The notes: a model not told the origin generated them from the sequence alone. DNA of 64,000 nt from Planctomycetota bacterium (GCA_036338595.1 JAYZBV010000072.1:1-64000), one strand, 5' to 3'. Shown: positions 1-64,000, counted from the stretch's first letter. A program made the numbers and translations.

Positions 1-1
1 T

Positions 2-865
2 TTCACTCCGACGGGTCTGACAGGGATTTACGAGTTCCAGAGCACCCCGACATTGGCGTTCCTGACCCAGGCCTTTCTCGCGACCCAGCCGGCCCCAGCA
101 CCGTTTGCGGGCACCCTGGTGGATCTGCTCAATACCTTCAACATTTTCCCCGATACCGATGCGGACAATGATGGAGTCAACGAGTCCTACTCGGCAGTCT
201 TCGAGTTCGGAGGCATCTCTTGCCAGCTCAACTACTCCTTCCATCCGGAGGTCAGTGGACTTGTTGCGACCTCGCAGGTGGTGACCGGAGGGATCCTGGG
301 GTCAAACCCGACCATCCAGGCGGGTCTCAATGACCTGCTAGCATCGAATCTCGTGAACTCCCCCTTCCTGCTGGAGGTGGCCGACCTCGATGACCCGACA
401 TACACAAACGATGACAACATCACTCTGAATGCCTTTGGTGGCTTCGACATGGATGAAGACTCCACCAATAATGGGGATGGGTACAACGAGTTTGTCATCG
501 ACCCTCTCGACTATGATCAGACCACGGGGGATCCAATCTCCAGTTTCCCCGGAGGGACCATCACGGATGGTCACCTGATTGCTGGACCCGGCACCATCTA
601 TGTGTCGGGTATTCCGCTCAATGGATTGACGGTCGAGGCGGATTTCACTGCGACTGGACTGACAGGTGTCTATGAGTTCCAGAGCACCCCGACATCGGCG
701 TTCCTGACCCAGGCCTTCCTGGCGACGCAGCCGGCCCCGGCACCGTTTGCGGGAACCCTGGTGGATCTGCTCAACACCTTCAACATCTTCCCCGATATCG
801 ATGCGGATAATGACGGAGTCAACGAATCCTACTCTGCGATCTTCGAGTTCGGCGGGATTTCCTGT
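2..865 (+). repeat. Intragenic direct repeat: about 220 nt visible in two copies (2-223 and 644-865), period 642 nt / 214 aa
   Basis: Near-identical peptide GLTG(I/V)YEFQSTPT-AFLTQAFLATQPAPAPFAGTLVDLLNTFNIFPD-DADNDGVNESYSA-FEFGGISC occurs twice, with mostly synonymous DNA differences. Confidence 0.9.
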
Positions 866-1282
866 GTGCTCTATCACAGCGGACTCCCACCTGCGACAGG
901 TCCGGTCGAGGATTGCTCCAATGGTGTCGATGATGATGGCGACATGCTGGTGGACTGCGCCGATCCGGACTGCGCTTCCGATCCCGCTTGCAATGTCGGT
1001 GGGATTCAATTCCGTCGTGGAGATGTCAATGCGGATGGTTCCGTCAACATCGGTGACGCAGTGAGCCTTCTCGGGTTCCTCTTCTCCGGTGGTACGGCTC
1101 CAGTCTGTGACGATGCCGCAGACGTCAATGATGATGGATCGATGAACATCGGAGATGCGGTCTACGAACTCGGATTCCTCTTCTCGGGAGGACCTCCACC
1201 TCCGCCACCTGGAGGTACCTGCGGAAACGATCCGACAGACACGGATCCTCTCGATTGTGCGACGCCGACGGGTGGTTGCTGA
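2..1282 (+). CDS. Repeat-containing, probably extracellular protein with C-terminal dockerin-like domain (5'-truncated by the window edge)
   Basis: Frame is open from nt 2 (FTPTGLTGIYEFQ...). Contains an internal repeat, a Cys/Asp motif (EDCSNGVDDDGDMLVDCADPDC) and a dockerin-like EF-hand pair (FRRGDVNADGSVNIGDA...AADVNDDGSMNIGDA). Confidence 0.8.
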   Translation, partial: FTPTGLTGIYEFQSTPTLAFLTQAFLATQPAPAPFAGTLVDLLNTFNIFPDTDADNDGVNESYSAVFEFGGISCQLNYSFHPEVSGLVATSQVVTGGILGSNPTIQAGLNDLLASNLVNSPFLLEVADLDDPTYTNDDNITLNAFGGFDMDEDSTNNGDGYNEFVIDPLDYDQTTGDPISSFPGGTITDGHLIAGPGTIYVSGIPLNGLTVEADFTATGLTGVYEFQSTPTSAFLTQAFLATQPAPAPFAGTLVDLLNTFNIFPDIDADNDGVNESYSAIFEFGGISCVLYHSGLPPATGPVEDCSNGVDDDGDMLVDCADPDCASDPACNVGGIQFRRGDVNADGSVNIGDAVSLLGFLFSGGTAPVCDDAADVNDDGSMNIGDAVYELGFLFSGGPPPPPPGGTCGNDPTDTDPLDCATPTGGC

Positions 1283-1318
1283 TCAGACACCGGGTCTGAC
1301 TGCCCGACGGGTACGATC

Positions 1319-1360
1319 AACTCCCTGCCAGGAACTTCGGGTTCCTGGCAGGGAGTTTTC
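1319..1360 (+). terminator. Rho-independent terminator
   Basis: 17-bp inverted repeat AACTCCCTGCCAGGAAC-TTCGG-GTTCCTGGCAGGGAGTT running into a T tract, just after the stop of the first gene. Confidence 0.8.
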
Positions 1361-1406
1361 TCATCCTGCTCTGGCGGTGGACTTGCCGAGACAGCGATGA
1401 CGGTCG

Positions 1407-4001
1407 ATGATGTCGGTCACCCCACGAGAGGAAACTGAATTGGCTCGAACCGAGGGAGTGGATACCACCGAGCTTCTGGCTGCCGGTATCCGGCAGCAGA
1501 TCGCCTCCGAAATCGACAAGGCAGGCCAGAACGAGGTCTTCTTCCTGGGTCGCTTCGATCCGGCGGGGCTCTTGCATGAGGTAGAGGTGGTCGCGCGGGG
1601 TACGAACTCCGCAGTGCCTGTATTTCTCTCCCGTACCGATGAGGGCTTCGAGGTACTGATCCACAATCACCCCGGAGGTGATCTCACGCCCAGTCCCGCA
1701 GATCTCTCCATCGCTTCCGAGGCGGGTACACGTCGGCTCGGTTTCTTCATCGTCAATAACGATGGAAGCCGAGTGAATCGAGTCGTCGAGCCATTTCCTG
1801 AACAACAGGAAGTCGCGGTGGAAGCCGCGGAAATCGAAGAGATCTTCTCTACGGGTGGAGTATTCGATGTCGCCTTTCCCGGCTACGAGCAGCGAACGGG
1901 TCAGGTGGAGATGGCGAAGTCGGTGGCGTTGGCCCTCAACCAGGGAGATGTCGCGGCGCTGGAAGCGGGAACAGGCATCGGGAAGTCCTACGCATACCTG
2001 GTTCCATCGATCCTCTGGGCGGTAAAAAACCGTGGCAGAGTAGTGATCTCAACGGCGACGATTCCGCTGGGCGAACAACTTGTTCACCGCGATCTTCCGG
2101 CACTGCAAAGAGTGCTGGGAATCGACTTCCGTTTTGCGCTCATCCAGGGGAGACGCAATTACGCCTGTCGAAGGAAAACGAAGCAGGTCGCTTCGGAGCC
2201 AGAGATCTTCTCCGATGACGATGATCGAAGCAGTTGGGTCGCAGACATCATCGATCGTCTCAACCAGGCGAAACAGGGTACCCGACAGGAGATGCCTGGA
2301 GAGGTTCCCGATGATGTCTGGGTCGACTTCCAGTCGACTTCTGATCAGTCTCTGAAGACACGCTGTCCCCATTACAGGGAGTGTTTCTACTACGAGGCGC
2401 GCCGAAAGTCGTTCGGGGCACACATCGTGGTGGTCAATCACCATCTGCTCTTCGCTGATCTGAGATTGCGGCGATCGACGGGAGACTTCGACAGCGATCT
2501 GGTGATCCCTGGCTATCAGAAGGTCGTTTTTGATGAAGGACATCACCTGGAGGAAGTCGCTTGCCACCACCTGGGGGCAGAGGTCTCCAGAAGGGGGTTA
2601 CTTCAGGTGCTCGGAAGGCTCGTATCCGCTCGAGGTGCGCGTAGGGGAAAAGAAAATGGTCGTCTCCCATGGTTGCGAAATCATCTCTCCAGGCATCACC
2701 AAGGGCGAACTCTCGAGTTGTTGTCGATGGATGTGATGACAAGAGTGAGATCGGTTCGAGGCGAGATCGAGGCTGCCCTGGACCGACTCGAGGTTCGTGT
2801 TCTCGATGCCATACATCTGCTTGGAGAAGCCGCCGGCAGGGATGGCGGTCTGATGGCGAGGATCGGAGATAAAGAAGGCTTGCTGCCGATGACGGTGGTT
2901 TCACCTCAACTGGTGGAGGTTCGTGACAGTCTGGATGGACTCAGAGGTGTGCTGCATCACTGCCTGGAGGTGCTGGAAGATGAGCCCTTCGAGCCGGAGA
3001 TCGAGTTTCAGACTGCGGTGGTCGAGTTGAGGGCTGCCATGAGATCTGTAGTGGAGCAGATCTCCTCCATCGACTTCGTTCTGGGAGCTTCAGGTGGAAT
3101 CCAACCATGGATAGAGCTGGCATCGAAGCCCCAGAAGAATCTGGTGGTGAGGGCGGCGCCATTACGCGTCGACGAATTGCTCGCAGAGCACCTGTACGGT
3201 CCCGTTTCAACGGTGATACAAACGAGCGCAACGATGCGTGTCGGGGAGTCCTGGAATTTCCTCAGTGATCGGCTTGGTTGGGATCATGTGGAGAGAGAAC
3301 GCCTGCGTCGGGAGGACTTCTCATCTCCTTTTGATTGGAAACGGCAGGTGTTGCTGGCGCTTCCGGGAGACATTCCTGAACCGGATCGTCCGGGGTATGA
3401 CCAGCGCATCGTGGAATTGATTCTGGATACGGTTCGAGCTGCAGATGGTCGGACCTTCGTGTTATTCACATCCCACAAGGCTTTGAGAAAAACCGCCGAA
3501 CGCGTTCGAGCCAGCTTGCAAGCCCTCGGGATGCCAATGCTGGTTCAAGGAGAAGCCCCCAGAAGTGAACTGATACGAAAGTTCATCGAATCTGGCAGAG
3601 CGGTACTACTGGGGAACCAGTCCTACTGGGAAGGGATAGACGTCCCTGGAGCGGCACTATCTTGCGTGATCATCACACGACTGCCCTTTCGAATCCCGCA
3701 TCACCCGCTGGAGCAAGGGAGGGCAGAGGAGCTGGAGGCGAGAGGGAAGAGTCCTTTCGCACATCTCGCCCTTCCTCGAGCGGTTCTGGGGTTGCGGCAA
3801 GGTTTTGGTCGTCTGATCCGGACCCTGGATGACCGTGGTTCGGTAGTCATCGGAGACACTCGCATCGTCAACAAGCCCTACGGAAAGCGTTTCATCGACA
3901 GTTTGCCAGAGTGCCGTCATGTCGCTGGGCCATGGAATGAAGTACGTGCTGCGCTGGAAGCATTCTTTCTGGAAGCGGATGTGAAGGAGAGTATCGAGTG
4001 A
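1407..4001 (+). CDS. DinG/YoaA-family SF2 helicase with N-terminal RadC-like JAB domain
   Basis: JAB motif IHNHPGGDLTPSPAD; Q motif YEQRTGQ; Walker A EAGTGIGKS; DEGH; SAT; YWEGIDVPG; QGFGRLIR. Confidence 0.9.
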   Translation: MMSVTPREETELARTEGVDTTELLAAGIRQQIASEIDKAGQNEVFFLGRFDPAGLLHEVEVVARGTNSAVPVFLSRTDEGFEVLIHNHPGGDLTPSPADLSIASEAGTRRLGFFIVNNDGSRVNRVVEPFPEQQEVAVEAAEIEEIFSTGGVFDVAFPGYEQRTGQVEMAKSVALALNQGDVAALEAGTGIGKSYAYLVPSILWAVKNRGRVVISTATIPLGEQLVHRDLPALQRVLGIDFRFALIQGRRNYACRRKTKQVASEPEIFSDDDDRSSWVADIIDRLNQAKQGTRQEMPGEVPDDVWVDFQSTSDQSLKTRCPHYRECFYYEARRKSFGAHIVVVNHHLLFADLRLRRSTGDFDSDLVIPGYQKVVFDEGHHLEEVACHHLGAEVSRRGLLQVLGRLVSARGARRGKENGRLPWLRNHLSRHHQGRTLELLSMDVMTRVRSVRGEIEAALDRLEVRVLDAIHLLGEAAGRDGGLMARIGDKEGLLPMTVVSPQLVEVRDSLDGLRGVLHHCLEVLEDEPFEPEIEFQTAVVELRAAMRSVVEQISSIDFVLGASGGIQPWIELASKPQKNLVVRAAPLRVDELLAEHLYGPVSTVIQTSATMRVGESWNFLSDRLGWDHVERERLRREDFSSPFDWKRQVLLALPGDIPEPDRPGYDQRIVELILDTVRAADGRTFVLFTSHKALRKTAERVRASLQALGMPMLVQGEAPRSELIRKFIESGRAVLLGNQSYWEGIDVPGAALSCVIITRLPFRIPHHPLEQGRAEELEARGKSPFAHLALPRAVLGLRQGFGRLIRTLDDRGSVVIGDTRIVNKPYGKRFIDSLPECRHVAGPWNEVRAALEAFFLEADVKESIE

Positions 4002-4597
4002 AGATCCGGGGAATCATCTTGGCGGCGGGCGAGTCGAGCCGTATTGGATCGCCGAAGGCGCTGCTGGAACTCCACGGTGTGACTGTGCTGCAGAGACTGG
4101 TCGGCGTGTTGCGTGACGGAGGGTGTGACGAGGTACTGGTGATCTCTGGAGGAAGCCATCGGTTCGCAGTTGAGAAAGAGGGCGAGAAGATCGGGGTCAG
4201 GGTGATCAATAATGAAGACCCAGCCGATGGTCCCGTCAGCAGTATCCGTGTTGCACTGGCAGTGGAGGGCGACTGGGACGCGTTACTGATCCTTCCTGTC
4301 GATGTCATCGGGGTCAGGAACGAGGATGTATCCCTTCTGGTCGATGCCGCACGTGATGAGACGGTAGTTGCAGACGCCTGGGCGATGTCCCACAGGATGC
4401 GACGGGGTCATCCAGTGGTCGTGATAAGAGATCGGATCAAGTCACTGTGCGATCAGGATGGACCGCATCATCTTCGGGCACTACTCGATCAACCTGATCT
4501 GGTTGTCCATCATGTCGTCAGCGATAACCCACTGGTTCTGGAAGACGTGGACGATATGGATGATTGGGTGCGAATATCAGGCCTGCTGGATTACTGA
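3998..4597 (+). CDS. MocA/MobA-like nucleotidyltransferase
   Basis: GIILAAGESSRIGSPKALL, LPVD, GHPV and C-terminal DVDD motifs; 4-nt overlap with the helicase gene. Confidence 0.8.
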   Translation: MKIRGIILAAGESSRIGSPKALLELHGVTVLQRLVGVLRDGGCDEVLVISGGSHRFAVEKEGEKIGVRVINNEDPADGPVSSIRVALAVEGDWDALLILPVDVIGVRNEDVSLLVDAARDETVVADAWAMSHRMRRGHPVVVIRDRIKSLCDQDGPHHLRALLDQPDLVVHHVVSDNPLVLEDVDDMDDWVRISGLLDY

Positions 4598-6994
4598 TCA
4601 GCGGCCCGGAACGAACTTCTTGACCCATTCATGCAGTTGGATCCAGGTGTCGGGTCGGGTCCCCTTCTGCTCAGCAATTCTGAAGTTCTCAGTGGCCACA
4701 TCATCGAGGCCTCTGTAGATGCTGAGGACACCCAGTGGGATTCGATACTCGGTGCTGTTTCTGCCGTGTCTCTGGGCCACCTGGTCAAACAGGAATACAT
4801 CGGTGATCTCCACGATCTTGAACGGCATCACTGCACGCTCCGCAGAGAGTCGAAGCCAGACATGGTCACTATCGATGCGATCCACGACGCCGCGGTCTTT
4901 TCTGGTACGGGAACTTCCTTCGAGTGGTTTTCGCTCGAGAACCACTTCTTTTCCGTCTTCACCCTTCTCTACCAGTTCCAGCATCGCTTCCTTGATGAAA
5001 TGATCGAGTAACTGAAATGCGAGCAGGTCGGTTTCGACCCTGGACTTCACTTCCTCGACCACCAACTCGATGTCGAGAGCCACGGCGATGCTGACCATCC
5101 CCTTGATGTCCCTGTCGAGCGCTTTAATGCGGTATTCGGGCCACAGTTGCAGGTATCTGCTGCTCTCTTCGTTGAGCCTGCGTTTGGCCTCCTCGTTGGC
5201 CAGAGTCTCTCTGGCCATGATGATTCCGTCGCGCAGTTTCACGGCCTCATTGGCGTTGTCTGGGTCAGCATAAAGTTCGATCGCATCGATCACAGCCAGA
5301 GCCTCGGCAAACTCTCGGCGGTCGCGATGGAATCCAACCTTCTGAAAATCGGCCTCGAAGCGGGAATCGATCTCTTCTTCCCAGTTGGAGAGCAATTTCT
5401 CGATCTCATCGTTGAGATCCTGATCTCGTCTGGCTGACGCAGGCCGGTCATCCAGAAGCATGATGGCTGTCCACAACTTTCCATCACTCGCGAGAGTTTT
5501 TGCTTGCTCAAGGGAACTCCTGCCATCGGCCTGACGAGCTTCCACGATGGAGCCCTTGACCGCATCGATCGCCACGCTCATCTGTGCCGATGCACTGGTA
5601 CCACCGTGCGATTCAAGAGCGTGTTTGAGGGCACGGATCTGGAGATCCTGATCCTGCCCCATGATCGATTTCAGAATTGAGTCTGCCGCCAGTTCACGTC
5701 GCTCATGGTCTCTACGATCATCGTTCATCCGACTCTTGATCTTCATTGCCGAGATGTCAGATCGTTCCTTCGCGAGCACTTCCTCGAACCCTGGTTGCGG
5801 TTCATTGGCTTTCGATGCGGCTGTGATGACCATCAGTACAGAGATGGTGAGTCCGACTCCGATGCCGATCTTGGTCATCAGCGTATTTCTGCTGTGGAGA
5901 GATGCCTGAGAAGCTCCGGCGATCACTCGCTTGCCAGGTGCTCTGGTTCCGGTGGACCTCTTGCGGCCCCTGGGGGCAGACCTGGCCTCGGTATCCGGCA
6001 CATCGAGAGCCTCGGTGAGTGCCTGGATCACCTGATCTGCATCGTGATACCGCTGAGATGGTTCTTTCGAGAGTAACTTCTCGATCACGGCATCGAGTTT
6101 GGATTCCTTGCCGGTCAAGGTCGCTACCGGGATGACCTCTTCCTGGACATGCTTCATCAGGATTTCTCGGTTGGTCGTACCCTGGAAGGGTGGTCTGCCG
6201 GTCATGCAGTGATAGAGCGTGGCACCGAGGGAATAAAGATCACTTCTCCCATCGATATCATCACCACGAGCTTGTTCCGGTGAGATGTAATGAGGGGTTC
6301 CTTTTCGTATTTCCGAGGAGTCGAGTTTTCCCGCCTCAGCTTCTGCGAGAGCCAGTCCAAGATCGGTGATCTTGGGAACGCCATCTCCGGAGATCAGGAT
6401 GTTGTCCGGCTTCATGTCTCGATGGAGAAGGCCAGCTGAATGGGCATGGGCAAGTCCCTGGGTGATGGACAGCGCCAGTTCTCCCATCTCTCTTTCAGAG
6501 AGCGCGCCACGCCGCTTCAACTTCTGGTGGAGAGTTTCACCCTCCACGAGTTCCATGGCGAACCAACACATCCCATCGGAAATGCCTGCATCGATGGCGT
6601 GTACGATGTTGGGATGGTTCAACCTGGCAGCGTTTCTCGCTTCTTCTATCAACTGTTCCGGGCTGGATGTGCTCGTAATCGCTGCGGAGAATACTTTCAA
6701 GGCGACGATCTTACCGAGTGATTCCTGCCTGGCTTTCCAGACCGTGCTGGTGGCACCGCGACCGATCGGTGAGAGCACATCGAAGCCGGGGATTCCCTCG
6801 GGAGGAATCCGCGACTCGATGGCGGTCATGATCCTGCTGGCCTGTTCCTGGGTCAGAATCGATGCCTCAACAGCGATGCTCGCAGCATCTTCCTCACCCT
6901 TCTCGATGGAAGCGGCGATTCTGTTCAGGTCAGACTCTTCGATGAAATTCATCTTGAGTGCAGTCTTCAGGAACAACTGGTCAATCTTGGTCAT
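4598..6994 (-). CDS. Hanks-type Ser/Thr protein kinase with one TM segment and a helical C-terminal region
   Basis: IGRGATSTV, VALK, HRDMKPDN, DLG, GTPHYISPEQ, DLYSLG. ATG at 6994 follows GGAG. Confidence 0.9.
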   Translation of the reverse strand: MTKIDQLFLKTALKMNFIEESDLNRIAASIEKGEEDAASIAVEASILTQEQASRIMTAIESRIPPEGIPGFDVLSPIGRGATSTVWKARQESLGKIVALKVFSAAITSTSSPEQLIEEARNAARLNHPNIVHAIDAGISDGMCWFAMELVEGETLHQKLKRRGALSEREMGELALSITQGLAHAHSAGLLHRDMKPDNILISGDGVPKITDLGLALAEAEAGKLDSSEIRKGTPHYISPEQARGDDIDGRSDLYSLGATLYHCMTGRPPFQGTTNREILMKHVQEEVIPVATLTGKESKLDAVIEKLLSKEPSQRYHDADQVIQALTEALDVPDTEARSAPRGRKRSTGTRAPGKRVIAGASQASLHSRNTLMTKIGIGVGLTISVLMVITAASKANEPQPGFEEVLAKERSDISAMKIKSRMNDDRRDHERRELAADSILKSIMGQDQDLQIRALKHALESHGGTSASAQMSVAIDAVKGSIVEARQADGRSSLEQAKTLASDGKLWTAIMLLDDRPASARRDQDLNDEIEKLLSNWEEEIDSRFEADFQKVGFHRDRREFAEALAVIDAIELYADPDNANEAVKLRDGIIMARETLANEEAKRRLNEESSRYLQLWPEYRIKALDRDIKGMVSIAVALDIELVVEEVKSRVETDLLAFQLLDHFIKEAMLELVEKGEDGKEVVLERKPLEGSSRTRKDRGVVDRIDSDHVWLRLSAERAVMPFKIVEITDVFLFDQVAQRHGRNSTEYRIPLGVLSIYRGLDDVATENFRIAEQKGTRPDTWIQLHEWVKKFVPGR

Positions 6995-7131
6995 TCTGGG
7001 CTCTCCGTATGCAGCGCAATTTCTTCCCCGGCACTGCACCCCCCGATGAGAAGGTTATTTGGTGTCAGAGTCAACATGGACCGGCAAGAGTCCGCGGGAT
7101 AACATCCCGAGGAAATGAGAAAGGGCCTACA

Positions 7132-10100
7132 TTGTCCATCATCTTGTTACTGGCAAGCCTGTGCTTTTGTTCTCCGGTTCAGGTTGCCTCTGTACAACAA
7201 CCTCGGATTCATGCGGATGTGACCCTCGATCCGTCTGCCGGCTCCATTTCATGGAAACTCTCCCTTCATCAGATGGGGAAACAATTCGAGTTTCCGCTGC
7301 ATTCTGGTCTGACGCCTCAACTCGATTCTGCCGGAAGCATGGCCCTCGTCGGTCAGGGTGAGCAGCAGGGGGCTTCCGGGATCGACCCCCAGAGGCCCGT
7401 AGGTCAAAAAATCTGGCGGGTGACGGTGCCGGAAGAACTGGCAAGTGATTCGCCGGTGTTCATATCTGCTGTGGGTGTGATCCGTGAGGAACTGCAGCAG
7501 GTCGGTTCCGGCGCAGGAAGATCTTTTTCAGCAACACCAGGAACCATCCTCGAGCAGGGGGTGTATCTCTCTGGAGCCACAGCCTGGTACCCGCATCCAG
7601 AAGGGAAGCTGGTCACATTCTCGATGGTTGTGACTCTTCCCGCCGGCTGGGATGCCGTGAGTCAAGGAACTCGGCTGAGTAAGGAGGCCGACTCCGACGG
7701 TACTACCGTGCACTGGGAATGCAAAATTCCACAAGAGGAAGTCTTTCTCGTTGCGGCCAGATTTCACGAATACACGAAGGCAACTCCGCTTCTCGAAGCA
7801 CAGGTCTTTCTTCGGGAAGAAGATCCGAACCTGGCAGCAAAATATCTGGAAGCAACAGTTCAGTATGTCGACATGTACACCCAGTTGCTCGGGCCTTATC
7901 CCTATTCCAAGTTTGCGCTGGTCGAGAATTTCTGGGAGAGCGGCTACGGTATGCCATCTTTCACGCTGCTCGGTCCACAGGTGATCCGGCTACCCTTCAT
8001 CCTCAGGTCGTCCTATCCACACGAAGTTCTCCACAACTGGTGGGGGAACTCGGTGTATGTCGATTATCAGACAGGCAACTGGTGTGAGGGACTCACCGCC
8101 TATCTCGCCGATCACCTGATGAAGGAAGGTGAGGGCAGAGGGGCAGAGTACCGTCGCGATGTATTGAAAAAGTTCGGATCCTATGTTCAGGAGGGCCTCG
8201 ATTTCCCCTTGAGTGAATTTCGAAGCCGCCATTCGGGGGCCACCGAAGCAGTCGGCTACGGCAAGTGCTTGATGCTGTGGCACATGATTCGCCAGAACGT
8301 TGGTGAAGAAGCGTTCAAGAAGGGTCTTCAGGCCTTCTACTCCGATTTCCGGTATCGACGTGCTTCCTTCGGTGACATCGCCAAGAGCATCGGTGAGGCC
8401 GCTGGGACCGATCTGGATGGTTGGACGGGTTCGTGGATCGAGGGGACCGGGGCCCCGGAGTTCAGATTGGCAGTGGACCCGGGCGAGGAGATGTCGCAGA
8501 TCACCATCGAACAGGTCCAGGGTCAGGATCCGTATCTGGTGCGGGTGCCGGTTTATTATCAATTGACGACTTCATCCTGGTGGCAACAACAGATGGTGGA
8601 GTTTGCTCCCGGAGCCGATGGAGAAGTACTTCGTGAGCAAACATTCGAAGTCTCCGGACAATTGGTAGCCGTGAAGGTCGATCCATTTTTCGATGTGTTT
8701 CGACGACTCGATCGATCGGAGACTCCACCGACCATCGGGGACATTTTCGGTGCTACCTCTCAGTTGATCGTGCTGCCTTCACTGAGTCCGAGACTGGATG
8801 CATGGCGTGAACTGGCGCAGTCCTGGGCCACCGATGGCGATGTGCGCATCGTCCTCGACTCCGATCTGGAACAGATCCCGCCCGAGAGAGCGGTGTGGAT
8901 CCTGGGGGAGTCGACCGTGGGTGTGGCTAACGAACATTTGCGGGGGACGGTTCTCAGGACGGGATCAGAGAGAAAATTCGAGCTTTCATATGCCACGTGG
9001 AAACTTCCAACGATGAAGGCACAACCTGGAGAGCCCATCCTGTCCCAGTTCGACCACTCCGGGATCCAGGTGGCGCGTCACCCCGACGACGAAGATCTCA
9101 CCGTGGGATTGATCCGTTGTTACAAGGAGGCGGCGATTCCGGGCCTGGCGCGAAAACTGCCGCACTATGGCAAGTATTCCTATCTGCTGTTTGAAGGCGA
9201 GGAACCGACCAACATCGCCAAGGGTGAATGGGGGACTGATACTTCCCCCCTCTCCTGGACGGCCGCGGGGATTTCGGTCGCCGGGCCGGAAGATGCGCGA
9301 GAGCCTCTCGCACGACCGGGCCCCGTCCTCGATGCGGATCGAATGATCTCGGATGTGCGTTGGCTTGCCGATCCACAACGAGAGGGGCGTGGAAATGGTT
9401 CAGAAGGACTGCATCAGTCGACACAGTGGGTGGCGGATCGTTTTTCCGAGATCGGGGTGCAGCCGGCGGCACCGGACGGAAGCTTCTTCGATTCCTGGAG
9501 CGAGGATGAACTCGACGATCCATTGAAGAAGGGTGTGAGGCTTCGAAATGTCATCGGAGTCCTTCCCGGAACTGATCCATCCCTGTCGGGTCAATCTGTC
9601 GTGGTCCTTGCTCACGTCGATCACCTCGGGCGCGGTTGGCCCGATGTCAGGGCAGGAAATGAAGGCAAAATCCACCCGGGAGCCGACGACAACGCCTCCG
9701 GTGTGGCGGTGATGCTCGAGACGGCGAGGATGATGGCGGGAACCCATCGTCCAGCACGGCCCGTCATCTTCGTCGCCACCAGTGCCGAGGAGTGGGGGTT
9801 GCGAGGGGCTCGCCGCTACATCCAGTCGATGAAACGGTGGCCAGCCAAGGATGCCATCTCGGTGATCAGCATCGATGCGGTCGGGCGCCTCTCGCAGGGG
9901 AGATTGTTGGCACTGGGAACCGGCACAGCCACCGAATGGATTCACATCGCCCGCGGGATCGGTTTCACCACCGGTGTCGCGGCTACGGCGGTCAAGGATG
10001 ATCCAGGAGGATCGGATCAGGTTCCTTTTCACGAGCTAGGCGTCCCGGGGATCCAACTGACGACGGGTCCTCATGATGATTACCACCGTCCGGGTGATTC

Positions 10101-10515
10101 GGCGGACAAGGTCGATGCAGACGGCATGGTGCAGGTCGCGACCTGGTTGCGGGAGGCTCTGATGTATCTGTCCGATCGACCCGACCCGTTGACCTCGACC
10201 CTGACCGCAGCATCCGGATCGGGCAGCGGGTCTTCTTCTGCGGGTACCGGGCGAAGGGTGTTCCTCGGAACCATTCCTGATTTCGCAGACACGGGTCCCG
10301 GCGTCAGGATCGAGGGAGTGGTGGACGACTCCCCGGCACAACTGGCAGGACTGAAGGCCGGAGACAGACTGATTTCTCTCGATGGCTCCGTCGTCAAGGA
10401 CCTGAGGGGATACTCGAACCTGTTGAAGGAACTGGAAGTTGGCGACACTGTCGTGCTGACGATCGAACGTGAAGAGATGACAATGGAGATCCAGGTCACC
10501 CTCAGAGCACGTTGA
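7132..10515 (+). CDS. Secreted M1 aminopeptidase - M28 peptidase - PDZ fusion protein
   Basis: Signal-like N-terminus (TTG 7132, start uncertain); M1 motif HEVLHNWWG...NWCEG; M28 motifs HVDHLG, GADDNASG, AEEWG, GSDQ, YH; C-terminal PDZ (FLGTIPD...SPAQLAGLKAGD). Confidence 0.85.
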   Translation: MSIILLLASLCFCSPVQVASVQQPRIHADVTLDPSAGSISWKLSLHQMGKQFEFPLHSGLTPQLDSAGSMALVGQGEQQGASGIDPQRPVGQKIWRVTVPEELASDSPVFISAVGVIREELQQVGSGAGRSFSATPGTILEQGVYLSGATAWYPHPEGKLVTFSMVVTLPAGWDAVSQGTRLSKEADSDGTTVHWECKIPQEEVFLVAARFHEYTKATPLLEAQVFLREEDPNLAAKYLEATVQYVDMYTQLLGPYPYSKFALVENFWESGYGMPSFTLLGPQVIRLPFILRSSYPHEVLHNWWGNSVYVDYQTGNWCEGLTAYLADHLMKEGEGRGAEYRRDVLKKFGSYVQEGLDFPLSEFRSRHSGATEAVGYGKCLMLWHMIRQNVGEEAFKKGLQAFYSDFRYRRASFGDIAKSIGEAAGTDLDGWTGSWIEGTGAPEFRLAVDPGEEMSQITIEQVQGQDPYLVRVPVYYQLTTSSWWQQQMVEFAPGADGEVLREQTFEVSGQLVAVKVDPFFDVFRRLDRSETPPTIGDIFGATSQLIVLPSLSPRLDAWRELAQSWATDGDVRIVLDSDLEQIPPERAVWILGESTVGVANEHLRGTVLRTGSERKFELSYATWKLPTMKAQPGEPILSQFDHSGIQVARHPDDEDLTVGLIRCYKEAAIPGLARKLPHYGKYSYLLFEGEEPTNIAKGEWGTDTSPLSWTAAGISVAGPEDAREPLARPGPVLDADRMISDVRWLADPQREGRGNGSEGLHQSTQWVADRFSEIGVQPAAPDGSFFDSWSEDELDDPLKKGVRLRNVIGVLPGTDPSLSGQSVVVLAHVDHLGRGWPDVRAGNEGKIHPGADDNASGVAVMLETARMMAGTHRPARPVIFVATSAEEWGLRGARRYIQSMKRWPAKDAISVISIDAVGRLSQGRLLALGTGTATEWIHIARGIGFTTGVAATAVKDDPGGSDQVPFHELGVPGIQLTTGPHDDYHRPGDSADKVDADGMVQVATWLREALMYLSDRPDPLTSTLTAASGSGSGSSSAGTGRRVFLGTIPDFADTGPGVRIEGVVDDSPAQLAGLKAGDRLISLDGSVVKDLRGYSNLLKELEVGDTVVLTIEREEMTMEIQVTLRAR

Positions 10516-10536
10516 TCGACTCTTCGTGGGTGACTC

Positions 10537-13500
10537 CTAGACTTCTTCCCTGCCACCCACTCCGAAGTAACTCGCATCCGGGTGATGAAAAGCGAGCGCA
10601 GAGACGCTCGCCTCTGGATCCATCATGAATCCATCGGTCAGTTCGACTCCAAGATGTTCCAGCGGCTGAAGCAATCTCCAGAGCATCTCCTGGCAGGAGA
10701 GATCGGGGCAGGCGGGATACCCGAAGGAGTAGCGCTTGCCGGGGTACTTTGCCTGGAACAGTTGCATGGGGGTCATCGTATCGGCATCAGGACGCCCCCA
10801 GCTGGCGCGAATCAGTCGGTGGGTTCGCTCTGCGAGTCCTTCAGCCATCTCCACCGCAAGCGCCTGCAACGAATGCGATTTGAGGTACTCACCTGCGTGC
10901 ATCCAGGCACGTGATTGGTTGCGGACCCCCGCGCCTGCAGTGGTCACCATCATCGCCAGATGATCGCGGGGGCGACCATCGTCGTCTGCCGGAAGGATGT
11001 AGTCACAGATGGAGCGGTGTGGTGCCTTCCTCTGGCGCGGAAATGAGATTTTCTCGAGCGGTTCCAGCGATGTTGGATCGTGGATGACGATCTCTTTCGA
11101 GGTTGCGCTGGCGGGAAAGTGTCTCCACATCGCCTTGGGAATCAGCAGTTCGCGCTGGATGACTTCCTCGAGCAGTTCATGTATAAGGATCTGCAATTCG
11201 AGTGCCTTGCTGTCGCCGGCCTTGATCTTCTTCTCGAAGTTACCTCTGAGCCCCATGTGCCTTCCGTACAACATCTGAGGATTGATGAGGGAGAAAATTT
11301 CCCTCGGATCGACCTGGGTCTCGATATGAAGTTCCGTATCCGGCATGGCAGGGACAGATTCGAGGATGGCGATGGCGGGAGACCTGTCGGGGAGTGTGAT
11401 CTGGGCAACGGAACTGCTCGTTTTGGTGGAACCACCGCTGAGGATCCGGTCCTGGCTGCGCCTCACCTCGATCAAGAAGTCATCGCGGCGTGTCTCGTCG
11501 AGGATCTCGTTGACGATCCGTAATCCATCCATGGCATCTCGCGAATAGATCACCGTTGAATTGATCGCCTTCTGGATCTTGAGTGCTGTGAATTTCTCGG
11601 ATAGAGCAGCGCCTCCGACCAGGATCGGTAGTTCGATGTTTGCCGACTGTAGATCTTCGGCAGTGACGACCATCTGCTGGGCAGATTTCACCAGCAGACC
11701 CGAAAGACCGATAGCATCGGGCTGATGCTCCTTGACCGCATCGATCAACTGAGCTGGCGGAACCTTGATTCCCAGATCGACCACCTCGAACCCGTTGTTG
11801 GAAAGAATGATCTGTACCAGGTTCTTTCCTATGTCGTGGACATCACCCTTGACGGTTGCCAGCAGGATCTTGCCACGGGAAGCGGAATCGCTCTTTTCCA
11901 TGTGGGGTTCAAGGAATGCGACCGCAGCTTTCATCGCTTCGGCACTTTGTAGCACCTCCGCCACGATCAACTCGTTGTTATTGAAGAGCCGACCCACCTC
12001 TGCCATTCCGTTCATCAGTGGACCGTTGATGACTTCGAGGGGGGCATCGTAGATTTCGAGTGCTTCTGTGAGAGCCTCCTCGATCCCTTCCTTGGTTCCC
12101 TCGATGATGTTGCGGGCGAGTCGCTCGGGAATCGGTAGATCGAGCAGTGGAGACTGTCCTTCACTGGCGATCTTCCGACCGCGGAAGTGCTCCGTGAATT
12201 CTGCGATCGGATCTGATGTTCGTTGCCAGATCAGATTCTCACACAGTTGTCGTTCCTGTTCAGGGATGCTTGCGTAGCGCTCCATTCGTTCGGAATTGAC
12301 GATGGCCATCGTCAATCCCGCCTGGACGCAGTGATAGAGGAAGACGGAGTTCAGCACCTCGCGCCCGGCCGGGGGGAGTCCGAAGGAGACATTGCTGATG
12401 CCGAGCACGGTACTGCAGCGGGGGAACCGCTGCTGGATCGCCTTGACCCCATCGATGGTTGCCGCTGCAGAAGCGGAGTACTTCTGGTCACCGGTGCCAA
12501 CCGGGAAGACAAGAGGGTCGAAGATCAGGTTCGTTTCAGGGATGCCATACTTTTCAGTGAGTAACTTGTATGACCTCTCAGCGATTTCTAGTTTCCGCTC
12601 AACCGTGACGGCCATTCCATCTTCCGGGTCCTCGTCGATACATCCGACCACGAGAGAGGCACCGTAGCGTTTTGCCAGGGGAACAACGGATTCAAACCTC
12701 TCCTCACCATCTTCCAGGTTAATCGAGTTGATGATCGATTTTCCCTGACACAGTTTCAGAGATTCTTCGATCACCGCTGAATCAGTCGAGTCGATCATCA
12801 ATGGCGCCTTCGTCATCCGATTCAGCAGCGGAAGAAGCCGAAGAATATCTTCCAGCTCTTCTCGGTCAGGATCTGCCATGCACACATCGATGATGTGTGC
12901 GCCACCGCGATCCTGGCGTCTGCCAATCTCTGCCGCCTTTTCAAACTCATCTCTGGCGATCATCTTCTTGAATCGGCGACTTCCGATGACATTGGTTCTT
13001 TCACCGACCACGAGCGGCTGATTGTCCTCATTGATCTCGACCAGTTCGATTCCGGAGATCAGAGCAGTTTGAGGGCGTTGCCAATCCCGTGGTTTTGCAC
13101 CGTCAATCCGTTGCACCATGGTTCGGATGTGCTCAGGAGTCGTGCCGCAGCAGCCTCCAATGATGTTGACCCAGCCCTGGTCGATGAAGGGTTGCAGATG
13201 GTCGGCAAGGATCTCCGGAGTCTCCTCGTATTTCCCATCGGAATTTGGCAGCCCAGCGTTTGGATAGACTGAAACGGGGAACGCCGAGATGTTCGAGAGG
13301 GTTCTGAGGTGGTCTGTCATGAATCGGGGACCCGTGGCGCAATTCATCCCGATGAAGATCGGCTGGAAGTGTTCGACGCTGGCATAAAATGCCTCGATGG
13401 CCTGTCCCGCGAGCATCGTGCCCATCGGTTCGATGGTGCAGGAGATCGCTACGGGCCGAGAGAATCCGACATCGTCGGAAGCAGCTTCGATGCCGAACTG

Positions 13501-14034
13501 CGCCGCCTTCAGATTGAGGGTGTCCTGAACCGTCTCGAGCAAAAGGATGTCGCAGCCTCCTCGAAGCAAGCCGCGAGCCTGAACCCTGAAGTGTTCACGC
13601 ATTTCATCGAAGGTGATGCCACCGGTCACTGAGAGCGTTTTTGTCGTGGGTCCCATCGATCCGAGAACCCAGCGAGGCCTCTCCTCGGTGCAATACTGAT
13701 CCGCTGCCTCACGCGCCAGTTCGCTGGCGACGACATTGATCTGCTCGGCGAGATCACCCAGGCCGTATTCAGCGAGTACCAGGGGGGTGGCGCCAAAGGT
13801 ATCGGTCTCGATGCAATCGGCACCCGCCTCGAGGTATTGACGGTGAACCGAGCGGATCACATCCGGACGGGTGAGCACCAGATTTTCATTACAGCCAGCG
13901 AGGTCATCCCCACCGAAATCTTCCGCCGAGAGGTCACGATCCTGCAGGGCAGTGCCGGTGGCACCATCGATGACCAGGATTCTCTCCCTCAGATGGGTGA
14001 GAAACTGGCTTCGAACCTGCTCCTGACTGGTCAT
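10537..14034 (-). CDS. metH: Cobalamin-dependent methionine synthase
   Basis: DGATGT, GMNCATG, GGCCGTTPEHI, pterin domain GERTNV, B12 motif GDVHDIGKN, RYSFGYPACPD. Start at 14034 or 14052. Confidence 0.97.
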   Translation of the reverse strand: MTSQEQVRSQFLTHLRERILVIDGATGTALQDRDLSAEDFGGDDLAGCNENLVLTRPDVIRSVHRQYLEAGADCIETDTFGATPLVLAEYGLGDLAEQINVVASELAREAADQYCTEERPRWVLGSMGPTTKTLSVTGGITFDEMREHFRVQARGLLRGGCDILLLETVQDTLNLKAAQFGIEAASDDVGFSRPVAISCTIEPMGTMLAGQAIEAFYASVEHFQPIFIGMNCATGPRFMTDHLRTLSNISAFPVSVYPNAGLPNSDGKYEETPEILADHLQPFIDQGWVNIIGGCCGTTPEHIRTMVQRIDGAKPRDWQRPQTALISGIELVEINEDNQPLVVGERTNVIGSRRFKKMIARDEFEKAAEIGRRQDRGGAHIIDVCMADPDREELEDILRLLPLLNRMTKAPLMIDSTDSAVIEESLKLCQGKSIINSINLEDGEERFESVVPLAKRYGASLVVGCIDEDPEDGMAVTVERKLEIAERSYKLLTEKYGIPETNLIFDPLVFPVGTGDQKYSASAAATIDGVKAIQQRFPRCSTVLGISNVSFGLPPAGREVLNSVFLYHCVQAGLTMAIVNSERMERYASIPEQERQLCENLIWQRTSDPIAEFTEHFRGRKIASEGQSPLLDLPIPERLARNIIEGTKEGIEEALTEALEIYDAPLEVINGPLMNGMAEVGRLFNNNELIVAEVLQSAEAMKAAVAFLEPHMEKSDSASRGKILLATVKGDVHDIGKNLVQIILSNNGFEVVDLGIKVPPAQLIDAVKEHQPDAIGLSGLLVKSAQQMVVTAEDLQSANIELPILVGGAALSEKFTALKIQKAINSTVIYSRDAMDGLRIVNEILDETRRDDFLIEVRRSQDRILSGGSTKTSSSVAQITLPDRSPAIAILESVPAMPDTELHIETQVDPREIFSLINPQMLYGRHMGLRGNFEKKIKAGDSKALELQILIHELLEEVIQRELLIPKAMWRHFPASATSKEIVIHDPTSLEPLEKISFPRQRKAPHRSICDYILPADDDGRPRDHLAMMVTTAGAGVRNQSRAWMHAGEYLKSHSLQALAVEMAEGLAERTHRLIRASWGRPDADTMTPMQLFQAKYPGKRYSFGYPACPDLSCQEMLWRLLQPLEHLGVELTDGFMMDPEASVSALAFHHPDASYFGVGGREEV

Positions 14035-14138
14035 GGACGGGTCAAAGGACATCCCCTGGGCCTCCGTAAGTGAGTCTATGGAACCCAGAGTATAGGACTC
14101 CAGTACCCCGGGGGATAGCGCAACAGATACGGTTGTGC

Positions 14139-14750
14139 TCACCTTCTGGGGTCGGGGGGATCAATTCGCTGCTGTTCCAGCCGCAGCAGAGCCTCCTGCA
14201 TCTGTAACTGGATCGACATCAGATCGTCGATTCTCAGAGCCGTCTGCTGCTGCCGACGGACCAGTTCCAGGTGGCTCTTGTGGGTTGCTGCCAGTTGCTC
14301 TTCCAGTTGCTGGATCTTCTGAAGCAACTCCTGCTTATCCTCAGAGGAGTTTCGATGAGCCTCCTGAAGGCGTTGCAGTGCTGTAGTCTGGCTCTTCTTC
14401 AAACTCTCCAGCTGGGCGGTCAGCGATTGCCCCAGATCCTCGCTGCTTTCGGCGATCTTTTCCATCTGTTCGTCCAGTTGATCTGTCTTGCTGATGAGCC
14501 TCTCGTCGAGTTCTGTCACCCCCGATTGAACTCCCTGGAGATCGGTCCGGAGGGTGCCGATGGATTCATCGATACGATCCACATCGCCGTCGAGGCGCTG
14601 TACCTCCCCTCGCAGCAGGGAGTCCTCGAGTTGAAGGTCCACCTGTTGCTGTTCAAGGTGATCGATCTGGCGTTGCTGTCTGGACCCTGTCCACAGGAAA
14701 GCGATGGTCAGCGTTGCGATGGCGACCACGATGAGGCTCATTAATTTCAT
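14139..14750 (-). CDS. Membrane-anchored coiled-coil protein of unknown function
   Basis: AAGGAG RBS; N-terminal hydrophobic helix followed by Q/E/L-rich heptads. Confidence 0.75.
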   Translation of the reverse strand: MKLMSLIVVAIATLTIAFLWTGSRQQRQIDHLEQQQVDLQLEDSLLRGEVQRLDGDVDRIDESIGTLRTDLQGVQSGVTELDERLISKTDQLDEQMEKIAESSEDLGQSLTAQLESLKKSQTTALQRLQEAHRNSSEDKQELLQKIQQLEEQLAATHKSHLELVRRQQQTALRIDDLMSIQLQMQEALLRLEQQRIDPPDPRR

Positions 14751-14781
14751 CGGTTCTCCTTTGCAACGGACCCGGAGTGGT

Positions 14782-14871
14782 TGGCGGTGGGGGTGGGATT
14801 CGAACCCACGAGGGCTGTTACACCCTGCCGGTTTTCAAAACCGGTGCATTAGACCACTCTGCCACCCCACC
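14782..14871 (-). tRNA. tRNA-Ser (anticodon UGA)
   Basis: Reverse complement reads GGTGGGGTGGCAGAGTGG...CCGGT-TTTGAAA-ACCGG, long variable arm, GGTTCGAATCC, encoded CCA. Confidence 0.97.
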
Positions 14872-14941
14872 ATCGCCAGCAACTGCATCGCAACCCTGTA
14901 CCGTGACAACCCAGTACCGTGACCATGGCCGCTTCAGATTA

Positions 14942-16030
14942 CTAGTTTGACGCTTTTCCATCACCATCATCGGCAGATGAGTGGTAGGAGCGAGACTCCT
15001 TCAGTCGTTTGAGCCGCTTCTCTCTCAAACTCTGCGCCCGAGCACGAAGATCGACGACATCATCGTGTTCGTCGACCACCTCGATGCCAAGAATCGTCTC
15101 GAACAGGTCCTCAGTGGTGATGATGCCGCATGTGCCGCCATGTTCGTCCGCCACCATGGCGATGGGATCCTGGCCGCTGGTGAGATCGGCGAGAGCCTGG
15201 CGCAGGGTCGCCACCTCGGGTACGAACCGAATTTCCCTGCGAAACTGCACCAGGGGAGTCGTGCCGGGAGCTCCCTCGATGCTGGCTGACAGCACTTCTC
15301 GCAGCAGGACATAACCCGTGACCTCGTCCAGAGACTTGCCGTGAATGGGGATCCTGCTCGGTAGATGGCTTCTCTTGTTCTCGGCCAGAAGATCACCGAT
15401 GGTGGCATCTTGCCACAGATCCCACACCACGGTTCGCGGCGTCATCACATCTCCGACGTGGATCTCGTCGAGCCTGAGGATGTTGCGATAGAGTTCTCGT
15501 TCGTGGACGGCAAGAGTCCCATCGGTTCCAGCCATGTCAATCATCGCCTCGACCTCACCCCGTGAGACATGTTCTGTTGATTTGCTGCCGAAGATCCTCG
15601 TCAGAACGACGGTCAATCCCATCGCTGGCTTCATCACAGCGGTCAAGATGTGAAGGCAGACTCCGACGAATCCCGACAGCTTTCGTGCATGCACCGCGCC
15701 TAGCGTCTTCGGAATGATCTCGGCTCCGGTCAGGATCACAAAAGTGAAGAGCGCCGAGAATACTGCGACCCATGCGGGATACTCCTTGTGAACCAGGTAT
15801 CCGGCGATCGACGCTCCCATCGTGTTGGAAATGGTGTTGAGGATCAGCACTGCACTGATCGCCTCGTTGAGTCGATGCTTCTTCAGATCCAGCAGCCAGC
15901 GGATGCCGATGCTGCGCTCTCGGCGCTCTTCGAGGCTCGGGATCGAGACAGAGAAGAGGGTCGCCTCGAGCAGGGAACAGATGAAAGAGACGAAGACGGT
16001 CAGCGAGACGACACTGAGGAGAAGGGTCAC
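14942..16030 (-). CDS. CNNM/DUF21 + CBS-domain membrane protein (CorB/CorC-like)
   Basis: SFICSLLEATLFS, ILNTISNTMGA, AEIIPKTLG, DVMTPRT, VADEHGGTCGIITTEDLFETILG. GTG start inferred at 16030. Confidence 0.9.
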   Translation of the reverse strand: MTLLLSVVSLTVFVSFICSLLEATLFSVSIPSLEERRERSIGIRWLLDLKKHRLNEAISAVLILNTISNTMGASIAGYLVHKEYPAWVAVFSALFTFVILTGAEIIPKTLGAVHARKLSGFVGVCLHILTAVMKPAMGLTVVLTRIFGSKSTEHVSRGEVEAMIDMAGTDGTLAVHERELYRNILRLDEIHVGDVMTPRTVVWDLWQDATIGDLLAENKRSHLPSRIPIHGKSLDEVTGYVLLREVLSASIEGAPGTTPLVQFRREIRFVPEVATLRQALADLTSGQDPIAMVADEHGGTCGIITTEDLFETILGIEVVDEHDDVVDLRARAQSLREKRLKRLKESRSYHSSADDGDGKASN

Positions 16031-16165
16031 GGGCCATCCATCCAGGAGAATTGAGCTTTGCTGGGGGCCATCATACCCGGTCTGCAGTGGCTCCCAAAAC
16101 GCTCCTCGCAGCGGGATCGGGGCCCAATCGATGGTTATCGGAACCACAGAGGCTTTGCACTTTAC

Positions 16166-16177
16166 ACTTTATAAAGT
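16166..16177. promoter_or_regulatory. AT-rich perfect palindrome, candidate regulator or enhancer site
   Basis: ACTTTATAAAGT in an AT-rich patch of a 670-nt divergent intergenic region. Confidence 0.35.
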
Positions 16178-16335
16178 ATGTGTCAGGCTTCTGCCGGCCC
16201 CATGCCCGGGCTCTGTTTGCATGCGATCGCGAGTGCCTCATCGAGTGGCACTCGTTGCTCGATTGTGGATGAGACGGGCGTGAGGGGATGATCGAGATGG
16301 GGGATTCCAGCCAATCCGGGTCATTCCGGAGCATC

Positions 16336-16351
16336 TGGCATGAACCCTGCA
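16336..16351 (+). promoter_or_regulatory. Candidate sigma54 (-24/-12) promoter for the export operon
   Basis: TGGCATGAACCCTGCA has the GG-N10-GC spacing of the consensus TGGCACG-N4-TTGC(A/T). Confidence 0.4.
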
Positions 16352-16699
16352 CTGTCGATGTGATCGGGCCACTTCACCGGACTGTCCGGTGTCGCTGGAT
16401 CAGAGGGGAGAGCAGATGACACCTTCGACCCACGACCAGCGACCCTGCTCAAGTTTAATTTCGAGTCGAATCGGAATCTCGGGGACTGCAAATCTGTTCG
16501 CTGCGTTGGCACCGCAGCAGGAGTCGAGTTCGTGCAATCCAGTCCCGTCGCATGAAGAACAATTGGTGGGAAATTGGCGGTGCGCTGCAACTGCCGGTGG
16601 CAGTTGCTCATCCCAGGGGTGGAGTCGTTCACAACCAGCCTGTGGGCAAATCCAAGAGGTTGTGGCCCGGCAACCGGGCCAGGTCGGAAAGAGGGAGTC

Positions 16700-18637
16700 A
16701 TGGTGAATCAGGGTACGAGCCAGGGAATCGATGGTCCGCAACAGACCGGTGCTTCCATCGATCTGATCAAATTCTGGGATGAACTGGGATTTGGTGGGCG
16801 CGTCGGGGTGGGGGCGGCTCTCTTTTTCGTGGTCGCATTCATCTTCACTTCATCGATGAAGAACGATTGGATCGACATCCCTGTCGGCGATGTCGAACGC
16901 GACTTTGAACTCACCGAGATCCTCAAGGGCAAGCAGATCGATTTTCGCTTCAATGACGCGGGTGGCCTTCAGGTGCCGAGTATCCGCGCATCAGAGGTAT
17001 TTTCACTGCTTCACTCGAATACAGCGGCGGCTGATCAAGCGGATCCATTTGACTGGGTAGGTCAGTCTGGATCGCTGATCGACACTTCCAGGCAGCGAGA
17101 GCAGCGCTGGGAACGGTCGCAGATCGAGCAACTCGAGGAGGACCTTGCCCGCCTCGAGGGGGTCGACTCGGTGAGCGTGACACCCAATCGATCGATCGGA
17201 GCATCGGTGATTGCTTCGAGCCGCAAGATTACCGGTGTCAGCGTCCAGGTAGATCTCGATGCACAGCTGCGGCCCGCTGGACTCAGCCAGTCGATGGCGA
17301 TGTCGATTGCAATGCATGTTTCCGGGGCATACGGGGTTTCGACAGAGAAAGTCATCATCACGGATACCACCGGTCACTACTACGATCTCGACAATTCACA
17401 GGTGACAGCAGGGGATGTCGTGGAGAAGAAAAAAATCGTCGAACAGTATGTGGTTCGATACCTCTCGGCGATTTTTGATCCTGAGATGTTTCGTGTGGTC
17501 GTCGATGTGAGTCTGGCCAACCCGGTATTCGAGACGGTCGAGAAGTCAGGTTACATCCCGGGCAATAACCCGGTGGTGCCGGGTATCTACGATCTCCAGG
17601 AGCAGGTGGCTTCTTACTCACCAATTTCGGCACAGTTTGCGGACTCAGTGGTGACCAGAGCCACAGCTCAGCAGATTCCAGGCCGTACAGAAGCGGATCC
17701 CGCGATCGCAGGTGTTGAAGAGGTTGCGGTCACGGTGATGCTGGATCGTCAAGGCGCCATCGCCAGAGCCAGCGCCAACGGAGGCTACAGCCGCGGCACT
17801 GAAGCAGCCAGCGGGCAACGGAGCGTCGGGCAACTGCTGCGTGAGTTTACCGCCACGATCGTCGATGGCCTCACGTCTCACCTCAGGGTTCATGTCGGTA
17901 GCGATTCAGTGATCCAGGCCAGGGTGCTTCCCGTCAACTTCAAGGGTGTGCTCTCGACTGCTGAGCCGGTCAAGGTTCAGAGTCTGGCCAACGAAGAATT
18001 CGCAGGGTACCCCTTCTCCTTCTACTTCCTGCTAGGAGGGGGATTGCTGGCAGTATTCTGGATATTCCGCCATGGCCCCAGAGACTCGACTGTCGAGCCA
18101 GCGATAGCAGGGTTCGGTGCGGCGAGATTCGCCCAGGATCGGGTCCGAGAGAGTGTCAATACGATCTTCGAGGAGTGTGAAAGCTCCATCACCGAAAAAG
18201 CGATCGAGCAGATCCGTAGCCTCGATGTTCCCGAGTCAGTCGAGGTTCTTCGGCATGTCATCTCGCACGATGAGGGTGAACTACCGGGGTGCTCGGTGCT
18301 GGCACTACTGGTACTCGATCAATGCCCAGCCCGAGCCGAGATCTTCAATGCCATGAATCCGGAAGAGCTGTCGACACTGTCGGGGATGATCTGCGGAGTC
18401 GAAGCCATCCATCAAGAAATGATCGCAGATGCACTGGCAGTACTGGACCTCTTCCAGGGTGTACTGTCCGGCTCCAGTCCGACAACAGAAGTTCCCTCAG
18501 CCATCGATGTGATTCCGACTCAATTCGAAATCCAGCGATCCGTGATCGACGACATCAGATCCAATGATTCGAAACTGGCAGATCTGATCGAGGGAAATAG
18601 CAGCGGCTCCAGTTCAAGGGAGGTTCAATCGCCATGA
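16700..18637 (+). CDS. fliF: Divergent FliF (MS-ring) with a C-terminal extension resembling part of FliG
   Basis: Two TM segments flank a YscJ/FliF-like region (LEEDLARLEGVDSVSV...VSVQVDL...IAMHVSGAYGVSTEKVIITDTTG). The tail resembles FliG-N. It is the first gene before fliH/fliI, with a GAGGGAG RBS. Confidence 0.7.
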   Translation: MVNQGTSQGIDGPQQTGASIDLIKFWDELGFGGRVGVGAALFFVVAFIFTSSMKNDWIDIPVGDVERDFELTEILKGKQIDFRFNDAGGLQVPSIRASEVFSLLHSNTAAADQADPFDWVGQSGSLIDTSRQREQRWERSQIEQLEEDLARLEGVDSVSVTPNRSIGASVIASSRKITGVSVQVDLDAQLRPAGLSQSMAMSIAMHVSGAYGVSTEKVIITDTTGHYYDLDNSQVTAGDVVEKKKIVEQYVVRYLSAIFDPEMFRVVVDVSLANPVFETVEKSGYIPGNNPVVPGIYDLQEQVASYSPISAQFADSVVTRATAQQIPGRTEADPAIAGVEEVAVTVMLDRQGAIARASANGGYSRGTEAASGQRSVGQLLREFTATIVDGLTSHLRVHVGSDSVIQARVLPVNFKGVLSTAEPVKVQSLANEEFAGYPFSFYFLLGGGLLAVFWIFRHGPRDSTVEPAIAGFGAARFAQDRVRESVNTIFEECESSITEKAIEQIRSLDVPESVEVLRHVISHDEGELPGCSVLALLVLDQCPARAEIFNAMNPEELSTLSGMICGVEAIHQEMIADALAVLDLFQGVLSGSSPTTEVPSAIDVIPTQFEIQRSVIDDIRSNDSKLADLIEGNSSGSSSREVQSP

Positions 18638-19428
18638 ACGACGAAGTATTTTCGCCGACGGATGAGGGCCCAACCGAGATCTTGCAATCTGAAGTGGAGG
18701 CACGTCAGCGCCTGGAAGCACTACAAGTTGCCTACCAGCAACTGATGCAGAAACTGCTCGTCGATGGCCAGAAGTCCATCGCTGCCATCGAGTTGGCCAG
18801 GGAGTCTTCACTGGTAGCGCTCGAGAAGCACAAGAACGAGGCCAGGTCTTCAGGACTTGAACAAGGCCTGGAGGATGGTCGCAAGCAGGGCTTCGAAGCG
18901 GGCCATGCCGAGGGAATCCAGCTGGGACTCGAGGAAGGCCGCCGTGAATTTACACGGAGCGTCGAACAGAGGGCCTGTGAACTGGTTTCCCAGAACTGTG
19001 AAACATTGCCACAAACACTGGCGTCCGCCATCGAGGAGTTCTCCCGATGCTGGAAGGACACGATAGAAGAAACACGGCGTGACACCGTGAAGCTTGCCCG
19101 TGGAATCGCTCAGAGGGTCCTCCGTCGCGAGATCGAGGACTTGCCATCGGTTGTAGTGGAAAACATCGAGCTTGCCGTGCAGCGGATCGGTGATCGATGT
19201 CAGATCGTCATCGAGGTCAATCCCGCAGACCTCACAGCTGTAGTCCAGTTTCTTCCGCTTCTTGGACAGAAGTTTGAAGGTGCCGAGGGCGCAGAGGTGG
19301 TCGGGGTAGAGTCGATCTCACGCGGCGGTTGCCGAGTTCGCAGTCGCTCAGCGAGCGTGGATCTGACGATGGAAATGCAGTTGGATCTGATCGAATCGGC
19401 ACTGATCAAGGATTCCCAGGAGAGTTGA
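18634..19428 (+). CDS. fliH: FliH/SctL-family export ATPase regulator
   Basis: GxxxG repeats (GLEQGLEDGRKQGFEAGHAEG), IEVNPADL, ISRGGCRV; directly upstream of fliI. Confidence 0.9.
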   Translation: MNDEVFSPTDEGPTEILQSEVEARQRLEALQVAYQQLMQKLLVDGQKSIAAIELARESSLVALEKHKNEARSSGLEQGLEDGRKQGFEAGHAEGIQLGLEEGRREFTRSVEQRACELVSQNCETLPQTLASAIEEFSRCWKDTIEETRRDTVKLARGIAQRVLRREIEDLPSVVVENIELAVQRIGDRCQIVIEVNPADLTAVVQFLPLLGQKFEGAEGAEVVGVESISRGGCRVRSRSASVDLTMEMQLDLIESALIKDSQES

Positions 19429-20750
19429 TGAATTTCATCGATGCGCTCGAGTCACTGAATACGGGACAGATGGTGAGGGTGCGCGGCACCGTTGCTCGCG
19501 TTACAGGAGTGATCGTTGAGGCCCAGGGCCTGTCACTACCTGTGGGAGCTGAGTGCACCATCCGGACTCGAGAAGGTGATCTGGTGGTGGCAGAGGTGAT
19601 CGGGTTCTCCGGTGACAGGTGCCACTTGCTTCCCGAGTCGGGCATCTCAGGAATCGCTCCTCAAGATGTGGTGATTCACGATGGAGAAAAGCCCAGCGTC
19701 GAGGTCTCTCACCAGCTGCTCGGTCGCGTCATCGATGCAAGGGGGATCCCCATCGACGGAAAGGGACCCGTCCCCTGTGGCGAGAAGATGCCCATCCATG
19801 CGAAGCCAGTTCCAGCGCTTGAGCGTCAAAGAATTGACCGGGCAGTCCACACGGGTGTGCGCGCCTTTGATTCGATCCTGACTGTGGGAGTCGGTCAGCG
19901 CCTGGGGATCTTCTCGGGAAGTGGTGTCGGCAAATCTACGCTGCTTGGAATGATAGCAAGGAACACCGAACTCCCGATCAGGGTGATTGCTCTGGTCGGA
20001 GAACGAGGTCGAGAGGTCCGGGAGTTCATCGATAGAGACCTCGGTCCGGAAGGCCTTGCACGAAGTGTTGTCGTGGTAGCGACAGGAGATGAAGCCGCCG
20101 TGATGAGACTGAGGGCAGCCAAGGTTGCCACCTCCATCGCAGAGTGGTTCAGGGATCAGGGCGAAGATGTTCTGTTGCTGGTCGACTCCATCACCAGGGT
20201 CGCCCTCGCTCAGCGCGAGGTTGGCCTGTGCGCCGGGGAGCCTCCCACAACTCGCGGATACACACCCAGTGTCTTCGGGATGCTCCCACGGCTCCTCGAG
20301 CGAACTGGACCCGGCAAGGTCGGAAGCATCACTGCATTCTATTCCGTTCTTGTCGAAGGGGATGACCTGCACGATCCGATAGGGGATGCAGTAAGAGGGA
20401 TTCTAGATGGGCAGATCTGGTTGAGTAGAGATCTCGCAAATCGGGGCTGGTTCCCGCCTGTAGACCCATGTGCCAGCACCAGCAGGACGATGAACTCGGT
20501 GGTCGATCCTGACCATCTCACCGCTGCTCGCTCACTGGTTGAACTGGTGGCGACTTACCGTGAGATCGAGGACATGGTGCGTATCGGTGCGTATGTCCGC
20601 GGCCAGGATCAAAGATCGGACGCTGCACTCGATGCGATGCAATCGATCGAGGAACTGTTGCGTCAATTGCCTGCAGAGAAGAGTGAGTTCGAGCTCACCA
20701 GGAAGCGCCTGATCGATATCACCAGTAACTCCAGCTGGGAGGTTGCCTGA
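19428..20750 (+). CDS. fliI: FliI type III export ATPase
   Basis: GQRLGIFSGSGVGKSTLLGM, ALVGERGREV, LLLVDSITR, GEPPTTRGY, DAVRGILDG. ATG overlaps the fliH stop (TGATG). Confidence 0.97.
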   Translation: MNFIDALESLNTGQMVRVRGTVARVTGVIVEAQGLSLPVGAECTIRTREGDLVVAEVIGFSGDRCHLLPESGISGIAPQDVVIHDGEKPSVEVSHQLLGRVIDARGIPIDGKGPVPCGEKMPIHAKPVPALERQRIDRAVHTGVRAFDSILTVGVGQRLGIFSGSGVGKSTLLGMIARNTELPIRVIALVGERGREVREFIDRDLGPEGLARSVVVVATGDEAAVMRLRAAKVATSIAEWFRDQGEDVLLLVDSITRVALAQREVGLCAGEPPTTRGYTPSVFGMLPRLLERTGPGKVGSITAFYSVLVEGDDLHDPIGDAVRGILDGQIWLSRDLANRGWFPPVDPCASTSRTMNSVVDPDHLTAARSLVELVATYREIEDMVRIGAYVRGQDQRSDAALDAMQSIEELLRQLPAEKSEFELTRKRLIDITSNSSWEVA

Positions 20751-21208
20751 TGTCGACCGATGATTTCCGACTCGATGCGTTGCTCAGATTGCGAAAGAAG
20801 GAAGCTCATCTGCAACAGGAAAAACTGACCGCCTGCATCCAGAAACTGGAAGAGCAGCGCCAGGAAATGGGCAGAACTAACGAAAAGTACCACTCGGTCG
20901 TCACAGCCCTCCGCCAGGAGGATCAGGCCGGTGCAACACTCTCGGAACTGATGGTTCATCGCCGGTACCTCGAACGGATGAGAGATCTTGCGAAGGAACA
21001 GGGCGAACTCGCCGTTTCACTGGCAGCGGATCTGGAACAGGTCCGAGGTCATGTCGTCGAGGCCATCCGTCAATGTCGCGTGGTCGAAAAATTGAAAGAA
21101 CGGTTTGAAGAGCGGGAATCAGAGCGTGTCAAACGCAGCGAGCAGCGACTCGTCGATGCAGAGACCAGCGCTCGGATTGCGGCGGGGATCCAGGCGGAGT
21201 CAGCCTGA
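20750..21208 (+). CDS. fliJ: FliJ export chaperone / ATPase stalk
   Basis: FRLDALLRLR N-terminus, coiled coil, VVEKLKER...EQRLVD; 152 aa directly after fliI. Confidence 0.85.
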   Translation: MSTDDFRLDALLRLRKKEAHLQQEKLTACIQKLEEQRQEMGRTNEKYHSVVTALRQEDQAGATLSELMVHRRYLERMRDLAKEQGELAVSLAADLEQVRGHVVEAIRQCRVVEKLKERFEERESERVKRSEQRLVDAETSARIAAGIQAESA

Positions 21209-21264
21209 CAGGGCGTCGAATTCTGCTCAGTAGCGATGGGAATACAGTGGAAAGGAAACCAGCG

Positions 21265-21930
21265 ATGGCAAGTCTCGGGAGTCGAAGAAGAAATGAACTC
21301 CGCTGGGTGAGAACCGTGGTTCTGTTGGCAGTGCTGGTGATCGTTGTCACCACATTCATCGATGCGCAACAGTTTCCGGTCCCGGAAACAGCAACCAATG
21401 CTGAGGTGTCAGGAACTCCGGTGCCAGACGAGCGTTTTGCCAATGGAGGGGTCATTTCTGCCGCCAGTTCGGGCAGTACCTCGGGACCATGGAAAACACT
21501 TCAGGCACTCGGGGCGATTTTCGTCATCACAGGAGTGGGAATCGGTGGGTACTTCTTGATTCGAAAATTTGCGCCAGGAGCAATCCCGGGGACAGATGCC
21601 CGCATGAAGGTTCTGATGCGGATGCCCATCGGGAATCGCCAGAGCATCATCATTCTTCGGGTAGGTGACAGGGTGCTTGTTGTGGGCGCTTCCTCCGGCG
21701 GCATGAAGTGCCTCAGCGAGATCACCGATCAACATGAAGTTGAAAACCTCAGCTACGGTGTGGAGTTCTCACGGGAACGGAGAAAAGTAAACGAATTGGT
21801 AGATAGCGAGGAGCTCGGCGACTTTGTCGAGGACGATGAGAAAACCAGCGATGTGCAACATGAGATCGAGTGGCTTCGTGACCGCCTGGATGGTTACGGA
21901 GAAAAGGTCGAAGGAAAGGTGCGTACGTGA
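21265..21930 (+). CDS. fliO: FliO-like export-gate assembly protein
   Basis: TM helix then MKVLMRMPIGNRQSIIILRVGDRVLVVGASSGGMKCLSEI; directly before fliP. Start at 21247 or 21265. Confidence 0.8.
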   Translation: MASLGSRRRNELRWVRTVVLLAVLVIVVTTFIDAQQFPVPETATNAEVSGTPVPDERFANGGVISAASSGSTSGPWKTLQALGAIFVITGVGIGGYFLIRKFAPGAIPGTDARMKVLMRMPIGNRQSIIILRVGDRVLVVGASSGGMKCLSEITDQHEVENLSYGVEFSRERRKVNELVDSEELGDFVEDDEKTSDVQHEIEWLRDRLDGYGEKVEGKVRT

Positions 21931-22772
21931 TCAACGTTCGGCGCTCACTGATTTTGGGAGTCATCGTAGCGTTTGCGATATTGTTCATCGCAGCGCCTGT
22001 AGCGATGGCTAGCGCTGGTGATGGCGAAGCCGTAGGAATCATCGATCGAGTCCTGAGTGGATCTCCGGGGGATGTCGATGTTTCCATCAAACTGATCTTG
22101 CTGACAACAGTACTCGCGATCGCGCCGGCACTATTGATGCTGACGACCTGTTTTACTCGAATCATCGTGGTACTGGGCTTTGTCAGGCGAGCCATCGGCA
22201 CCCAGGATTCGCCACCCAACCAGGTCCTCGTGGGACTCTCCTTCCTGCTCACACTGGCAGTGATGGGGCCTGTCTGGAGCGATATTTACACCAATGCGAT
22301 CCAGCCCTATGCAGACCAGACTCCGATGCCGACCACCGGAGAGGTGCCCACCGGGGAAGAAGCGTACGCATACGCAGATTCAAAGATGCGTGAGTTCATG
22401 TACCACGCCATCGACGAGGGTGACCTGCTATTGATGGCCAGGGTAGGTGCAGCGAAGACGGTCGAGGAACAATACGAAGAAGACGGGATCATCAGCGCTG
22501 AATTTGTCGATTCATTACCAACCACGGTGATCATCCCGGCGTTTGTCCTCAGCGAGCTGAGGAGAGCCTTCGAGATGGGATTCATGATCTACATCCCGTT
22601 CGTCGTCATCGATCTCGTGGTCTCCGCATTACTGGTCTCGATGGGGATGCTGATGCTGCCTCCAGTGGTAGTTTCGCTCCCCTTCAAGGTGCTGGTCTTC
22701 GTGCTGGTGGACGGTTGGGGACTGGTAGTCGAGCAACTGTTGTTCTCCTCGATGGTGACGGTGACCGGATGA
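21927..22772 (+). CDS. fliP: FliP export gate subunit
   Basis: TTCFTRIIVVL, QDSPPNQVL, PAFVLSELRRAF, GMLMLPP, LPFKVLVFVLVDGW. Confidence 0.97.
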   Translation: MINVRRSLILGVIVAFAILFIAAPVAMASAGDGEAVGIIDRVLSGSPGDVDVSIKLILLTTVLAIAPALLMLTTCFTRIIVVLGFVRRAIGTQDSPPNQVLVGLSFLLTLAVMGPVWSDIYTNAIQPYADQTPMPTTGEVPTGEEAYAYADSKMREFMYHAIDEGDLLLMARVGAAKTVEEQYEEDGIISAEFVDSLPTTVIIPAFVLSELRRAFEMGFMIYIPFVVIDLVVSALLVSMGMLMLPPVVVSLPFKVLVFVLVDGWGLVVEQLLFSSMVTVTG

Positions 22773-23047
22773 CACGATTAGATGTAGCACTGGATTTCCT
22801 CCAGCAGGCGTTGCTCGTTGCACTGCAACTGTCGGTGCCAATATTGTTAGTGATGATGATTGTCGGAATTGCCGTGAGTCTCATCCAGGCGATGACACAT
22901 CTACAGGATCAAACTCTCACCTTTGTTCCGAAGATCCTTGCCGTCGCCGTCGCTCTGCTTCTGCTGATGCCACTGCTTCTGGGATGGGCGACCGAGTTCA
23001 CCAGGGAAATGATCCAGGCCTCCGCCGTCGCGCTGGGTGGGGGGTGA
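22769..23047 (+). CDS. fliQ: FliQ export gate subunit
   Basis: VSLIQAMTHLQDQTLTFVPKI; 92 aa; ATGA overlap with fliP. Confidence 0.95.
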   Translation: MTRLDVALDFLQQALLVALQLSVPILLVMMIVGIAVSLIQAMTHLQDQTLTFVPKILAVAVALLLLMPLLLGWATEFTREMIQASAVALGGG

Positions 23048-23053
23048 TCCAGG

Positions 23054-23887
23054 ATGGCTGAGCTGTTCGAATACTCCACATCCTCATGGGCCGGTTGGTT
23101 TCTCGTCTTCACGAGGATCTCGGGAGCGATGATGGTGCTTCCCATCTTTTCTTCTCGCACGATTCCGGCGCGGATCAAGGCTGCGATTGCGGCGCTGATC
23201 GCGCTCTGCGTGGCACCACTGGCCATCGCAGATCCATCAGGAACCGGCACGAGGCAGATGGGAGAGTTGATGGCGACGCCGCTGGCTGGCGCTGTCTCCA
23301 TCTGTGGTGAACTGGCTCTTGGCTGGGTCCTGGGCGCCACTGCAGCGGTGTTGATGTGGGGAGCACACCTCGGGGGGCAGTTGATCGGACAGGATTCCGG
23401 GCTGGCATTTGGTCAGGTGGTCGATCCCACGACCGGGCAAGCGACGGCTCCGACGGCGAACTTGATGATGATTTTCGCAGGACTTGCTTTTCTGGCACTG
23501 GAAGGTCATCGGCTGGTGATCCTGGCGCTGTGCGGCTCCTTCGATGCCGTTCCTCCCGGATCCATCGGCAATATCCTGATACACGGGGTTCCCCTCACCA
23601 CGGCTGCTCAGATCACGAGCGAACTCGGCTCGCAAACCTGGATGCTCGGACTGCAAATCGCTTTTCCGGCCAGTATTGCGCTGCTGGTGACGACCGTGGG
23701 TCTCGGTTTGATGGCCCGGATGATTCCCGAGATGAATGTCTTTGCGGTCGGCTTTGCAGTTCGTACAGGGGTTGGAATGCTAGCCCTCTTCATGACACTT
23801 CCCTTCATCGCGGATCTATTTGGTGCTGTCGTCGCGACGGGCCTCCAGGGATCGCAGATGATCCTCAGTGGACTCGGGGGGAACTGA
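23054..23887 (+). CDS. fliR: FliR export gate subunit
   Basis: FTRISG..MVLPIF, GELALG, GGQLIGQDSGLAF..VVDP, ARMIPEMNVF. Confidence 0.95.
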   Translation: MAELFEYSTSSWAGWFLVFTRISGAMMVLPIFSSRTIPARIKAAIAALIALCVAPLAIADPSGTGTRQMGELMATPLAGAVSICGELALGWVLGATAAVLMWGAHLGGQLIGQDSGLAFGQVVDPTTGQATAPTANLMMIFAGLAFLALEGHRLVILALCGSFDAVPPGSIGNILIHGVPLTTAAQITSELGSQTWMLGLQIAFPASIALLVTTVGLGLMARMIPEMNVFAVGFAVRTGVGMLALFMTLPFIADLFGAVVATGLQGSQMILSGLGGN

Positions 23888-23900
23888 AGTGATCTTCCAG

Positions 23901-24728
23901 ATGACTGACCACGGTGAGAAAACCGAGGCCCCAACGCGCAAGCGATTGGAATCTGCACGACTGGAGGGTCGGGTAGCACTGAGCAGTGATCTGGTCGGAT
24001 CCTTCGTGCTGACGTCTGGTTTCGGATTCTTGCTTTTCTTCTCCGGGAGCATCTTTGCAGCGATCTTCTCGGGGACCCGAGCATCTCTGGGATCCATCGG
24101 GAGCATCCGACTCAACGAGCAGGCAAGCCTACAGTTGCTGACAGATGCGGTGGAACATTCCCTCGTCATCCTGTTGCCGATACTGCTGACGATATTTGCC
24201 GTGGCGGCGGTGGTGACATGGTTGCAGGTAGGCCTACGCATCCGGACAGGGGAGGTGTTGCCGGATCTGACCAGAGTCGATCCGATTCGAGCACTGATGA
24301 ACATCCTCGGCCTGGGTGGACTGCGGCGAGTGGGAATGGGAGTGCTGAAGTTGATTGCCGTCGGAATCGTGCTTGTTCCGGGCATCTGGGGCTTGATGGG
24401 CGACTCCGAAGTGATCCGCAGTGCAGCGGTGGTGGCAGGCGGTGGATCACTGGCTGCGATCGGCACGAAAGTGGTCGAGTTGATCCTGCAGGCATGTGGC
24501 GCCCTGCTGATCGTTTCTGCAGTGGATTGGGCCTTCAGGCGTTGGGCCTACCAGAGATCCCTGATGATGAGCCGGAGAGAAGTGGAGGACGAGAAGAGAG
24601 AACTGACAGGCGATCCTCATCTGAGGCGAAGACGCAAGCAGCGTCACCGGCAAATCCTGGAGAAACGGGGTCCGGAGTTCACCGACGAGACGTCACTCCA
24701 CAGCGGATCGAGAGGCGACACCCGATGA
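23901..24728 (+). CDS. flhB: FlhB export protein lacking the NPTH autocleavage / C-terminal switch domain (275 aa)
   Basis: EKTEAPTRKRLESARLEGRV, RVDPI, LMMSRREVEDEKRELTGDPH; stops before any NPTH motif; stop overlaps the flhA ATG. Confidence 0.9.
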   Translation: MTDHGEKTEAPTRKRLESARLEGRVALSSDLVGSFVLTSGFGFLLFFSGSIFAAIFSGTRASLGSIGSIRLNEQASLQLLTDAVEHSLVILLPILLTIFAVAAVVTWLQVGLRIRTGEVLPDLTRVDPIRALMNILGLGGLRRVGMGVLKLIAVGIVLVPGIWGLMGDSEVIRSAAVVAGGGSLAAIGTKVVELILQACGALLIVSAVDWAFRRWAYQRSLMMSRREVEDEKRELTGDPHLRRRRKQRHRQILEKRGPEFTDETSLHSGSRGDTR

Positions 24729-26890
24729 ACGAGCACCAGATGCACACACTGACGCCAGTCTCCGGCTGGAAAGATACCATCCGCAGGAACCGGGATCTCG
24801 CCGTCGTGCTGGCGCTTGCGGGGATCCTCATCGCCATCCTTGTGCCCCTACCCGGTCGATTGATGGACGGGCTGCTCGGCGCGAACATCGGCTTATCAGT
24901 GCTGATCCTGCTCACGGTGGTTTATCTCCGCAAGCCGCTGGAGTTTGCTTCCTTTCCCTCATTACTGCTGCTGGCAACGCTGTACCGTCTCGCCCTCAAC
25001 ATTGCCACGACTCGATTGGTTCTCAGTCGTGCAGGAGACGAAGGGGTAACGGCTGCTGGAGATGTAGTGCACTTCTTCGGTGAGTTTGTTTCGGGTTCCA
25101 ATTTGATCGTCGGTTTCATCATCTTCTCGATTCTCGTGGTGATCCAATTTGTCGTCGTGACCAAAGGTGCAACGCGTATTGCAGAGGTGGCTGCTCGATT
25201 CACGCTCGACAGGATGCCCGGCGCTCAGATGGCCATCGATGCCGATCTCAATGCAGGGAACATCTCGGGCAAGGAGGCGAGCACAGCAAGGGAGCAACTC
25301 GCCGAACAGGCTGATTTCTACGGGGCGATGGATGGAGCCAGCAAGTTTGTTCGCGGAGATGCCATCGCCGGGATCATCATCACGATCATCAATATCGTTG
25401 GTGGATTCACCATCGGAGTCCTTCAGTACGGGATGACCTTTGCTGAAGCGGGACGGGTGTTCACGACGTTGACCATCGGAGATGGCCTGGTCACTCAGAT
25501 TCCCGCACTCTTTATCAGCGTCGCTGCCGGGTTGATGGTCACCAGAGCATCGACGAGGGGCCAGATCGGGGACGCCGTCGTCGGACAGTTGTTCGGCAAC
25601 CCGAGGGCGCTGGCGATCACGGCCCTGGTTCTTGTGGCTCTCGCCTTCACCGGTTTGCCTCCTGTTGTTCTTGGTGTCCTTGCCGTATCGCTGGCGACTG
25701 TGGCCTACTTGTCGCGTAAACCGAGGCGTGCGCCGGTCAGTACAGGGGCAGCAGTGGCGATGCCCTCACTCCCCGGGGGCGTTGAGACGGCAGAAGACTC
25801 CGGACAGGGGACCACGACCAGCGCCCGCCGGATCGAGTTCTCGGGCCAGCAACCGATTCGCATCGAACTTGGCTACAGTCTTCAAAGTCTTCTCGAGCCC
25901 GAATCGTCAGGAGTGGCTCTCAGTGTCCGGGTTCAGAAACTGAGAGAAGATCTTCAGAAAGAACTTGGATTCTGGATTCCCCCTGTGCATGCCAAGGTGC
26001 AGATCCGGGGGATTCCGAGGCAAGAGTTCAGCATCCAGCTCAGAGAGATTCCCTGTTCGCGTGGTGTGCTGAGAGCGAGGCAGGCACTCATCGTTTCAGA
26101 TCACCGTCGCTCGATCGATGGAATATCAGGAGACGCTGCTGAACTGGAGATTCTTGAGGCTCCTGCAAGGTGGATATCGCTCGATGAGGGCGAGATGCGA
26201 AAGTCACTCGGGTACCGAGTACTCACTGCGCAAGATGCGCTGATTCTTCACCTTCGCAGCGTGATCATGGAGCATATTCAGGAGCTTCTGACGCAGAAGG
26301 AAACTCGCAGGATCCTTGACCGAGTCGGCGAGGAGTGCCGAACTCTGGTGGACGAAGTGGTCCCTGAACTGCTGCGTGTCGGAGAGATACAGAAAATTCT
26401 CCAGTCGTTACTCGCAGAGGGAGTTTCGATCCGGGATATGGAGAAGATCCTCGAAACGCTGGGCGAGGAGGTCCAGCAGCGACCTGAATCGCGCAAGGAT
26501 CTCACTGCATTGGCGGAGACGGTGCGAGCATCTCTCGGACGCAGCATCTGTGCTCAATATCTGGATCCGCAGGGCAAGTTGCATGTCGTCACCCTGGATC
26601 CACAGATAGAGAGCGTTCTGCTGGAAGATCTGGCACCTGCCGAGCACGCCGAGAATGCCCCGTGCCTGTCACCACAGCAGCATGAGTCCGTGATGGAGGC
26701 GCTCGTCATGGCGGTGGCCCAGCTGGTTGAGAGTGACCATCCTGCTGTCATCCTCACCTCGCGCCAGCTGCGAATTCCGATCAAGAAGCTGCTGGAGAAG
26801 GAAGTGCCCACGGTGGCGGTCCTCTCCTACAATGAAGTCGGCCACGGGACCACCGTGGAATCTGGGGGGATGGCGAGAATCGTTGCCTGA
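24725..26890 (+). CDS. flhA: FlhA export gate / platform protein
   Basis: FPSLLLLATLYRLALN, KGATRIAEVAARFTLD, DFYGAMDGASKFVRGDA, IGDGLVTQIP, EGVSIRD, VLSYNE. Confidence 0.97.
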   Translation: MNEHQMHTLTPVSGWKDTIRRNRDLAVVLALAGILIAILVPLPGRLMDGLLGANIGLSVLILLTVVYLRKPLEFASFPSLLLLATLYRLALNIATTRLVLSRAGDEGVTAAGDVVHFFGEFVSGSNLIVGFIIFSILVVIQFVVVTKGATRIAEVAARFTLDRMPGAQMAIDADLNAGNISGKEASTAREQLAEQADFYGAMDGASKFVRGDAIAGIIITIINIVGGFTIGVLQYGMTFAEAGRVFTTLTIGDGLVTQIPALFISVAAGLMVTRASTRGQIGDAVVGQLFGNPRALAITALVLVALAFTGLPPVVLGVLAVSLATVAYLSRKPRRAPVSTGAAVAMPSLPGGVETAEDSGQGTTTSARRIEFSGQQPIRIELGYSLQSLLEPESSGVALSVRVQKLREDLQKELGFWIPPVHAKVQIRGIPRQEFSIQLREIPCSRGVLRARQALIVSDHRRSIDGISGDAAELEILEAPARWISLDEGEMRKSLGYRVLTAQDALILHLRSVIMEHIQELLTQKETRRILDRVGEECRTLVDEVVPELLRVGEIQKILQSLLAEGVSIRDMEKILETLGEEVQQRPESRKDLTALAETVRASLGRSICAQYLDPQGKLHVVTLDPQIESVLLEDLAPAEHAENAPCLSPQQHESVMEALVMAVAQLVESDHPAVILTSRQLRIPIKKLLEKEVPTVAVLSYNEVGHGTTVESGGMARIVA

Positions 26891-26933
26891 CTTACCGAGT
26901 CAGTTGGCGAGTTCCTCGCGGGGAAAGGGGAGC

Positions 26934-28373
26934 GTGCTCTTGAATGAGCCAACAGTACCCGGTGACGCGGGGCACACCCGCGTCGTAGCACCGGATTACG
27001 CATCTGCAGTTCGCATTCTTCAGGATCGATTCGGAAGTGATTGGACGGTGGTCCATTCACGGAAGGTTCGAAGGCCTGGATTTCTGGGATTGTTCGGCGT
27101 TTCTGATGTGGTCGTGATCGTCCGCACCGAGGAATCGATGCTGTTCCAGCCTCAGGCAAATCCCGTCGTCTCCTCCAGTGGGAAACTGGCGCCACTGGCA
27201 ATAGATGCGGGTCAGTTTGATGTCCCGGTATCGATCCCTGACCTCGTGCCGGTCATGGCAGGCAATTTCGAGCCGAGCAATGAAGCGGGGGATCTTGTGT
27301 ATCGCCTCGAAGATGCTCGCAGTCGGATCGCCGATGAGTTGAAGGCATATTCCAAATCGATGTCAGGACAATCGTCCACTACCGCATGGGAATCAGCGCA
27401 GCAGCGAACTGATGTGGAATCACTCCCGATCGAAGCTGAGCAACCTGGGGTTGCGACGCAGCTGAACACCGAATGCGATGATGTCCTGGATGGGAATGCG
27501 GATCCGATCGAGCCAGGGGGTGCAGAAAATCTGATCGACATGCACATCTCACAGGGTGAGCACCAGGATGTGGAGCCAGCGTTTCTCGGAGCAATATTGA
27601 CTCATTGTGATGTGGCTGGATTTCCTCCTGCGGCAGTGAAGATGATAGTGGAGCAGGTCTGCGCCGATCCGATTGACGAAAGCCACGGCCCCGGGGATTA
27701 CCAGCAGATCGCCAGGGAGAGGATAATTCGCTGCATCCAGGCGAGAATCCCTGACACGGTGCAGATCGCAGCGGGTTCGGTCGGACTGCCGAGAGTGGTG
27801 GCTCTGGTCGGTCCCACAGGTGTCGGAAAGACCACGACGCTGGCGAAACTGGCGGCACACTTTCATCTGGTCGAGAAGAGGAGAGTCGGTCTCGTGACTC
27901 TCGATTGCTACAGAATCGGAGCCATCGAGCAGCTACGCCGATTCGCCGAGATACTGGGCCTGCCTCTCAAAACAGTTTCCGAGGCAGCAGGCGCAGCCGA
28001 GGCGATCGAGGGCTTCTCCGATTGCGATGTGATTCTGGTGGATACAGCTGGCCGTAGTCAACGCGACCAGGAGCGCCTCACCGAGGTGCGGGATTCTCTC
28101 GCAAACATCGGGGACGTCGAAGTACATCTCTGCCTGTCACTCGCTGCATCGCCGGAGGCGATCGTCGCTGCTGCGGAATCGTTCCGGATGGTCAAGTACG
28201 ACCGTGTCATCTTCACCAAGAAGGATGAGTCGTATCGAAAGGGGTTCCTCTGGGATCTGTTCGGCGTGACTCCGGTTCCAGTCTCCTATGTCACCTGTGG
28301 GCAAGAGGTACCCGAGGATATTCAGCCGGCAACCAGGGAACTGATCTGTGAAATGATGATCCAGGGAAGATGA
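26934..28373 (+). CDS. flhF: FlhF SRP-family GTPase
   Basis: N-terminal ...RKVRRPGFLGLFG; GPTGVGKTTTLAKLAA, DCYRIGAIEQL, DTAGRS, TKKDE, GQEVPEDI. GTG 26934 follows GGGGAG. Confidence 0.93.
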   Translation: MLLNEPTVPGDAGHTRVVAPDYASAVRILQDRFGSDWTVVHSRKVRRPGFLGLFGVSDVVVIVRTEESMLFQPQANPVVSSSGKLAPLAIDAGQFDVPVSIPDLVPVMAGNFEPSNEAGDLVYRLEDARSRIADELKAYSKSMSGQSSTTAWESAQQRTDVESLPIEAEQPGVATQLNTECDDVLDGNADPIEPGGAENLIDMHISQGEHQDVEPAFLGAILTHCDVAGFPPAAVKMIVEQVCADPIDESHGPGDYQQIARERIIRCIQARIPDTVQIAAGSVGLPRVVALVGPTGVGKTTTLAKLAAHFHLVEKRRVGLVTLDCYRIGAIEQLRRFAEILGLPLKTVSEAAGAAEAIEGFSDCDVILVDTAGRSQRDQERLTEVRDSLANIGDVEVHLCLSLAASPEAIVAAAESFRMVKYDRVIFTKKDESYRKGFLWDLFGVTPVPVSYVTCGQEVPEDIQPATRELICEMMIQGR

Positions 28374-29254
28374 GAGACCAGGCCTGGCGACTTCGAAAGA
28401 TGGTAGAAGAAAAGGTGTTCCCTGTCAGGGGGAGGGCCAGGGTGCTGGCAGTGACCAGTGGCAAGGGTGGTGTCGGAAAGACCAACATCTCGGTCGGGCT
28501 TGCCATCGCCGCGGCAGCCTCTGGAATCCGCACCGTGCTGCTCGATGGCGATCTTGGTCTGGCCAATATCGATGTACTTCTCGATCTCCATCCCAGAAAG
28601 CACCTGGGTCATCTGATCGATGGAGAGGCAACTCTCGAAGATGTGCTGATCGACTCACCCGGAGGAATCCAGGTACTACCTGGTGCCAGTGGTCTGACCA
28701 GGGTTGCAGATCTTGGAAATGTTCAGAAACAGCGACTGCTCGAAGCGGTGGCGAGACTGGTGGAAGAATTCGACCTGGTCCTGATCGATACGGGTGCTGG
28801 GATTTCTCGCGCAGTGCTCGATCTTTGCATATGTGCGGGAGAGGTGTTGGTGGTGACGACACCGGAACCAACAGCTGTCGTCGATGCCTATGCGATGCTG
28901 AAGGTGTTTTCGGTCGAGGAGTCTACCCCAAAGCAATGGCTGGTGGTCAATCAGGTCCTTTCTCGGGGTGAAGCTCAACAGGTTTCCAGTCGCATGATCA
29001 GTCTTGCTCAGCAATTTCTGGGTGTTGAGGTGAACGGTTGTGGTTCGGTATTGCTCGATCCGCGTGTCAGGGCATCGGTTCGCAGGAGACAGCATTTCTC
29101 TCTCGCCTATCCTTCCTGTCCTGCTGCCAAGGGGGTCAAGGAAGTGGCTCATATTCTCGGTCTGGCGGGGCGAGCAGGGAGCCGTGGTTTCATGAATCGT
29201 CTAAAAGAGATGTGGATCGGGGATCTGAGCAGGCCCCGGGAGCGTTCTCTTTGA
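28370..29254 (+). CDS. flhG: FlhG/FleN MinD-like ATPase
   Basis: DQAWRLR (FlhF-activating DQAxxLR motif), SGKGGVGKT, DGDLGLAN, DTGAG, TPEPT. Confidence 0.93.
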   Translation: MRDQAWRLRKMVEEKVFPVRGRARVLAVTSGKGGVGKTNISVGLAIAAAASGIRTVLLDGDLGLANIDVLLDLHPRKHLGHLIDGEATLEDVLIDSPGGIQVLPGASGLTRVADLGNVQKQRLLEAVARLVEEFDLVLIDTGAGISRAVLDLCICAGEVLVVTTPEPTAVVDAYAMLKVFSVEESTPKQWLVVNQVLSRGEAQQVSSRMISLAQQFLGVEVNGCGSVLLDPRVRASVRRRQHFSLAYPSCPAAKGVKEVAHILGLAGRAGSRGFMNRLKEMWIGDLSRPRERSL

Positions 29255-29291
29255 GGGCCAGTTGCTCGAGTTGTGCGGATTCTCGAGAGCG

Positions 29292-29306
29292 TGGCACGGA
29301 AGATGC
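29292..29306 (+). promoter_or_regulatory. Candidate sigma54 promoter upstream of fliA
   Basis: TGGCACGGAAGATGC, one mismatch to TGGCACG-N4-TTGC, in the flhG-fliA gap. Confidence 0.45.
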
Positions 29307-29427
29307 CGTTGACTGCGGGGACCTGGCACGCTGGCGGATGATCGTCGGATTCAGACGTGATCCCCTGGAGACGACACGAAGGGTCCTGTTAGGCTAACGG
29401 CAAGAAACTCAGGAAGAGGAGACTCAA

Positions 29428-30273
29428 TTGGCGCAGATCGAGTCGGAAGAGACACGGAAAACTATTCCTGCAAACGATTCCCTGGTCGGAAAGACCCGGA
29501 TGCAGGATGACCCGGAACTTGAGCAGGTATGGATCGAGTTCAAGGAATCCCAGAGTAATGAACTCAAGAACAATCTCCTGGAGAGGTATCTGCACATCGT
29601 TCGATACACTGCAGACCGTCTTCACATGAAGTTACCTCAACAGGTTGATGTAGAAGATCTGTACAGTGCGGGTTTGTTCGGCCTGATGGATGCGATCGAC
29701 AACTACGATCTGACTCGCGGAGTTAAATTCGAGTCCTACTGCTCGACCCGGGTTCGCGGCTCGATTCTGGACTCACTTCGAAAGATGGACTGGGTTCCTC
29801 GCCTGGTTCGCTCAACGGCCAACCGGATCGATGCAGCCTGGAAACAGTTCCAGAACGAGACGGGAAGAGAACCCACCGACTTCGAGATGGCTGAGCAACT
29901 GGGAGTGACCGACGAGGAATTCGAATCGATGCAGCGAGAAGCATCTGCGGCTTCCATCGTCTCGATCTCGGAACAGATTTCTGACGAAGGGGAGTCCAGG
30001 TCACTGAGAAAAATCGATATCCTCAATGACAAGAAGGCCAAGTCTCCCGACGAAGATTCTCTCAGAACTGCGATCAAAGAGTTCATCTATGATCAACTGG
30101 ATTATCGTGAGCAGGCGATCATCGAGGGCTACTACTTCCAGGGGAAGACGATGAAGTGCATCGGATTGAAACTCCATCTGTCAGAATCAAGAGTTTGTCA
30201 GCTTCACTCGCGGATCATGAGTCGATTGCGCCAGACCTGCGACAAGCACCGACTCGACTTCATGCAGGATTGA
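29428..30273 (+). CDS. fliA: FliA/WhiG-family sigma factor (sigma28)
   Basis: DLYSAGLFGLMDAIDNYD, KFESYC, RGSILDSLRKMDWVPR, LSESRVCQLH; AGGAGG RBS before TTG. Confidence 0.95.
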   Translation: MAQIESEETRKTIPANDSLVGKTRMQDDPELEQVWIEFKESQSNELKNNLLERYLHIVRYTADRLHMKLPQQVDVEDLYSAGLFGLMDAIDNYDLTRGVKFESYCSTRVRGSILDSLRKMDWVPRLVRSTANRIDAAWKQFQNETGREPTDFEMAEQLGVTDEEFESMQREASAASIVSISEQISDEGESRSLRKIDILNDKKAKSPDEDSLRTAIKEFIYDQLDYREQAIIEGYYFQGKTMKCIGLKLHLSESRVCQLHSRIMSRLRQTCDKHRLDFMQD

Positions 30274-30314
30274 CGATACTGGCGTCCAGGCGGCAGACGC
30301 CGTAACTTGACGCC

Positions 30315-32084
30315 ATGAGCAACTCCGACCAGAGACCCACGGAACAACCGACGCCATCGGGCACCAAGCAACCCCTGCCGAGATGGGTGTTTCTTGTCGC
30401 AGTGTTGCTCGCTTCCCTCGCAGCATCCCAGTTCCTGATCCGTAGCTGGGCGCTGGTCGGATTCCCCCAGGAGATCCGCTACGGCGAGGCGGTCGTGCTC
30501 GATCAGGCACGCAGGGTGATGGCTGAGCCAGGCCTCTACCCCGAGATGGGCAAGGAGCCGTGGCTTCTCGACCAGTACGCACCCTTCTATCCATTTCTGG
30601 CTCACCTCACCGGAAAATTCGCCTCGTCACCCTTCGGTGGGGGGCGAGCCATCTCGTTGCTGGCGACTCTCCTCTCCGCCGTGATGCTGACGCTGATCGT
30701 GCGCAGATCATCGGGCCTGGCAGCTGGACTCCTCTGTGGGGCAGCGATGCTGACGATGATGGAGTTTCTTCGCTTCGGGTTCTTGATGAGGGTCGATCCC
30801 CTCGCATTGTCGCTGGCGATGGTCGGAGTCTGGTGCAACCTGCAGCAGAAAACACCGGTGAGAATCCTCGGCGCGGCGGCTTTCTTTATTGCCGTCTATA
30901 CCCGCCAGACGACGGTGGCACTACTTCTGGTGAGTTACATTCAGATGTGGCGGCAGGAGGGCCGAGGGGCGCTCCGTTGGCCCTTCTCATTGCTTGCGGT
31001 GGGGCTGCTCTTCTATGGTTTTCTTGTGGCGGCCACCGACGGTGCATTTCATCAGCACGCCGTGATGTCGAATCTGTTTCGCTTCGAGTGGGCAGAGGGA
31101 CTGAAGAAAGCATTTTCTGGTTTCATGCCCTGGAGAGCACCACTCTTCATCGGCATCTTCCTGGCATTGATCCCCGGCCCTGAATCGGGAGGAACCCGAT
31201 CTGGAAGGCCCCGCACCATCGGATTCCTGGCGATGGGACTGGCGCTGGGGTGCTGTGTCCCGGCGCTGAAGCAGTTCCTGGTGCCTGGCAGCGATCCGAC
31301 CGTGCTCCACTGGATCCTGTACGGACATGTTGTGCTGCTTGCCTATGCCGCCTGGATCACCATTCGCAGCGACGTCGGCAAGCTGGATGGCAGCAAGATC
31401 GATGGAATCCGGATCCTGATGGCTCTCGCATCGATGACCTTGATCGGGCGCATCGGTTCCGACCTGAACTACCTGTTCGAGGCGGGGATCCTGATGCTGC
31501 TGGTATGTGGAGAAGCGATGGGAAGGGTGGTACCACGGCGGGCTCTGATCATCTCATCGTTGCTGGCGATCCAGGTGCTGGGCGGTTTCTATCTCAGTGG
31601 TCTGCAGCTGGAGTTTCAGCCGGAGCGATTGCTGGAGATGAAGGAGCGCCATCGCATCACCGATCATCTCGAAGCGTATCCCGACCCGGTCCTCAGCGAG
31701 GAGCCATGGGCACTGGCACAAACTGGAAGACCTCTGGTGCTGGGGCCCTACACCGCAAGACAGATGTACGACATAGGCTTGTGGGACGGCAAGGACCTGA
31801 TCGCAGCTCTCGATGCCCAGAGATATTCCGCCATCGTTCGTGCCAAGCAGAGAAGCTGGGCAGGTGTGGAGCGTGACGAAAGTGGACATGTCATCATCGC
31901 TGCGGACGGACTGCCGGTGCCGTACTTTGGCCCCTGGACCTTCAACTCGGTCAGGTCGTTACCACAGGAGATCCAGCAAGCGATCGAGAGGAACTATCAG
32001 CAAGCACCGGGGACCACCATGATCGAGAGGGTGACGAAGTACTTTCTCGAAGGAAGAGAGATCTGGGTACCGATCCCTCGCTGA
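30315..32084 (+). CDS. Polytopic membrane protein, probable GT-C-fold (ArnT/PMT-like) glycosyltransferase
   Basis: YGE in the first loop, YAPFYP, GRAISLL, RVDPLAL, YTRQT; many TM segments and a soluble C-terminal domain. Confidence 0.55.
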   Translation: MSNSDQRPTEQPTPSGTKQPLPRWVFLVAVLLASLAASQFLIRSWALVGFPQEIRYGEAVVLDQARRVMAEPGLYPEMGKEPWLLDQYAPFYPFLAHLTGKFASSPFGGGRAISLLATLLSAVMLTLIVRRSSGLAAGLLCGAAMLTMMEFLRFGFLMRVDPLALSLAMVGVWCNLQQKTPVRILGAAAFFIAVYTRQTTVALLLVSYIQMWRQEGRGALRWPFSLLAVGLLFYGFLVAATDGAFHQHAVMSNLFRFEWAEGLKKAFSGFMPWRAPLFIGIFLALIPGPESGGTRSGRPRTIGFLAMGLALGCCVPALKQFLVPGSDPTVLHWILYGHVVLLAYAAWITIRSDVGKLDGSKIDGIRILMALASMTLIGRIGSDLNYLFEAGILMLLVCGEAMGRVVPRRALIISSLLAIQVLGGFYLSGLQLEFQPERLLEMKERHRITDHLEAYPDPVLSEEPWALAQTGRPLVLGPYTARQMYDIGLWDGKDLIAALDAQRYSAIVRAKQRSWAGVERDESGHVIIAADGLPVPYFGPWTFNSVRSLPQEIQQAIERNYQQAPGTTMIERVTKYFLEGREIWVPIPR

Positions 32085-32140
32085 TTCAGGAATCAGTCGA
32101 GGAACAGTTGTGGCTGCACGGTGGGGGTGCAGGAAAAAAG

Positions 32141-32238
32141 TGGCGGGGGTGCATCGGAATCGAACCGACCTACGACGTTGTTCGCGCCGCACCATGGGTT
32201 TGAAGCCCAGGAGGCCCACCAGGTGCCCATTCACCCCC
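32141..32238 (-). tRNA. selC: tRNA-Sec (anticodon UCA)
   Basis: Reverse complement GGGGGTGAATGGGCACCTGGTGGGCCTCCTGGG-CTTCAAA-CCCA...long variable arm...GGTTCGATTCC...CACCCCCGCCA; 98 nt; directly downstream of selD. Confidence 0.93.
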
Positions 32239-32303
32239 GACGGACCTGAGAGTGTCCCAATTCATGCACGCGGGATCAAGTTGCTCGGTGATGTTACCGG
32301 AGA

Positions 32304-33356
32304 TTACCCCAGTATTCGCACGCGGGTGGAACCCTCAGCAGGTCTCACCTCACCGATGATGCAGTGTCTCTGGACACTCTCTCGTTCCATCGTCTCTGCA
32401 AGAGCCCCGACGTTTTCAGGCGAGATGGCCATCAGTAGGCCTCCAGAAGTTTCTGAATCGAGAGCCAGATTGAGCAGGTGCGACGGTACATCACCGGACA
32501 ATTGCAGATGATCAGCGAGGTGGGCGCGGTTTCGTTTCGAGCCACCGGAGACCAGTTCCCTGCGAGCAAGATCTTCGGCTCCCGGCAGGATCGGCAGATC
32601 TGAAGCGACGATCTCCAGGGTCACGCCGCTGGCAGCGGCCATCTCGGCGGCGTGTCCACAAAGACCGAAGCCCGTGACATCGGTGACGGAATGTGCATCG
32701 AGTGCCTTCGCAACCTCTGCTGCAGCAGCGTTGAGGGTAGACATCGAGATGGTGGCAGCGCTCAGCACATCTGCATCCACCTGGCCCTTGTTGAGAGCAG
32801 TGCTCACGGTTCCTGTCCCCAGGGCTTTGGTGAGCACCAGGATGTCTCCGGCGCGGGCACCTCCGTTGGTGAGGATCTTCGCAGGATCGATGGTGCCGGT
32901 CACGGCGAGTCCATATTTCACCTCGGAGTCGCGGACACTATGTCCGCCCAGCAACGCGCAATTGGCCTCCACCATCTTCTCTGCTCCCCCGGCGAGGATC
33001 TCACCGAGCAGGGACATCGGAAGTTCCTGAGGGAATCCCACGATGTTGAGCGCACTCAGCGGAGATCCACCCATGGCGTAGATGTCCGACAGGCTGTTGG
33101 CTGCTGCGATACGGCCAAAATCCCCGGGATCGTCGACGATGGGCGGAAAGAAATCGACGGTCTGGACGATGCAGTGATCGGTCCCGGGAATCTGGATGAC
33201 ACCCGCGTCATCCAGGGTGTCTGGACCGTGGAGAACCTCGGAGCGTGTCGGTACCTGCAGGCTGGAGAGGACCTCGACCAGGTCCCCCGGAGAGAGCTTT
33301 GACGCTCAGCCAGCACAGGATGCGTATTGAGTGAGTCGAATCGGTGCTTCAGACAC
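32304..33356 (-). CDS. selD: Selenophosphate synthetase, selenocysteine-containing (in-frame UGA at codon 17)
   Basis: GTG 33356 after AAGGAG reads MSEAPIRLTQYASCAG-U-ASKLSPGDL, then DDAGV, DFFPP, ANSLSDIYAMGG, GGHS, DVTGFGL, ETSGGLL. The ORF track captured only the 3' part. Confidence 0.95.
33261..33297 (-). other. Bacterial SECIS-like hairpin in selD
   Basis: mRNA GGGGACCU-GGUCG-AGGUCCUC stem-loop; the G-led apical loop starts about 27 nt after the UGA (33306-33308). Confidence 0.7.
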
Positions 33357-33412
33357 TGGTGCTGCTCCTTCCCGGTTGAGGGAGGATCACACCACATGAG
33401 GATGCCGTCAAG

Positions 33413-34822
33413 TCAGGCTCCCGATGCGATCTCAGCAATTCGTGCCGCGATCAGGTCTACCTCGTCATCCGAGATGGTTCTCACATCGAGAATTACCGAA
33501 TCATCGTGAATGGTAGGAAGTACCGCCGGGTCTCCGGTTCTCAATCTCCTGGCCAGATCCTCCGCCGACCAGCCAGACAGTGTCACCTGGGTGGCACGAC
33601 TTTCGATCGGCCGCCCGGGCAATGAACCGCTACCGGCATAGCCGTCGTGTGAAAGTGGTTTTACAGTCGCGCCGGGGATGGCGCCGATACTCTCGACCAG
33701 TCGAGCCTGGCGCGTTTCCAGTTGCTCCGTGGTTGCCAGAACCCGCTGCAGTGCGGGGATTCGTGCGATCGCTTCTTCCTCGCCACGCAGGTAGATACGC
33801 AGAGTCTCCTCCAGTGCGATGTAAGTCATCCTGCCAGGCCTCAGTGCGCGGTACAGCGGGTGTTTTCGACAGCGCTCGACCAGGTCGGCGGATCCCACGA
33901 TGATTCCCGCTTGCGGACCTCCAAGCAGTTTGTCGCCACTGAAGCAGACCAGGCCGCAGCCGTGGGAAATGCTCTCGCGAACATACGATTCGCCTGTCAA
34001 GCCTCGTGCAGCGAGATCGACCATGCACCCCGATCCCATGTCATGGACCACGGGGACACCGTGTTTTCGCCCAATTTCACACAGATCCTTGATGGTCGTC
34101 TCTTCGGTAAAACCAACCACGCGATAATTGGAGGTGTGCACCTTGAGAATCATCGCTGATTCCGAGTGGCACGATTCGTCGTAATCGGCGGCGCGTGTCC
34201 TGTTGGTGGTGCCGACGGCACACAACTTGGCGCCTCCCTGCTCCATGATGTCGGGAACACGGAAGGAACCGCCGATTTCTACCAGCTCACCGTGGGAGAC
34301 GAGAACTTCCTTTCCCTTTGCAAGAGCAGAGAGTAGCAGCAGCGTTGCACCGGCGTTGTTGTTGACGACGGTTGCATCTTCTGCGCCTGTGAGTTCCTTC
34401 AGGAGCGTTGCCGCCCCTTCATCCCTGCCGCCCCGCTCTCCGCTCTCGAGGTCGACCTCGACGCGGACAGGGTGTCTGAGCGTCTCCACCAGAGCATCTG
34501 CCACATCTGGTGGCAGCGGGGCTCGACCCAGTCCCGTATGAAGAACAACTCCTGTCGCATTCACAACGCGTCTGTAATAGGGCTGGTTGCGTTGCTCGAG
34601 GCGAGCGTCGAGGGTCAGGACGATGTTGTCCTCCTCGAGCTCGGCAGCATCTACTTCTCCATTGAGTGCTCGGGCACGTAGCGAGTCGAAGAGAGATCTG
34701 CACTCGGAAAGTACCAGTGCACGGGAATGGCGAGCACAGAGTGCGCACACATCTTCTCGTTGCAGCAGCCGATCGATCTGTGGCAACCGTCGGAGCAGTT
34801 CACCGGTGTCGGGGCGGTTCAT
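33413..34822 (-). CDS. selA: L-seryl-tRNA(Sec) selenium transferase
   Basis: VVNATGVVLHTGLGRA, VNNNAGA, GELVEIGGSFRVPD, VGTTNRT, KVHTSNY, FSGDKLLGGPQAG. Confidence 0.97.
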   Translation of the reverse strand: MNRPDTGELLRRLPQIDRLLQREDVCALCARHSRALVLSECRSLFDSLRARALNGEVDAAELEEDNIVLTLDARLEQRNQPYYRRVVNATGVVLHTGLGRAPLPPDVADALVETLRHPVRVEVDLESGERGGRDEGAATLLKELTGAEDATVVNNNAGATLLLLSALAKGKEVLVSHGELVEIGGSFRVPDIMEQGGAKLCAVGTTNRTRAADYDESCHSESAMILKVHTSNYRVVGFTEETTIKDLCEIGRKHGVPVVHDMGSGCMVDLAARGLTGESYVRESISHGCGLVCFSGDKLLGGPQAGIIVGSADLVERCRKHPLYRALRPGRMTYIALEETLRIYLRGEEEAIARIPALQRVLATTEQLETRQARLVESIGAIPGATVKPLSHDGYAGSGSLPGRPIESRATQVTLSGWSAEDLARRLRTGDPAVLPTIHDDSVILDVRTISDDEVDLIAARIAEIASGA

Positions 34823-35898
34823 CGAGGACCGTCCTGAGATTTTTCAATGTCCTGTTCAGAGAGGGCTGAGTGTCGAGCCTGGACCACGGCCGCGTCACCG
34901 ACAGAAATCAGTTCGATGCGAGCTTTCAGGTTCAGGTAGGCAAACGGTAACATCCCCTCGATCAGCACAGGACGTCCCGATTGCGAGTCGAACCAGACGC
35001 GCAGTGTGCCGTGAATCCCGAACAGCCCTTCAAACCGCTTCTTCTCGTTCCCGTCGCTGGGAATCGGATTGAGTGCCATCTCGAAGGCATCGTAGTCGCC
35101 CTCCTTGACCGAGATCTGTTGCCTGCTCTGGGGTTGGACCTGCACATACCAGCGAGAGTCGTCATTGACGACTGGAATCGTCATTGGTTCATCTCCTGCA
35201 GGGAACTTTGCGGTTCTGGCGACATAGATTGCGGTCAGGAGATCTACATACGGTTCCTCTACCTCGTGATCCTTGACATGAAGCCAGGTCTCGTGAAGGG
35301 CGATCTCGCACTCCTTGTTGGCACAATGAACTTGCTTGGTTCCCCAGGGAATGGGACCTTTCCATGCCACCTCGGAGACGAAGTGATCCTGGTCCTCGCA
35401 TCCATCCAATCGGCAGTGAGACCGCTTTGAGAAAGCGATCTTGTTTTCATCAAAGATCAATTTCTTGGTGTGGTGCTCGGTTCCTCGCTGAGTATTCATG
35501 AAACTGATGGGCTGCTTTCCACCGGCTTTCATCGTGCTGACGATCCGTTGATCGATGGAATAACCAAACCTCTGTCCGCGGCCTCGAGCGTGCAGGATCT
35601 TTCTGGAATCCGAATCCTCCCAGGTGGCCAGTTCCAGGTAGCCGACGAGAACGCTGGCGCCTTGCCATTCGACGGTGGCCAGGAATAACAACCTCTCTCC
35701 GAGTGGCAGAGCGGAGGGGACGATCTGTGCCAGATCCTCGATGGCGACGCCGGGCACCTGGCTCGAGACAGCTTCCGGAGATTCCTGAGGGGGTTGGAGT
35801 GGGTCATCCGCGCCCGGGACCTGCTGGAGAGGAGCCTGAGGAGGCTCTCCAGCCTGTACTGCCACGAGCAGTAGTGCGGTCAAGAAACCGGATACCAT
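34819..35898 (-). CDS. Secreted DUF3108-like protein
   Basis: Signal-like N-terminus; LPLGERLLF, DLLTAIYVAR, LRVWFD...RPV pattern; stop overlaps the selA start. Confidence 0.6.
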   Translation of the reverse strand: MVSGFLTALLLVAVQAGEPPQAPLQQVPGADDPLQPPQESPEAVSSQVPGVAIEDLAQIVPSALPLGERLLFLATVEWQGASVLVGYLELATWEDSDSRKILHARGRGQRFGYSIDQRIVSTMKAGGKQPISFMNTQRGTEHHTKKLIFDENKIAFSKRSHCRLDGCEDQDHFVSEVAWKGPIPWGTKQVHCANKECEIALHETWLHVKDHEVEEPYVDLLTAIYVARTAKFPAGDEPMTIPVVNDDSRWYVQVQPQSRQQISVKEGDYDAFEMALNPIPSDGNEKKRFEGLFGIHGTLRVWFDSQSGRPVLIEGMLPFAYLNLKARIELISVGDAAVVQARHSALSEQDIEKSQDGPR

Positions 35899-36272
35899 TG
35901 TCACTCCCAACGCAAAGACGCAGCCCATCGGCACCACAGTCGGCCAACGGTCCCCCCTGCCACCGATGGTATACCTCAGTCTTGTTCTTGCCAACGCCAG
36001 AACCCCCCATCCGGGTTCCTGCCTGACTATCCTTGATTTCCCCTTGGGAATCTTCCCCTCAATCGGTTCCCACGTCCTCTCTGAACTCCCATACTGGCTC
36101 GACCTCGAGGAGGCGTTTTCCGCGGGGTTGTGCAGGATCCGCGGTGGTCCTGCTATTCATTGCGGGGGTGGAGTTTCGACGAGCGGTGAGCGATGTCTCA
36201 TTTCTCGTCGGTGATCTCTGGTCCCAATTTTTCCGGTGTGGAGCAGTAGTACACTCGCAGAAAGGGGTACAC

Positions 36273-36542
36273 ATGAACAAGGCCGAACTCGTTGGCGCCG
36301 TTCAAAAGAGTCTCGATGAATCCAAGGCAGGTGCCGAGCGTGCAGTGAATGCAGTGATCGATGCCATCAAGACCGGCGTCAAGAAGGACAAGTCGGTGCA
36401 GGTTGTCGGATTCGGAACTTTCAGCGTTCGCAAGCGTGCAGCTCGTGATGGCCGTAATCCTCAGACCGGAGAGACCATCAAGATCAAAGCTTCCCGCAGT
36501 GTTGCCTTCAAGCCTTCCAAGACCTTCAAGGATATGGTCTAG
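36273..36542 (+). CDS. hup: Histone-like DNA-binding protein HU
   Basis: MNKAELV...GFGTFSVRKRAARDGRNPQTGETIKI...FKPSK; 89 aa. Confidence 0.97.
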   Translation: MNKAELVGAVQKSLDESKAGAERAVNAVIDAIKTGVKKDKSVQVVGFGTFSVRKRAARDGRNPQTGETIKIKASRSVAFKPSKTFKDMV

Positions 36543-36571
36543 GCGACAGGTCTGATTCAAGACGGATGATT

Positions 36572-36610
36572 TCGGGTGTGCCTCGTTCGCGAGGCACACC
36601 CGATTTCTTT
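36572..36610 (+). terminator. Rho-independent terminator after HU
   Basis: 14-bp stem TCGGGTGTGCCTCG-TTCG-CGAGGCACACCCGA followed by TTTCTTT. Confidence 0.9.
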
Positions 36611-36614
36611 ACTG

Positions 36615-38831
36615 CTATAAGAGGTTCTGCGGGTCGATGTCGAGGATGATCCGGGTAGAGGCCCATCTCGGTTTTCCTGCCTGCGCAGTACTGGCGACCT
36701 CACGCAGTGGTCCGCGTTCAGCACTCTTGATCAGCAGGTGCTGACGAAACCTGCCGCGCAAGCGCTCGAGCGGTGCGGGTGCTGGTCCGAGAATCTCGAC
36801 TCCTGGATGATTCATGCTCTTCATCATCTCGGCCATCGACATGGCACTCTCCATCGCCCGCTTCTCATCTTCGTCCTCGCACAGCAGCCGAGCCAGATGG
36901 CCATGGGGGGGATACTTCAGCATCTTCCTGATGGAATCTTCCTCTTCGAGGAGGCCGTCCAGATCCTGACGGGCAGCGCAACACAGCGCGTAGTGCTCCG
37001 GCTGCCTGGTCTGGAGAACGACATGTCCCGGTAAATCTCCTCTTCCCGCTCTCCCTGCTACCTGGCAGAGCAGTTGTGCGGTTCTCTCTGCGGAGCGGAA
37101 GTCGGGCAGCCCCAGTGCGATATCCGCATCGAGGACTCCTACCAGCGTGACCCCGGGAATGTCATGTCCCTTGGCGACCATCTGGGTGCCGACCAGGATC
37201 TGTGTCTCCCCATCTCTGAACCGTCGCAGGATCGCCTCCATCCGTGAGGAACTGGTCACGGTATCGCGGTCGAGGCGGTCGACCGTTACGCCAGGGAACA
37301 GCGATTTGAGGGAGTCCTCGATCCTCTCCGTTCCGGGCGATCGTTGCTGAATTCCTGGGAACTGGCAGTCGGGACACTGCGCAGGGATCGGCCGATGCTC
37401 ACCGCAGTAGTTGCACTGGGAGCGCGACTTTCCCTTGTGGTAGGTCAGAGGAATATCGCATTGATGGCAACGCAGGCCAAATCCGCAGCGAGGACAGTGA
37501 ATGTTGCGAGCGAAACCCCTTCGGTTGAGGAAGAGCAGCACCTGTTCATCTCGTGCAAGAGTGGTGCGGATTCTATCGATGAGAGGAATGGAAAGCAGTC
37601 CGCCTCCACCCACAGATTTTGACTCTGCTCGGCGGTCGATCACCTCGATGGTGGCCAGAGGCCTGCCATTGGCACGCTCATCCAGTCGAAGTCGTTCGAA
37701 TCTGCCTCGCCGTACATTTTCCAGCGATTCCATCGATGGCGTTGCCGAACCGAGCACACAGGGTACGCCGAGCATATGAGCACGCATCACTGCAACATCT
37801 CGTGCGTGATAGCGCGGCGAGTTCTCCTGTTTGTATGAAGATTCATGAGACTCGTCGACGATGATGATCCCGAGATCAGGCACGGGTGCAAAGACCGCAC
37901 TTCGCGCACCCAGCGCAATCTTCACCTCTCCTTGTCGGAGTCTTTCGTAATGCACTGCTCGCTCGGTATCGGGGAGCATCGAGTGCAAGATGGCTACGGG
38001 ACCCAGGCGTTGTGTGAATCGTTCAACCGCCTGAGGCGTCAGGGCGATCTCCGGCAACAAGACCAGCGCGCCGCGTCCCATCTCGAGCGCTCGCTGGACG
38101 CATCGGATGTAGACTTCAGTCTTGCCGCTGCCGGTGACACCGTGAAGGAGGTAGGTCTGGTACTCCTCTTTGGACACCGAGGTGCAGATCTTCTCGACGG
38201 CATCGATCTGCTGCTGATTCGGATCAAAGGTGGGAGAGATCAGGTCGGTGGTCGATCCGTTGTCTTCACGGCCAGGAATGCCAAACTCGGGGGGGAGAGC
38301 ATCAAAGATCTCGACAAGACCCCTACGAGCGAGAGTTTTCACGGGGCTGTCGCTGACGGAGCACTCGTCGACCAGCCTTCGCATCTGGATGGGCGTAGCG
38401 GATTGACGCAGGTGGCCGAGCACCTTCTTGCGCGCCTCCGGGACCTCTGCGGTCAACTCGAAAGATCTTCCCTCGGGGGTCAGTTTGACCCAGTGAACCG
38501 TTCGTACCCGACGGGTGCGCACCGGCCTGGGGAGTGCACACTCGATCACCTCTCCGATGCCACAGAGGTAGTAATCTGCAGTCCATTTCAACAGTTCGAG
38601 CAGCTCTTCCGGAATTTCTGCACCTTGAGCCACGATTCCATCGATTTCGCGAAGCCTGGGATGGGGGGAGTGGTCGGTCAGTTCGACGACCCAGCCGTGT
38701 CGCTTGGTGGGCCCGAATGGGACAAGGACCTGGACGCCGGGTCGGATCTTGTCCTTCAGTGAATCGGGGATCCGGTAATCAAAGGGCGGGTGAAGGGGGA
38801 TGGGGACTGCCACGCGTGCGATGCTGGTCAT
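36615..38831 (-). CDS. priA: Primosomal protein N'
   Basis: GVTGSGKTEVY, PEIALTPQ, DESHESSYKQ, four CxxC motifs, GTQMVAKG, QVAGRAGR, DIDP. Confidence 0.97.
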   Translation of the reverse strand: MTSIARVAVPIPLHPPFDYRIPDSLKDKIRPGVQVLVPFGPTKRHGWVVELTDHSPHPRLREIDGIVAQGAEIPEELLELLKWTADYYLCGIGEVIECALPRPVRTRRVRTVHWVKLTPEGRSFELTAEVPEARKKVLGHLRQSATPIQMRRLVDECSVSDSPVKTLARRGLVEIFDALPPEFGIPGREDNGSTTDLISPTFDPNQQQIDAVEKICTSVSKEEYQTYLLHGVTGSGKTEVYIRCVQRALEMGRGALVLLPEIALTPQAVERFTQRLGPVAILHSMLPDTERAVHYERLRQGEVKIALGARSAVFAPVPDLGIIIVDESHESSYKQENSPRYHARDVAVMRAHMLGVPCVLGSATPSMESLENVRRGRFERLRLDERANGRPLATIEVIDRRAESKSVGGGGLLSIPLIDRIRTTLARDEQVLLFLNRRGFARNIHCPRCGFGLRCHQCDIPLTYHKGKSRSQCNYCGEHRPIPAQCPDCQFPGIQQRSPGTERIEDSLKSLFPGVTVDRLDRDTVTSSSRMEAILRRFRDGETQILVGTQMVAKGHDIPGVTLVGVLDADIALGLPDFRSAERTAQLLCQVAGRAGRGDLPGHVVLQTRQPEHYALCCAARQDLDGLLEEEDSIRKMLKYPPHGHLARLLCEDEDEKRAMESAMSMAEMMKSMNHPGVEILGPAPAPLERLRGRFRQHLLIKSAERGPLREVASTAQAGKPRWASTRIILDIDPQNLL

Positions 38832-39020
38832 CTGACAATCTTCCCTTCCTTCAGAGCTGAATTCCTCGGCAATTTCCAGTCGTATCGTCACCGATGACAG
38901 ATACTTGCGGCAAGGGGGCAGGGTTTCCTTGAGAAGCGAGGCCCGGCACGAGATGATGACAGGCTGGCGATTCCCGCTCCCGATCGGGCGGGAGCGCAGT
39001 GGCAGCACTGGAGACTCAGC

Positions 39021-39788
39021 ATGAGCCAAGAGACCGCGACACCAAAGGACTGGTACCTCGACGCCTTCAGGGCGGAGTACCTGGAGGTCTATCCGTGGCG
39101 CGATCAGGCTTCTGCGGAGCAAGAGGTCGATCGCGCCATCGAATGGCTCTCGGTCTCCCCTCAGGATCGAGTTCTCGACCTCTGTTGTGGCGCTGGTCGG
39201 CACAGCCACTGGATGAAAAACAGCTGCTCGCAGCTCTATTCCCTCGATCTGTCGCAGAGCCTGCTGAATCAGGCTCGCTCGCAACTGGGAGATGATGCGG
39301 CGCTGGTGAGAGCCGATGTTCGTACCCTCCCCTTTGCAGATTCCAGTTTTGACCAGGTGCTGATGTTCTTCACTTCATTTGGCTATTTCGACTCCGATGA
39401 AGAAAATGGGTCGGTGCTGAAGGAGGTGGCGAGGGTGGTCCGGGTCGATGGTGGGCTGCTTCTCGATCTGCCCGATAGAGATTCAACCATCGATGGCCTG
39501 GTTGCGACCAGTCACCGAAGCGAGGGGGATCTATCGATCGAGGAACATCGTTCTCTCTCCGTCGATGGCAAGCGGGTCGAGAAGTCGGTTGTACTTGAGC
39601 GCAGTGGGAATGAGCGTCGGTACATCGAATCGGTTCGGCTGTATCATCTGGATGAGATGGAGACGCTTTTGAATCAGGCTGGTTGGAAGATCTCAAGTTG
39701 CCACGGCGACTGGCAAGGGGGTCGTTACATCAGCGGAGAAACTCCTCGCATGATCTTGGTGGCCAGGCGACAGGATGAAGATCGATGA
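39021..39788 (+). CDS. Class I SAM-dependent methyltransferase, first gene of the bacillithiol operon
   Basis: VLDLCCGAGRH, ADVRTLPF, FTSFGYF; ATGA overlap with bshC. Confidence 0.85.
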   Translation: MSQETATPKDWYLDAFRAEYLEVYPWRDQASAEQEVDRAIEWLSVSPQDRVLDLCCGAGRHSHWMKNSCSQLYSLDLSQSLLNQARSQLGDDAALVRADVRTLPFADSSFDQVLMFFTSFGYFDSDEENGSVLKEVARVVRVDGGLLLDLPDRDSTIDGLVATSHRSEGDLSIEEHRSLSVDGKRVEKSVVLERSGNERRYIESVRLYHLDEMETLLNQAGWKISSCHGDWQGGRYISGETPRMILVARRQDEDR

Positions 39789-41362
39789 AACACCACGATC
39801 ACCATCCACTCCTCGAGATTCTCCGTGGTCCCGATAGGTCCACCCGCTCGGCACTCGGGATGGTCTCCATCGATCCTGACGAACTGATTCAGCGCGCCAG
39901 ATGCTGCGAGCCGGATGTGACGCGGCGCCAGCAATTACTGGAAGAACTGCGCCCTCGGTGGGCGGGATTGGAACTGCCGCCCGCTGCCAGGGAAGCGGTG
40001 AGTCGCCTCGAAGACCCCACCACCCGAATCGTCATCGCCGGCCATCAACCCGCCCTCTGGGGAGGACCACTGCTGGTGATCTCCAAGATCCTTTCGCTGT
40101 TGCATCTGGCAAGCCGGATGGAGGCGGCGGGGATCCCGACGGTGCCGATCTTCTGGGTTGCTGACGACGACCATGACGGATCAGAACTCGATCCGGGGTC
40201 ATTTCTCCATGGGAAGCCACTGGAGATGCCATTTGCGAGGGGGCGACGCCCTATCTTTGACCTGAGGCATCCTCAACTGCCAGAGGAACGGTTAGCGGCA
40301 CTCTCCGATGTGATCGGGTCTGCCCCTCATGCGCGGGCTGCGCTGCGCATCGCCTCTGGATCGATCTGTGCTTCTCCGGCAGATGAGTTCATTTCATTCA
40401 TCTCACAGGTACTTCCGGATGCGCCGTTGTTGCCGGTATTGCCGCGGTGGTTGCGTGGATTGCAGACGCCAGTGATCGAGCAGGTGCTCGATGATGTCGA
40501 CCTGTACCGGGACCTGGTTCAACGATCCATCGATGAGCAGATCGGGTCAGGAGTACCGGCACCGGTCCCGGCTCCGAGGGGTATGCCACTCTTTGTCATC
40601 GACTCCGATGGCCTGCGTCGCCGGCCCGAGGAGCAAGGATTATCGATCGAAGATGTGAGGGGATTGGATCCTGATAGGATCTCCCCCGATGCGCTGCTGA
40701 GGACGATGGTGCAGGACCAGTTGATCGATCCTGTGGCTGTGGTCATGGGTCCTACCGAACTCTGCTACGCCATCGAGACGCGTGCGGTTCGTCAGCACCG
40801 TGGTTGGTCCAGTCCGATGTGGCTTCCCAGACCGAGGCTTCGCCCCATCGGTATCGAACTGATCGAGCAACTCGTCGAGGAGGGTGTCGCCAGGGATCAG
40901 ATCCATCCCGGCGCGGAAGCATCCGATCTGATCCAGTGCGAGGAGGCGACCAGAGAGGCGATCCAGATCGCCGGTCTCGGGCAGGACCTGATCCAGAAGG
41001 TCGAGGCACTCGTATCCCACCCGGATGCGACCATGGCTCTGCGCCGTCGTGCGCGTCGTCTGGTGAAGACCTGGAGACATCAGTTCCAGCGCCTGGAGAT
41101 CTCGGTCGAGGGGCAACTGGTCGGGCCGACCGTCGAGGCGAGGCGCAAGAGGGTGACCTCGCTGCTCGAACTCCTGTTTCCGGATGGCCGGGAGCCGGAA
41201 CGATGCCGTAACATTCTCGATCTGATCGGTCACCATGGAATCGATGTGATCGAGCGAATGAGGCGATCGATGGAGGAGGAGGAATCGCCATGGGATGGGG
41301 CGATCCTTGAATTCCCCGGCGATCCGGTGACGAACAAGGAGAATCTCGATGTGCAGTGTTGA
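39785..41362 (+). CDS. bshC: Bacillithiol biosynthesis cysteine-adding enzyme BshC (divergent)
   Basis: AGHQPALWGGPL..ISK, VPIFWVADDDHD, SPDALLRTMVQD, GPTELCY, PER; adjacent to bshB1 and bshA. Confidence 0.8.
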   Translation: MKHHDHHPLLEILRGPDRSTRSALGMVSIDPDELIQRARCCEPDVTRRQQLLEELRPRWAGLELPPAAREAVSRLEDPTTRIVIAGHQPALWGGPLLVISKILSLLHLASRMEAAGIPTVPIFWVADDDHDGSELDPGSFLHGKPLEMPFARGRRPIFDLRHPQLPEERLAALSDVIGSAPHARAALRIASGSICASPADEFISFISQVLPDAPLLPVLPRWLRGLQTPVIEQVLDDVDLYRDLVQRSIDEQIGSGVPAPVPAPRGMPLFVIDSDGLRRRPEEQGLSIEDVRGLDPDRISPDALLRTMVQDQLIDPVAVVMGPTELCYAIETRAVRQHRGWSSPMWLPRPRLRPIGIELIEQLVEEGVARDQIHPGAEASDLIQCEEATREAIQIAGLGQDLIQKVEALVSHPDATMALRRRARRLVKTWRHQFQRLEISVEGQLVGPTVEARRKRVTSLLELLFPDGREPERCRNILDLIGHHGIDVIERMRRSMEEEESPWDGAILEFPGDPVTNKENLDVQC

Positions 41363-42128
41363 GCAGAAACTGGACCTGCTGGTCATCGCAGCTCATCCAG
41401 ACGATGCAGAGATCGCCATGGGGGGGACGATCCTCGCCACCATCGCCAGCGGCGCGAGGGTCGGGATCGTGGACCTGACCCGTGGAGAACTCTCGAGTAG
41501 AGGTACTCCCGAACTGCGCGCCGAGGAGACGGCGAGAGCGACGGAGATGCTGGGGGTTCATTGGCGAAGTTGCCTCGATCTTGCCGACGGATCGGTTCGA
41601 GATGACGATCCATCTCGTGAGGCTCTCGTCGAGGTGATGCGTCAGACGAGACCCAAGGTTGTGCTGGCTCCCTGGAAGGATGATCTGCATCCAGATCATG
41701 CCGGAGCCGGATTGCTCGCTTACCGCAGCCTCTATCTGGGAGGGGTGCGCCTGTATCCGTCAGGAACCGAGAACAATGTCCAGCACCGGGCGTCTACGCT
41801 CGGATACTACATGTGCCATACCCCATTCGAGCCAGCTGTGATCGTCGATGTCAGCGAGCACTGGAATCGCAAGATGGAGGTGGTGAACTGCTATCGATCT
41901 CAGTTCCACGACCCGTCTCACCAGGGAGTTCCGACCAAGATCTCCCAACCAGGGTTCATGGCTGCCGTGGAAGGTCGAGCTCGTGACCTCGGTACCCGAG
42001 CGGGAGTCGAACTGGGCGAGGCGATCGTGTGGCAGGATCCTCCTGCAGTGGCCAACCCGGTCGATCTCGTCGTCGGCAAGGGACTCACTTCGAACCGGGA
42101 AGCGGATGCCATGGGTGGTGATCGATGA
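41349..42128 (+). CDS. bshB1: N-acetylglucosaminyl-malate deacetylase (PIG-L family)
   Basis: AAHPDDAE, DLTRGELSSRGT, HPDH, YRSQF. Confidence 0.88.
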   Translation: MCSVEQKLDLLVIAAHPDDAEIAMGGTILATIASGARVGIVDLTRGELSSRGTPELRAEETARATEMLGVHWRSCLDLADGSVRDDDPSREALVEVMRQTRPKVVLAPWKDDLHPDHAGAGLLAYRSLYLGGVRLYPSGTENNVQHRASTLGYYMCHTPFEPAVIVDVSEHWNRKMEVVNCYRSQFHDPSHQGVPTKISQPGFMAAVEGRARDLGTRAGVELGEAIVWQDPPAVANPVDLVVGKGLTSNREADAMGGDR

Positions 42129-43249
42129 AGATTGCGATGGCGTGTCATCCGACCCATGGCGGAAGTGGGGTTGTGGCTGCAGAACTGGGCATGAGACTCG
42201 CTGCTCGTGGCAACGAGGTTCATTTTGTTTCCTACGAGAGGCCCTTTCGCCTCGATCCTCTCACCAGCGGGATTCATTTTCACGAGGTCGAGGTTTCCTC
42301 CTATCCACTGTTTCGCTATCCCCCTTATGCGTTGGCGCTGGCGAACGAGTTGCTCCAGGTGGTCCAGTGTGAGGGAGTCGAGATCATCCATGCTCATTAC
42401 GCCATCCCTCATTCACTGGCGGCAGTGCTGGCTCGAAGCATGAATGCTGAAGGCGAAGTGAAGGTGGTCACGACACTTCATGGCACCGACATCACGCTGG
42501 TCGGGTCCGATCCTTCCTACGCAGGAATAACACGCTGGGCGATCGAGCAGAGTGATCGGGTGACGGTGGTCAGCGATTGGCTCGCCAGTGCCACCCGCGC
42601 CGAACTGGCTCCCGATAAGCATCTCAAGACGATTCCCAATGCTGTAGATTCCGAGGTCTTCTCGCCGCAACAGGCAAATCCGCAGTTGCGGGCGCGCTTT
42701 GCCGCGCCGGAGCAACTGCTCGTGGCTCATGTCAGTAACTTTCGACCGGTCAAGCGAGTCCAGGATGTGGTCACCGCGTTCGCACGTGCAGCGTCAGATC
42801 TATCCGCAAGACTGTTGATGATCGGCCAGGGTCCAGATCTTTCGCTGGCTCAGGATCAGGCACGCAAACTGGGAGTTTCCGAGAAGATCTCCTGGCTTGG
42901 TCCCATCGACGACATCGCCGCTCTGTTGGCTTGCTGTGATCTGTTTCTCTTGCCGAGTGAAAGCGAATCCTTTGGCCTGGCAGCGCTGGAGGCGATGGCA
43001 TCGGGACTGCCTGTGGTGTCGACCCTATCGGGGGGAATTCCCGAGGTCGTTACTGCGGGAGAAACTGGGTTTCTGGCCGAGGTGGGTGATGTGGATTCGC
43101 TCGCCGAGCATTGCCGGGTGTTACTCACAGATGCACAACTGCGAACCAGGATGTCAGAAACAGCACGACTGAAGGCGGCCGAACAATTCGGCTGGGATCA
43201 GGTGTTGACCGAGTATGAAAAGACCTACGAAGAGGTGCTCTCTCCATGA
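42125..43249 (+). CDS. bshA: N-acetyl-alpha-D-glucosaminyl L-malate synthase (GT4)
   Basis: [57 protein letters not shown]. Confidence 0.95.
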
Positions 43250-43767
43250 GGGTGAGGAGATTCGGTAGCGTCCTTGATCTTGCCGATGGACCCACCGGCG
43301 ATCTCGACGGCATGGGGAATGGCGGGCCAGATCGCCTCCAGACATTCGTCGACCGCTTTCGGATTGCCAGGGAGATTGATGACCAGACAGTTGTCAATCA
43401 ATCCCACTGCTGCTCGTGACAGGATGGCGGTCGGTACGGCCTCCCAGTTGGCGGCTCTCATCTTCTCGCCGAAGCCGGGCAAGATCCGATCGCAACACAG
43501 GATCATCGCCTCGGGTGTGATGTCCCGGGGACCGATGCCGGTACCGCCGGTGGTCACCACCAGTGAGCAACGGGTGGCCATGTCATGGAGGCTCTCACAC
43601 ACCTGATCGAGTTCATCGGGAACGGTGACCTGGTCGAACTCGATGGGGTCGAGCAGCCTGGGCTCGAGCCACTGGCAGACCGCGGGACCGCCCCGGTCCT
43701 CGTATTCACCTCGAAAAACTCGATCCGAGATGGTCAATACCCCGATGGGGTCGAACTTTGCTGGCAT
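43225..43767 (-). CDS. mog: Molybdopterin adenylyltransferase MogA
   Basis: LTISDR...YEDRGG, VPDE, TTGGTGIGPRDITPEA, PTAILSR, NLPGNP. Confidence 0.9.
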   Translation of the reverse strand: MPAKFDPIGVLTISDRVFRGEYEDRGGPAVCQWLEPRLLDPIEFDQVTVPDELDQVCESLHDMATRCSLVVTTGGTGIGPRDITPEAMILCCDRILPGFGEKMRAANWEAVPTAILSRAAVGLIDNCLVINLPGNPKAVDECLEAIWPAIPHAVEIAGGSIGKIKDATESPHPHGESTSS

Positions 43768-44006
43768 TTTCGTTCCTCCGGGAAAGATCGTAAATCAGGA
43801 TCAGAAAAGGAGAAAGGGGCCCCAGGGTGGGCACACTCCGACCAAATCTGACATGTTTGGAGAAAATCCGGCTTTTGAGGGGGAATTTCAGTTCCGGTGG
43901 CGTCATCCTGGTGACTACTGAGGTGGATAGACCCCCTGGTGCTCCCTGGCAGGATTTTGTGTCCTGGAGCGGGGAATCGGGTCGCCCCCCCGGAGGAAGG
44001 AAAATC

Positions 44007-44687
44007 ATGCGCGCTTTCAGTCTGATTCTCGCCTTTGCCCTTGTCGTGTCGACCACCGGCTGGATCGTTGGTCAGTCCAATGAGGGTGCTCGTAGGCCTC
44101 TCGATCTCCCATCCGGCGGTGCCGGAGATGGTGACGAGGATGAAGATGCCCCCGAGTCGATCAACTTCTGGGGTGGTGAATACGAGGGCGATGCCTTCTT
44201 CTGGTGCCTCGACAAGTCGTGCTCGATGAGCTGGAACGGTGAGATCGAGCAGCTCAAGCAGGAGTTCACCCAGACCCTCAACTCCCTCTCTTCCCAGGCG
44301 GAGTTCGGTGTTGTGGCCTTCTCGGAGGGACACATCTCCTGGAATCCGGCACCTCAGCGGGCCAACCCGGCCAACAAGGGATCTGCCACCGCATGGGTGC
44401 TGGCTCTCAACGCTGCGGGTTGGACCTGTATTGGTCCCGCGGGAGTCGAGACTCTCAACATCGCCAACCAGTGTTCGAAGTCGATGAAGCAGGTGCTGGT
44501 GCTCTCCGATGGCGAGCCGTACTGCAACGGTGCCAATACGGCGACGCAGAGTCTGGCGGACATCACCGCTGCGAACTGGCAGCGAATTCCCGTCAATACC
44601 ATCTACATCGCGACCGACAACGGCGGCATCACCTTCATGCAGCAACTGGCGTCGCAGAACAACGGAACCTTCTTCCAGCCGCAGTAA
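44007..44687 (+). CDS. Secreted VWA-domain protein (paralog 1)
   Basis: Signal peptide; MIDAS motifs CLDKSCSM, GWT, LSDGEP; GGAAGG RBS. Confidence 0.8.
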   Translation: MRAFSLILAFALVVSTTGWIVGQSNEGARRPLDLPSGGAGDGDEDEDAPESINFWGGEYEGDAFFWCLDKSCSMSWNGEIEQLKQEFTQTLNSLSSQAEFGVVAFSEGHISWNPAPQRANPANKGSATAWVLALNAAGWTCIGPAGVETLNIANQCSKSMKQVLVLSDGEPYCNGANTATQSLADITAANWQRIPVNTIYIATDNGGITFMQQLASQNNGTFFQPQ

Positions 44688-44795
44688 TCTGCAGGCATGG
44701 TGAAGGAAGTACCCAGGAAGAACGGGTCGGCACTGATCGGGTGCCGACCCGTTCTTCACATCTGCTGATCCGGGGAACCGAACCGAGGAGTCGAA

Positions 44796-45746
44796 ATGGG
44801 TCAGAAGATCTTCTGCTTCGGCGCCGTGGTAGTGGATCTCATCGCCCAGGAGGTTGCCGAGATTCCCGGTCCCGGCGATTCTGCCCGGACCGGATCGATC
44901 CGCCTGGCCATCGGTGGCTGCGCCGCCAATACCGCAACCGGTCTGGCTCGCCTGGGACATCCGGTGCGACTCTGTGGAGCGGTCGGAGATGATCATATGG
45001 GAGACTTTCTGCGAGGCGGTCTGGAGCAGGAGGGTGTGGATCTGAGACATTTCTCGGTTCACCCGGGGGTACAGACGGGAGCCACCTTTGTCATCAATGT
45101 CGAGGGCGAGGATCGTCGCTTCATCTCCGCAACCGGGGCCAACGACGAACCCTGGCCCGAGAAGTTTGACACCACCGCACTCGAAGATGCAGCCGTTGTG
45201 TCCTTCCATGCCTATGGACTGGCAAGGCGACCGGATGTCGAGGATACCAGCCGCATCCTGAAAGCTGCTCGTGCTGCGGGCGCCATCACATTGCTGGATG
45301 TGATCGTGATTCCAGGCGAGGAGTTGTTGCCCGACCTGAAAGTCCTGTTGCCACTGGTGGATGGTTTCTTCCCGAACGACGATGAAGCGAGGCGGCTGAC
45401 CGGCCTCACCGATCCGCGAGAAGCGGCAGCCCGTCTCAGGGATCTGGGCGCATCCACCGTGGTCGTGACGTGCGGAGATCGTGGGCTGGTGTGGGATTCG
45501 CCAGAGGGATGCGGGTCGATGGAAGCCCTGACTGTCGAGACCGTCGATGCGACCGGTTGTGGAGATGCTTTTGGAGCGGGCTTCATCGATGCTCATCTGC
45601 GCGATGGTGCTCTGAAGGAGAAGTTGATCAGCGGCACCGTCCTGGGAGCCGCTGCTGCGACCGCTTCCGGTGCCATCGATGGCCTGCCTGATCGATCTCG
45701 ATTCGAATCGATGATGGAGGCTGGTGTGCCTCAGCTGGTGCGCTGA
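44796..45746 (+). CDS. PfkB-family carbohydrate kinase
   Basis: GGCAANTA..LARLG, VGDDHMG, PNDDEA, VDATGCGDAFGAG. Confidence 0.92.
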   Translation: MGQKIFCFGAVVVDLIAQEVAEIPGPGDSARTGSIRLAIGGCAANTATGLARLGHPVRLCGAVGDDHMGDFLRGGLEQEGVDLRHFSVHPGVQTGATFVINVEGEDRRFISATGANDEPWPEKFDTTALEDAAVVSFHAYGLARRPDVEDTSRILKAARAAGAITLLDVIVIPGEELLPDLKVLLPLVDGFFPNDDEARRLTGLTDPREAAARLRDLGASTVVVTCGDRGLVWDSPEGCGSMEALTVETVDATGCGDAFGAGFIDAHLRDGALKEKLISGTVLGAAAATASGAIDGLPDRSRFESMMEAGVPQLVR

Positions 45747-46062
45747 CCCCGGTCCCCATCGGCAATTCCTGCCGATGTCAGATCGCCCCGATTCCTCGCT
45801 GTGGAAGCAATTCACCAGGGCGCAATTATCGTGCCCGGAATCGGACGAAATCGCTCGGTACAGAGGGGCCAAAAGCGCAAAAATAGGGGATCTTTACTAG
45901 CCGGCGAGACACACCGGATCTGCTCTTCCAGACAGACATGACGAATCAGCCGGATGGGCTGAGAGGCTGCGATCTTTCACAGATGGCGCATCTCTGGTGC
46001 ATCCGGACAGGCGTCGGTGGAAACAGAAGAGGCGGTGGGAGCCGCCCCGAAAAGGAATCAAC

Positions 46063-46827
46063 ATGAACGCGTCGCGAAACGGAAACTCGCCAGCCGAAAC
46101 CGAGATCTCTCGGTGGTTCTTCTCGAAAAGGTTCGAGGCCACATGGTTACATGTACTGCTGTTGGTGATTCCGCTGCTGCTGATGAGCAGTCTGTGGCTC
46201 TTTTCAGCGGAAGGAGAAGAGGCCTACGTTCGACCCCTCGACATGCCCTCCGGTGGCGGGGGCAATGCCGACGACGATGAGGACTCTCCAGAAACCATCA
46301 TCTTCTATGGAATGAACTATGAAGGAGACGCGTTCTTCTGGTGCCTCGACAAGTCCGGATCGATGGACTGGGGCGGAGCGATGGAGGATCTGAAGCAAGA
46401 GGTGAACGGGGCAGTGATGTCTCTGAGTCCTGCAGCGGAGTTCAGCGTTGTCGCCTTCAGTACCAATACCGTGGTCTGGTCCCCGACACCGAAACCCGCA
46501 CGACTGGCTGAAAAGGTAGCCGCACTTGCCTGGGTCAATGCGTTGACTCCGAATGGCTGGACATGCATGGCACCAGCAGCGGTCGAAACCCTCGGCATCT
46601 GTAACATGTCATCGAAGCAGCACCGTCAAGTCATCGTTCTCAGTGACGGAGCACCCTTTTGCAACGATGTAGATACATCGACTCAGGCACTCTCGGAGAT
46701 TTCGATGGCCAACTGGCAACAGGTTCCCATCCACACCGTCTTCATCGGATCGGACACTGCCGGGATCGATTTCATGCAAACCCTGGCTGCATTGAATCAG
46801 GGGACATTTCACATCTGCGACAATTGA
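46063..46827 (+). CDS. Membrane-anchored or secreted VWA-domain protein (paralog 2)
   Basis: Hydrophobic N-region; CLDKSGSM, GWT, LSDGAP; colinear similarity to 44007-44687. Confidence 0.8.
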   Translation: MNASRNGNSPAETEISRWFFSKRFEATWLHVLLLVIPLLLMSSLWLFSAEGEEAYVRPLDMPSGGGGNADDDEDSPETIIFYGMNYEGDAFFWCLDKSGSMDWGGAMEDLKQEVNGAVMSLSPAAEFSVVAFSTNTVVWSPTPKPARLAEKVAALAWVNALTPNGWTCMAPAAVETLGICNMSSKQHRQVIVLSDGAPFCNDVDTSTQALSEISMANWQQVPIHTVFIGSDTAGIDFMQTLAALNQGTFHICDN

Positions 46828-46886
46828 AACCAGAATGATGAGATCCGGATCGAGGGCTGCAGGGAGGAATCCTTGTCGCCCTCGAT

Positions 46887-48497
46887 TCAATTCTGGGGGC
46901 GTGCTTCGGTGCCTCGAGCTGCGTTCGCCAGAATCCGGCAACTGGCAGCTTCCCGTGGCCGATCCAAACTGGCGTAGATGGAGGCGAGCGTGTCGTACGC
47001 TCCAGAGAGATCGCGATGACGCGGATCGTGAGATCGCAGCTGCTCGACCCCCTGTTCGAGCCAGACCTGAGCACCCAGTAGCAACTGGTGCTGGCGATCG
47101 GCGTTGACCTGCGGCAGATGTGACCGAGCTTGGAGCGCCTGCAGGTGTGCTTGGGCATTGGCCATCGGTTGTGACCAGCCGGGTTGGGCTGTGAATGGGC
47201 TGTTTGCAACGAACCACCCTGCGGCGGAGACGATCAGCAGCAGCAGGACCATCCGTGTCAGCCTGCGGAGATGGCGGTCAAATTGGCGCCGAAAGAGCGG
47301 ATCCTCGCGATGATGATGCAGGACGCGGATCCGGTCGTGGATCGAAGGATGGCGCCATCCATTCCTCGCCATCGGCGTCCCCGAGATGCGGGCGATGTGG
47401 GCCAGGGTCTGGGCGATGGCTCCCGGTTTTCCAGTCAGTTCGTCGCTGACGATATCTGCGTGATGTTCCAGATGCCGAGACAGGCGACCGAAGAATATCC
47501 ATCCTGAAATCGTCAACAGGATCACCAGTGTCACTGCGATGGATCCATCTTGGGACTCCAGAACCAGGAAGATGGCGAGCAGGAATCCGCACCCAGTGGC
47601 CAGGAAGAGCCAGATATGATGCTGGCGAGCGTGTGCCAGTTCATGGGCAAAGGCAGCATCGATCTCATCGTTGGTCATGTGCATGATGAAGTGATCGGTG
47701 AGGAAGAACCGCCGTCCGAAGGGCAGCAGTCCGACGATCATCGCGGTGACGAGCGGCTGAGAGCCGGTCAGCCAGATGCGAGGAATACCGCTACGAACTC
47801 CAGCGCCGGTAGCGATGGAGAGGAGGCGTTCTCGAAGAGGTCCAGGAGGGATCGGGCGAGATGGCAACATGCGACCGACAAAGGCGGGTAACAGGAAGAT
47901 GATGGCGATGATCAGAAACCAGTCGCTCGATACCGGCGAGTAACTCTCCAGCGTCAGCCCATGGTCCGGATTGAGGAAGTTCCAGTGGTCGATTCCGCTC
48001 AGTACCGCGATCGGGAGAAGCACCATCAGGCTCAATCGCAGCTGTTCAACAAAGATGGTGAGCATCGCCCTCGGGGAGCGAGTGTGGGGTCCCCGGTTCA
48101 GAGCAAGGACGCAGACAGCGTTAGATACCATCAAGGGAGTGAATGTGAGCAAGGGAGCCACTGCGCACCATTGAGCAGGCAACCTGGACACGATCAGATC
48201 GTGCCAGTTCGCCAGTAGCAGGATCGCTAGCCATGTCAGCAGCACCACGCCGCGTCGGATTCTGAGACCTCGCTGCAGGAGGGTGTGAGCGGGGATACCC
48301 CTGCGAGAGGCGATCCACCGGTATCCAACCACGACGGTGAATGGGACCAGTAACTGAAGAGACACGGGGCCGAGCAACTCTCCGAAAGGAAGCCAGGGCG
48401 TGGCCCAGTGGGTCATGGTTGTGGGAAGCTGCGGAGAGATCTCGCCAACGAAGATCCAGATCAGGATCGCAGCGACCATAGTCACCAGATCGAGCAT
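46887..48497 (-). CDS. M48-family membrane zinc metallopeptidase
   Basis: AAFAHELAH, LEHHAD, HPSIHDRI; multiple TM segments. Confidence 0.85.
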   Translation of the reverse strand: MLDLVTMVAAILIWIFVGEISPQLPTTMTHWATPWLPFGELLGPVSLQLLVPFTVVVGYRWIASRRGIPAHTLLQRGLRIRRGVVLLTWLAILLLANWHDLIVSRLPAQWCAVAPLLTFTPLMVSNAVCVLALNRGPHTRSPRAMLTIFVEQLRLSLMVLLPIAVLSGIDHWNFLNPDHGLTLESYSPVSSDWFLIIAIIFLLPAFVGRMLPSRPIPPGPLRERLLSIATGAGVRSGIPRIWLTGSQPLVTAMIVGLLPFGRRFFLTDHFIMHMTNDEIDAAFAHELAHARQHHIWLFLATGCGFLLAIFLVLESQDGSIAVTLVILLTISGWIFFGRLSRHLEHHADIVSDELTGKPGAIAQTLAHIARISGTPMARNGWRHPSIHDRIRVLHHHREDPLFRRQFDRHLRRLTRMVLLLLIVSAAGWFVANSPFTAQPGWSQPMANAQAHLQALQARSHLPQVNADRQHQLLLGAQVWLEQGVEQLRSHDPRHRDLSGAYDTLASIYASLDRPREAASCRILANAARGTEARPQN

Positions 48498-48532
48498 GCG
48501 GCGTGACCCTTTCGGCTACGCCGCAATGACCA

Positions 48533-48937
48533 TCAGCGGCGTACTTGTGATCGGATCAGGAACTTCATCACCTGATCCTGGTCTTCCTTCTCGATGTCAG
48601 TAAATCGAAGACCGATGGTACAGCGGTCGCGATTTTCAGGGATCTCTTCGATCCAGGACACCTGACAGAGTCCCTTGATGGCATGATCGAGGGATGGCAG
48701 CAACAGATTCACGCCGACATGGATCTTTCCCATCAGCAGCGCCGGGATCCAGTTGAAACTCGGGATCTTGCCGTGAAGCATCAAACCACCGCCGCCGATC
48801 TGCGAGGTTGAGCCCTCGAAAACGACGTCTTCAGCGATCTCGACCTCCTTGGAGAGGAACTTGTAGCGGACAGGAATTTCGGTGGGAAGCCGCACAAATT
48901 CGCGGCGCTGGGAAAAACTCTCGATGGCTTCGGTCAC
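48533..48937 (-). CDS. Stand-alone PilZ-domain protein
   Basis: QRREFVRL (RxxxR), TSQIGGGGL, IGLRF; GGAGG RBS before GTG 48937. Confidence 0.75.
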   Translation of the reverse strand: MTEAIESFSQRREFVRLPTEIPVRYKFLSKEVEIAEDVVFEGSTSQIGGGGLMLHGKIPSFNWIPALLMGKIHVGVNLLLPSLDHAIKGLCQVSWIEEIPENRDRCTIGLRFTDIEKEDQDQVMKFLIRSQVRR

Positions 48938-49055
48938 TTGTGCCTCCTGATGCTGTGGGGGGGGAAGGGGGACCCGAGTGGGGTTTCCTTCCATCATGAG
49001 AATAGGATGTAGAGGCCACTTCGACCAATTGAGGGCCTCTTCGAGAAGCGGAAAA

Positions 49056-50912
49056 TCACCGGTCGGATGACTCTTCATCGTCGTTGGAGGGCTCAGAAGC
49101 CTTCTTTTCCGCCTTTTTCTCCAGTGCCTCCTGGCCGGCACGACCTAGCCATCGTGAGCGCCTGTCGATCTGCTCCTGGGAGGCTTCTGGATCGAGCTCA
49201 ATTTTCCAGCCTCTGGAGGGTTCTTCGCCGAAGGTGACCGCGATGTGGATCAGTGTGCCGCGGCGAGACACGAGCAGAGTCGCCTCGCTTCCAGGGGCAT
49301 GCCGTCTACGGACCTGTTTCCAGGTGCTGGCACTCATCCGATACTGGCCCAGTGCGATGATTTCATCGCCGGGATTGATGCCGGCTTCATACGCCGGGGT
49401 ACCGCGACGAACTCGAGTCACTGACCAGCGTCCCCCCGACTCACTGGCCTCGATTCCGAGCCATCCTTCGGGAGGATCTTCCGGCTCTTCCGTGCTCTCG
49501 GGTCGAAATCGAAGACCAAATACCGCCAGTGCCTCCTCGTATTCCAGTTCATCGGTGCCATCGATGAATCGGCTGAACCATCCGGTGAGATCGCAACCCG
49601 CTACTTCCTCGAAGACTTCTCGCAACTGGTCGTGGCTGTATCCTCGTTCGCCCGAGTATCGCTTGAAGGCCAGACGCATCGCATCATCGAGCGAGCGTTG
49701 GTGCCCACTGGCGGACCGGATCCTGGCATCGAGGAGCCATGCAACCATAGCCCCCTTCGAGTAATAGGAGATCTGGCTGTTGATGGAATTTTCGTCGCGC
49801 TGGTAGTAGCGGATCCATGCGTCAGTGCTTGCACGAGAGAGGGGCAGAACAAGCCTGCCGGGGGTGCGCTGGATTTCCTTGATCTGCTTTCCGAGACCCT
49901 CGATGTACTTGTTCTGATCGATCAATCCAGCACGAGCGACCAGCAGGTCATCGTAGTAACTTGTGAATCCTTCGACGAACCAGAGGTCGGGGGTGAACAC
50001 CTCTTGCTCGTAGTTGAATGGGCCGAGAGCCTCCGGGCGGAGTCGCTTGCCATTCCAGGCATGAAACTGCTCGTGACTCACAAGGCCGTACCAGCCCTTG
50101 CGGCGATCCTTGTCTCCCCAGGTCCACCTCCCCGACAACATCAGTGCGCAGTTCTTGTGCTCGAGACCGCCTCCACCCTCTGCGATGACATTCAGGTAGT
50201 GATACTGCTGGTAGGGGATCTGCCCCCAGAACTGGACCAACTCTTCGCTGATCTTCTGCACATCTTCGGCGCAAGCATCGGAATCCCACAACTCGGATCC
50301 CCCAAGATTGACCACGTGATGCGAAACCGAGTCGACCTCGAATTCTCGGATTTCAGGATCGCCGAAGAGGATGGGGGAATCGCACAATTCATCGACAGTC
50401 ATCGCACGCCAGTGGCCCGGGGTGACCGAGGGGATGACGGAGATGACTCGAGCCATCTCGGGAGCCAGTTCGACCGAGACATCGAACGGGCCATCCTTGC
50501 CCCTGGGGAGCACAAAGGTGGCGGCGCCGTTGAGGAAGCCAGAGCCAGCTTCGACGAAGTTGTTTCGCACCGAGAGTAGTCTGCAATAGAGCCGATACTT
50601 GACCGTCACATCGGTCCGTTGTGGAGTTTCGATGACCCAGCCGTTCTTGCTCGGGCGATCTACGCTCAGGGGATTCCCATCCTCATCAAAGGCTTCGAGA
50701 TTTTCGATGTGCCGGGCATAATCTCGGATCTTGTATGAGCCTGGCGTCCACACCGGCATCCACAGTTCCAGAACCGGGTCATCGGATGCGGGAAACCGAG
50801 CCTCGACCTCGACCCTGTGCTGGGCGCTGGATTCCAGGTTGATGGTGTAACTTGCAGCAACTTGCTCCTGTGCCGGAGGAAGCACCAGTGTCAGTGTCAG
50901 CAGAATCCACAT
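49056..50912 (-). CDS. M61 glycyl aminopeptidase with PDZ domain
   Basis: MPVWTPGSY, GGLEHKN, HEQFHAWN, WFVEGFTSYY, ISYYSKG; signal peptide. Start at 50912 or 50918. Confidence 0.92.
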   Translation of the reverse strand: MWILLTLTLVLPPAQEQVAASYTINLESSAQHRVEVEARFPASDDPVLELWMPVWTPGSYKIRDYARHIENLEAFDEDGNPLSVDRPSKNGWVIETPQRTDVTVKYRLYCRLLSVRNNFVEAGSGFLNGAATFVLPRGKDGPFDVSVELAPEMARVISVIPSVTPGHWRAMTVDELCDSPILFGDPEIREFEVDSVSHHVVNLGGSELWDSDACAEDVQKISEELVQFWGQIPYQQYHYLNVIAEGGGGLEHKNCALMLSGRWTWGDKDRRKGWYGLVSHEQFHAWNGKRLRPEALGPFNYEQEVFTPDLWFVEGFTSYYDDLLVARAGLIDQNKYIEGLGKQIKEIQRTPGRLVLPLSRASTDAWIRYYQRDENSINSQISYYSKGAMVAWLLDARIRSASGHQRSLDDAMRLAFKRYSGERGYSHDQLREVFEEVAGCDLTGWFSRFIDGTDELEYEEALAVFGLRFRPESTEEPEDPPEGWLGIEASESGGRWSVTRVRRGTPAYEAGINPGDEIIALGQYRMSASTWKQVRRRHAPGSEATLLVSRRGTLIHIAVTFGEEPSRGWKIELDPEASQEQIDRRSRWLGRAGQEALEKKAEKKASEPSNDDEESSDR

Positions 50913-50914
50913 CT

Positions 50915-53673
<2,759 letters not shown>

Positions 53674-53874
53674 CCATCGTTTTGGCCGCCCCATCTGTGA
53701 CTTGATATGCGTCGTGCTCGGTCACTGCCTGTCCAGATCTGGTGTGGTACCCGGCATCATCCGGGCGATCTGAAAAATCCCTTCATACATCGCTGTCATG
53801 ATCCGAAGAGAGATCAATGAACCGGTGATCTTCCGGAGAATGAGGATCCAGTCAGGCTGAAAGGACTCAGTTCG

Positions 53875-54132
53875 GTGCCGTTGCTCGCCCGCATCCTAGA
53901 AACTGCTCGCATCCAGGCCCTTCTCGGGGGGTTGATCCAGATCACACGCATCGAGATGCGAGTCGGGAGCGACAGCGAAGTGGTGCCCGAAGCGATCTCT
54001 GCGGCACTGAAGGAGCGATGCCAGGGGGATCTGCTCGACAGATGCGAGGTCAGCATCGAAATGGTCGAAGGTGATCAGGTCGAACTCAAGAGCATCGAGG
54101 GTGTACCCTTCAGCGCCAGGGATGCGATCTGA
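53875..54132 (+). CDS. Small HypA/HybF-like protein lacking the zinc finger and MHE motif
   Basis: ITRIEMRVGSDSEVVPEAI...EVSIEMVEG-DQVELKSIEG parallels the HypA Ni-domain pattern; AAAGGA before GTG. Confidence 0.5.
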   Translation: MPLLARILETARIQALLGGLIQITRIEMRVGSDSEVVPEAISAALKERCQGDLLDRCEVSIEMVEGDQVELKSIEGVPFSARDAI

Positions 54133-54201
54133 AGCACTGGACAGAGGACCGGTGACAACGCAGCATCGTGGCCATGCCAGCACTCTGGCCAGGAGGACCC
54201 G

Positions 54202-56004
54202 ATGCATCGAAATCTGGGCAGTTTTCTCGAAGCGCTGCGCCGATCGGGAGATCTGGTCGAGGTGGATGCCCACGTCGATCCGCGACTCGAGGTTGCGGAG
54301 ATCCACCGCAGGGTCATCGCTGGTGGGGGACCGGCACTCCTCTTTCACAATCCGATCGGTTCCAATTTCCCCATCGTGACCAACCTGTTCGGAACCCAGC
54401 GAAGGGTCCAGATCGGCTTTGGTGACCACGGCCAGAAGTTTCTGAGCAGGCTAGTACACCTCGCCGAGACGATGGTGCCTCCGAGTCTTCCCAAGATGTG
54501 GGGGGCGCGAGATGTCGCCGGTACCTTGCTCAGGGTTGGCATGAGAAAAAGGGGTGCCGGTGCGGTCCTGGAGGTTCAGGATCCTCAACTCGATCTGGAT
54601 GACTTGCCCGTCATCACCAGTTGGCCAGAAGATGGTGGACCGTTCATCACGTTGCCACTCGTCTATACCGAGCACCCTGTCGATGGGCGCCACAATCTCG
54701 GCATCTACAGGCTGCAGCGCCACGATTCGGAACATCTGGGGCTTCATTTCCAGATTCACAAGGGGTCTGGATATCACTTGATGGAGGCGGAACGGCTGCA
54801 GCGTCCCTTCCCGGTCACCTGTCTGCTCGGCGGCCCTCCGGCGCTGATCGCAAGCGCTGTCGCTCCGCTTCCAGAAAATGTCGGGGAACTATTGCTCGCA
54901 TCGTTGTTGCAAGGAGCTCCGCTCCGGATGGCGCAAGCAGATGGGGTCGCTCACCCCTTTGTCGCCGAGTGCGAGTTCGCCATTCACGGCAGGGCGCTTC
55001 CCGGTGTGAGAAGGCCCGAGGGTCCCTTCGGTGACCACTATGGCTACTACTCGCTGCAGCATGATTACCCGGTGATGAAGGTCGACGGTGTCACCCACCG
55101 TCGTGGTGCGATCTATCCTGCAACAGTAGTTGGCAAGCCGCGCCAGGAAGATTTCTTCCTGGGAGATTTTCTGCAAGAACTGCTCTCTCCACTATTCCCA
55201 CTGGTGATGCCAACGGTCCGAGAACTCTGGTCCTACGGGGAGACCGGGTACCATTCGCTGGCAGCAGCCAGGGTGACAGATCGCTACCCTCGTGAAGCGA
55301 TGGTGTCGGCATTCAGGATTCTCGGAGAGGGTCAACTGTCACTGACGAAGTTTCTGTTGCTCACCGATGGAGTTGTCGACCTTCGCGATTTCCCTTCAAC
55401 GCTCGAGTACATCCTGGCGAGAGCAGATTTCCGCAGCGATCTGCACATCATCGCATGCACCAGCATGGATACCCTCGACTACTCCGGGCCCAGTGTGAAT
55501 GAGGGGTCGAAGGGGTTTCTACTGGGTCTTGGTGATCCCATTCGCGATCTTCCTCGCGAGTTTGAGGGCGAGCTTCCCGCTGGATTTCCTCGAGCAGAGG
55601 TGTATTGCCCCGGTTGCCTGGTGATCGAAGGGCCGTCCCATGCGGATCAACCTCAAGCGGCGAAAGGATTGCTCGAGGGATCGGCTCTTGAGCAGTGGCC
55701 GCTGGTGGTTCTGGTCGATGATGCAGTGGCTGCCACTCGATCCGATGCGAGGTTCTTGTGGACCACCTTCACTCGCTTCGAGCCAGCTGCAGATATCTAC
55801 TCGAGCGCAAGTGAGGTGGTCAGGAACCACCTCGCGCACCATCCCCCCGTGGTCATCGATGCGAGGATGAAGGCGGGCTACCCCGATGAGCTTTTCTGCG
55901 ATCCGGAAACGGCTTCCCTGGTCGAGGGCCGCTGGAGCGAGTATTTCCCCGCCGGGGGAGTCGAGATGGGGGATAGCGATGTGGGGCACCTCGACCAGCC
56001 TTGA
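54202..56004 (+). CDS. UbiD-family prFMN-dependent decarboxylase (possibly menaquinone/futalosine pathway)
   Basis: NLFGT, DGGPFITLP, NLGIYRLQ, EGPFGDHYGYY, VVGKPRQED, DTLDYSG. Confidence 0.9.
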   Translation: MHRNLGSFLEALRRSGDLVEVDAHVDPRLEVAEIHRRVIAGGGPALLFHNPIGSNFPIVTNLFGTQRRVQIGFGDHGQKFLSRLVHLAETMVPPSLPKMWGARDVAGTLLRVGMRKRGAGAVLEVQDPQLDLDDLPVITSWPEDGGPFITLPLVYTEHPVDGRHNLGIYRLQRHDSEHLGLHFQIHKGSGYHLMEAERLQRPFPVTCLLGGPPALIASAVAPLPENVGELLLASLLQGAPLRMAQADGVAHPFVAECEFAIHGRALPGVRRPEGPFGDHYGYYSLQHDYPVMKVDGVTHRRGAIYPATVVGKPRQEDFFLGDFLQELLSPLFPLVMPTVRELWSYGETGYHSLAAARVTDRYPREAMVSAFRILGEGQLSLTKFLLLTDGVVDLRDFPSTLEYILARADFRSDLHIIACTSMDTLDYSGPSVNEGSKGFLLGLGDPIRDLPREFEGELPAGFPRAEVYCPGCLVIEGPSHADQPQAAKGLLEGSALEQWPLVVLVDDAVAATRSDARFLWTTFTRFEPAADIYSSASEVVRNHLAHHPPVVIDARMKAGYPDELFCDPETASLVEGRWSEYFPAGGVEMGDSDVGHLDQP

Positions 56005-56146
56005 TGGAGAAATCTGCTCGAAAACCCGCAAACCTGTCGATTCCTCGGTGGTTGCTCTCTCAGGTGGGATATCCCTCCCTTAGATTCCTGGGTGCGCTGC
56101 TGTATGATGGAGGGGCTCTTCAGTTTCAACAAATCAAGGAGTGAAG

Positions 56147-57913
56147 ATGTTCAAGTTTCGAGCAGGATCCTACCTGGCGATGGTTTTGTTTTCGTTGGCT
56201 GTACTGTTTTCGGGAACAGTCGTTGTTGAGGCTCAGCCGGGGGATCTTGTAGTAGCCAATGTTTATCCCAGTAGCAACGAACTGTCTGCGCCGATCGCCA
56301 CCTCGATCTGGATCGATTTCCAGGAACCGATCGATCCAGCCAGTGTCAGCAACGGATCGTTCTGGGCCTTTGGACGCTGGAGTGGTCCGGCAGAGGGGAC
56401 ACTGGAGGTGGTCGGTGGCGGATCCTCGATTCGACTCACTCCCGACAATCCCTTCTCTGCAGGTGAGCAGGTGATGGTGATCGTTTCCGAGCAGATCGCT
56501 GCCATCAGCGGAGCGTCGATCCAGCAGGGGGGGTACAGCTTTCTGTTCTGGACAGCATCTGCTCCTACATCATTGCAACTGGATCAAACAGCCAACTGGT
56601 CGACCCGTTCCAATCCCAATGTATCGACGCGCAGTTACGGGGGAGTCGGTTCTGACCTCGACAATGATGGCAACCTCGACATCACTGTCATCAACGAAGA
56701 CACCGCTGATGTGCGTTGCTACCTCAATCAAGGCAATGACAGCGGAGAATTTGGCCCGATGGTCAATCCCCCGAGTTCTGTGAATATGCAGGCGAGTCCC
56801 AATGAGCCAGCAGACTTCAACCGAGATGGATTTGTCGATCTGGTGGTCTGCAACATCGCCACCGATACGGTTTCGGTGCTGCTGGGTAATGGCGATGGCA
56901 CCTTCGCTCCTCAGCAGCAGATCAATGTTGGAATCGCTCCCAGAGGAGTCGCCGTGCTCGATGTCGATGGGGATGGTGACATGGATGTGGTCAATACCAA
57001 CTACGGCAACGGAAACCTGTCGATCTTGCTCAACAATGGCAATGGAGTCTTCGGAGCGCCGACATTTTTCGAGGGGGGCGGTGCTGGAGAGCGTTCCCTG
57101 GCAACGGGAGACATGAACGGGGATGGTCTGCTCGATCTGGTGATCGGCATGCTCAACAGCGGTGAGATCGTCGTGAACCTGAACAATGGTGACGGAACCT
57201 TCACCGAATCGGGATCTGAACCGGCGGTGAGTGGCACCTGGATGCTGGCACTGGGCGATCTCAATGGCGATGGTCATCTCGATGTGACCAGCGTCAATGC
57301 CAGCCAGGACAATTGCACCACCAACTTTGGCAACGGAGATGGCACCATCACTCCAGCCACTGCATATCCGACAGATAATTATCCTCTATCCACGGATGTG
57401 GGTGATCTCGATGGAGATGGCGATCTCGACTGGGTCATCTCCAGCTACCTTGGCGATTGGTACATCTACCTCAATGATGGTGATGGTAACTTCACGTTTT
57501 TTCTGGAGATACTCGCACCCATTGCCGCCAGTTGTGCCGTCATGATGGATATCGACAACGACCTCGATCTCGATCTGGTTCTCATCGACGAACTCGCCGA
57601 TGTTGTGATCATCTACAAGCAGGAGGGTGTGCCACCTCCGCAGTTCATCCGGGCAGATGCGAACTGGGATGGGGTCGTCGACATCGGAGATGTGGTCATG
57701 CAATTGTCGGTTCTGTTCGGTTGTACGGCAGTCTGTTCCTGTCCGGATGTGCTGGACTCCAACGATGATGGCGCCAGTGACATTTCCGATCCGATCTACC
57801 TGTTGATGTACCTGTTCAGTAATGGAGTGGCACCGCCGGCACCCTATCCCTCCTGCGGAGCGGACCCGACGCTGGATACTCTCGATTGCTTGTTCCAGCC
57901 CGATTGCGTGTAG
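56147..57913 (+). CDS. Secreted Ig-like + FG-GAP/VCBS repeat protein with C-terminal dockerin-like domain
   Basis: Signal peptide; Ig-like region; about 7 DxNxDGxxD repeats; FIRADANWDGVVDIGD...DSNDDGASDISD. Confidence 0.85.
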   Translation: MFKFRAGSYLAMVLFSLAVLFSGTVVVEAQPGDLVVANVYPSSNELSAPIATSIWIDFQEPIDPASVSNGSFWAFGRWSGPAEGTLEVVGGGSSIRLTPDNPFSAGEQVMVIVSEQIAAISGASIQQGGYSFLFWTASAPTSLQLDQTANWSTRSNPNVSTRSYGGVGSDLDNDGNLDITVINEDTADVRCYLNQGNDSGEFGPMVNPPSSVNMQASPNEPADFNRDGFVDLVVCNIATDTVSVLLGNGDGTFAPQQQINVGIAPRGVAVLDVDGDGDMDVVNTNYGNGNLSILLNNGNGVFGAPTFFEGGGAGERSLATGDMNGDGLLDLVIGMLNSGEIVVNLNNGDGTFTESGSEPAVSGTWMLALGDLNGDGHLDVTSVNASQDNCTTNFGNGDGTITPATAYPTDNYPLSTDVGDLDGDGDLDWVISSYLGDWYIYLNDGDGNFTFFLEILAPIAASCAVMMDIDNDLDLDLVLIDELADVVIIYKQEGVPPPQFIRADANWDGVVDIGDVVMQLSVLFGCTAVCSCPDVLDSNDDGASDISDPIYLLMYLFSNGVAPPAPYPSCGADPTLDTLDCLFQPDCV

Positions 57914-57975
57914 TTAGAAGGCCGAACTGGTACTGCTGTTGGCGGCTTCCAGGCGATGGTGTCCACCGCCTCGCT

Positions 57976-59403
57976 TCAAAGGGCGCGGCTCCGTGCAGGT
58001 TTTTTTCTCGGAGGTTCCACCGGTCGTAGACCGGGGTGGTCTGCAGAGATCCAGGGAACGCGGAATACCGCCCCGCCGCGGGCACCGGCGCCACGAACTC
58101 CTACGCCTTCCCGGCCAAAACCGCCCTTGTTGATGTGCTCCCAGACGATGTTCCCGCTGCGGGTCACCTCGAAGATTAGACCCGTGGACCCGCTGCAGAT
58201 CAGAGTGTTGCCGCCAGGCAATCGTTCGGCGCCCGAGATGTTAGTGGAGAAGAATTTACCAGGATTCTCATACTTCCAGATCGGCTCTGGCGACGAAAAA
58301 GCGCCGTCCGTCTGGCGCAGGTACTTCCCATCCGAAGAGATCGGAGGGGCCAGTTCCAGAACAGTCGAGAAATTGCCGCGACGACCCTGGCCGTTGTTGA
58401 AGATCAAGATGTTGTCTTGCCCAGGTAGGCCCGGTGAGATCCATTGCGCGTCGTGTTGCTTGAAGAGTTCACGGTCCGAGTCACTTCCTTTGCCGTATGT
58501 TTGCGGGTTTCCCCAGCGCCACAGGATTCCTGGGTTCTCTGCACCCGATGTGGAGTGATCGATGACCCACACCTCGTCGAAACCGTGGACGCTCAGGATG
58601 ATCTGGTCGAGTTCGGCGTTGTAGTCAACAGAGTTGGTGTGCATCCAGTCCGGTTGTCCCAGTTCCCGACTCTGAAATGAGACATAATTGATGTCGATCT
58701 TCTCCGGGTGATCCGATGCCTTTCCGAAATCAGGAAGTTCGGCATCGATATCCTGGATCAGATGATCCCACGGACTCCAGCGCCAGACCACCTCTCCGCC
58801 CGACTTACCTGTGGGCTTGATCTCGACGACCGCATCGACCCATAGCTCGTCGGCGGGAAGCAGGGCGGGATGACGACCCGCCGCAAGACATTCTTGTTTC
58901 CCTTTTCGTTCCCAGCAGATCAGCAGAAAGTTGCCACCGGGAAGCGGTTCTATGTCGTGGTGTTGAAGGTGAGCCTCACTGGCCCAGTCCAGTTTCCAGG
59001 TGACCTCGCCATCCCAGTTCACCCTCTCGATGACTCCACCGGCACCTCCGCCCTGAAATCCGAACGCGCCTCGTCGACCGATGGCGCCGGTTCTGAGCAA
59101 GGAACCGTCATCGAGGAGGTAGACCGAGTGTCCGGGCCGCCTTTCTCCCTTCCAGAGATGGATCGGCGACCCTGTTCTGTCGATGATCTGCACGTCGGTG
59201 CTCCCCAGGGGTGCCACCAGCAGGTATCCCCCCTCATGCGATTCTGATTCCTGGCTCCGGGGCTCCGCTGCGCCAACAGGAGCCGCTTCTGGTGTTCCGG
59301 TCGGTGGTTGAGACTCCTGGGTAAACGCAAGCGCGGGCAGCGCAAAGTTGCACAGCAGGATTGCGGTGAGCCAGTGGCGGTGAGTCAGATAATTCGACGA
59401 CAT
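57976..59403 (-). CDS. Arylsulfotransferase (ASST)-like beta-propeller protein
   Basis: QHHD, DWMHTNSVDY, QHDA, IFNNG, SGAERLPGGNTLI; signal peptide; GGGAGG RBS. Confidence 0.8.
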   Translation of the reverse strand: MSSNYLTHRHWLTAILLCNFALPALAFTQESQPPTGTPEAAPVGAAEPRSQESESHEGGYLLVAPLGSTDVQIIDRTGSPIHLWKGERRPGHSVYLLDDGSLLRTGAIGRRGAFGFQGGGAGGVIERVNWDGEVTWKLDWASEAHLQHHDIEPLPGGNFLLICWERKGKQECLAAGRHPALLPADELWVDAVVEIKPTGKSGGEVVWRWSPWDHLIQDIDAELPDFGKASDHPEKIDINYVSFQSRELGQPDWMHTNSVDYNAELDQIILSVHGFDEVWVIDHSTSGAENPGILWRWGNPQTYGKGSDSDRELFKQHDAQWISPGLPGQDNILIFNNGQGRRGNFSTVLELAPPISSDGKYLRQTDGAFSSPEPIWKYENPGKFFSTNISGAERLPGGNTLICSGSTGLIFEVTRSGNIVWEHINKGGFGREGVGVRGAGARGGAVFRVPWISADHPGLRPVEPPRKKPARSRAL

Positions 59404-59588
59404 GGAGTACCTCCCACTTCTCCAAGATACACGCAAACGGGCCTTGGATGACTCTACTTCCGCACTAGAATCCATGCCCATCGAGTGTTGTCATCGCCAT
59501 CGGATGCTCAAGGACCTGGAAGGGGAGTTCCATCTCAGCGACACAACTGAGAATCCTGTTCCTGATACTGCTCTCATTTCACGGCCTG

Positions 59589-60557
59589 TTGACCGCGGCG
59601 GACCCGGTATCCATCAAACCTCTCGGTCATCAGGATCCCGAAGTGGAACAAACTGATTCCATCCAGGCGATCATCAATGCACTCGATGAGGACATCGAAT
59701 TGCCAAGAAGGCTTTCCGTCATGCATCAGGAGATCGGCGATCGAGTTCTTGATCTCAGTGATCGGATCGATGACTTCTTTGGCGACCCACGGCTGGAAAC
59801 AGAGGCTGGCAAGACTCGTTACAGGGTTCGTTCCGAGTGGAGATTCGAAGAAGGTGGAGAGTCCACCTTTGGAGTCAAGGTTCGTGGCCATGCGGTACTT
59901 CCCAGGACACGACAACGAATCGGCTTCTATCTGGAGTCGTTTCGAGATGATGTGCTGACAGATCTCGACGATTTGCTCGGTGATCCCGCCGATGACACCA
60001 ATTCACTGATCTCGGCCGAGGATGTCTCGGGATTGCGAGCAGCACTCTTCTCCAATCCGCGTGGAAGATTGTCCCTCGACGGTGGAGTGAAACTGTCGAA
60101 GAGTCCCCAGGCCCGAGTGAAACTTCGATGGCAAGAGGATCACGATCTGGAAAATCTGTGGAGCCTCAGGCTGATCCAGAGTCTCGAATATCGAGGTGAA
60201 GAAGGATACGGCGAGCGCACCCAGTTGCGTTTCGAAAGAGCCATCGAGGAGAAACTGCTCAGATTCGGAATCGAAGGCGTCTGGTTTGAAGAGCAGGATT
60301 TCAAGGCGCTGTTGACCACCAGCTATTTCATTCCTGTTGATTCACGCAGTGTACTGCACCTGAGTGGACACTTGACCGCAGACCTGGGAGATGCGCCGGC
60401 GCGCACCGGCGTAGGAGTGGGAATCGGGTTTCGCCGAAGGCTCTACAGTGACTGGCTCTTCGGAGAGATCGCGCCTCATGTGTTCTGGCCCCAAAAGTCG
60501 TTCGATGGCAGTGAAGTGTCGCTGTTCCTGGTGACCGAGGTGATCTTCGGTCGGTGA
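59589..60557 (+). CDS. Hypothetical protein, probable outer-membrane beta-barrel
   Basis: RIDDFFGD followed by alternating amphipathic strands; ends in EVIFGR; start uncertain. Confidence 0.55.
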   Translation: MTAADPVSIKPLGHQDPEVEQTDSIQAIINALDEDIELPRRLSVMHQEIGDRVLDLSDRIDDFFGDPRLETEAGKTRYRVRSEWRFEEGGESTFGVKVRGHAVLPRTRQRIGFYLESFRDDVLTDLDDLLGDPADDTNSLISAEDVSGLRAALFSNPRGRLSLDGGVKLSKSPQARVKLRWQEDHDLENLWSLRLIQSLEYRGEEGYGERTQLRFERAIEEKLLRFGIEGVWFEEQDFKALLTTSYFIPVDSRSVLHLSGHLTADLGDAPARTGVGVGIGFRRRLYSDWLFGEIAPHVFWPQKSFDGSEVSLFLVTEVIFGR

Positions 60558-60620
60558 TTCCTTGCATGTTGTCTCGCTGCTACCGAGTCCGTATTCTTTG
60601 CGGAGGAAGAGGAGGCCCCG

Positions 60621-61718
60621 ATGCTCAGAGCAGATCCGAAGAGCGACCCCGATGGCAAGGGGACCCGGTATGGAATCCTCGCCATGCTGCTGGTGGGAGC
60701 GGGTTGTGGCACCCTGATCTACCTGGGAAATCCAGGCAACATGGGGATCTGTGGCGCCTGCTTCCTGCGCGATTCTGCAGGAGCCTTGCACCTCTTCGAC
60801 AAGCCTGCTTCTCTTCCCTACCTTCGCCCGGAGATCTTCGGAGTTCTCTTCGGAGCCATGTTGTGGATGCTCGTCCGGGGCAAGTGGCAGGCGAGATCGG
60901 GAAGCCATGCCGCGACCAGGTTTTTCTTTGGGATCTGGATGGGAATCGGATCGCTGGTCTTTCTCGGCTGTCCTTTTCGGATGCTGCAGCGACTCGGTGG
61001 TCTCGATCTGAGCGCCTGGATCGCCCTGCCCGGATTCATCGCAGGTGTGGGCGTGGGACTGTTCTTCGAGAAGCGTGGCTACAATGTTGGAAAAACGGAA
61101 GCTGCGCCTGCCGCGGTGGGCTTGCTGTTTCCGGGGTTGATGTTGCTGGCCGGGGTGCTCTGGTTCCAGGGACAGCTGGCGGGACCGGGGCTAGATGGAG
61201 GTCCTCCACCTCCTCATGCGCCCTGGTTGTACTCACTGGGCATCGCGCTGGTCGCTGGAATACTCCTCTCGGCAACCCGTTTCTGCGCCGTGACTGCCGG
61301 GAGGCAAGTGTTTCTGAAGGATCGTCGAATGCTGCTCGCTTCACTGGCAATGCTGATTGGATTCGGGCTCGTGGTTCTGACGACCGGCAAGGCCGTTCCT
61401 GGAATTGAGGGCCAACCTGCGGCGCACACGGACCACCTGTGGTCGGCGCTGGCACTGGCCCTGGTCGGACTCTGTGGCTGCCTCGCGGGCGGCTGTCCCG
61501 TCCGTCAACTGGTCATGACAGGTGAAGGAAACGCCGATGCCGCGATGGCGGTTGCGGGCATCCTGGTCGGCGGAGCACTCAGCCACGGGTTCGCTCTCGC
61601 TTCCAGCGGAGCAGGCACCACGGAGGCAGGCCGTCTGGCCATCGTCGTGGGGCTTGCCATCGCTGTGGCCTACGGTGCATCCAGATCGTTGCTGACCAGT
61701 GCGAAGGGATCCGCATGA
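60621..61718 (+). CDS. yedE: YedE/YeeE-family membrane protein, selenium-metabolism subtype
   Basis: GNPGNMGICGACFLRD, YLRPEI, FLGCPFRMLQRLGG, RFC, GGCPVRQL. Confidence 0.85.
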   Translation: MLRADPKSDPDGKGTRYGILAMLLVGAGCGTLIYLGNPGNMGICGACFLRDSAGALHLFDKPASLPYLRPEIFGVLFGAMLWMLVRGKWQARSGSHAATRFFFGIWMGIGSLVFLGCPFRMLQRLGGLDLSAWIALPGFIAGVGVGLFFEKRGYNVGKTEAAPAAVGLLFPGLMLLAGVLWFQGQLAGPGLDGGPPPPHAPWLYSLGIALVAGILLSATRFCAVTAGRQVFLKDRRMLLASLAMLIGFGLVVLTTGKAVPGIEGQPAAHTDHLWSALALALVGLCGCLAGGCPVRQLVMTGEGNADAAMAVAGILVGGALSHGFALASSGAGTTEAGRLAIVVGLAIAVAYGASRSLLTSAKGSA

Positions 61719-62887
61719 AGACTTCTCGACTGGTGCTTCTGATCATCACCGGGTTGTGGGTTGTTGCTCCCATCCCTGCGCAGGATGTTCAAAAACAACC
61801 TTCCACGACCGACAAACCACTGCCGCCTGGATATTCCATCCCGATCGTCGACCTCACAGACGATGTCGATGGGGTGATCACGATCGATCGAGAGAAGGGG
61901 CAATATCTCGGCCATCCGACCGCGGTACTGCTCGAGGATGATCGCACCATCTTGTGTGTGTACCCGAAGGGGCACGGGCGTGGAGCGATCGTCTACAAGA
62001 AGAGCACCGATGGTGGCAAGACATGGAGCGACCGACTACCGACACCTGAAAACTGGGCCTCTTCAAAGGAGGTTCCGACGATTCATCGCGTCGTCGATGG
62101 AGATGGCAACAAGAGGTTGATCGTCTGGTCTGGTCTGTATCCAGCGCGACTCGCCGTCAGCGAGGATGATGGCACATCCTGGAGCCCACTAGAGCCAGCG
62201 GGGCAGTGGGGGGGCATCGTCGTCATGGGGTCGGTAGCGAGACTTTCCGATGGTCGGTATGCGGCCTGGTTCCATGACGATGGTCGGTTTTTCCGATCCA
62301 AGCGCGGGGCTGCCCGCTTCGATGTTTTTCAGACCCTTTCCATCGATGGAGGATTGACCTGGTCGGAACCGGTCTCGATAGCTCATCGCCCGGATGTTCA
62401 CCTCTGTGAGCCTGGTTTCATCCGATCCCCGGATGGAAAGACCATCGCTTTGCTGATGCGAGAAAATAGCCGCACCCGGAACTCATTTGTCATCTTCAGT
62501 GAGGATGAAGGGAGCAGTTGGTCCGACCCGAGAGAACTTCCCGCTGCTCTCACGGGCGATCGTCACACTGCCACGCACACCAGCGATGGACGTCTCTTCA
62601 TCTCGTTTCGGGATACGACGCGAAAGAGTGAAACCAAAGGGGATTGGGTCGGCTGGGTCGGTCAGTGGCAAGACATCGTGGATGGAACAGAGGGCCAGTA
62701 TCGTGTTCGATTGATGGACAACCACGTCAGCGGTGATTGCGCCTATCCAGCCGTGTTGCAGCAAGAGGATGGCACCATCATCGTCATCACATACGGTCAC
62801 TGGACACCGAAAGAAAAACCCTGGATCGCCTGTCGACGCTTCACCATGGCACAACTCGATGCCAGGTTGGATGCGGCCAAGGAGTGA
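61715..62887 (+). CDS. Secreted sialidase-like BNR/Asp-box protein
   Basis: Asp boxes STDGGKTW, SEDDGTSW, SIDGGLTW, SEDEGSSW; CEP; CAYP; signal peptide. Confidence 0.85.
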   Translation: MKTSRLVLLIITGLWVVAPIPAQDVQKQPSTTDKPLPPGYSIPIVDLTDDVDGVITIDREKGQYLGHPTAVLLEDDRTILCVYPKGHGRGAIVYKKSTDGGKTWSDRLPTPENWASSKEVPTIHRVVDGDGNKRLIVWSGLYPARLAVSEDDGTSWSPLEPAGQWGGIVVMGSVARLSDGRYAAWFHDDGRFFRSKRGAARFDVFQTLSIDGGLTWSEPVSIAHRPDVHLCEPGFIRSPDGKTIALLMRENSRTRNSFVIFSEDEGSSWSDPRELPAALTGDRHTATHTSDGRLFISFRDTTRKSETKGDWVGWVGQWQDIVDGTEGQYRVRLMDNHVSGDCAYPAVLQQEDGTIIVITYGHWTPKEKPWIACRRFTMAQLDARLDAAKE

Positions 62888-62890
62888 CGA

Positions 62891-63562
62891 CTATCTGCTG
62901 ATGAGTTCCAGGATCTCCACGGCCCGCTCGAGAAACTCCTCGAACTGTCCCTGCTCCTTGGCATACTTCCCGGGCTTGTAGATCAGGATCTGCTGCTCCT
63001 TGATGTCGACATGGATCATGTCGTTATTCTCGAAGTACTCCCTCACCTCCGGGCGAAACAGATCACGGATGGCATCTTCATCGGTTCCCCTGAGACGGTA
63101 CTTCTTGCTGAATGCCGGATGCGCACTGAAATCGAAGTCCTGCGCACCGAAGTACTCCTTGAAACGATCGAGCACACCCTCTGCACACAGCTCCAGATCG
63201 GGAAATCGCTTGCTGTTTTCCAGGATCACCACCGTCTGGCGCACGGTGTGAGCAGATTTACCGGTACTGACGACATAACTGAATTCGAAGGCGACCAGTG
63301 GGTGGCCCCTGTATGACCCTCGAGCGACGCTTCGAGCGCCCTTGGCAGACCCCCATTTCCCGAGCGGGTGTGGTGCCAGCAACTCGCCCGCAGAAGGGTC
63401 AGAATCTCCCTGAAAGGACAGTCCGAGACGCTCTACCTCGATACCAATTCTGGCAGCGCGCATCTTCTCGGTCTTCTTCTGGTGCTTGACCAGCCACCAC
63501 ACCAGCAAGATCACGCCGACGAAGCCGAGCGAAAGATAAATGATCTTTTCGACTTCACTCAT
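62891..63562 (-). CDS. Hypothetical protein with an N-terminal TM helix
   Basis: 223-aa ORF 6 nt downstream of the methyltransferase on the same strand; GAQDFDF..HPAFSKKYRL motif. Confidence 0.7.
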   Translation of the reverse strand: MSEVEKIIYLSLGFVGVILLVWWLVKHQKKTEKMRAARIGIEVERLGLSFQGDSDPSAGELLAPHPLGKWGSAKGARSVARGSYRGHPLVAFEFSYVVSTGKSAHTVRQTVVILENSKRFPDLELCAEGVLDRFKEYFGAQDFDFSAHPAFSKKYRLRGTDEDAIRDLFRPEVREYFENNDMIHVDIKEQQILIYKPGKYAKEQGQFEEFLERAVEILELISR

Positions 63563-63568
63563 CGGAGA

Positions 63569-64000
63569 TCATTTCTTGCAGTGGTAAGCAAAGGCCGGGG
63601 GAAGGTTGCGCCAGGCGAGCGGAGTGCGTTCGACCTGACCGAACAAGGCCTCGAGAAGGTGTCGAAAGGCACGGGCCCTTGGCAACAGGTGCATGCCACC
63701 GTATGCAAAGGTCACGAATCGTCCATTCGGAGCCAGAATGCCATGAACCTCGGACAGGATGCTCTCCTGAACCGTCTCGGGAAAAGCAGCCCAGGGCAGT
63801 CCCGAGACGACGACATCGACAGCTTCGATACCTCGGTGGTGTAGCAAGTGAACCAGGTTTTCAGCATCGCCCTCGATGATCTCGATGTGGTCAAACCGCT
63901 GCCGCAATTCTGCGAGGAATACGGGGTTCTTCTCGATTGCGATGAACTTCGCTTCCGGGGAGATGCGCTTCAGGATCCCGCTGGTGAAGGCGCCCGTACC
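63569..64000 (-). CDS. PmtA/OlsG-like lipid N-methyltransferase (5'-truncated by the window edge)
   Basis: Frame is open to 64000: GTGAFT...IEKNPVF...GDA...VVVSGLPW...FVTFAY...WRNLPPAFAY. Confidence 0.8.
   Translation of the reverse strand, partial: GTGAFTSGILKRISPEAKFIAIEKNPVFLAELRQRFDHIEIIEGDAENLVHLLHHRGIEAVDVVVSGLPWAAFPETVQESILSEVHGILAPNGRFVTFAYGGMHLLPRARAFRHLLEALFGQVERTPLAWRNLPPAFAYHCKK

What the first reader, a model, noticed from the sequence alone, without database searches (positions are those of the whole stretch)
16700..30273. Motor-less, switch-less flagellum-derived type III export system
Seen: 13 intact genes, many translationally coupled (fliF::fliG', fliH, fliI, fliJ, fliO, fliP, fliQ, fliR, short flhB, flhA, flhF, flhG, fliA), with no frameshifts. 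The locus has no fliE, flgB-L, fliK, fliL, fliM/N, motAB or flagellin. Known: FliPQR-FlhAB plus FliHIJ is the export core. FliOPQR-FlhBA has been reported as a nanotube platform in Bacillus, and non-motile Chlamydia retain FliF, FliI and FlhA homologs. Inference: the losses are functionally coherent. Torque parts and substrate-switch parts are removed even at the domain level, while gate, ATPase and positioning parts are kept. That fits a repurposed secretion or appendage machine, distinct from flagellum and injectisome, better than random decay.
Basis: partly seen in the sequence, partly recalled or inferred. Interest (0 to 1): 0.92.

Follow-up and report, generated by a model that had tools for sequence, protein, structure and literature searches.

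The report
Flagellum-less flagellar protein-export machine
An uncultured marine planctomycete and its relatives have lost the flagellum but kept, trimmed and conserved its protein-export engine, so the engine probably now does another job, most likely exporting unknown proteins across the inner membrane.

Summary
Window 16700-30273 carries 13 intact, largely overlapping genes: FliF fused to a FliG N-domain, FliH/I/J, FliO/P/Q/R, an FlhB that stops before its autocleaving C-domain, FlhA, FlhF, FlhG and FliA.

The 88%-complete genome gave no match for rod/hook, flagellin, FliE, FliG_C, FliM/N, FlgM, FliS or FlgN. Its two MotA-family genes are ExbB-ExbD pairs.

The same syntenic locus occurs in all 23 searched genomes of three related genera, and none of them has those parts. 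dN/dS is 0.04-0.26, like the flanking housekeeping genes.

Flagellated members of the same family keep the full operon, so the reduction happened in place. A second planctomycete group (18 genomes, one closed) shows a similar rod-less set with truncated FlhB. Trees place the two groups apart, but AU tests do not reject one origin (p 0.13 and 0.085).

The FlhA chaperone-docking triad is changed in 19 of 19 reduced FlhAs and intact in 16 of 16 others.

Best reading: a rod-less exporter fixed in the "late" state, like the Salmonella flhB C-domain deletions published in 2026. Substrates are unknown.

It is a new variant of a known kind (Lysobacter, Buchnera, Chlamydia remnants). This scan noted related planctomycete cases before on other DNA.

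The parts
16336..16351 (+). sigma-54-type -24/-12 element TGGCATGAACCCTGCA, 364 bases upstream of fliF
   Evidence: The same element (TGGCAYG-N4-YTGC) lies at aligned positions upstream of fliF in 3 of 3 genus-g1 loci and 2 of 2 g7 loci. It was not found in 6 g5 loci. rpoN is present in the genome. Function as a promoter is inferred.
16700..18637 (+). FliF (MS-ring protein, 645 aa) fused at its C-terminus to a FliG N-terminal domain plus a conserved 50-residue tail
   Evidence: Pfam YscJ_FliF. The tail profile hits FliG residues 3-70. Alignment with unfused FliF of relatives shows that the FliF C-helix is followed directly by the FliG_N-like part. The fusion is present in all 11 reduced family-f1 loci fetched. 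dN/dS of the tail is 0.09-0.27.
18634..19428 (+). FliH
   Evidence: Pfam FliH 1e-16; ATGA overlap with fliF.
19428..20750 (+). FliI ATPase (start taken at Met34 of the ORF that opens at 19329)
   Evidence: Pfam. Walker A GSGVGKS, VLLLVDSITR and GERGRE motifs are present (motif names recalled). dN/dS 0.064.
20750..21208 (+). FliJ
   Evidence: Pfam FliJ 1.6e-05, under the cut-off; the g7 orthologue is over the cut-off.
21247..21930 (+). FliO
   Evidence: Pfam FliO 5.3e-11.
21927..22772 (+). FliP
   Evidence: Pfam FliP 2.3e-70; dN/dS 0.044.
22769..23047 (+). FliQ (start taken at the ATG that overlaps the fliP stop)
   Evidence: Pfam Bac_export_3 5.9e-23; junction shown.
23054..23887 (+). FliR
   Evidence: Pfam Bac_export_1 8.6e-56.
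23868..24728 (+). FlhB, membrane domain and linker only; no NPTH motif and no C-terminal domain (start GTG 23868 or ATG 23901)
   Evidence: Pfam Bac_export_2 positions 1-243 of 335. Alignment with full-length FlhB of relatives. It is the only FlhB match in the genome, and there is no free-standing C-domain.
24725..26890 (+). FlhA, full length (721 aa)
   Evidence: FHIPEP 4.1e-219. Aligns over residues 31-706 with solved FlhA 36hw_A2. The membrane motif MPGxQxxID is kept while the cytoplasmic docking triad is changed. dN/dS is 0.11 for the membrane part and 0.13 for the cytoplasmic part.
26832..28373 (+). FlhF (SRP-type GTPase; start uncertain, ORF opens at 26727 inside flhA)
   Evidence: Pfam SRP54; 36% identical to FlhF of the flagellar operon of G010; dN/dS 0.26.
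28370..29254 (+). FlhG (MinD/ParA-type ATPase)
   Evidence: Pfam. The N-terminal DQAW(R/K)LR motif and the C-terminal amphipathic GFLxRLK are invariant or near-invariant in 7 of 7 orthologues (motif meaning recalled).
29428..30273 (+). FliA (sigma-28-type sigma factor)
   Evidence: Pfam sigma-70 regions 2, 3 and 4; 57% identical to the FliA of G010's flagellar operon; dN/dS 0.03-0.12.
30315..32084 (+). X589: conserved polytopic membrane protein of no known family, 42 bases after fliA. It is a neighbour and membership in the system is not shown.
   Evidence: No Pfam match and no match to solved structures. It is present in 23 of 23 reduced f1 genomes. It also lies downstream of fliA in flagellated family-f2 genomes on the same contigs as flhA, so it is an ancestral neighbour and not specific to the reduced system.

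Best explanation
The locus is a conserved, selected operon. It encodes a flagellum-derived type III export apparatus stripped of everything that builds or turns a flagellum. Kept parts: the MS ring (FliF, now fused to the FliG N-domain), the gate (FliP/Q/R with its assembly factor FliO, FlhA, and an FlhB reduced to its membrane domain), the ATPase complex (FliH/I/J), the polar placement pair FlhF/FlhG, and sigma-28 (FliA). Shown here: the gene content, the absence of axial, C-ring, stator, FlgM and chaperone genes from this genome and from its whole clade, purifying selection, reduction in place from a full flagellar operon, and repeated loss of the FlhB C-domain. Inferred: the complex still assembles, probably at a pole. 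With no FliE or rod on top of FliPQR it would release its cargo into the periplasm. With no FlhB C-domain (the early-substrate dock and the lock on early mode) it would run permanently in the 'late' mode, driven by proton-motive force and FliI. The remodelled FlhA docking pocket suggests that the cargo is no longer the classical chaperoned filament proteins. What the cargo is remains unknown.
For: Gene set and couplings. Missing parts in the own genome (88.3% complete):+39, 59, 110, 111, 112. Of 43 ORFs taken from the three flagellar loci of flagellated relative G010, the only flagellar-gene matches in the own genome were FliF, FliH, FliI, FliP, FliR, FlhB (residues 6-246 of 369), FlhA, FlhF, FlhG and FliA, all on the window's contig; a sigma-54 activator, F-type ATPase and SRP/MinD paralogues and two non-flagellar ORFs matched elsewhere. 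Clade-wide, in genera g1, g5 and g7 (23 genomes): FlhA 23/23 and FliI C-domain 23/23; rod 0/23, flagellin 0/23, FliG_C 0/23, FliN 0/23, FliE 0/23, FlgM 0/23. Synteny is identical including flanks in 10 other loci. dN/dS is 0.04-0.26, against 0.10-0.37 for flanking genes. The trees nest the reduced f1 clade inside flagellated f1/f2, next to an intermediate genome (G011) that still has FliE, FliN, FlgM and a full-length FlhB. FlhB ends at or before profile position 250 in 39 of 61 genomes, none of which has a rod match. All 13 rod-positive genomes with an FlhB N-terminal match have the full 335 positions. Rod-less genomes that keep the C-domain have lost NPTH in 4 of 4 examined. The FlhA triad equivalent to D456/F459/T490 is intact in 16 of 16 flagellated or intermediate FlhAs and in 0 of 19 reduced ones, while the membrane motif is kept. 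FliI catalytic motifs are present. In Salmonella, an flhB stop at codon 258 or a deletion of residues 270-383, together with loss of Fluke, gives constitutive late secretion of FlgM-Bla into the periplasm without rod-hook genes or FliK (PMC13344023, abstract and passages read). A non-flagellated Lysobacter keeps a working flagellar-type exporter (PMC7277350, abstract and passages).
Against: No call shows assembly, export, a substrate or transcription. The RNA evidence is 8 short contigs from one oligo-dT library, which may contain DNA. In Salmonella the FlhB C-domain deletion needed overexpression to work and also required loss of Fluke, so a truncated FlhB is not automatically active. FlgM, the obvious late substrate, was not found in this clade (own HMM best E 0.097). 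No classical sigma-28 promoter consensus is enriched in the genome, so FliA's targets are unknown. The changed docking triad could equally mean that the cytoplasmic ring no longer docks anything. One sister lineage (genus g16, 10 genomes) has no FliI match, so the ATPase is dispensable in at least one reduced form. Independent origin of the two reduced groups is favoured by the free trees but not proven (AU p 0.129 and 0.085).
Confidence: 0.55

Rival explanations
1. The complex is kept for a job other than protein export. It could be a polar landmark or scaffold placed by FlhF/FlhG, or a controller of another envelope machine, as proposed for type IV pili in Lysobacter. It could also be an ion-conducting module.
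For: FlhF, FlhG and their regulatory motifs are strictly conserved. In Lysobacter enzymogenes, FlhA, FlhB, FliI and FliR are needed for twitching while FliP and FliQ are not (PMC7277350). The FlhA docking triad is lost. The genome has five secretin genes of other systems.
Against: FliP, FliQ and FliR are the most conserved genes of the operon (dN/dS 0.04-0.13). FliH, FliI with catalytic motifs, and FliJ are retained in 23 of 23 genomes. These parts have no known role except moving protein through the gate.
Confidence: 0.2
2. The gate survives as the sensor of a regulatory circuit. It exports an anti-sigma factor (a FlgM replacement) and so switches FliA on once the complex is assembled. The FliA regulon, not the exported protein, is the output.
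For: FliA is kept under strong constraint (dN/dS 0.03-0.12). In the other reduced planctomycete group, FlgM is retained together with FliA and the gate in 17 of 18 genomes. In Salmonella, FlgM is the late substrate that leaves through an FlhB lacking its C-domain.
Against: No FlgM was found in 0 of 23 genomes of this clade by Pfam. A profile built from six planctomycete FlgMs gave a best E of 0.097. No sigma-28-type promoter set was detected.
Confidence: 0.12
3. It is a platform for membrane nanotubes, as claimed for the Bacillus CORE set (FliO, P, Q, R, FlhB, FlhA).
For: All six CORE components are present. The CORE paper appeared in the search listing (PMC6456723, listing abstract only).
Against: Nothing in the sequence bears on nanotubes. 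The retained FliF, FliH/I/J, FlhF/G and FliA are not part of that model. From recall, the nanotube claim itself is contested.
Confidence: 0.04
4. It is a relic on its way to being lost, with no current function.
For: Parts of the system do decay. NPTH is lost before the FlhB C-domain goes. The FlhA docking triad drifts. The stem branch of the reduced clade is long (0.68-0.87 changes per site).
Against: All 13 genes are intact in 11 of 11 loci from three genera, with protein identities down to 24-28% for FlhB and FliF. dN/dS is well under 1 everywhere. Contigs from three further metagenome studies show no frame-breaking change except one compensated pair in a single low-depth contig.
Confidence: 0.04
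5. The organism has a normal flagellum, and its other genes lie on unassembled contigs or are too divergent to detect.
For: The genome is 88.3% complete with 7.2% contamination. Planctomycete flagellar genes are scattered over several loci in the flagellated relatives.
Against: The same absences hold in 23 of 23 genomes, 15 of them at least 90% complete. The Pfam models found these genes in all flagellated relatives. The operon itself shows the deletions: fliJ abuts fliO, FliG is cut to its N-domain and FlhB is cut.
Confidence: 0.03

Closest known systems
Salmonella flhB alleles without the cleaved C-terminal domain (stop at codon 258; deletion of residues 270-383) in a strain lacking Fluke (mBio 2026, PMC13344023; abstract and passages read)
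   Same: FlhB ends at the same domain boundary. Export needs no rod, hook or FliK. Late-type cargo is released into the periplasm.
   Different: Those are laboratory mutants of a flagellated species and needed overexpression. Here the truncation is natural, conserved and recurrent, and it is combined with loss of FliE, the rod, the C ring, FlgM and the FlhA docking triad. No Fluke homologue was looked for.
FT3SS-like genes of non-flagellated Lysobacter enzymogenes OH11 (PMC7277350; abstract and passages read)
   Same: A non-flagellated bacterium keeps flhA, flhB, fliI, fliP, fliQ and fliR. They are functional and have a new role.
   Different: It is a different phylum. The passages read describe no domain trimming of FlhB or FliG. 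The output shown there is type IV pilus twitching; here the output is unknown.
Secretin-less Myxococcales-type system proposed as the first step from flagellum to injectisome (Abby and Rocha 2012, PMC3459982; abstract and passages read)
   Same: A type III export system that has lost the parts needed for motility and is argued to translocate proteins.
   Different: That lineage carries injectisome-type features. The planctomycete genes are plainly flagellar, since FlhA nests among the FlhAs of flagellated relatives, and they keep FliO, FlhF, FlhG and FliA.
Flagellar remnants of Buchnera and Chlamydia (Buchnera: passage in PMC3459982; Chlamydia FliI, FlhA and FliF: listing abstract of PMC2830194; further details recalled)
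   Same: Non-motile bacteria that retain part of the flagellar export or basal machinery.
   Different: From recall, Buchnera keeps rod and hook genes, and Chlamydia keeps only three genes beside an injectisome. Here there is a complete gate plus ATPase plus placement and sigma factor, no axial part and no injectisome.
Bacillus subtilis CORE complex (FliO, P, Q, R, FlhB, FlhA) as nanotube platform (PMC6456723; listing abstract only)
   Same: The same six membrane components.
   Different: In Bacillus they coexist with a working flagellum and a full-length FlhB. The role in nanotubes cannot be tested from sequence.

Membership tests
Complete bacterial flagellum | Axial structure: FliE, rod and hook proteins (Flg_bb_rod) and flagellin | tested here: not met
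   0 matches in the own genome and 0 of 23 in the clade. The models found them in 15-18 of 61 relatives and in the control genomes.
Complete bacterial flagellum | Rotor/switch (FliG middle and C domains, FliM, FliN) and MotAB stator | tested here: not met
   FliG_C 0, FliMN_C 0 and FliM 0. Both MotA_ExbB matches are followed by ExbD genes. Only a FliG N-domain remains, fused to FliF.
Flagellar type III export apparatus (fT3SS core) | FliP, FliQ, FliR and FlhA over the Pfam cut-offs, encoded together with FliF | tested here: met
   FlhA aligns end to end with solved FlhA.
Flagellar type III export apparatus (fT3SS core) | FlhB with the autocleaving NPTH C-terminal domain | tested here: not met
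   Profile positions 1-243 of 335 only, with no second FlhB piece in the genome.
Flagellar type III export apparatus (fT3SS core) | FliH-FliI-FliJ ATPase complex with catalytic motifs | tested here: met
   FliJ is under the cut-off in the window but over it in an orthologue.
Flagellar type III export apparatus (fT3SS core) | FlhA cytoplasmic chaperone-docking residues (Salmonella D456, F459, T490; role recalled) | tested here: not met
   The window has L, L, L at these positions. The triad is intact in 16 of 16 flagellated or intermediate relatives and in 0 of 19 reduced ones.
Injectisome (non-flagellar T3SS) | Descent from the injectisome branch, with a secretin and needle genes in the locus | tested here: not met
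   FlhA groups with the flagellar FlhAs of related planctomycetes. No secretin lies on the window's contig; the five secretin genes are on other contigs. FliO, FlhF, FlhG and FliA are flagellar-type companions. Needle and translocon families were not searched.
Retained fT3SS of non-flagellated bacteria (Lysobacter type) | Export-gate and ATPase genes intact and under selection in a genome without flagellin | tested here: met
Retained fT3SS of non-flagellated bacteria (Lysobacter type) | Demonstrated export activity or phenotype | not testable with these tools
   Needs genetics or a secretion assay.
Bacillus CORE nanotube platform | FliO, FliP, FliQ, FliR, FlhB and FlhA present | tested here: met
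   with FlhB truncated.
Bacillus CORE nanotube platform | Gate-dependent nanotubes | not testable with these tools
   Needs imaging.

The most novel reading that the evidence does not exclude
Planctomycetes have turned the flagellar export apparatus into a third kind of type III machine, probably more than once. It would be rod-less and polar, permanently in 'late' mode, and would export a new, non-flagellar cargo into the periplasm. That would make it a living replicate of the first step proposed for the origin of injectisomes. Loss of the FlhB C-domain would be an adaptive unlocking rather than decay.
Probability: 0.35. Interest if true: 0.85.

Novelty: new variant of a known kind. Interest (0 to 1): 0.72.

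Why it matters
Three reasons.

[quoted passage not shown] At least one member of the second reduced group is a closed 9.2-Mb genome and another is in 4 contigs, so cultured strains probably exist (inference) for knock-outs, secretome work and tomography.

2. **It is a natural counterpart of a 2026 laboratory result.** In Salmonella, removing the FlhB C-domain unlocks late secretion without a hook-basal body. Here evolution removed that domain after the rod was lost, at the same boundary, at least three and probably four times within this family, and at least once more in the other group if that group is independent. Rod-less genomes that still keep the domain have lost the NPTH cleavage motif.

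3. **It replicates the first step in the accepted scenario for how secretion systems arose from flagella**, independently of the known case: loss of motility parts with retention of export.

If the cargo is found, it may reveal a new route of protein traffic into the unusually large planctomycete periplasm (the size is recalled, not tested here).

Tried and rejected
- **Complex prediction, FliF tail (195 aa, 7-row alignment) against FliH residues 1-130:** no support, score 0.00. This is not evidence either way.
- **AlphaFold2 of FliF from a 7-row alignment:** mean pLDDT 58.6. RBM-like domains are visible, but the segment where the beta-collar should lie (residues 275-330) has low confidence. 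The alignment shows it is only about 20 residues shorter than in flagellated G010, whereas intermediate G011 has a large deletion there. Collar loss is therefore inconclusive for this clade.
- **Classical sigma-28 consensus (TAAA-N14-16-GCCGATA and looser forms) in the own genome:** 0-4 matches against 0-20 in shuffles. No regulon could be named.
- **Deriving a planctomycete sigma-28 motif from upstream regions of flagellin genes in relatives (nine with their own 5' leader searched for dyads, of 19 fetched plus two from L032):** no common dyad. Only one relative (G040) shows a TAAG-N16-GCCGATAC site.
- **MCP signalling domain as a proxy for motility:** 0 of 23 in the clade, but also absent from several flagellated relatives, so it is uninformative.
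- **Naming the cultured members of the other reduced group:** the FlhB alignment had no stretch fit for a scan. No names were obtained.
- **AU tests of one origin for all reduced FlhAs:** p 0.129 (FlhA, LG+G4, 19 rows against 16) and p 0.085 (FlhA plus FlhB N-part, C20 PMSF, 21 against 16). One origin is not rejected. The 'careful' tree search did not finish, so a quick PMSF tree was used.
- **RNA:** one oligo-dT library holds 8 short contigs on fliJ/O, fliP, flhB, flhA (three), flhG and selD. This is too weak to claim transcription.
- **FlgM:** the best profile hit in the own genome (contig C25, E 0.097) was not followed up.
- **The 126-codon minus-strand ORF at 16321-16701:** it is matched only in the closest genome and overlaps the promoter region, so it was treated as spurious.
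- **First greedy gene calls on GC-rich loci:** these picked wrong-strand ORFs and were replaced by strand-restricted calls. G010's FliG was lost from the tblastn query set this way, so FliG absence rests on Pfam.
- **First dN/dS values for CNNM and FlhF:** these were artefacts of over-extended N-termini and were recomputed.
- **Literature:** five full-text searches found no paper that describes this planctomycete system. The terms planctomycet + 'flagellar genes' + Isosphaeraceae returned 0 papers. Subscription journals and supplements were not searched.

Full report
**1. What is in the window**

Between 16700 and 30273 on the + strand lie 13 open reading frames without interruption. Pfam names them as follows:
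- FliF, FliH, FliI, FliO, FliP, FliQ, FliR, FlhA and FliA.
- FliJ, which is weak here (25.5 bits, under the cut-off) but over the cut-off in an orthologue.
- FlhB, matched on profile positions 1-243 of 335 only.
- An SRP-type GTPase and a MinD/ParA-type ATPase. These are 36% and 52-53% identical to the FlhF and FlhG of a flagellated relative's flagellar operon.

Seven of the 12 junctions overlap by 4 or 1 bases. FlhA starts at 24725, four bases before the flhB stop, so no shifted FlhB C-domain can hide there.

The last 195 residues of FliF lie after its second membrane helix and have no Pfam match on their own. A profile of this tail from seven genomes hits FliG residues 3-70 (8umx_B, E 2.2e-4). 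Alignment with unfused FliF proteins shows the FliF C-terminal helix running straight into this FliG_N-like part.

**2. The rest of the genome**

The window is contig C72 of a 2.9-Mb, 114-contig assembly that is 88.3% complete with 7.2% contamination. Earlier notes of this scan call it an uncultured marine planctomycete. I did not test that label, but the locus occurs nearly identically in 19 DNA runs from 7 seawater or marine metagenome studies.

Whole-genome Pfam searches found no match for:
- Flg_bb_rod, Flagellin_N, FliG_C, FliMN_C, FliE, FliM, FliS or FlgN.
- FlgM (own profile best E 0.097).

Other results:
- There is a single FlhB match, covering positions 1-243.
- The two MotA_ExbB matches are each followed by ExbD genes.
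- Five secretin genes exist, but on other contigs.
- Of 43 ORFs from the three flagellar loci of flagellated relative G010, the only flagellar-gene matches in this genome were FliF, FliH, FliI, FliP, FliR, FlhB (residues 6-246 of 369), FlhA, FlhF, FlhG and FliA, all inside the window. A sigma-54 activator, ATPase and SRP/MinD paralogues and two non-flagellar ORFs matched other contigs. G010's FliG was missing from that query set because of a gene-calling error.

**3. Relatives**

In 61 genomes (the window's genome plus 60 relatives):
- FlhA was found in 58.
- Rod proteins were found in 16, flagellin in 15 and FliG_C in 26.

Family f1 splits cleanly. Genera g2, g3 and g6 (4 genomes) have everything. 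Genera g1 (9, including the window), g5 (6) and g7 (8) have FlhA and the FliI C-domain in 23 of 23. They have rod, flagellin, FliG_C, FliN, FliE and FlgM in 0 of 23. Fifteen of these 23 genomes are at least 90% complete.

Ten further loci from these genera were fetched. All carry the same 13 genes in the same order between the same flanking genes, with protein identities from 98% down to 24-28%.

The flagellated relative G010 has the ancestral operon: sigma-54 activator ... FliF, FliG, FliH, FliI ... FliK ... FlgE ... MotA, MotB ... FliN, FliO, P, Q, R, FlhB (369 aa), FlhA, FlhF, FlhG, FliA (G010's FliG_C placed). The window's operon is therefore that operon with blocks and domains cut out.

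**4. Selection**

Pairwise Nei-Gojobori estimates between the window and its closest relative G004 (dS 0.12-0.44) give dN/dS of 0.04 (FliP) to 0.26 (FlhF) for the 14 genes FliF to X589. The flanking genes give 0.10, 0.19 and 0.37. By region:
- FlhA cytoplasmic domain: 0.13-0.23.
- FliF tail: 0.09-0.27.

More distant pairs give similar ratios where dS is not saturated.

Contigs of three other studies cover the locus. They show no frame-breaking difference except one deletion and one insertion seven bases apart in a single contig of depth 2.7.

A sigma-54-type element (TGGCAYG-N4-YTGC) sits at aligned positions upstream of fliF in g1 (3 of 3 loci) and g7 (2 of 2), but was not found in g5 (0 of 6). 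rpoN is present.

**5. A graded and repeated reduction**

Other planctomycete lineages are also rod-less but keep FlhA:
- **G011 (genus g4)** and **genus g14 (3 genomes)** keep FliE and a full-length FlhB. G011 also keeps FliN and FlgM.
- **Families f6 and f7 (18 genomes, one closed and one in 4 contigs)** have no rod, flagellin or FliE, and have a truncated FlhB. They keep FlgM in 17 of 18.
- Family f7 and part of f6 keep full FliG and FliN.
- Genus g16 has only a free FliG N-domain and no FliI.

Across the 61 genomes:
- FlhB ends at or before profile position 250 in 39 genomes (two cut by contig ends). None of these has a rod match.
- All 13 rod-positive genomes with an N-terminal FlhB match have the full profile.
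- Small free-standing FlhB C-domain paralogues occur in 10 genomes, all of which also have rod-protein matches.

Two g5 genomes (G020, G024) still have the C-domain. In all four rod-less genomes examined that keep the domain, the NPTH cleavage motif is gone: SPGR, NPSE, AGPS and AGDL, against NPTH in G010.

On the FlhA plus FlhB-N tree, G024 (domain kept) is sister to G018 (domain lost) with 96% SH-aLRT. The domain was therefore deleted at least three, probably four, times inside this family alone.

**6. One origin or several?**

Two trees were built: FlhA alone (35 rows, LG+G4) and FlhA plus the FlhB N-part (37 rows, C20 PMSF, quick search). Both follow the family labels.
- The f1 reduced clade (100%, stem 0.68-0.87) is sister to G011, inside flagellated f1/f2.
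- Families f6 and f7 form a separate clade (100%).

However, AU tests do not reject a tree that holds all reduced rows together (p 0.129 and 0.085), and both groups sit on long branches. Two observations favour reduction in place for this family:
- The downstream neighbour X589 also follows fliA in flagellated f2 genomes and is not found in f6 or f7.
- The architectures differ: a FliF-FliG_N fusion without FlgM here, against separate FliG, FliN and FlgM there.

Independent origin is thus favoured but not proven.

**7. What changed in the kept proteins**

- **FlhA.** It aligns over its whole length with a solved FlhA. The membrane motif MPGxQxxID, which includes the aspartate equivalent to D208 (role recalled), is kept in all 35 FlhAs. 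The three positions that align with Salmonella D456, F459 and T490 form the chaperone-docking pocket (role recalled). They are acidic-F-T in 16 of 16 flagellated or intermediate FlhAs and never all three in 19 reduced ones. The T490 position is replaced in 19 of 19, and the window has L, L, L. The GYXLI motif reads GYSLQ.
- **FliI.** It keeps its P-loop and catalytic motifs.
- **FlhG.** It keeps its N-terminal DQAxxLR activator motif and its C-terminal amphipathic helix in 7 of 7 orthologues (meanings recalled).

**8. How it most likely works**

The kept parts are exactly those that form and energise the gate, place it, and link it to a sigma factor. The lost parts are those that extend it outward, turn it, or switch it.
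- Without FliE and the rod, anything passing through FliPQR would end in the periplasm.
- The 2026 Salmonella study read here shows that an FlhB without its cleaved C-domain, in a strain also lacking Fluke, secretes the late substrate FlgM-Bla into the periplasm. It does so without rod-hook genes and without FliK.
- In that study's model, the C-domain is both the early-substrate dock and a lock on early mode.

The planctomycete FlhB ends at the same boundary. I therefore read the system as a rod-less exporter fixed in late mode, probably polar and driven by proton-motive force plus FliI.

The order of events seen in the intermediates fits a domain that became useless, and possibly inhibitory, once early substrates were gone: rod lost first, then NPTH, then the whole domain. 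This inference cannot separate adaptive removal from neutral loss. The remodelled FlhA pocket and the absence of FliS, FlgN and FlgM say that the cargo is not the classical one. I could not identify it.

**9. Comparison and novelty**

Retention of flagellar export genes without a flagellum is known. Examples are Lysobacter enzymogenes, where the system works and affects twitching, Buchnera and Chlamydia, and the contested Bacillus CORE.

What I did not find in print, in five full-text searches, is this planctomycete system and its particular anatomy: natural and recurrent deletion of the FlhB C-domain, a FliF-FliG_N fusion, a remodelled FlhA pocket and loss of FlgM, under purifying selection in a whole marine clade.

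This scan had already noted related cases on other DNA: truncated FlhB in a marine planctomycete, a minimal gate in a freshwater family, and a rod-less ring with switchless FlhB in a soil lineage. I file it as a new variant of a known kind.

Noticed in passing
window 16155-16187: A 33-base element (TTTGCACTTTACACTTTATAAAG.ATGTGTCA) lies immediately upstream of the divergently transcribed CNNM/CBS-domain gene. It is nearly invariant in six genomes of three genera, although the rest of the intergenic region is not alignable. It is probably the promoter or leader of that gene.
   Followed up: no
window 32141-34822 (minus strand): A selenocysteine gene island lies right after the locus. It holds tRNA-Sec (32141-32238), a SelD-like gene that reads through an in-frame TGA in the motif CAGU-ASK when TGA is read as U (table-11 ORF 32304-33074), and SelA (33413-34822).
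   Followed up: partly
window 30315-32084: X589 is a strongly conserved polytopic membrane protein with no Pfam or solved-structure match (mean column identity 64% over 7 genomes). It follows fliA both in the reduced clade and in flagellated family-f2 genomes.
   Followed up: partly
L048, L050, L052, L054, L055, L057, L059, L063 (flagellin 5' regions of flagellated relatives): Flagellin leaders share a hairpin with GGA in the loop (CCGTCTAAGGACAGACGG) plus AAATCAAGGAGGATTTC at the ribosome site. A CsrA gene sits just upstream of one flagellin in G010. This looks like CsrA control of flagellin, as in Bacillus (recalled).
   Followed up: no
G045:C1:334896-337489 (not fetched): The closed 9.2-Mb genome of the other reduced group has two extra adjacent genes that match only the cytoplasmic half of FHIPEP (positions 320-655), besides its full FlhA.
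   Followed up: no
G009, G010, G016, G028-G033, G047 (table): Free-standing FlhB C-domain-like genes of about 100 codons (profile positions 260-335) were found in 10 genomes, all of which also have rod-protein matches, and in none of the rod-less ones.
   Followed up: no
L020-L022, L038 (genus g16): This lineage keeps FliF, a free 224-residue FliG N-domain, FliO/P/Q/R, truncated FlhB, FlhA, FlhF, FlhG, FliA and FlgM. It has no FliH/I/J in the locus and no FliI C-domain match in 10 of 10 genomes. A HEAT-repeat protein follows fliA in families f6 and f7.
   Followed up: partly
window 14782-14871: tRNA-Ser. Metagenome contigs pile up and break here, with depth up to about 1500 and many loose ends, as expected for a sequence shared by many organisms.
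   Followed up: no
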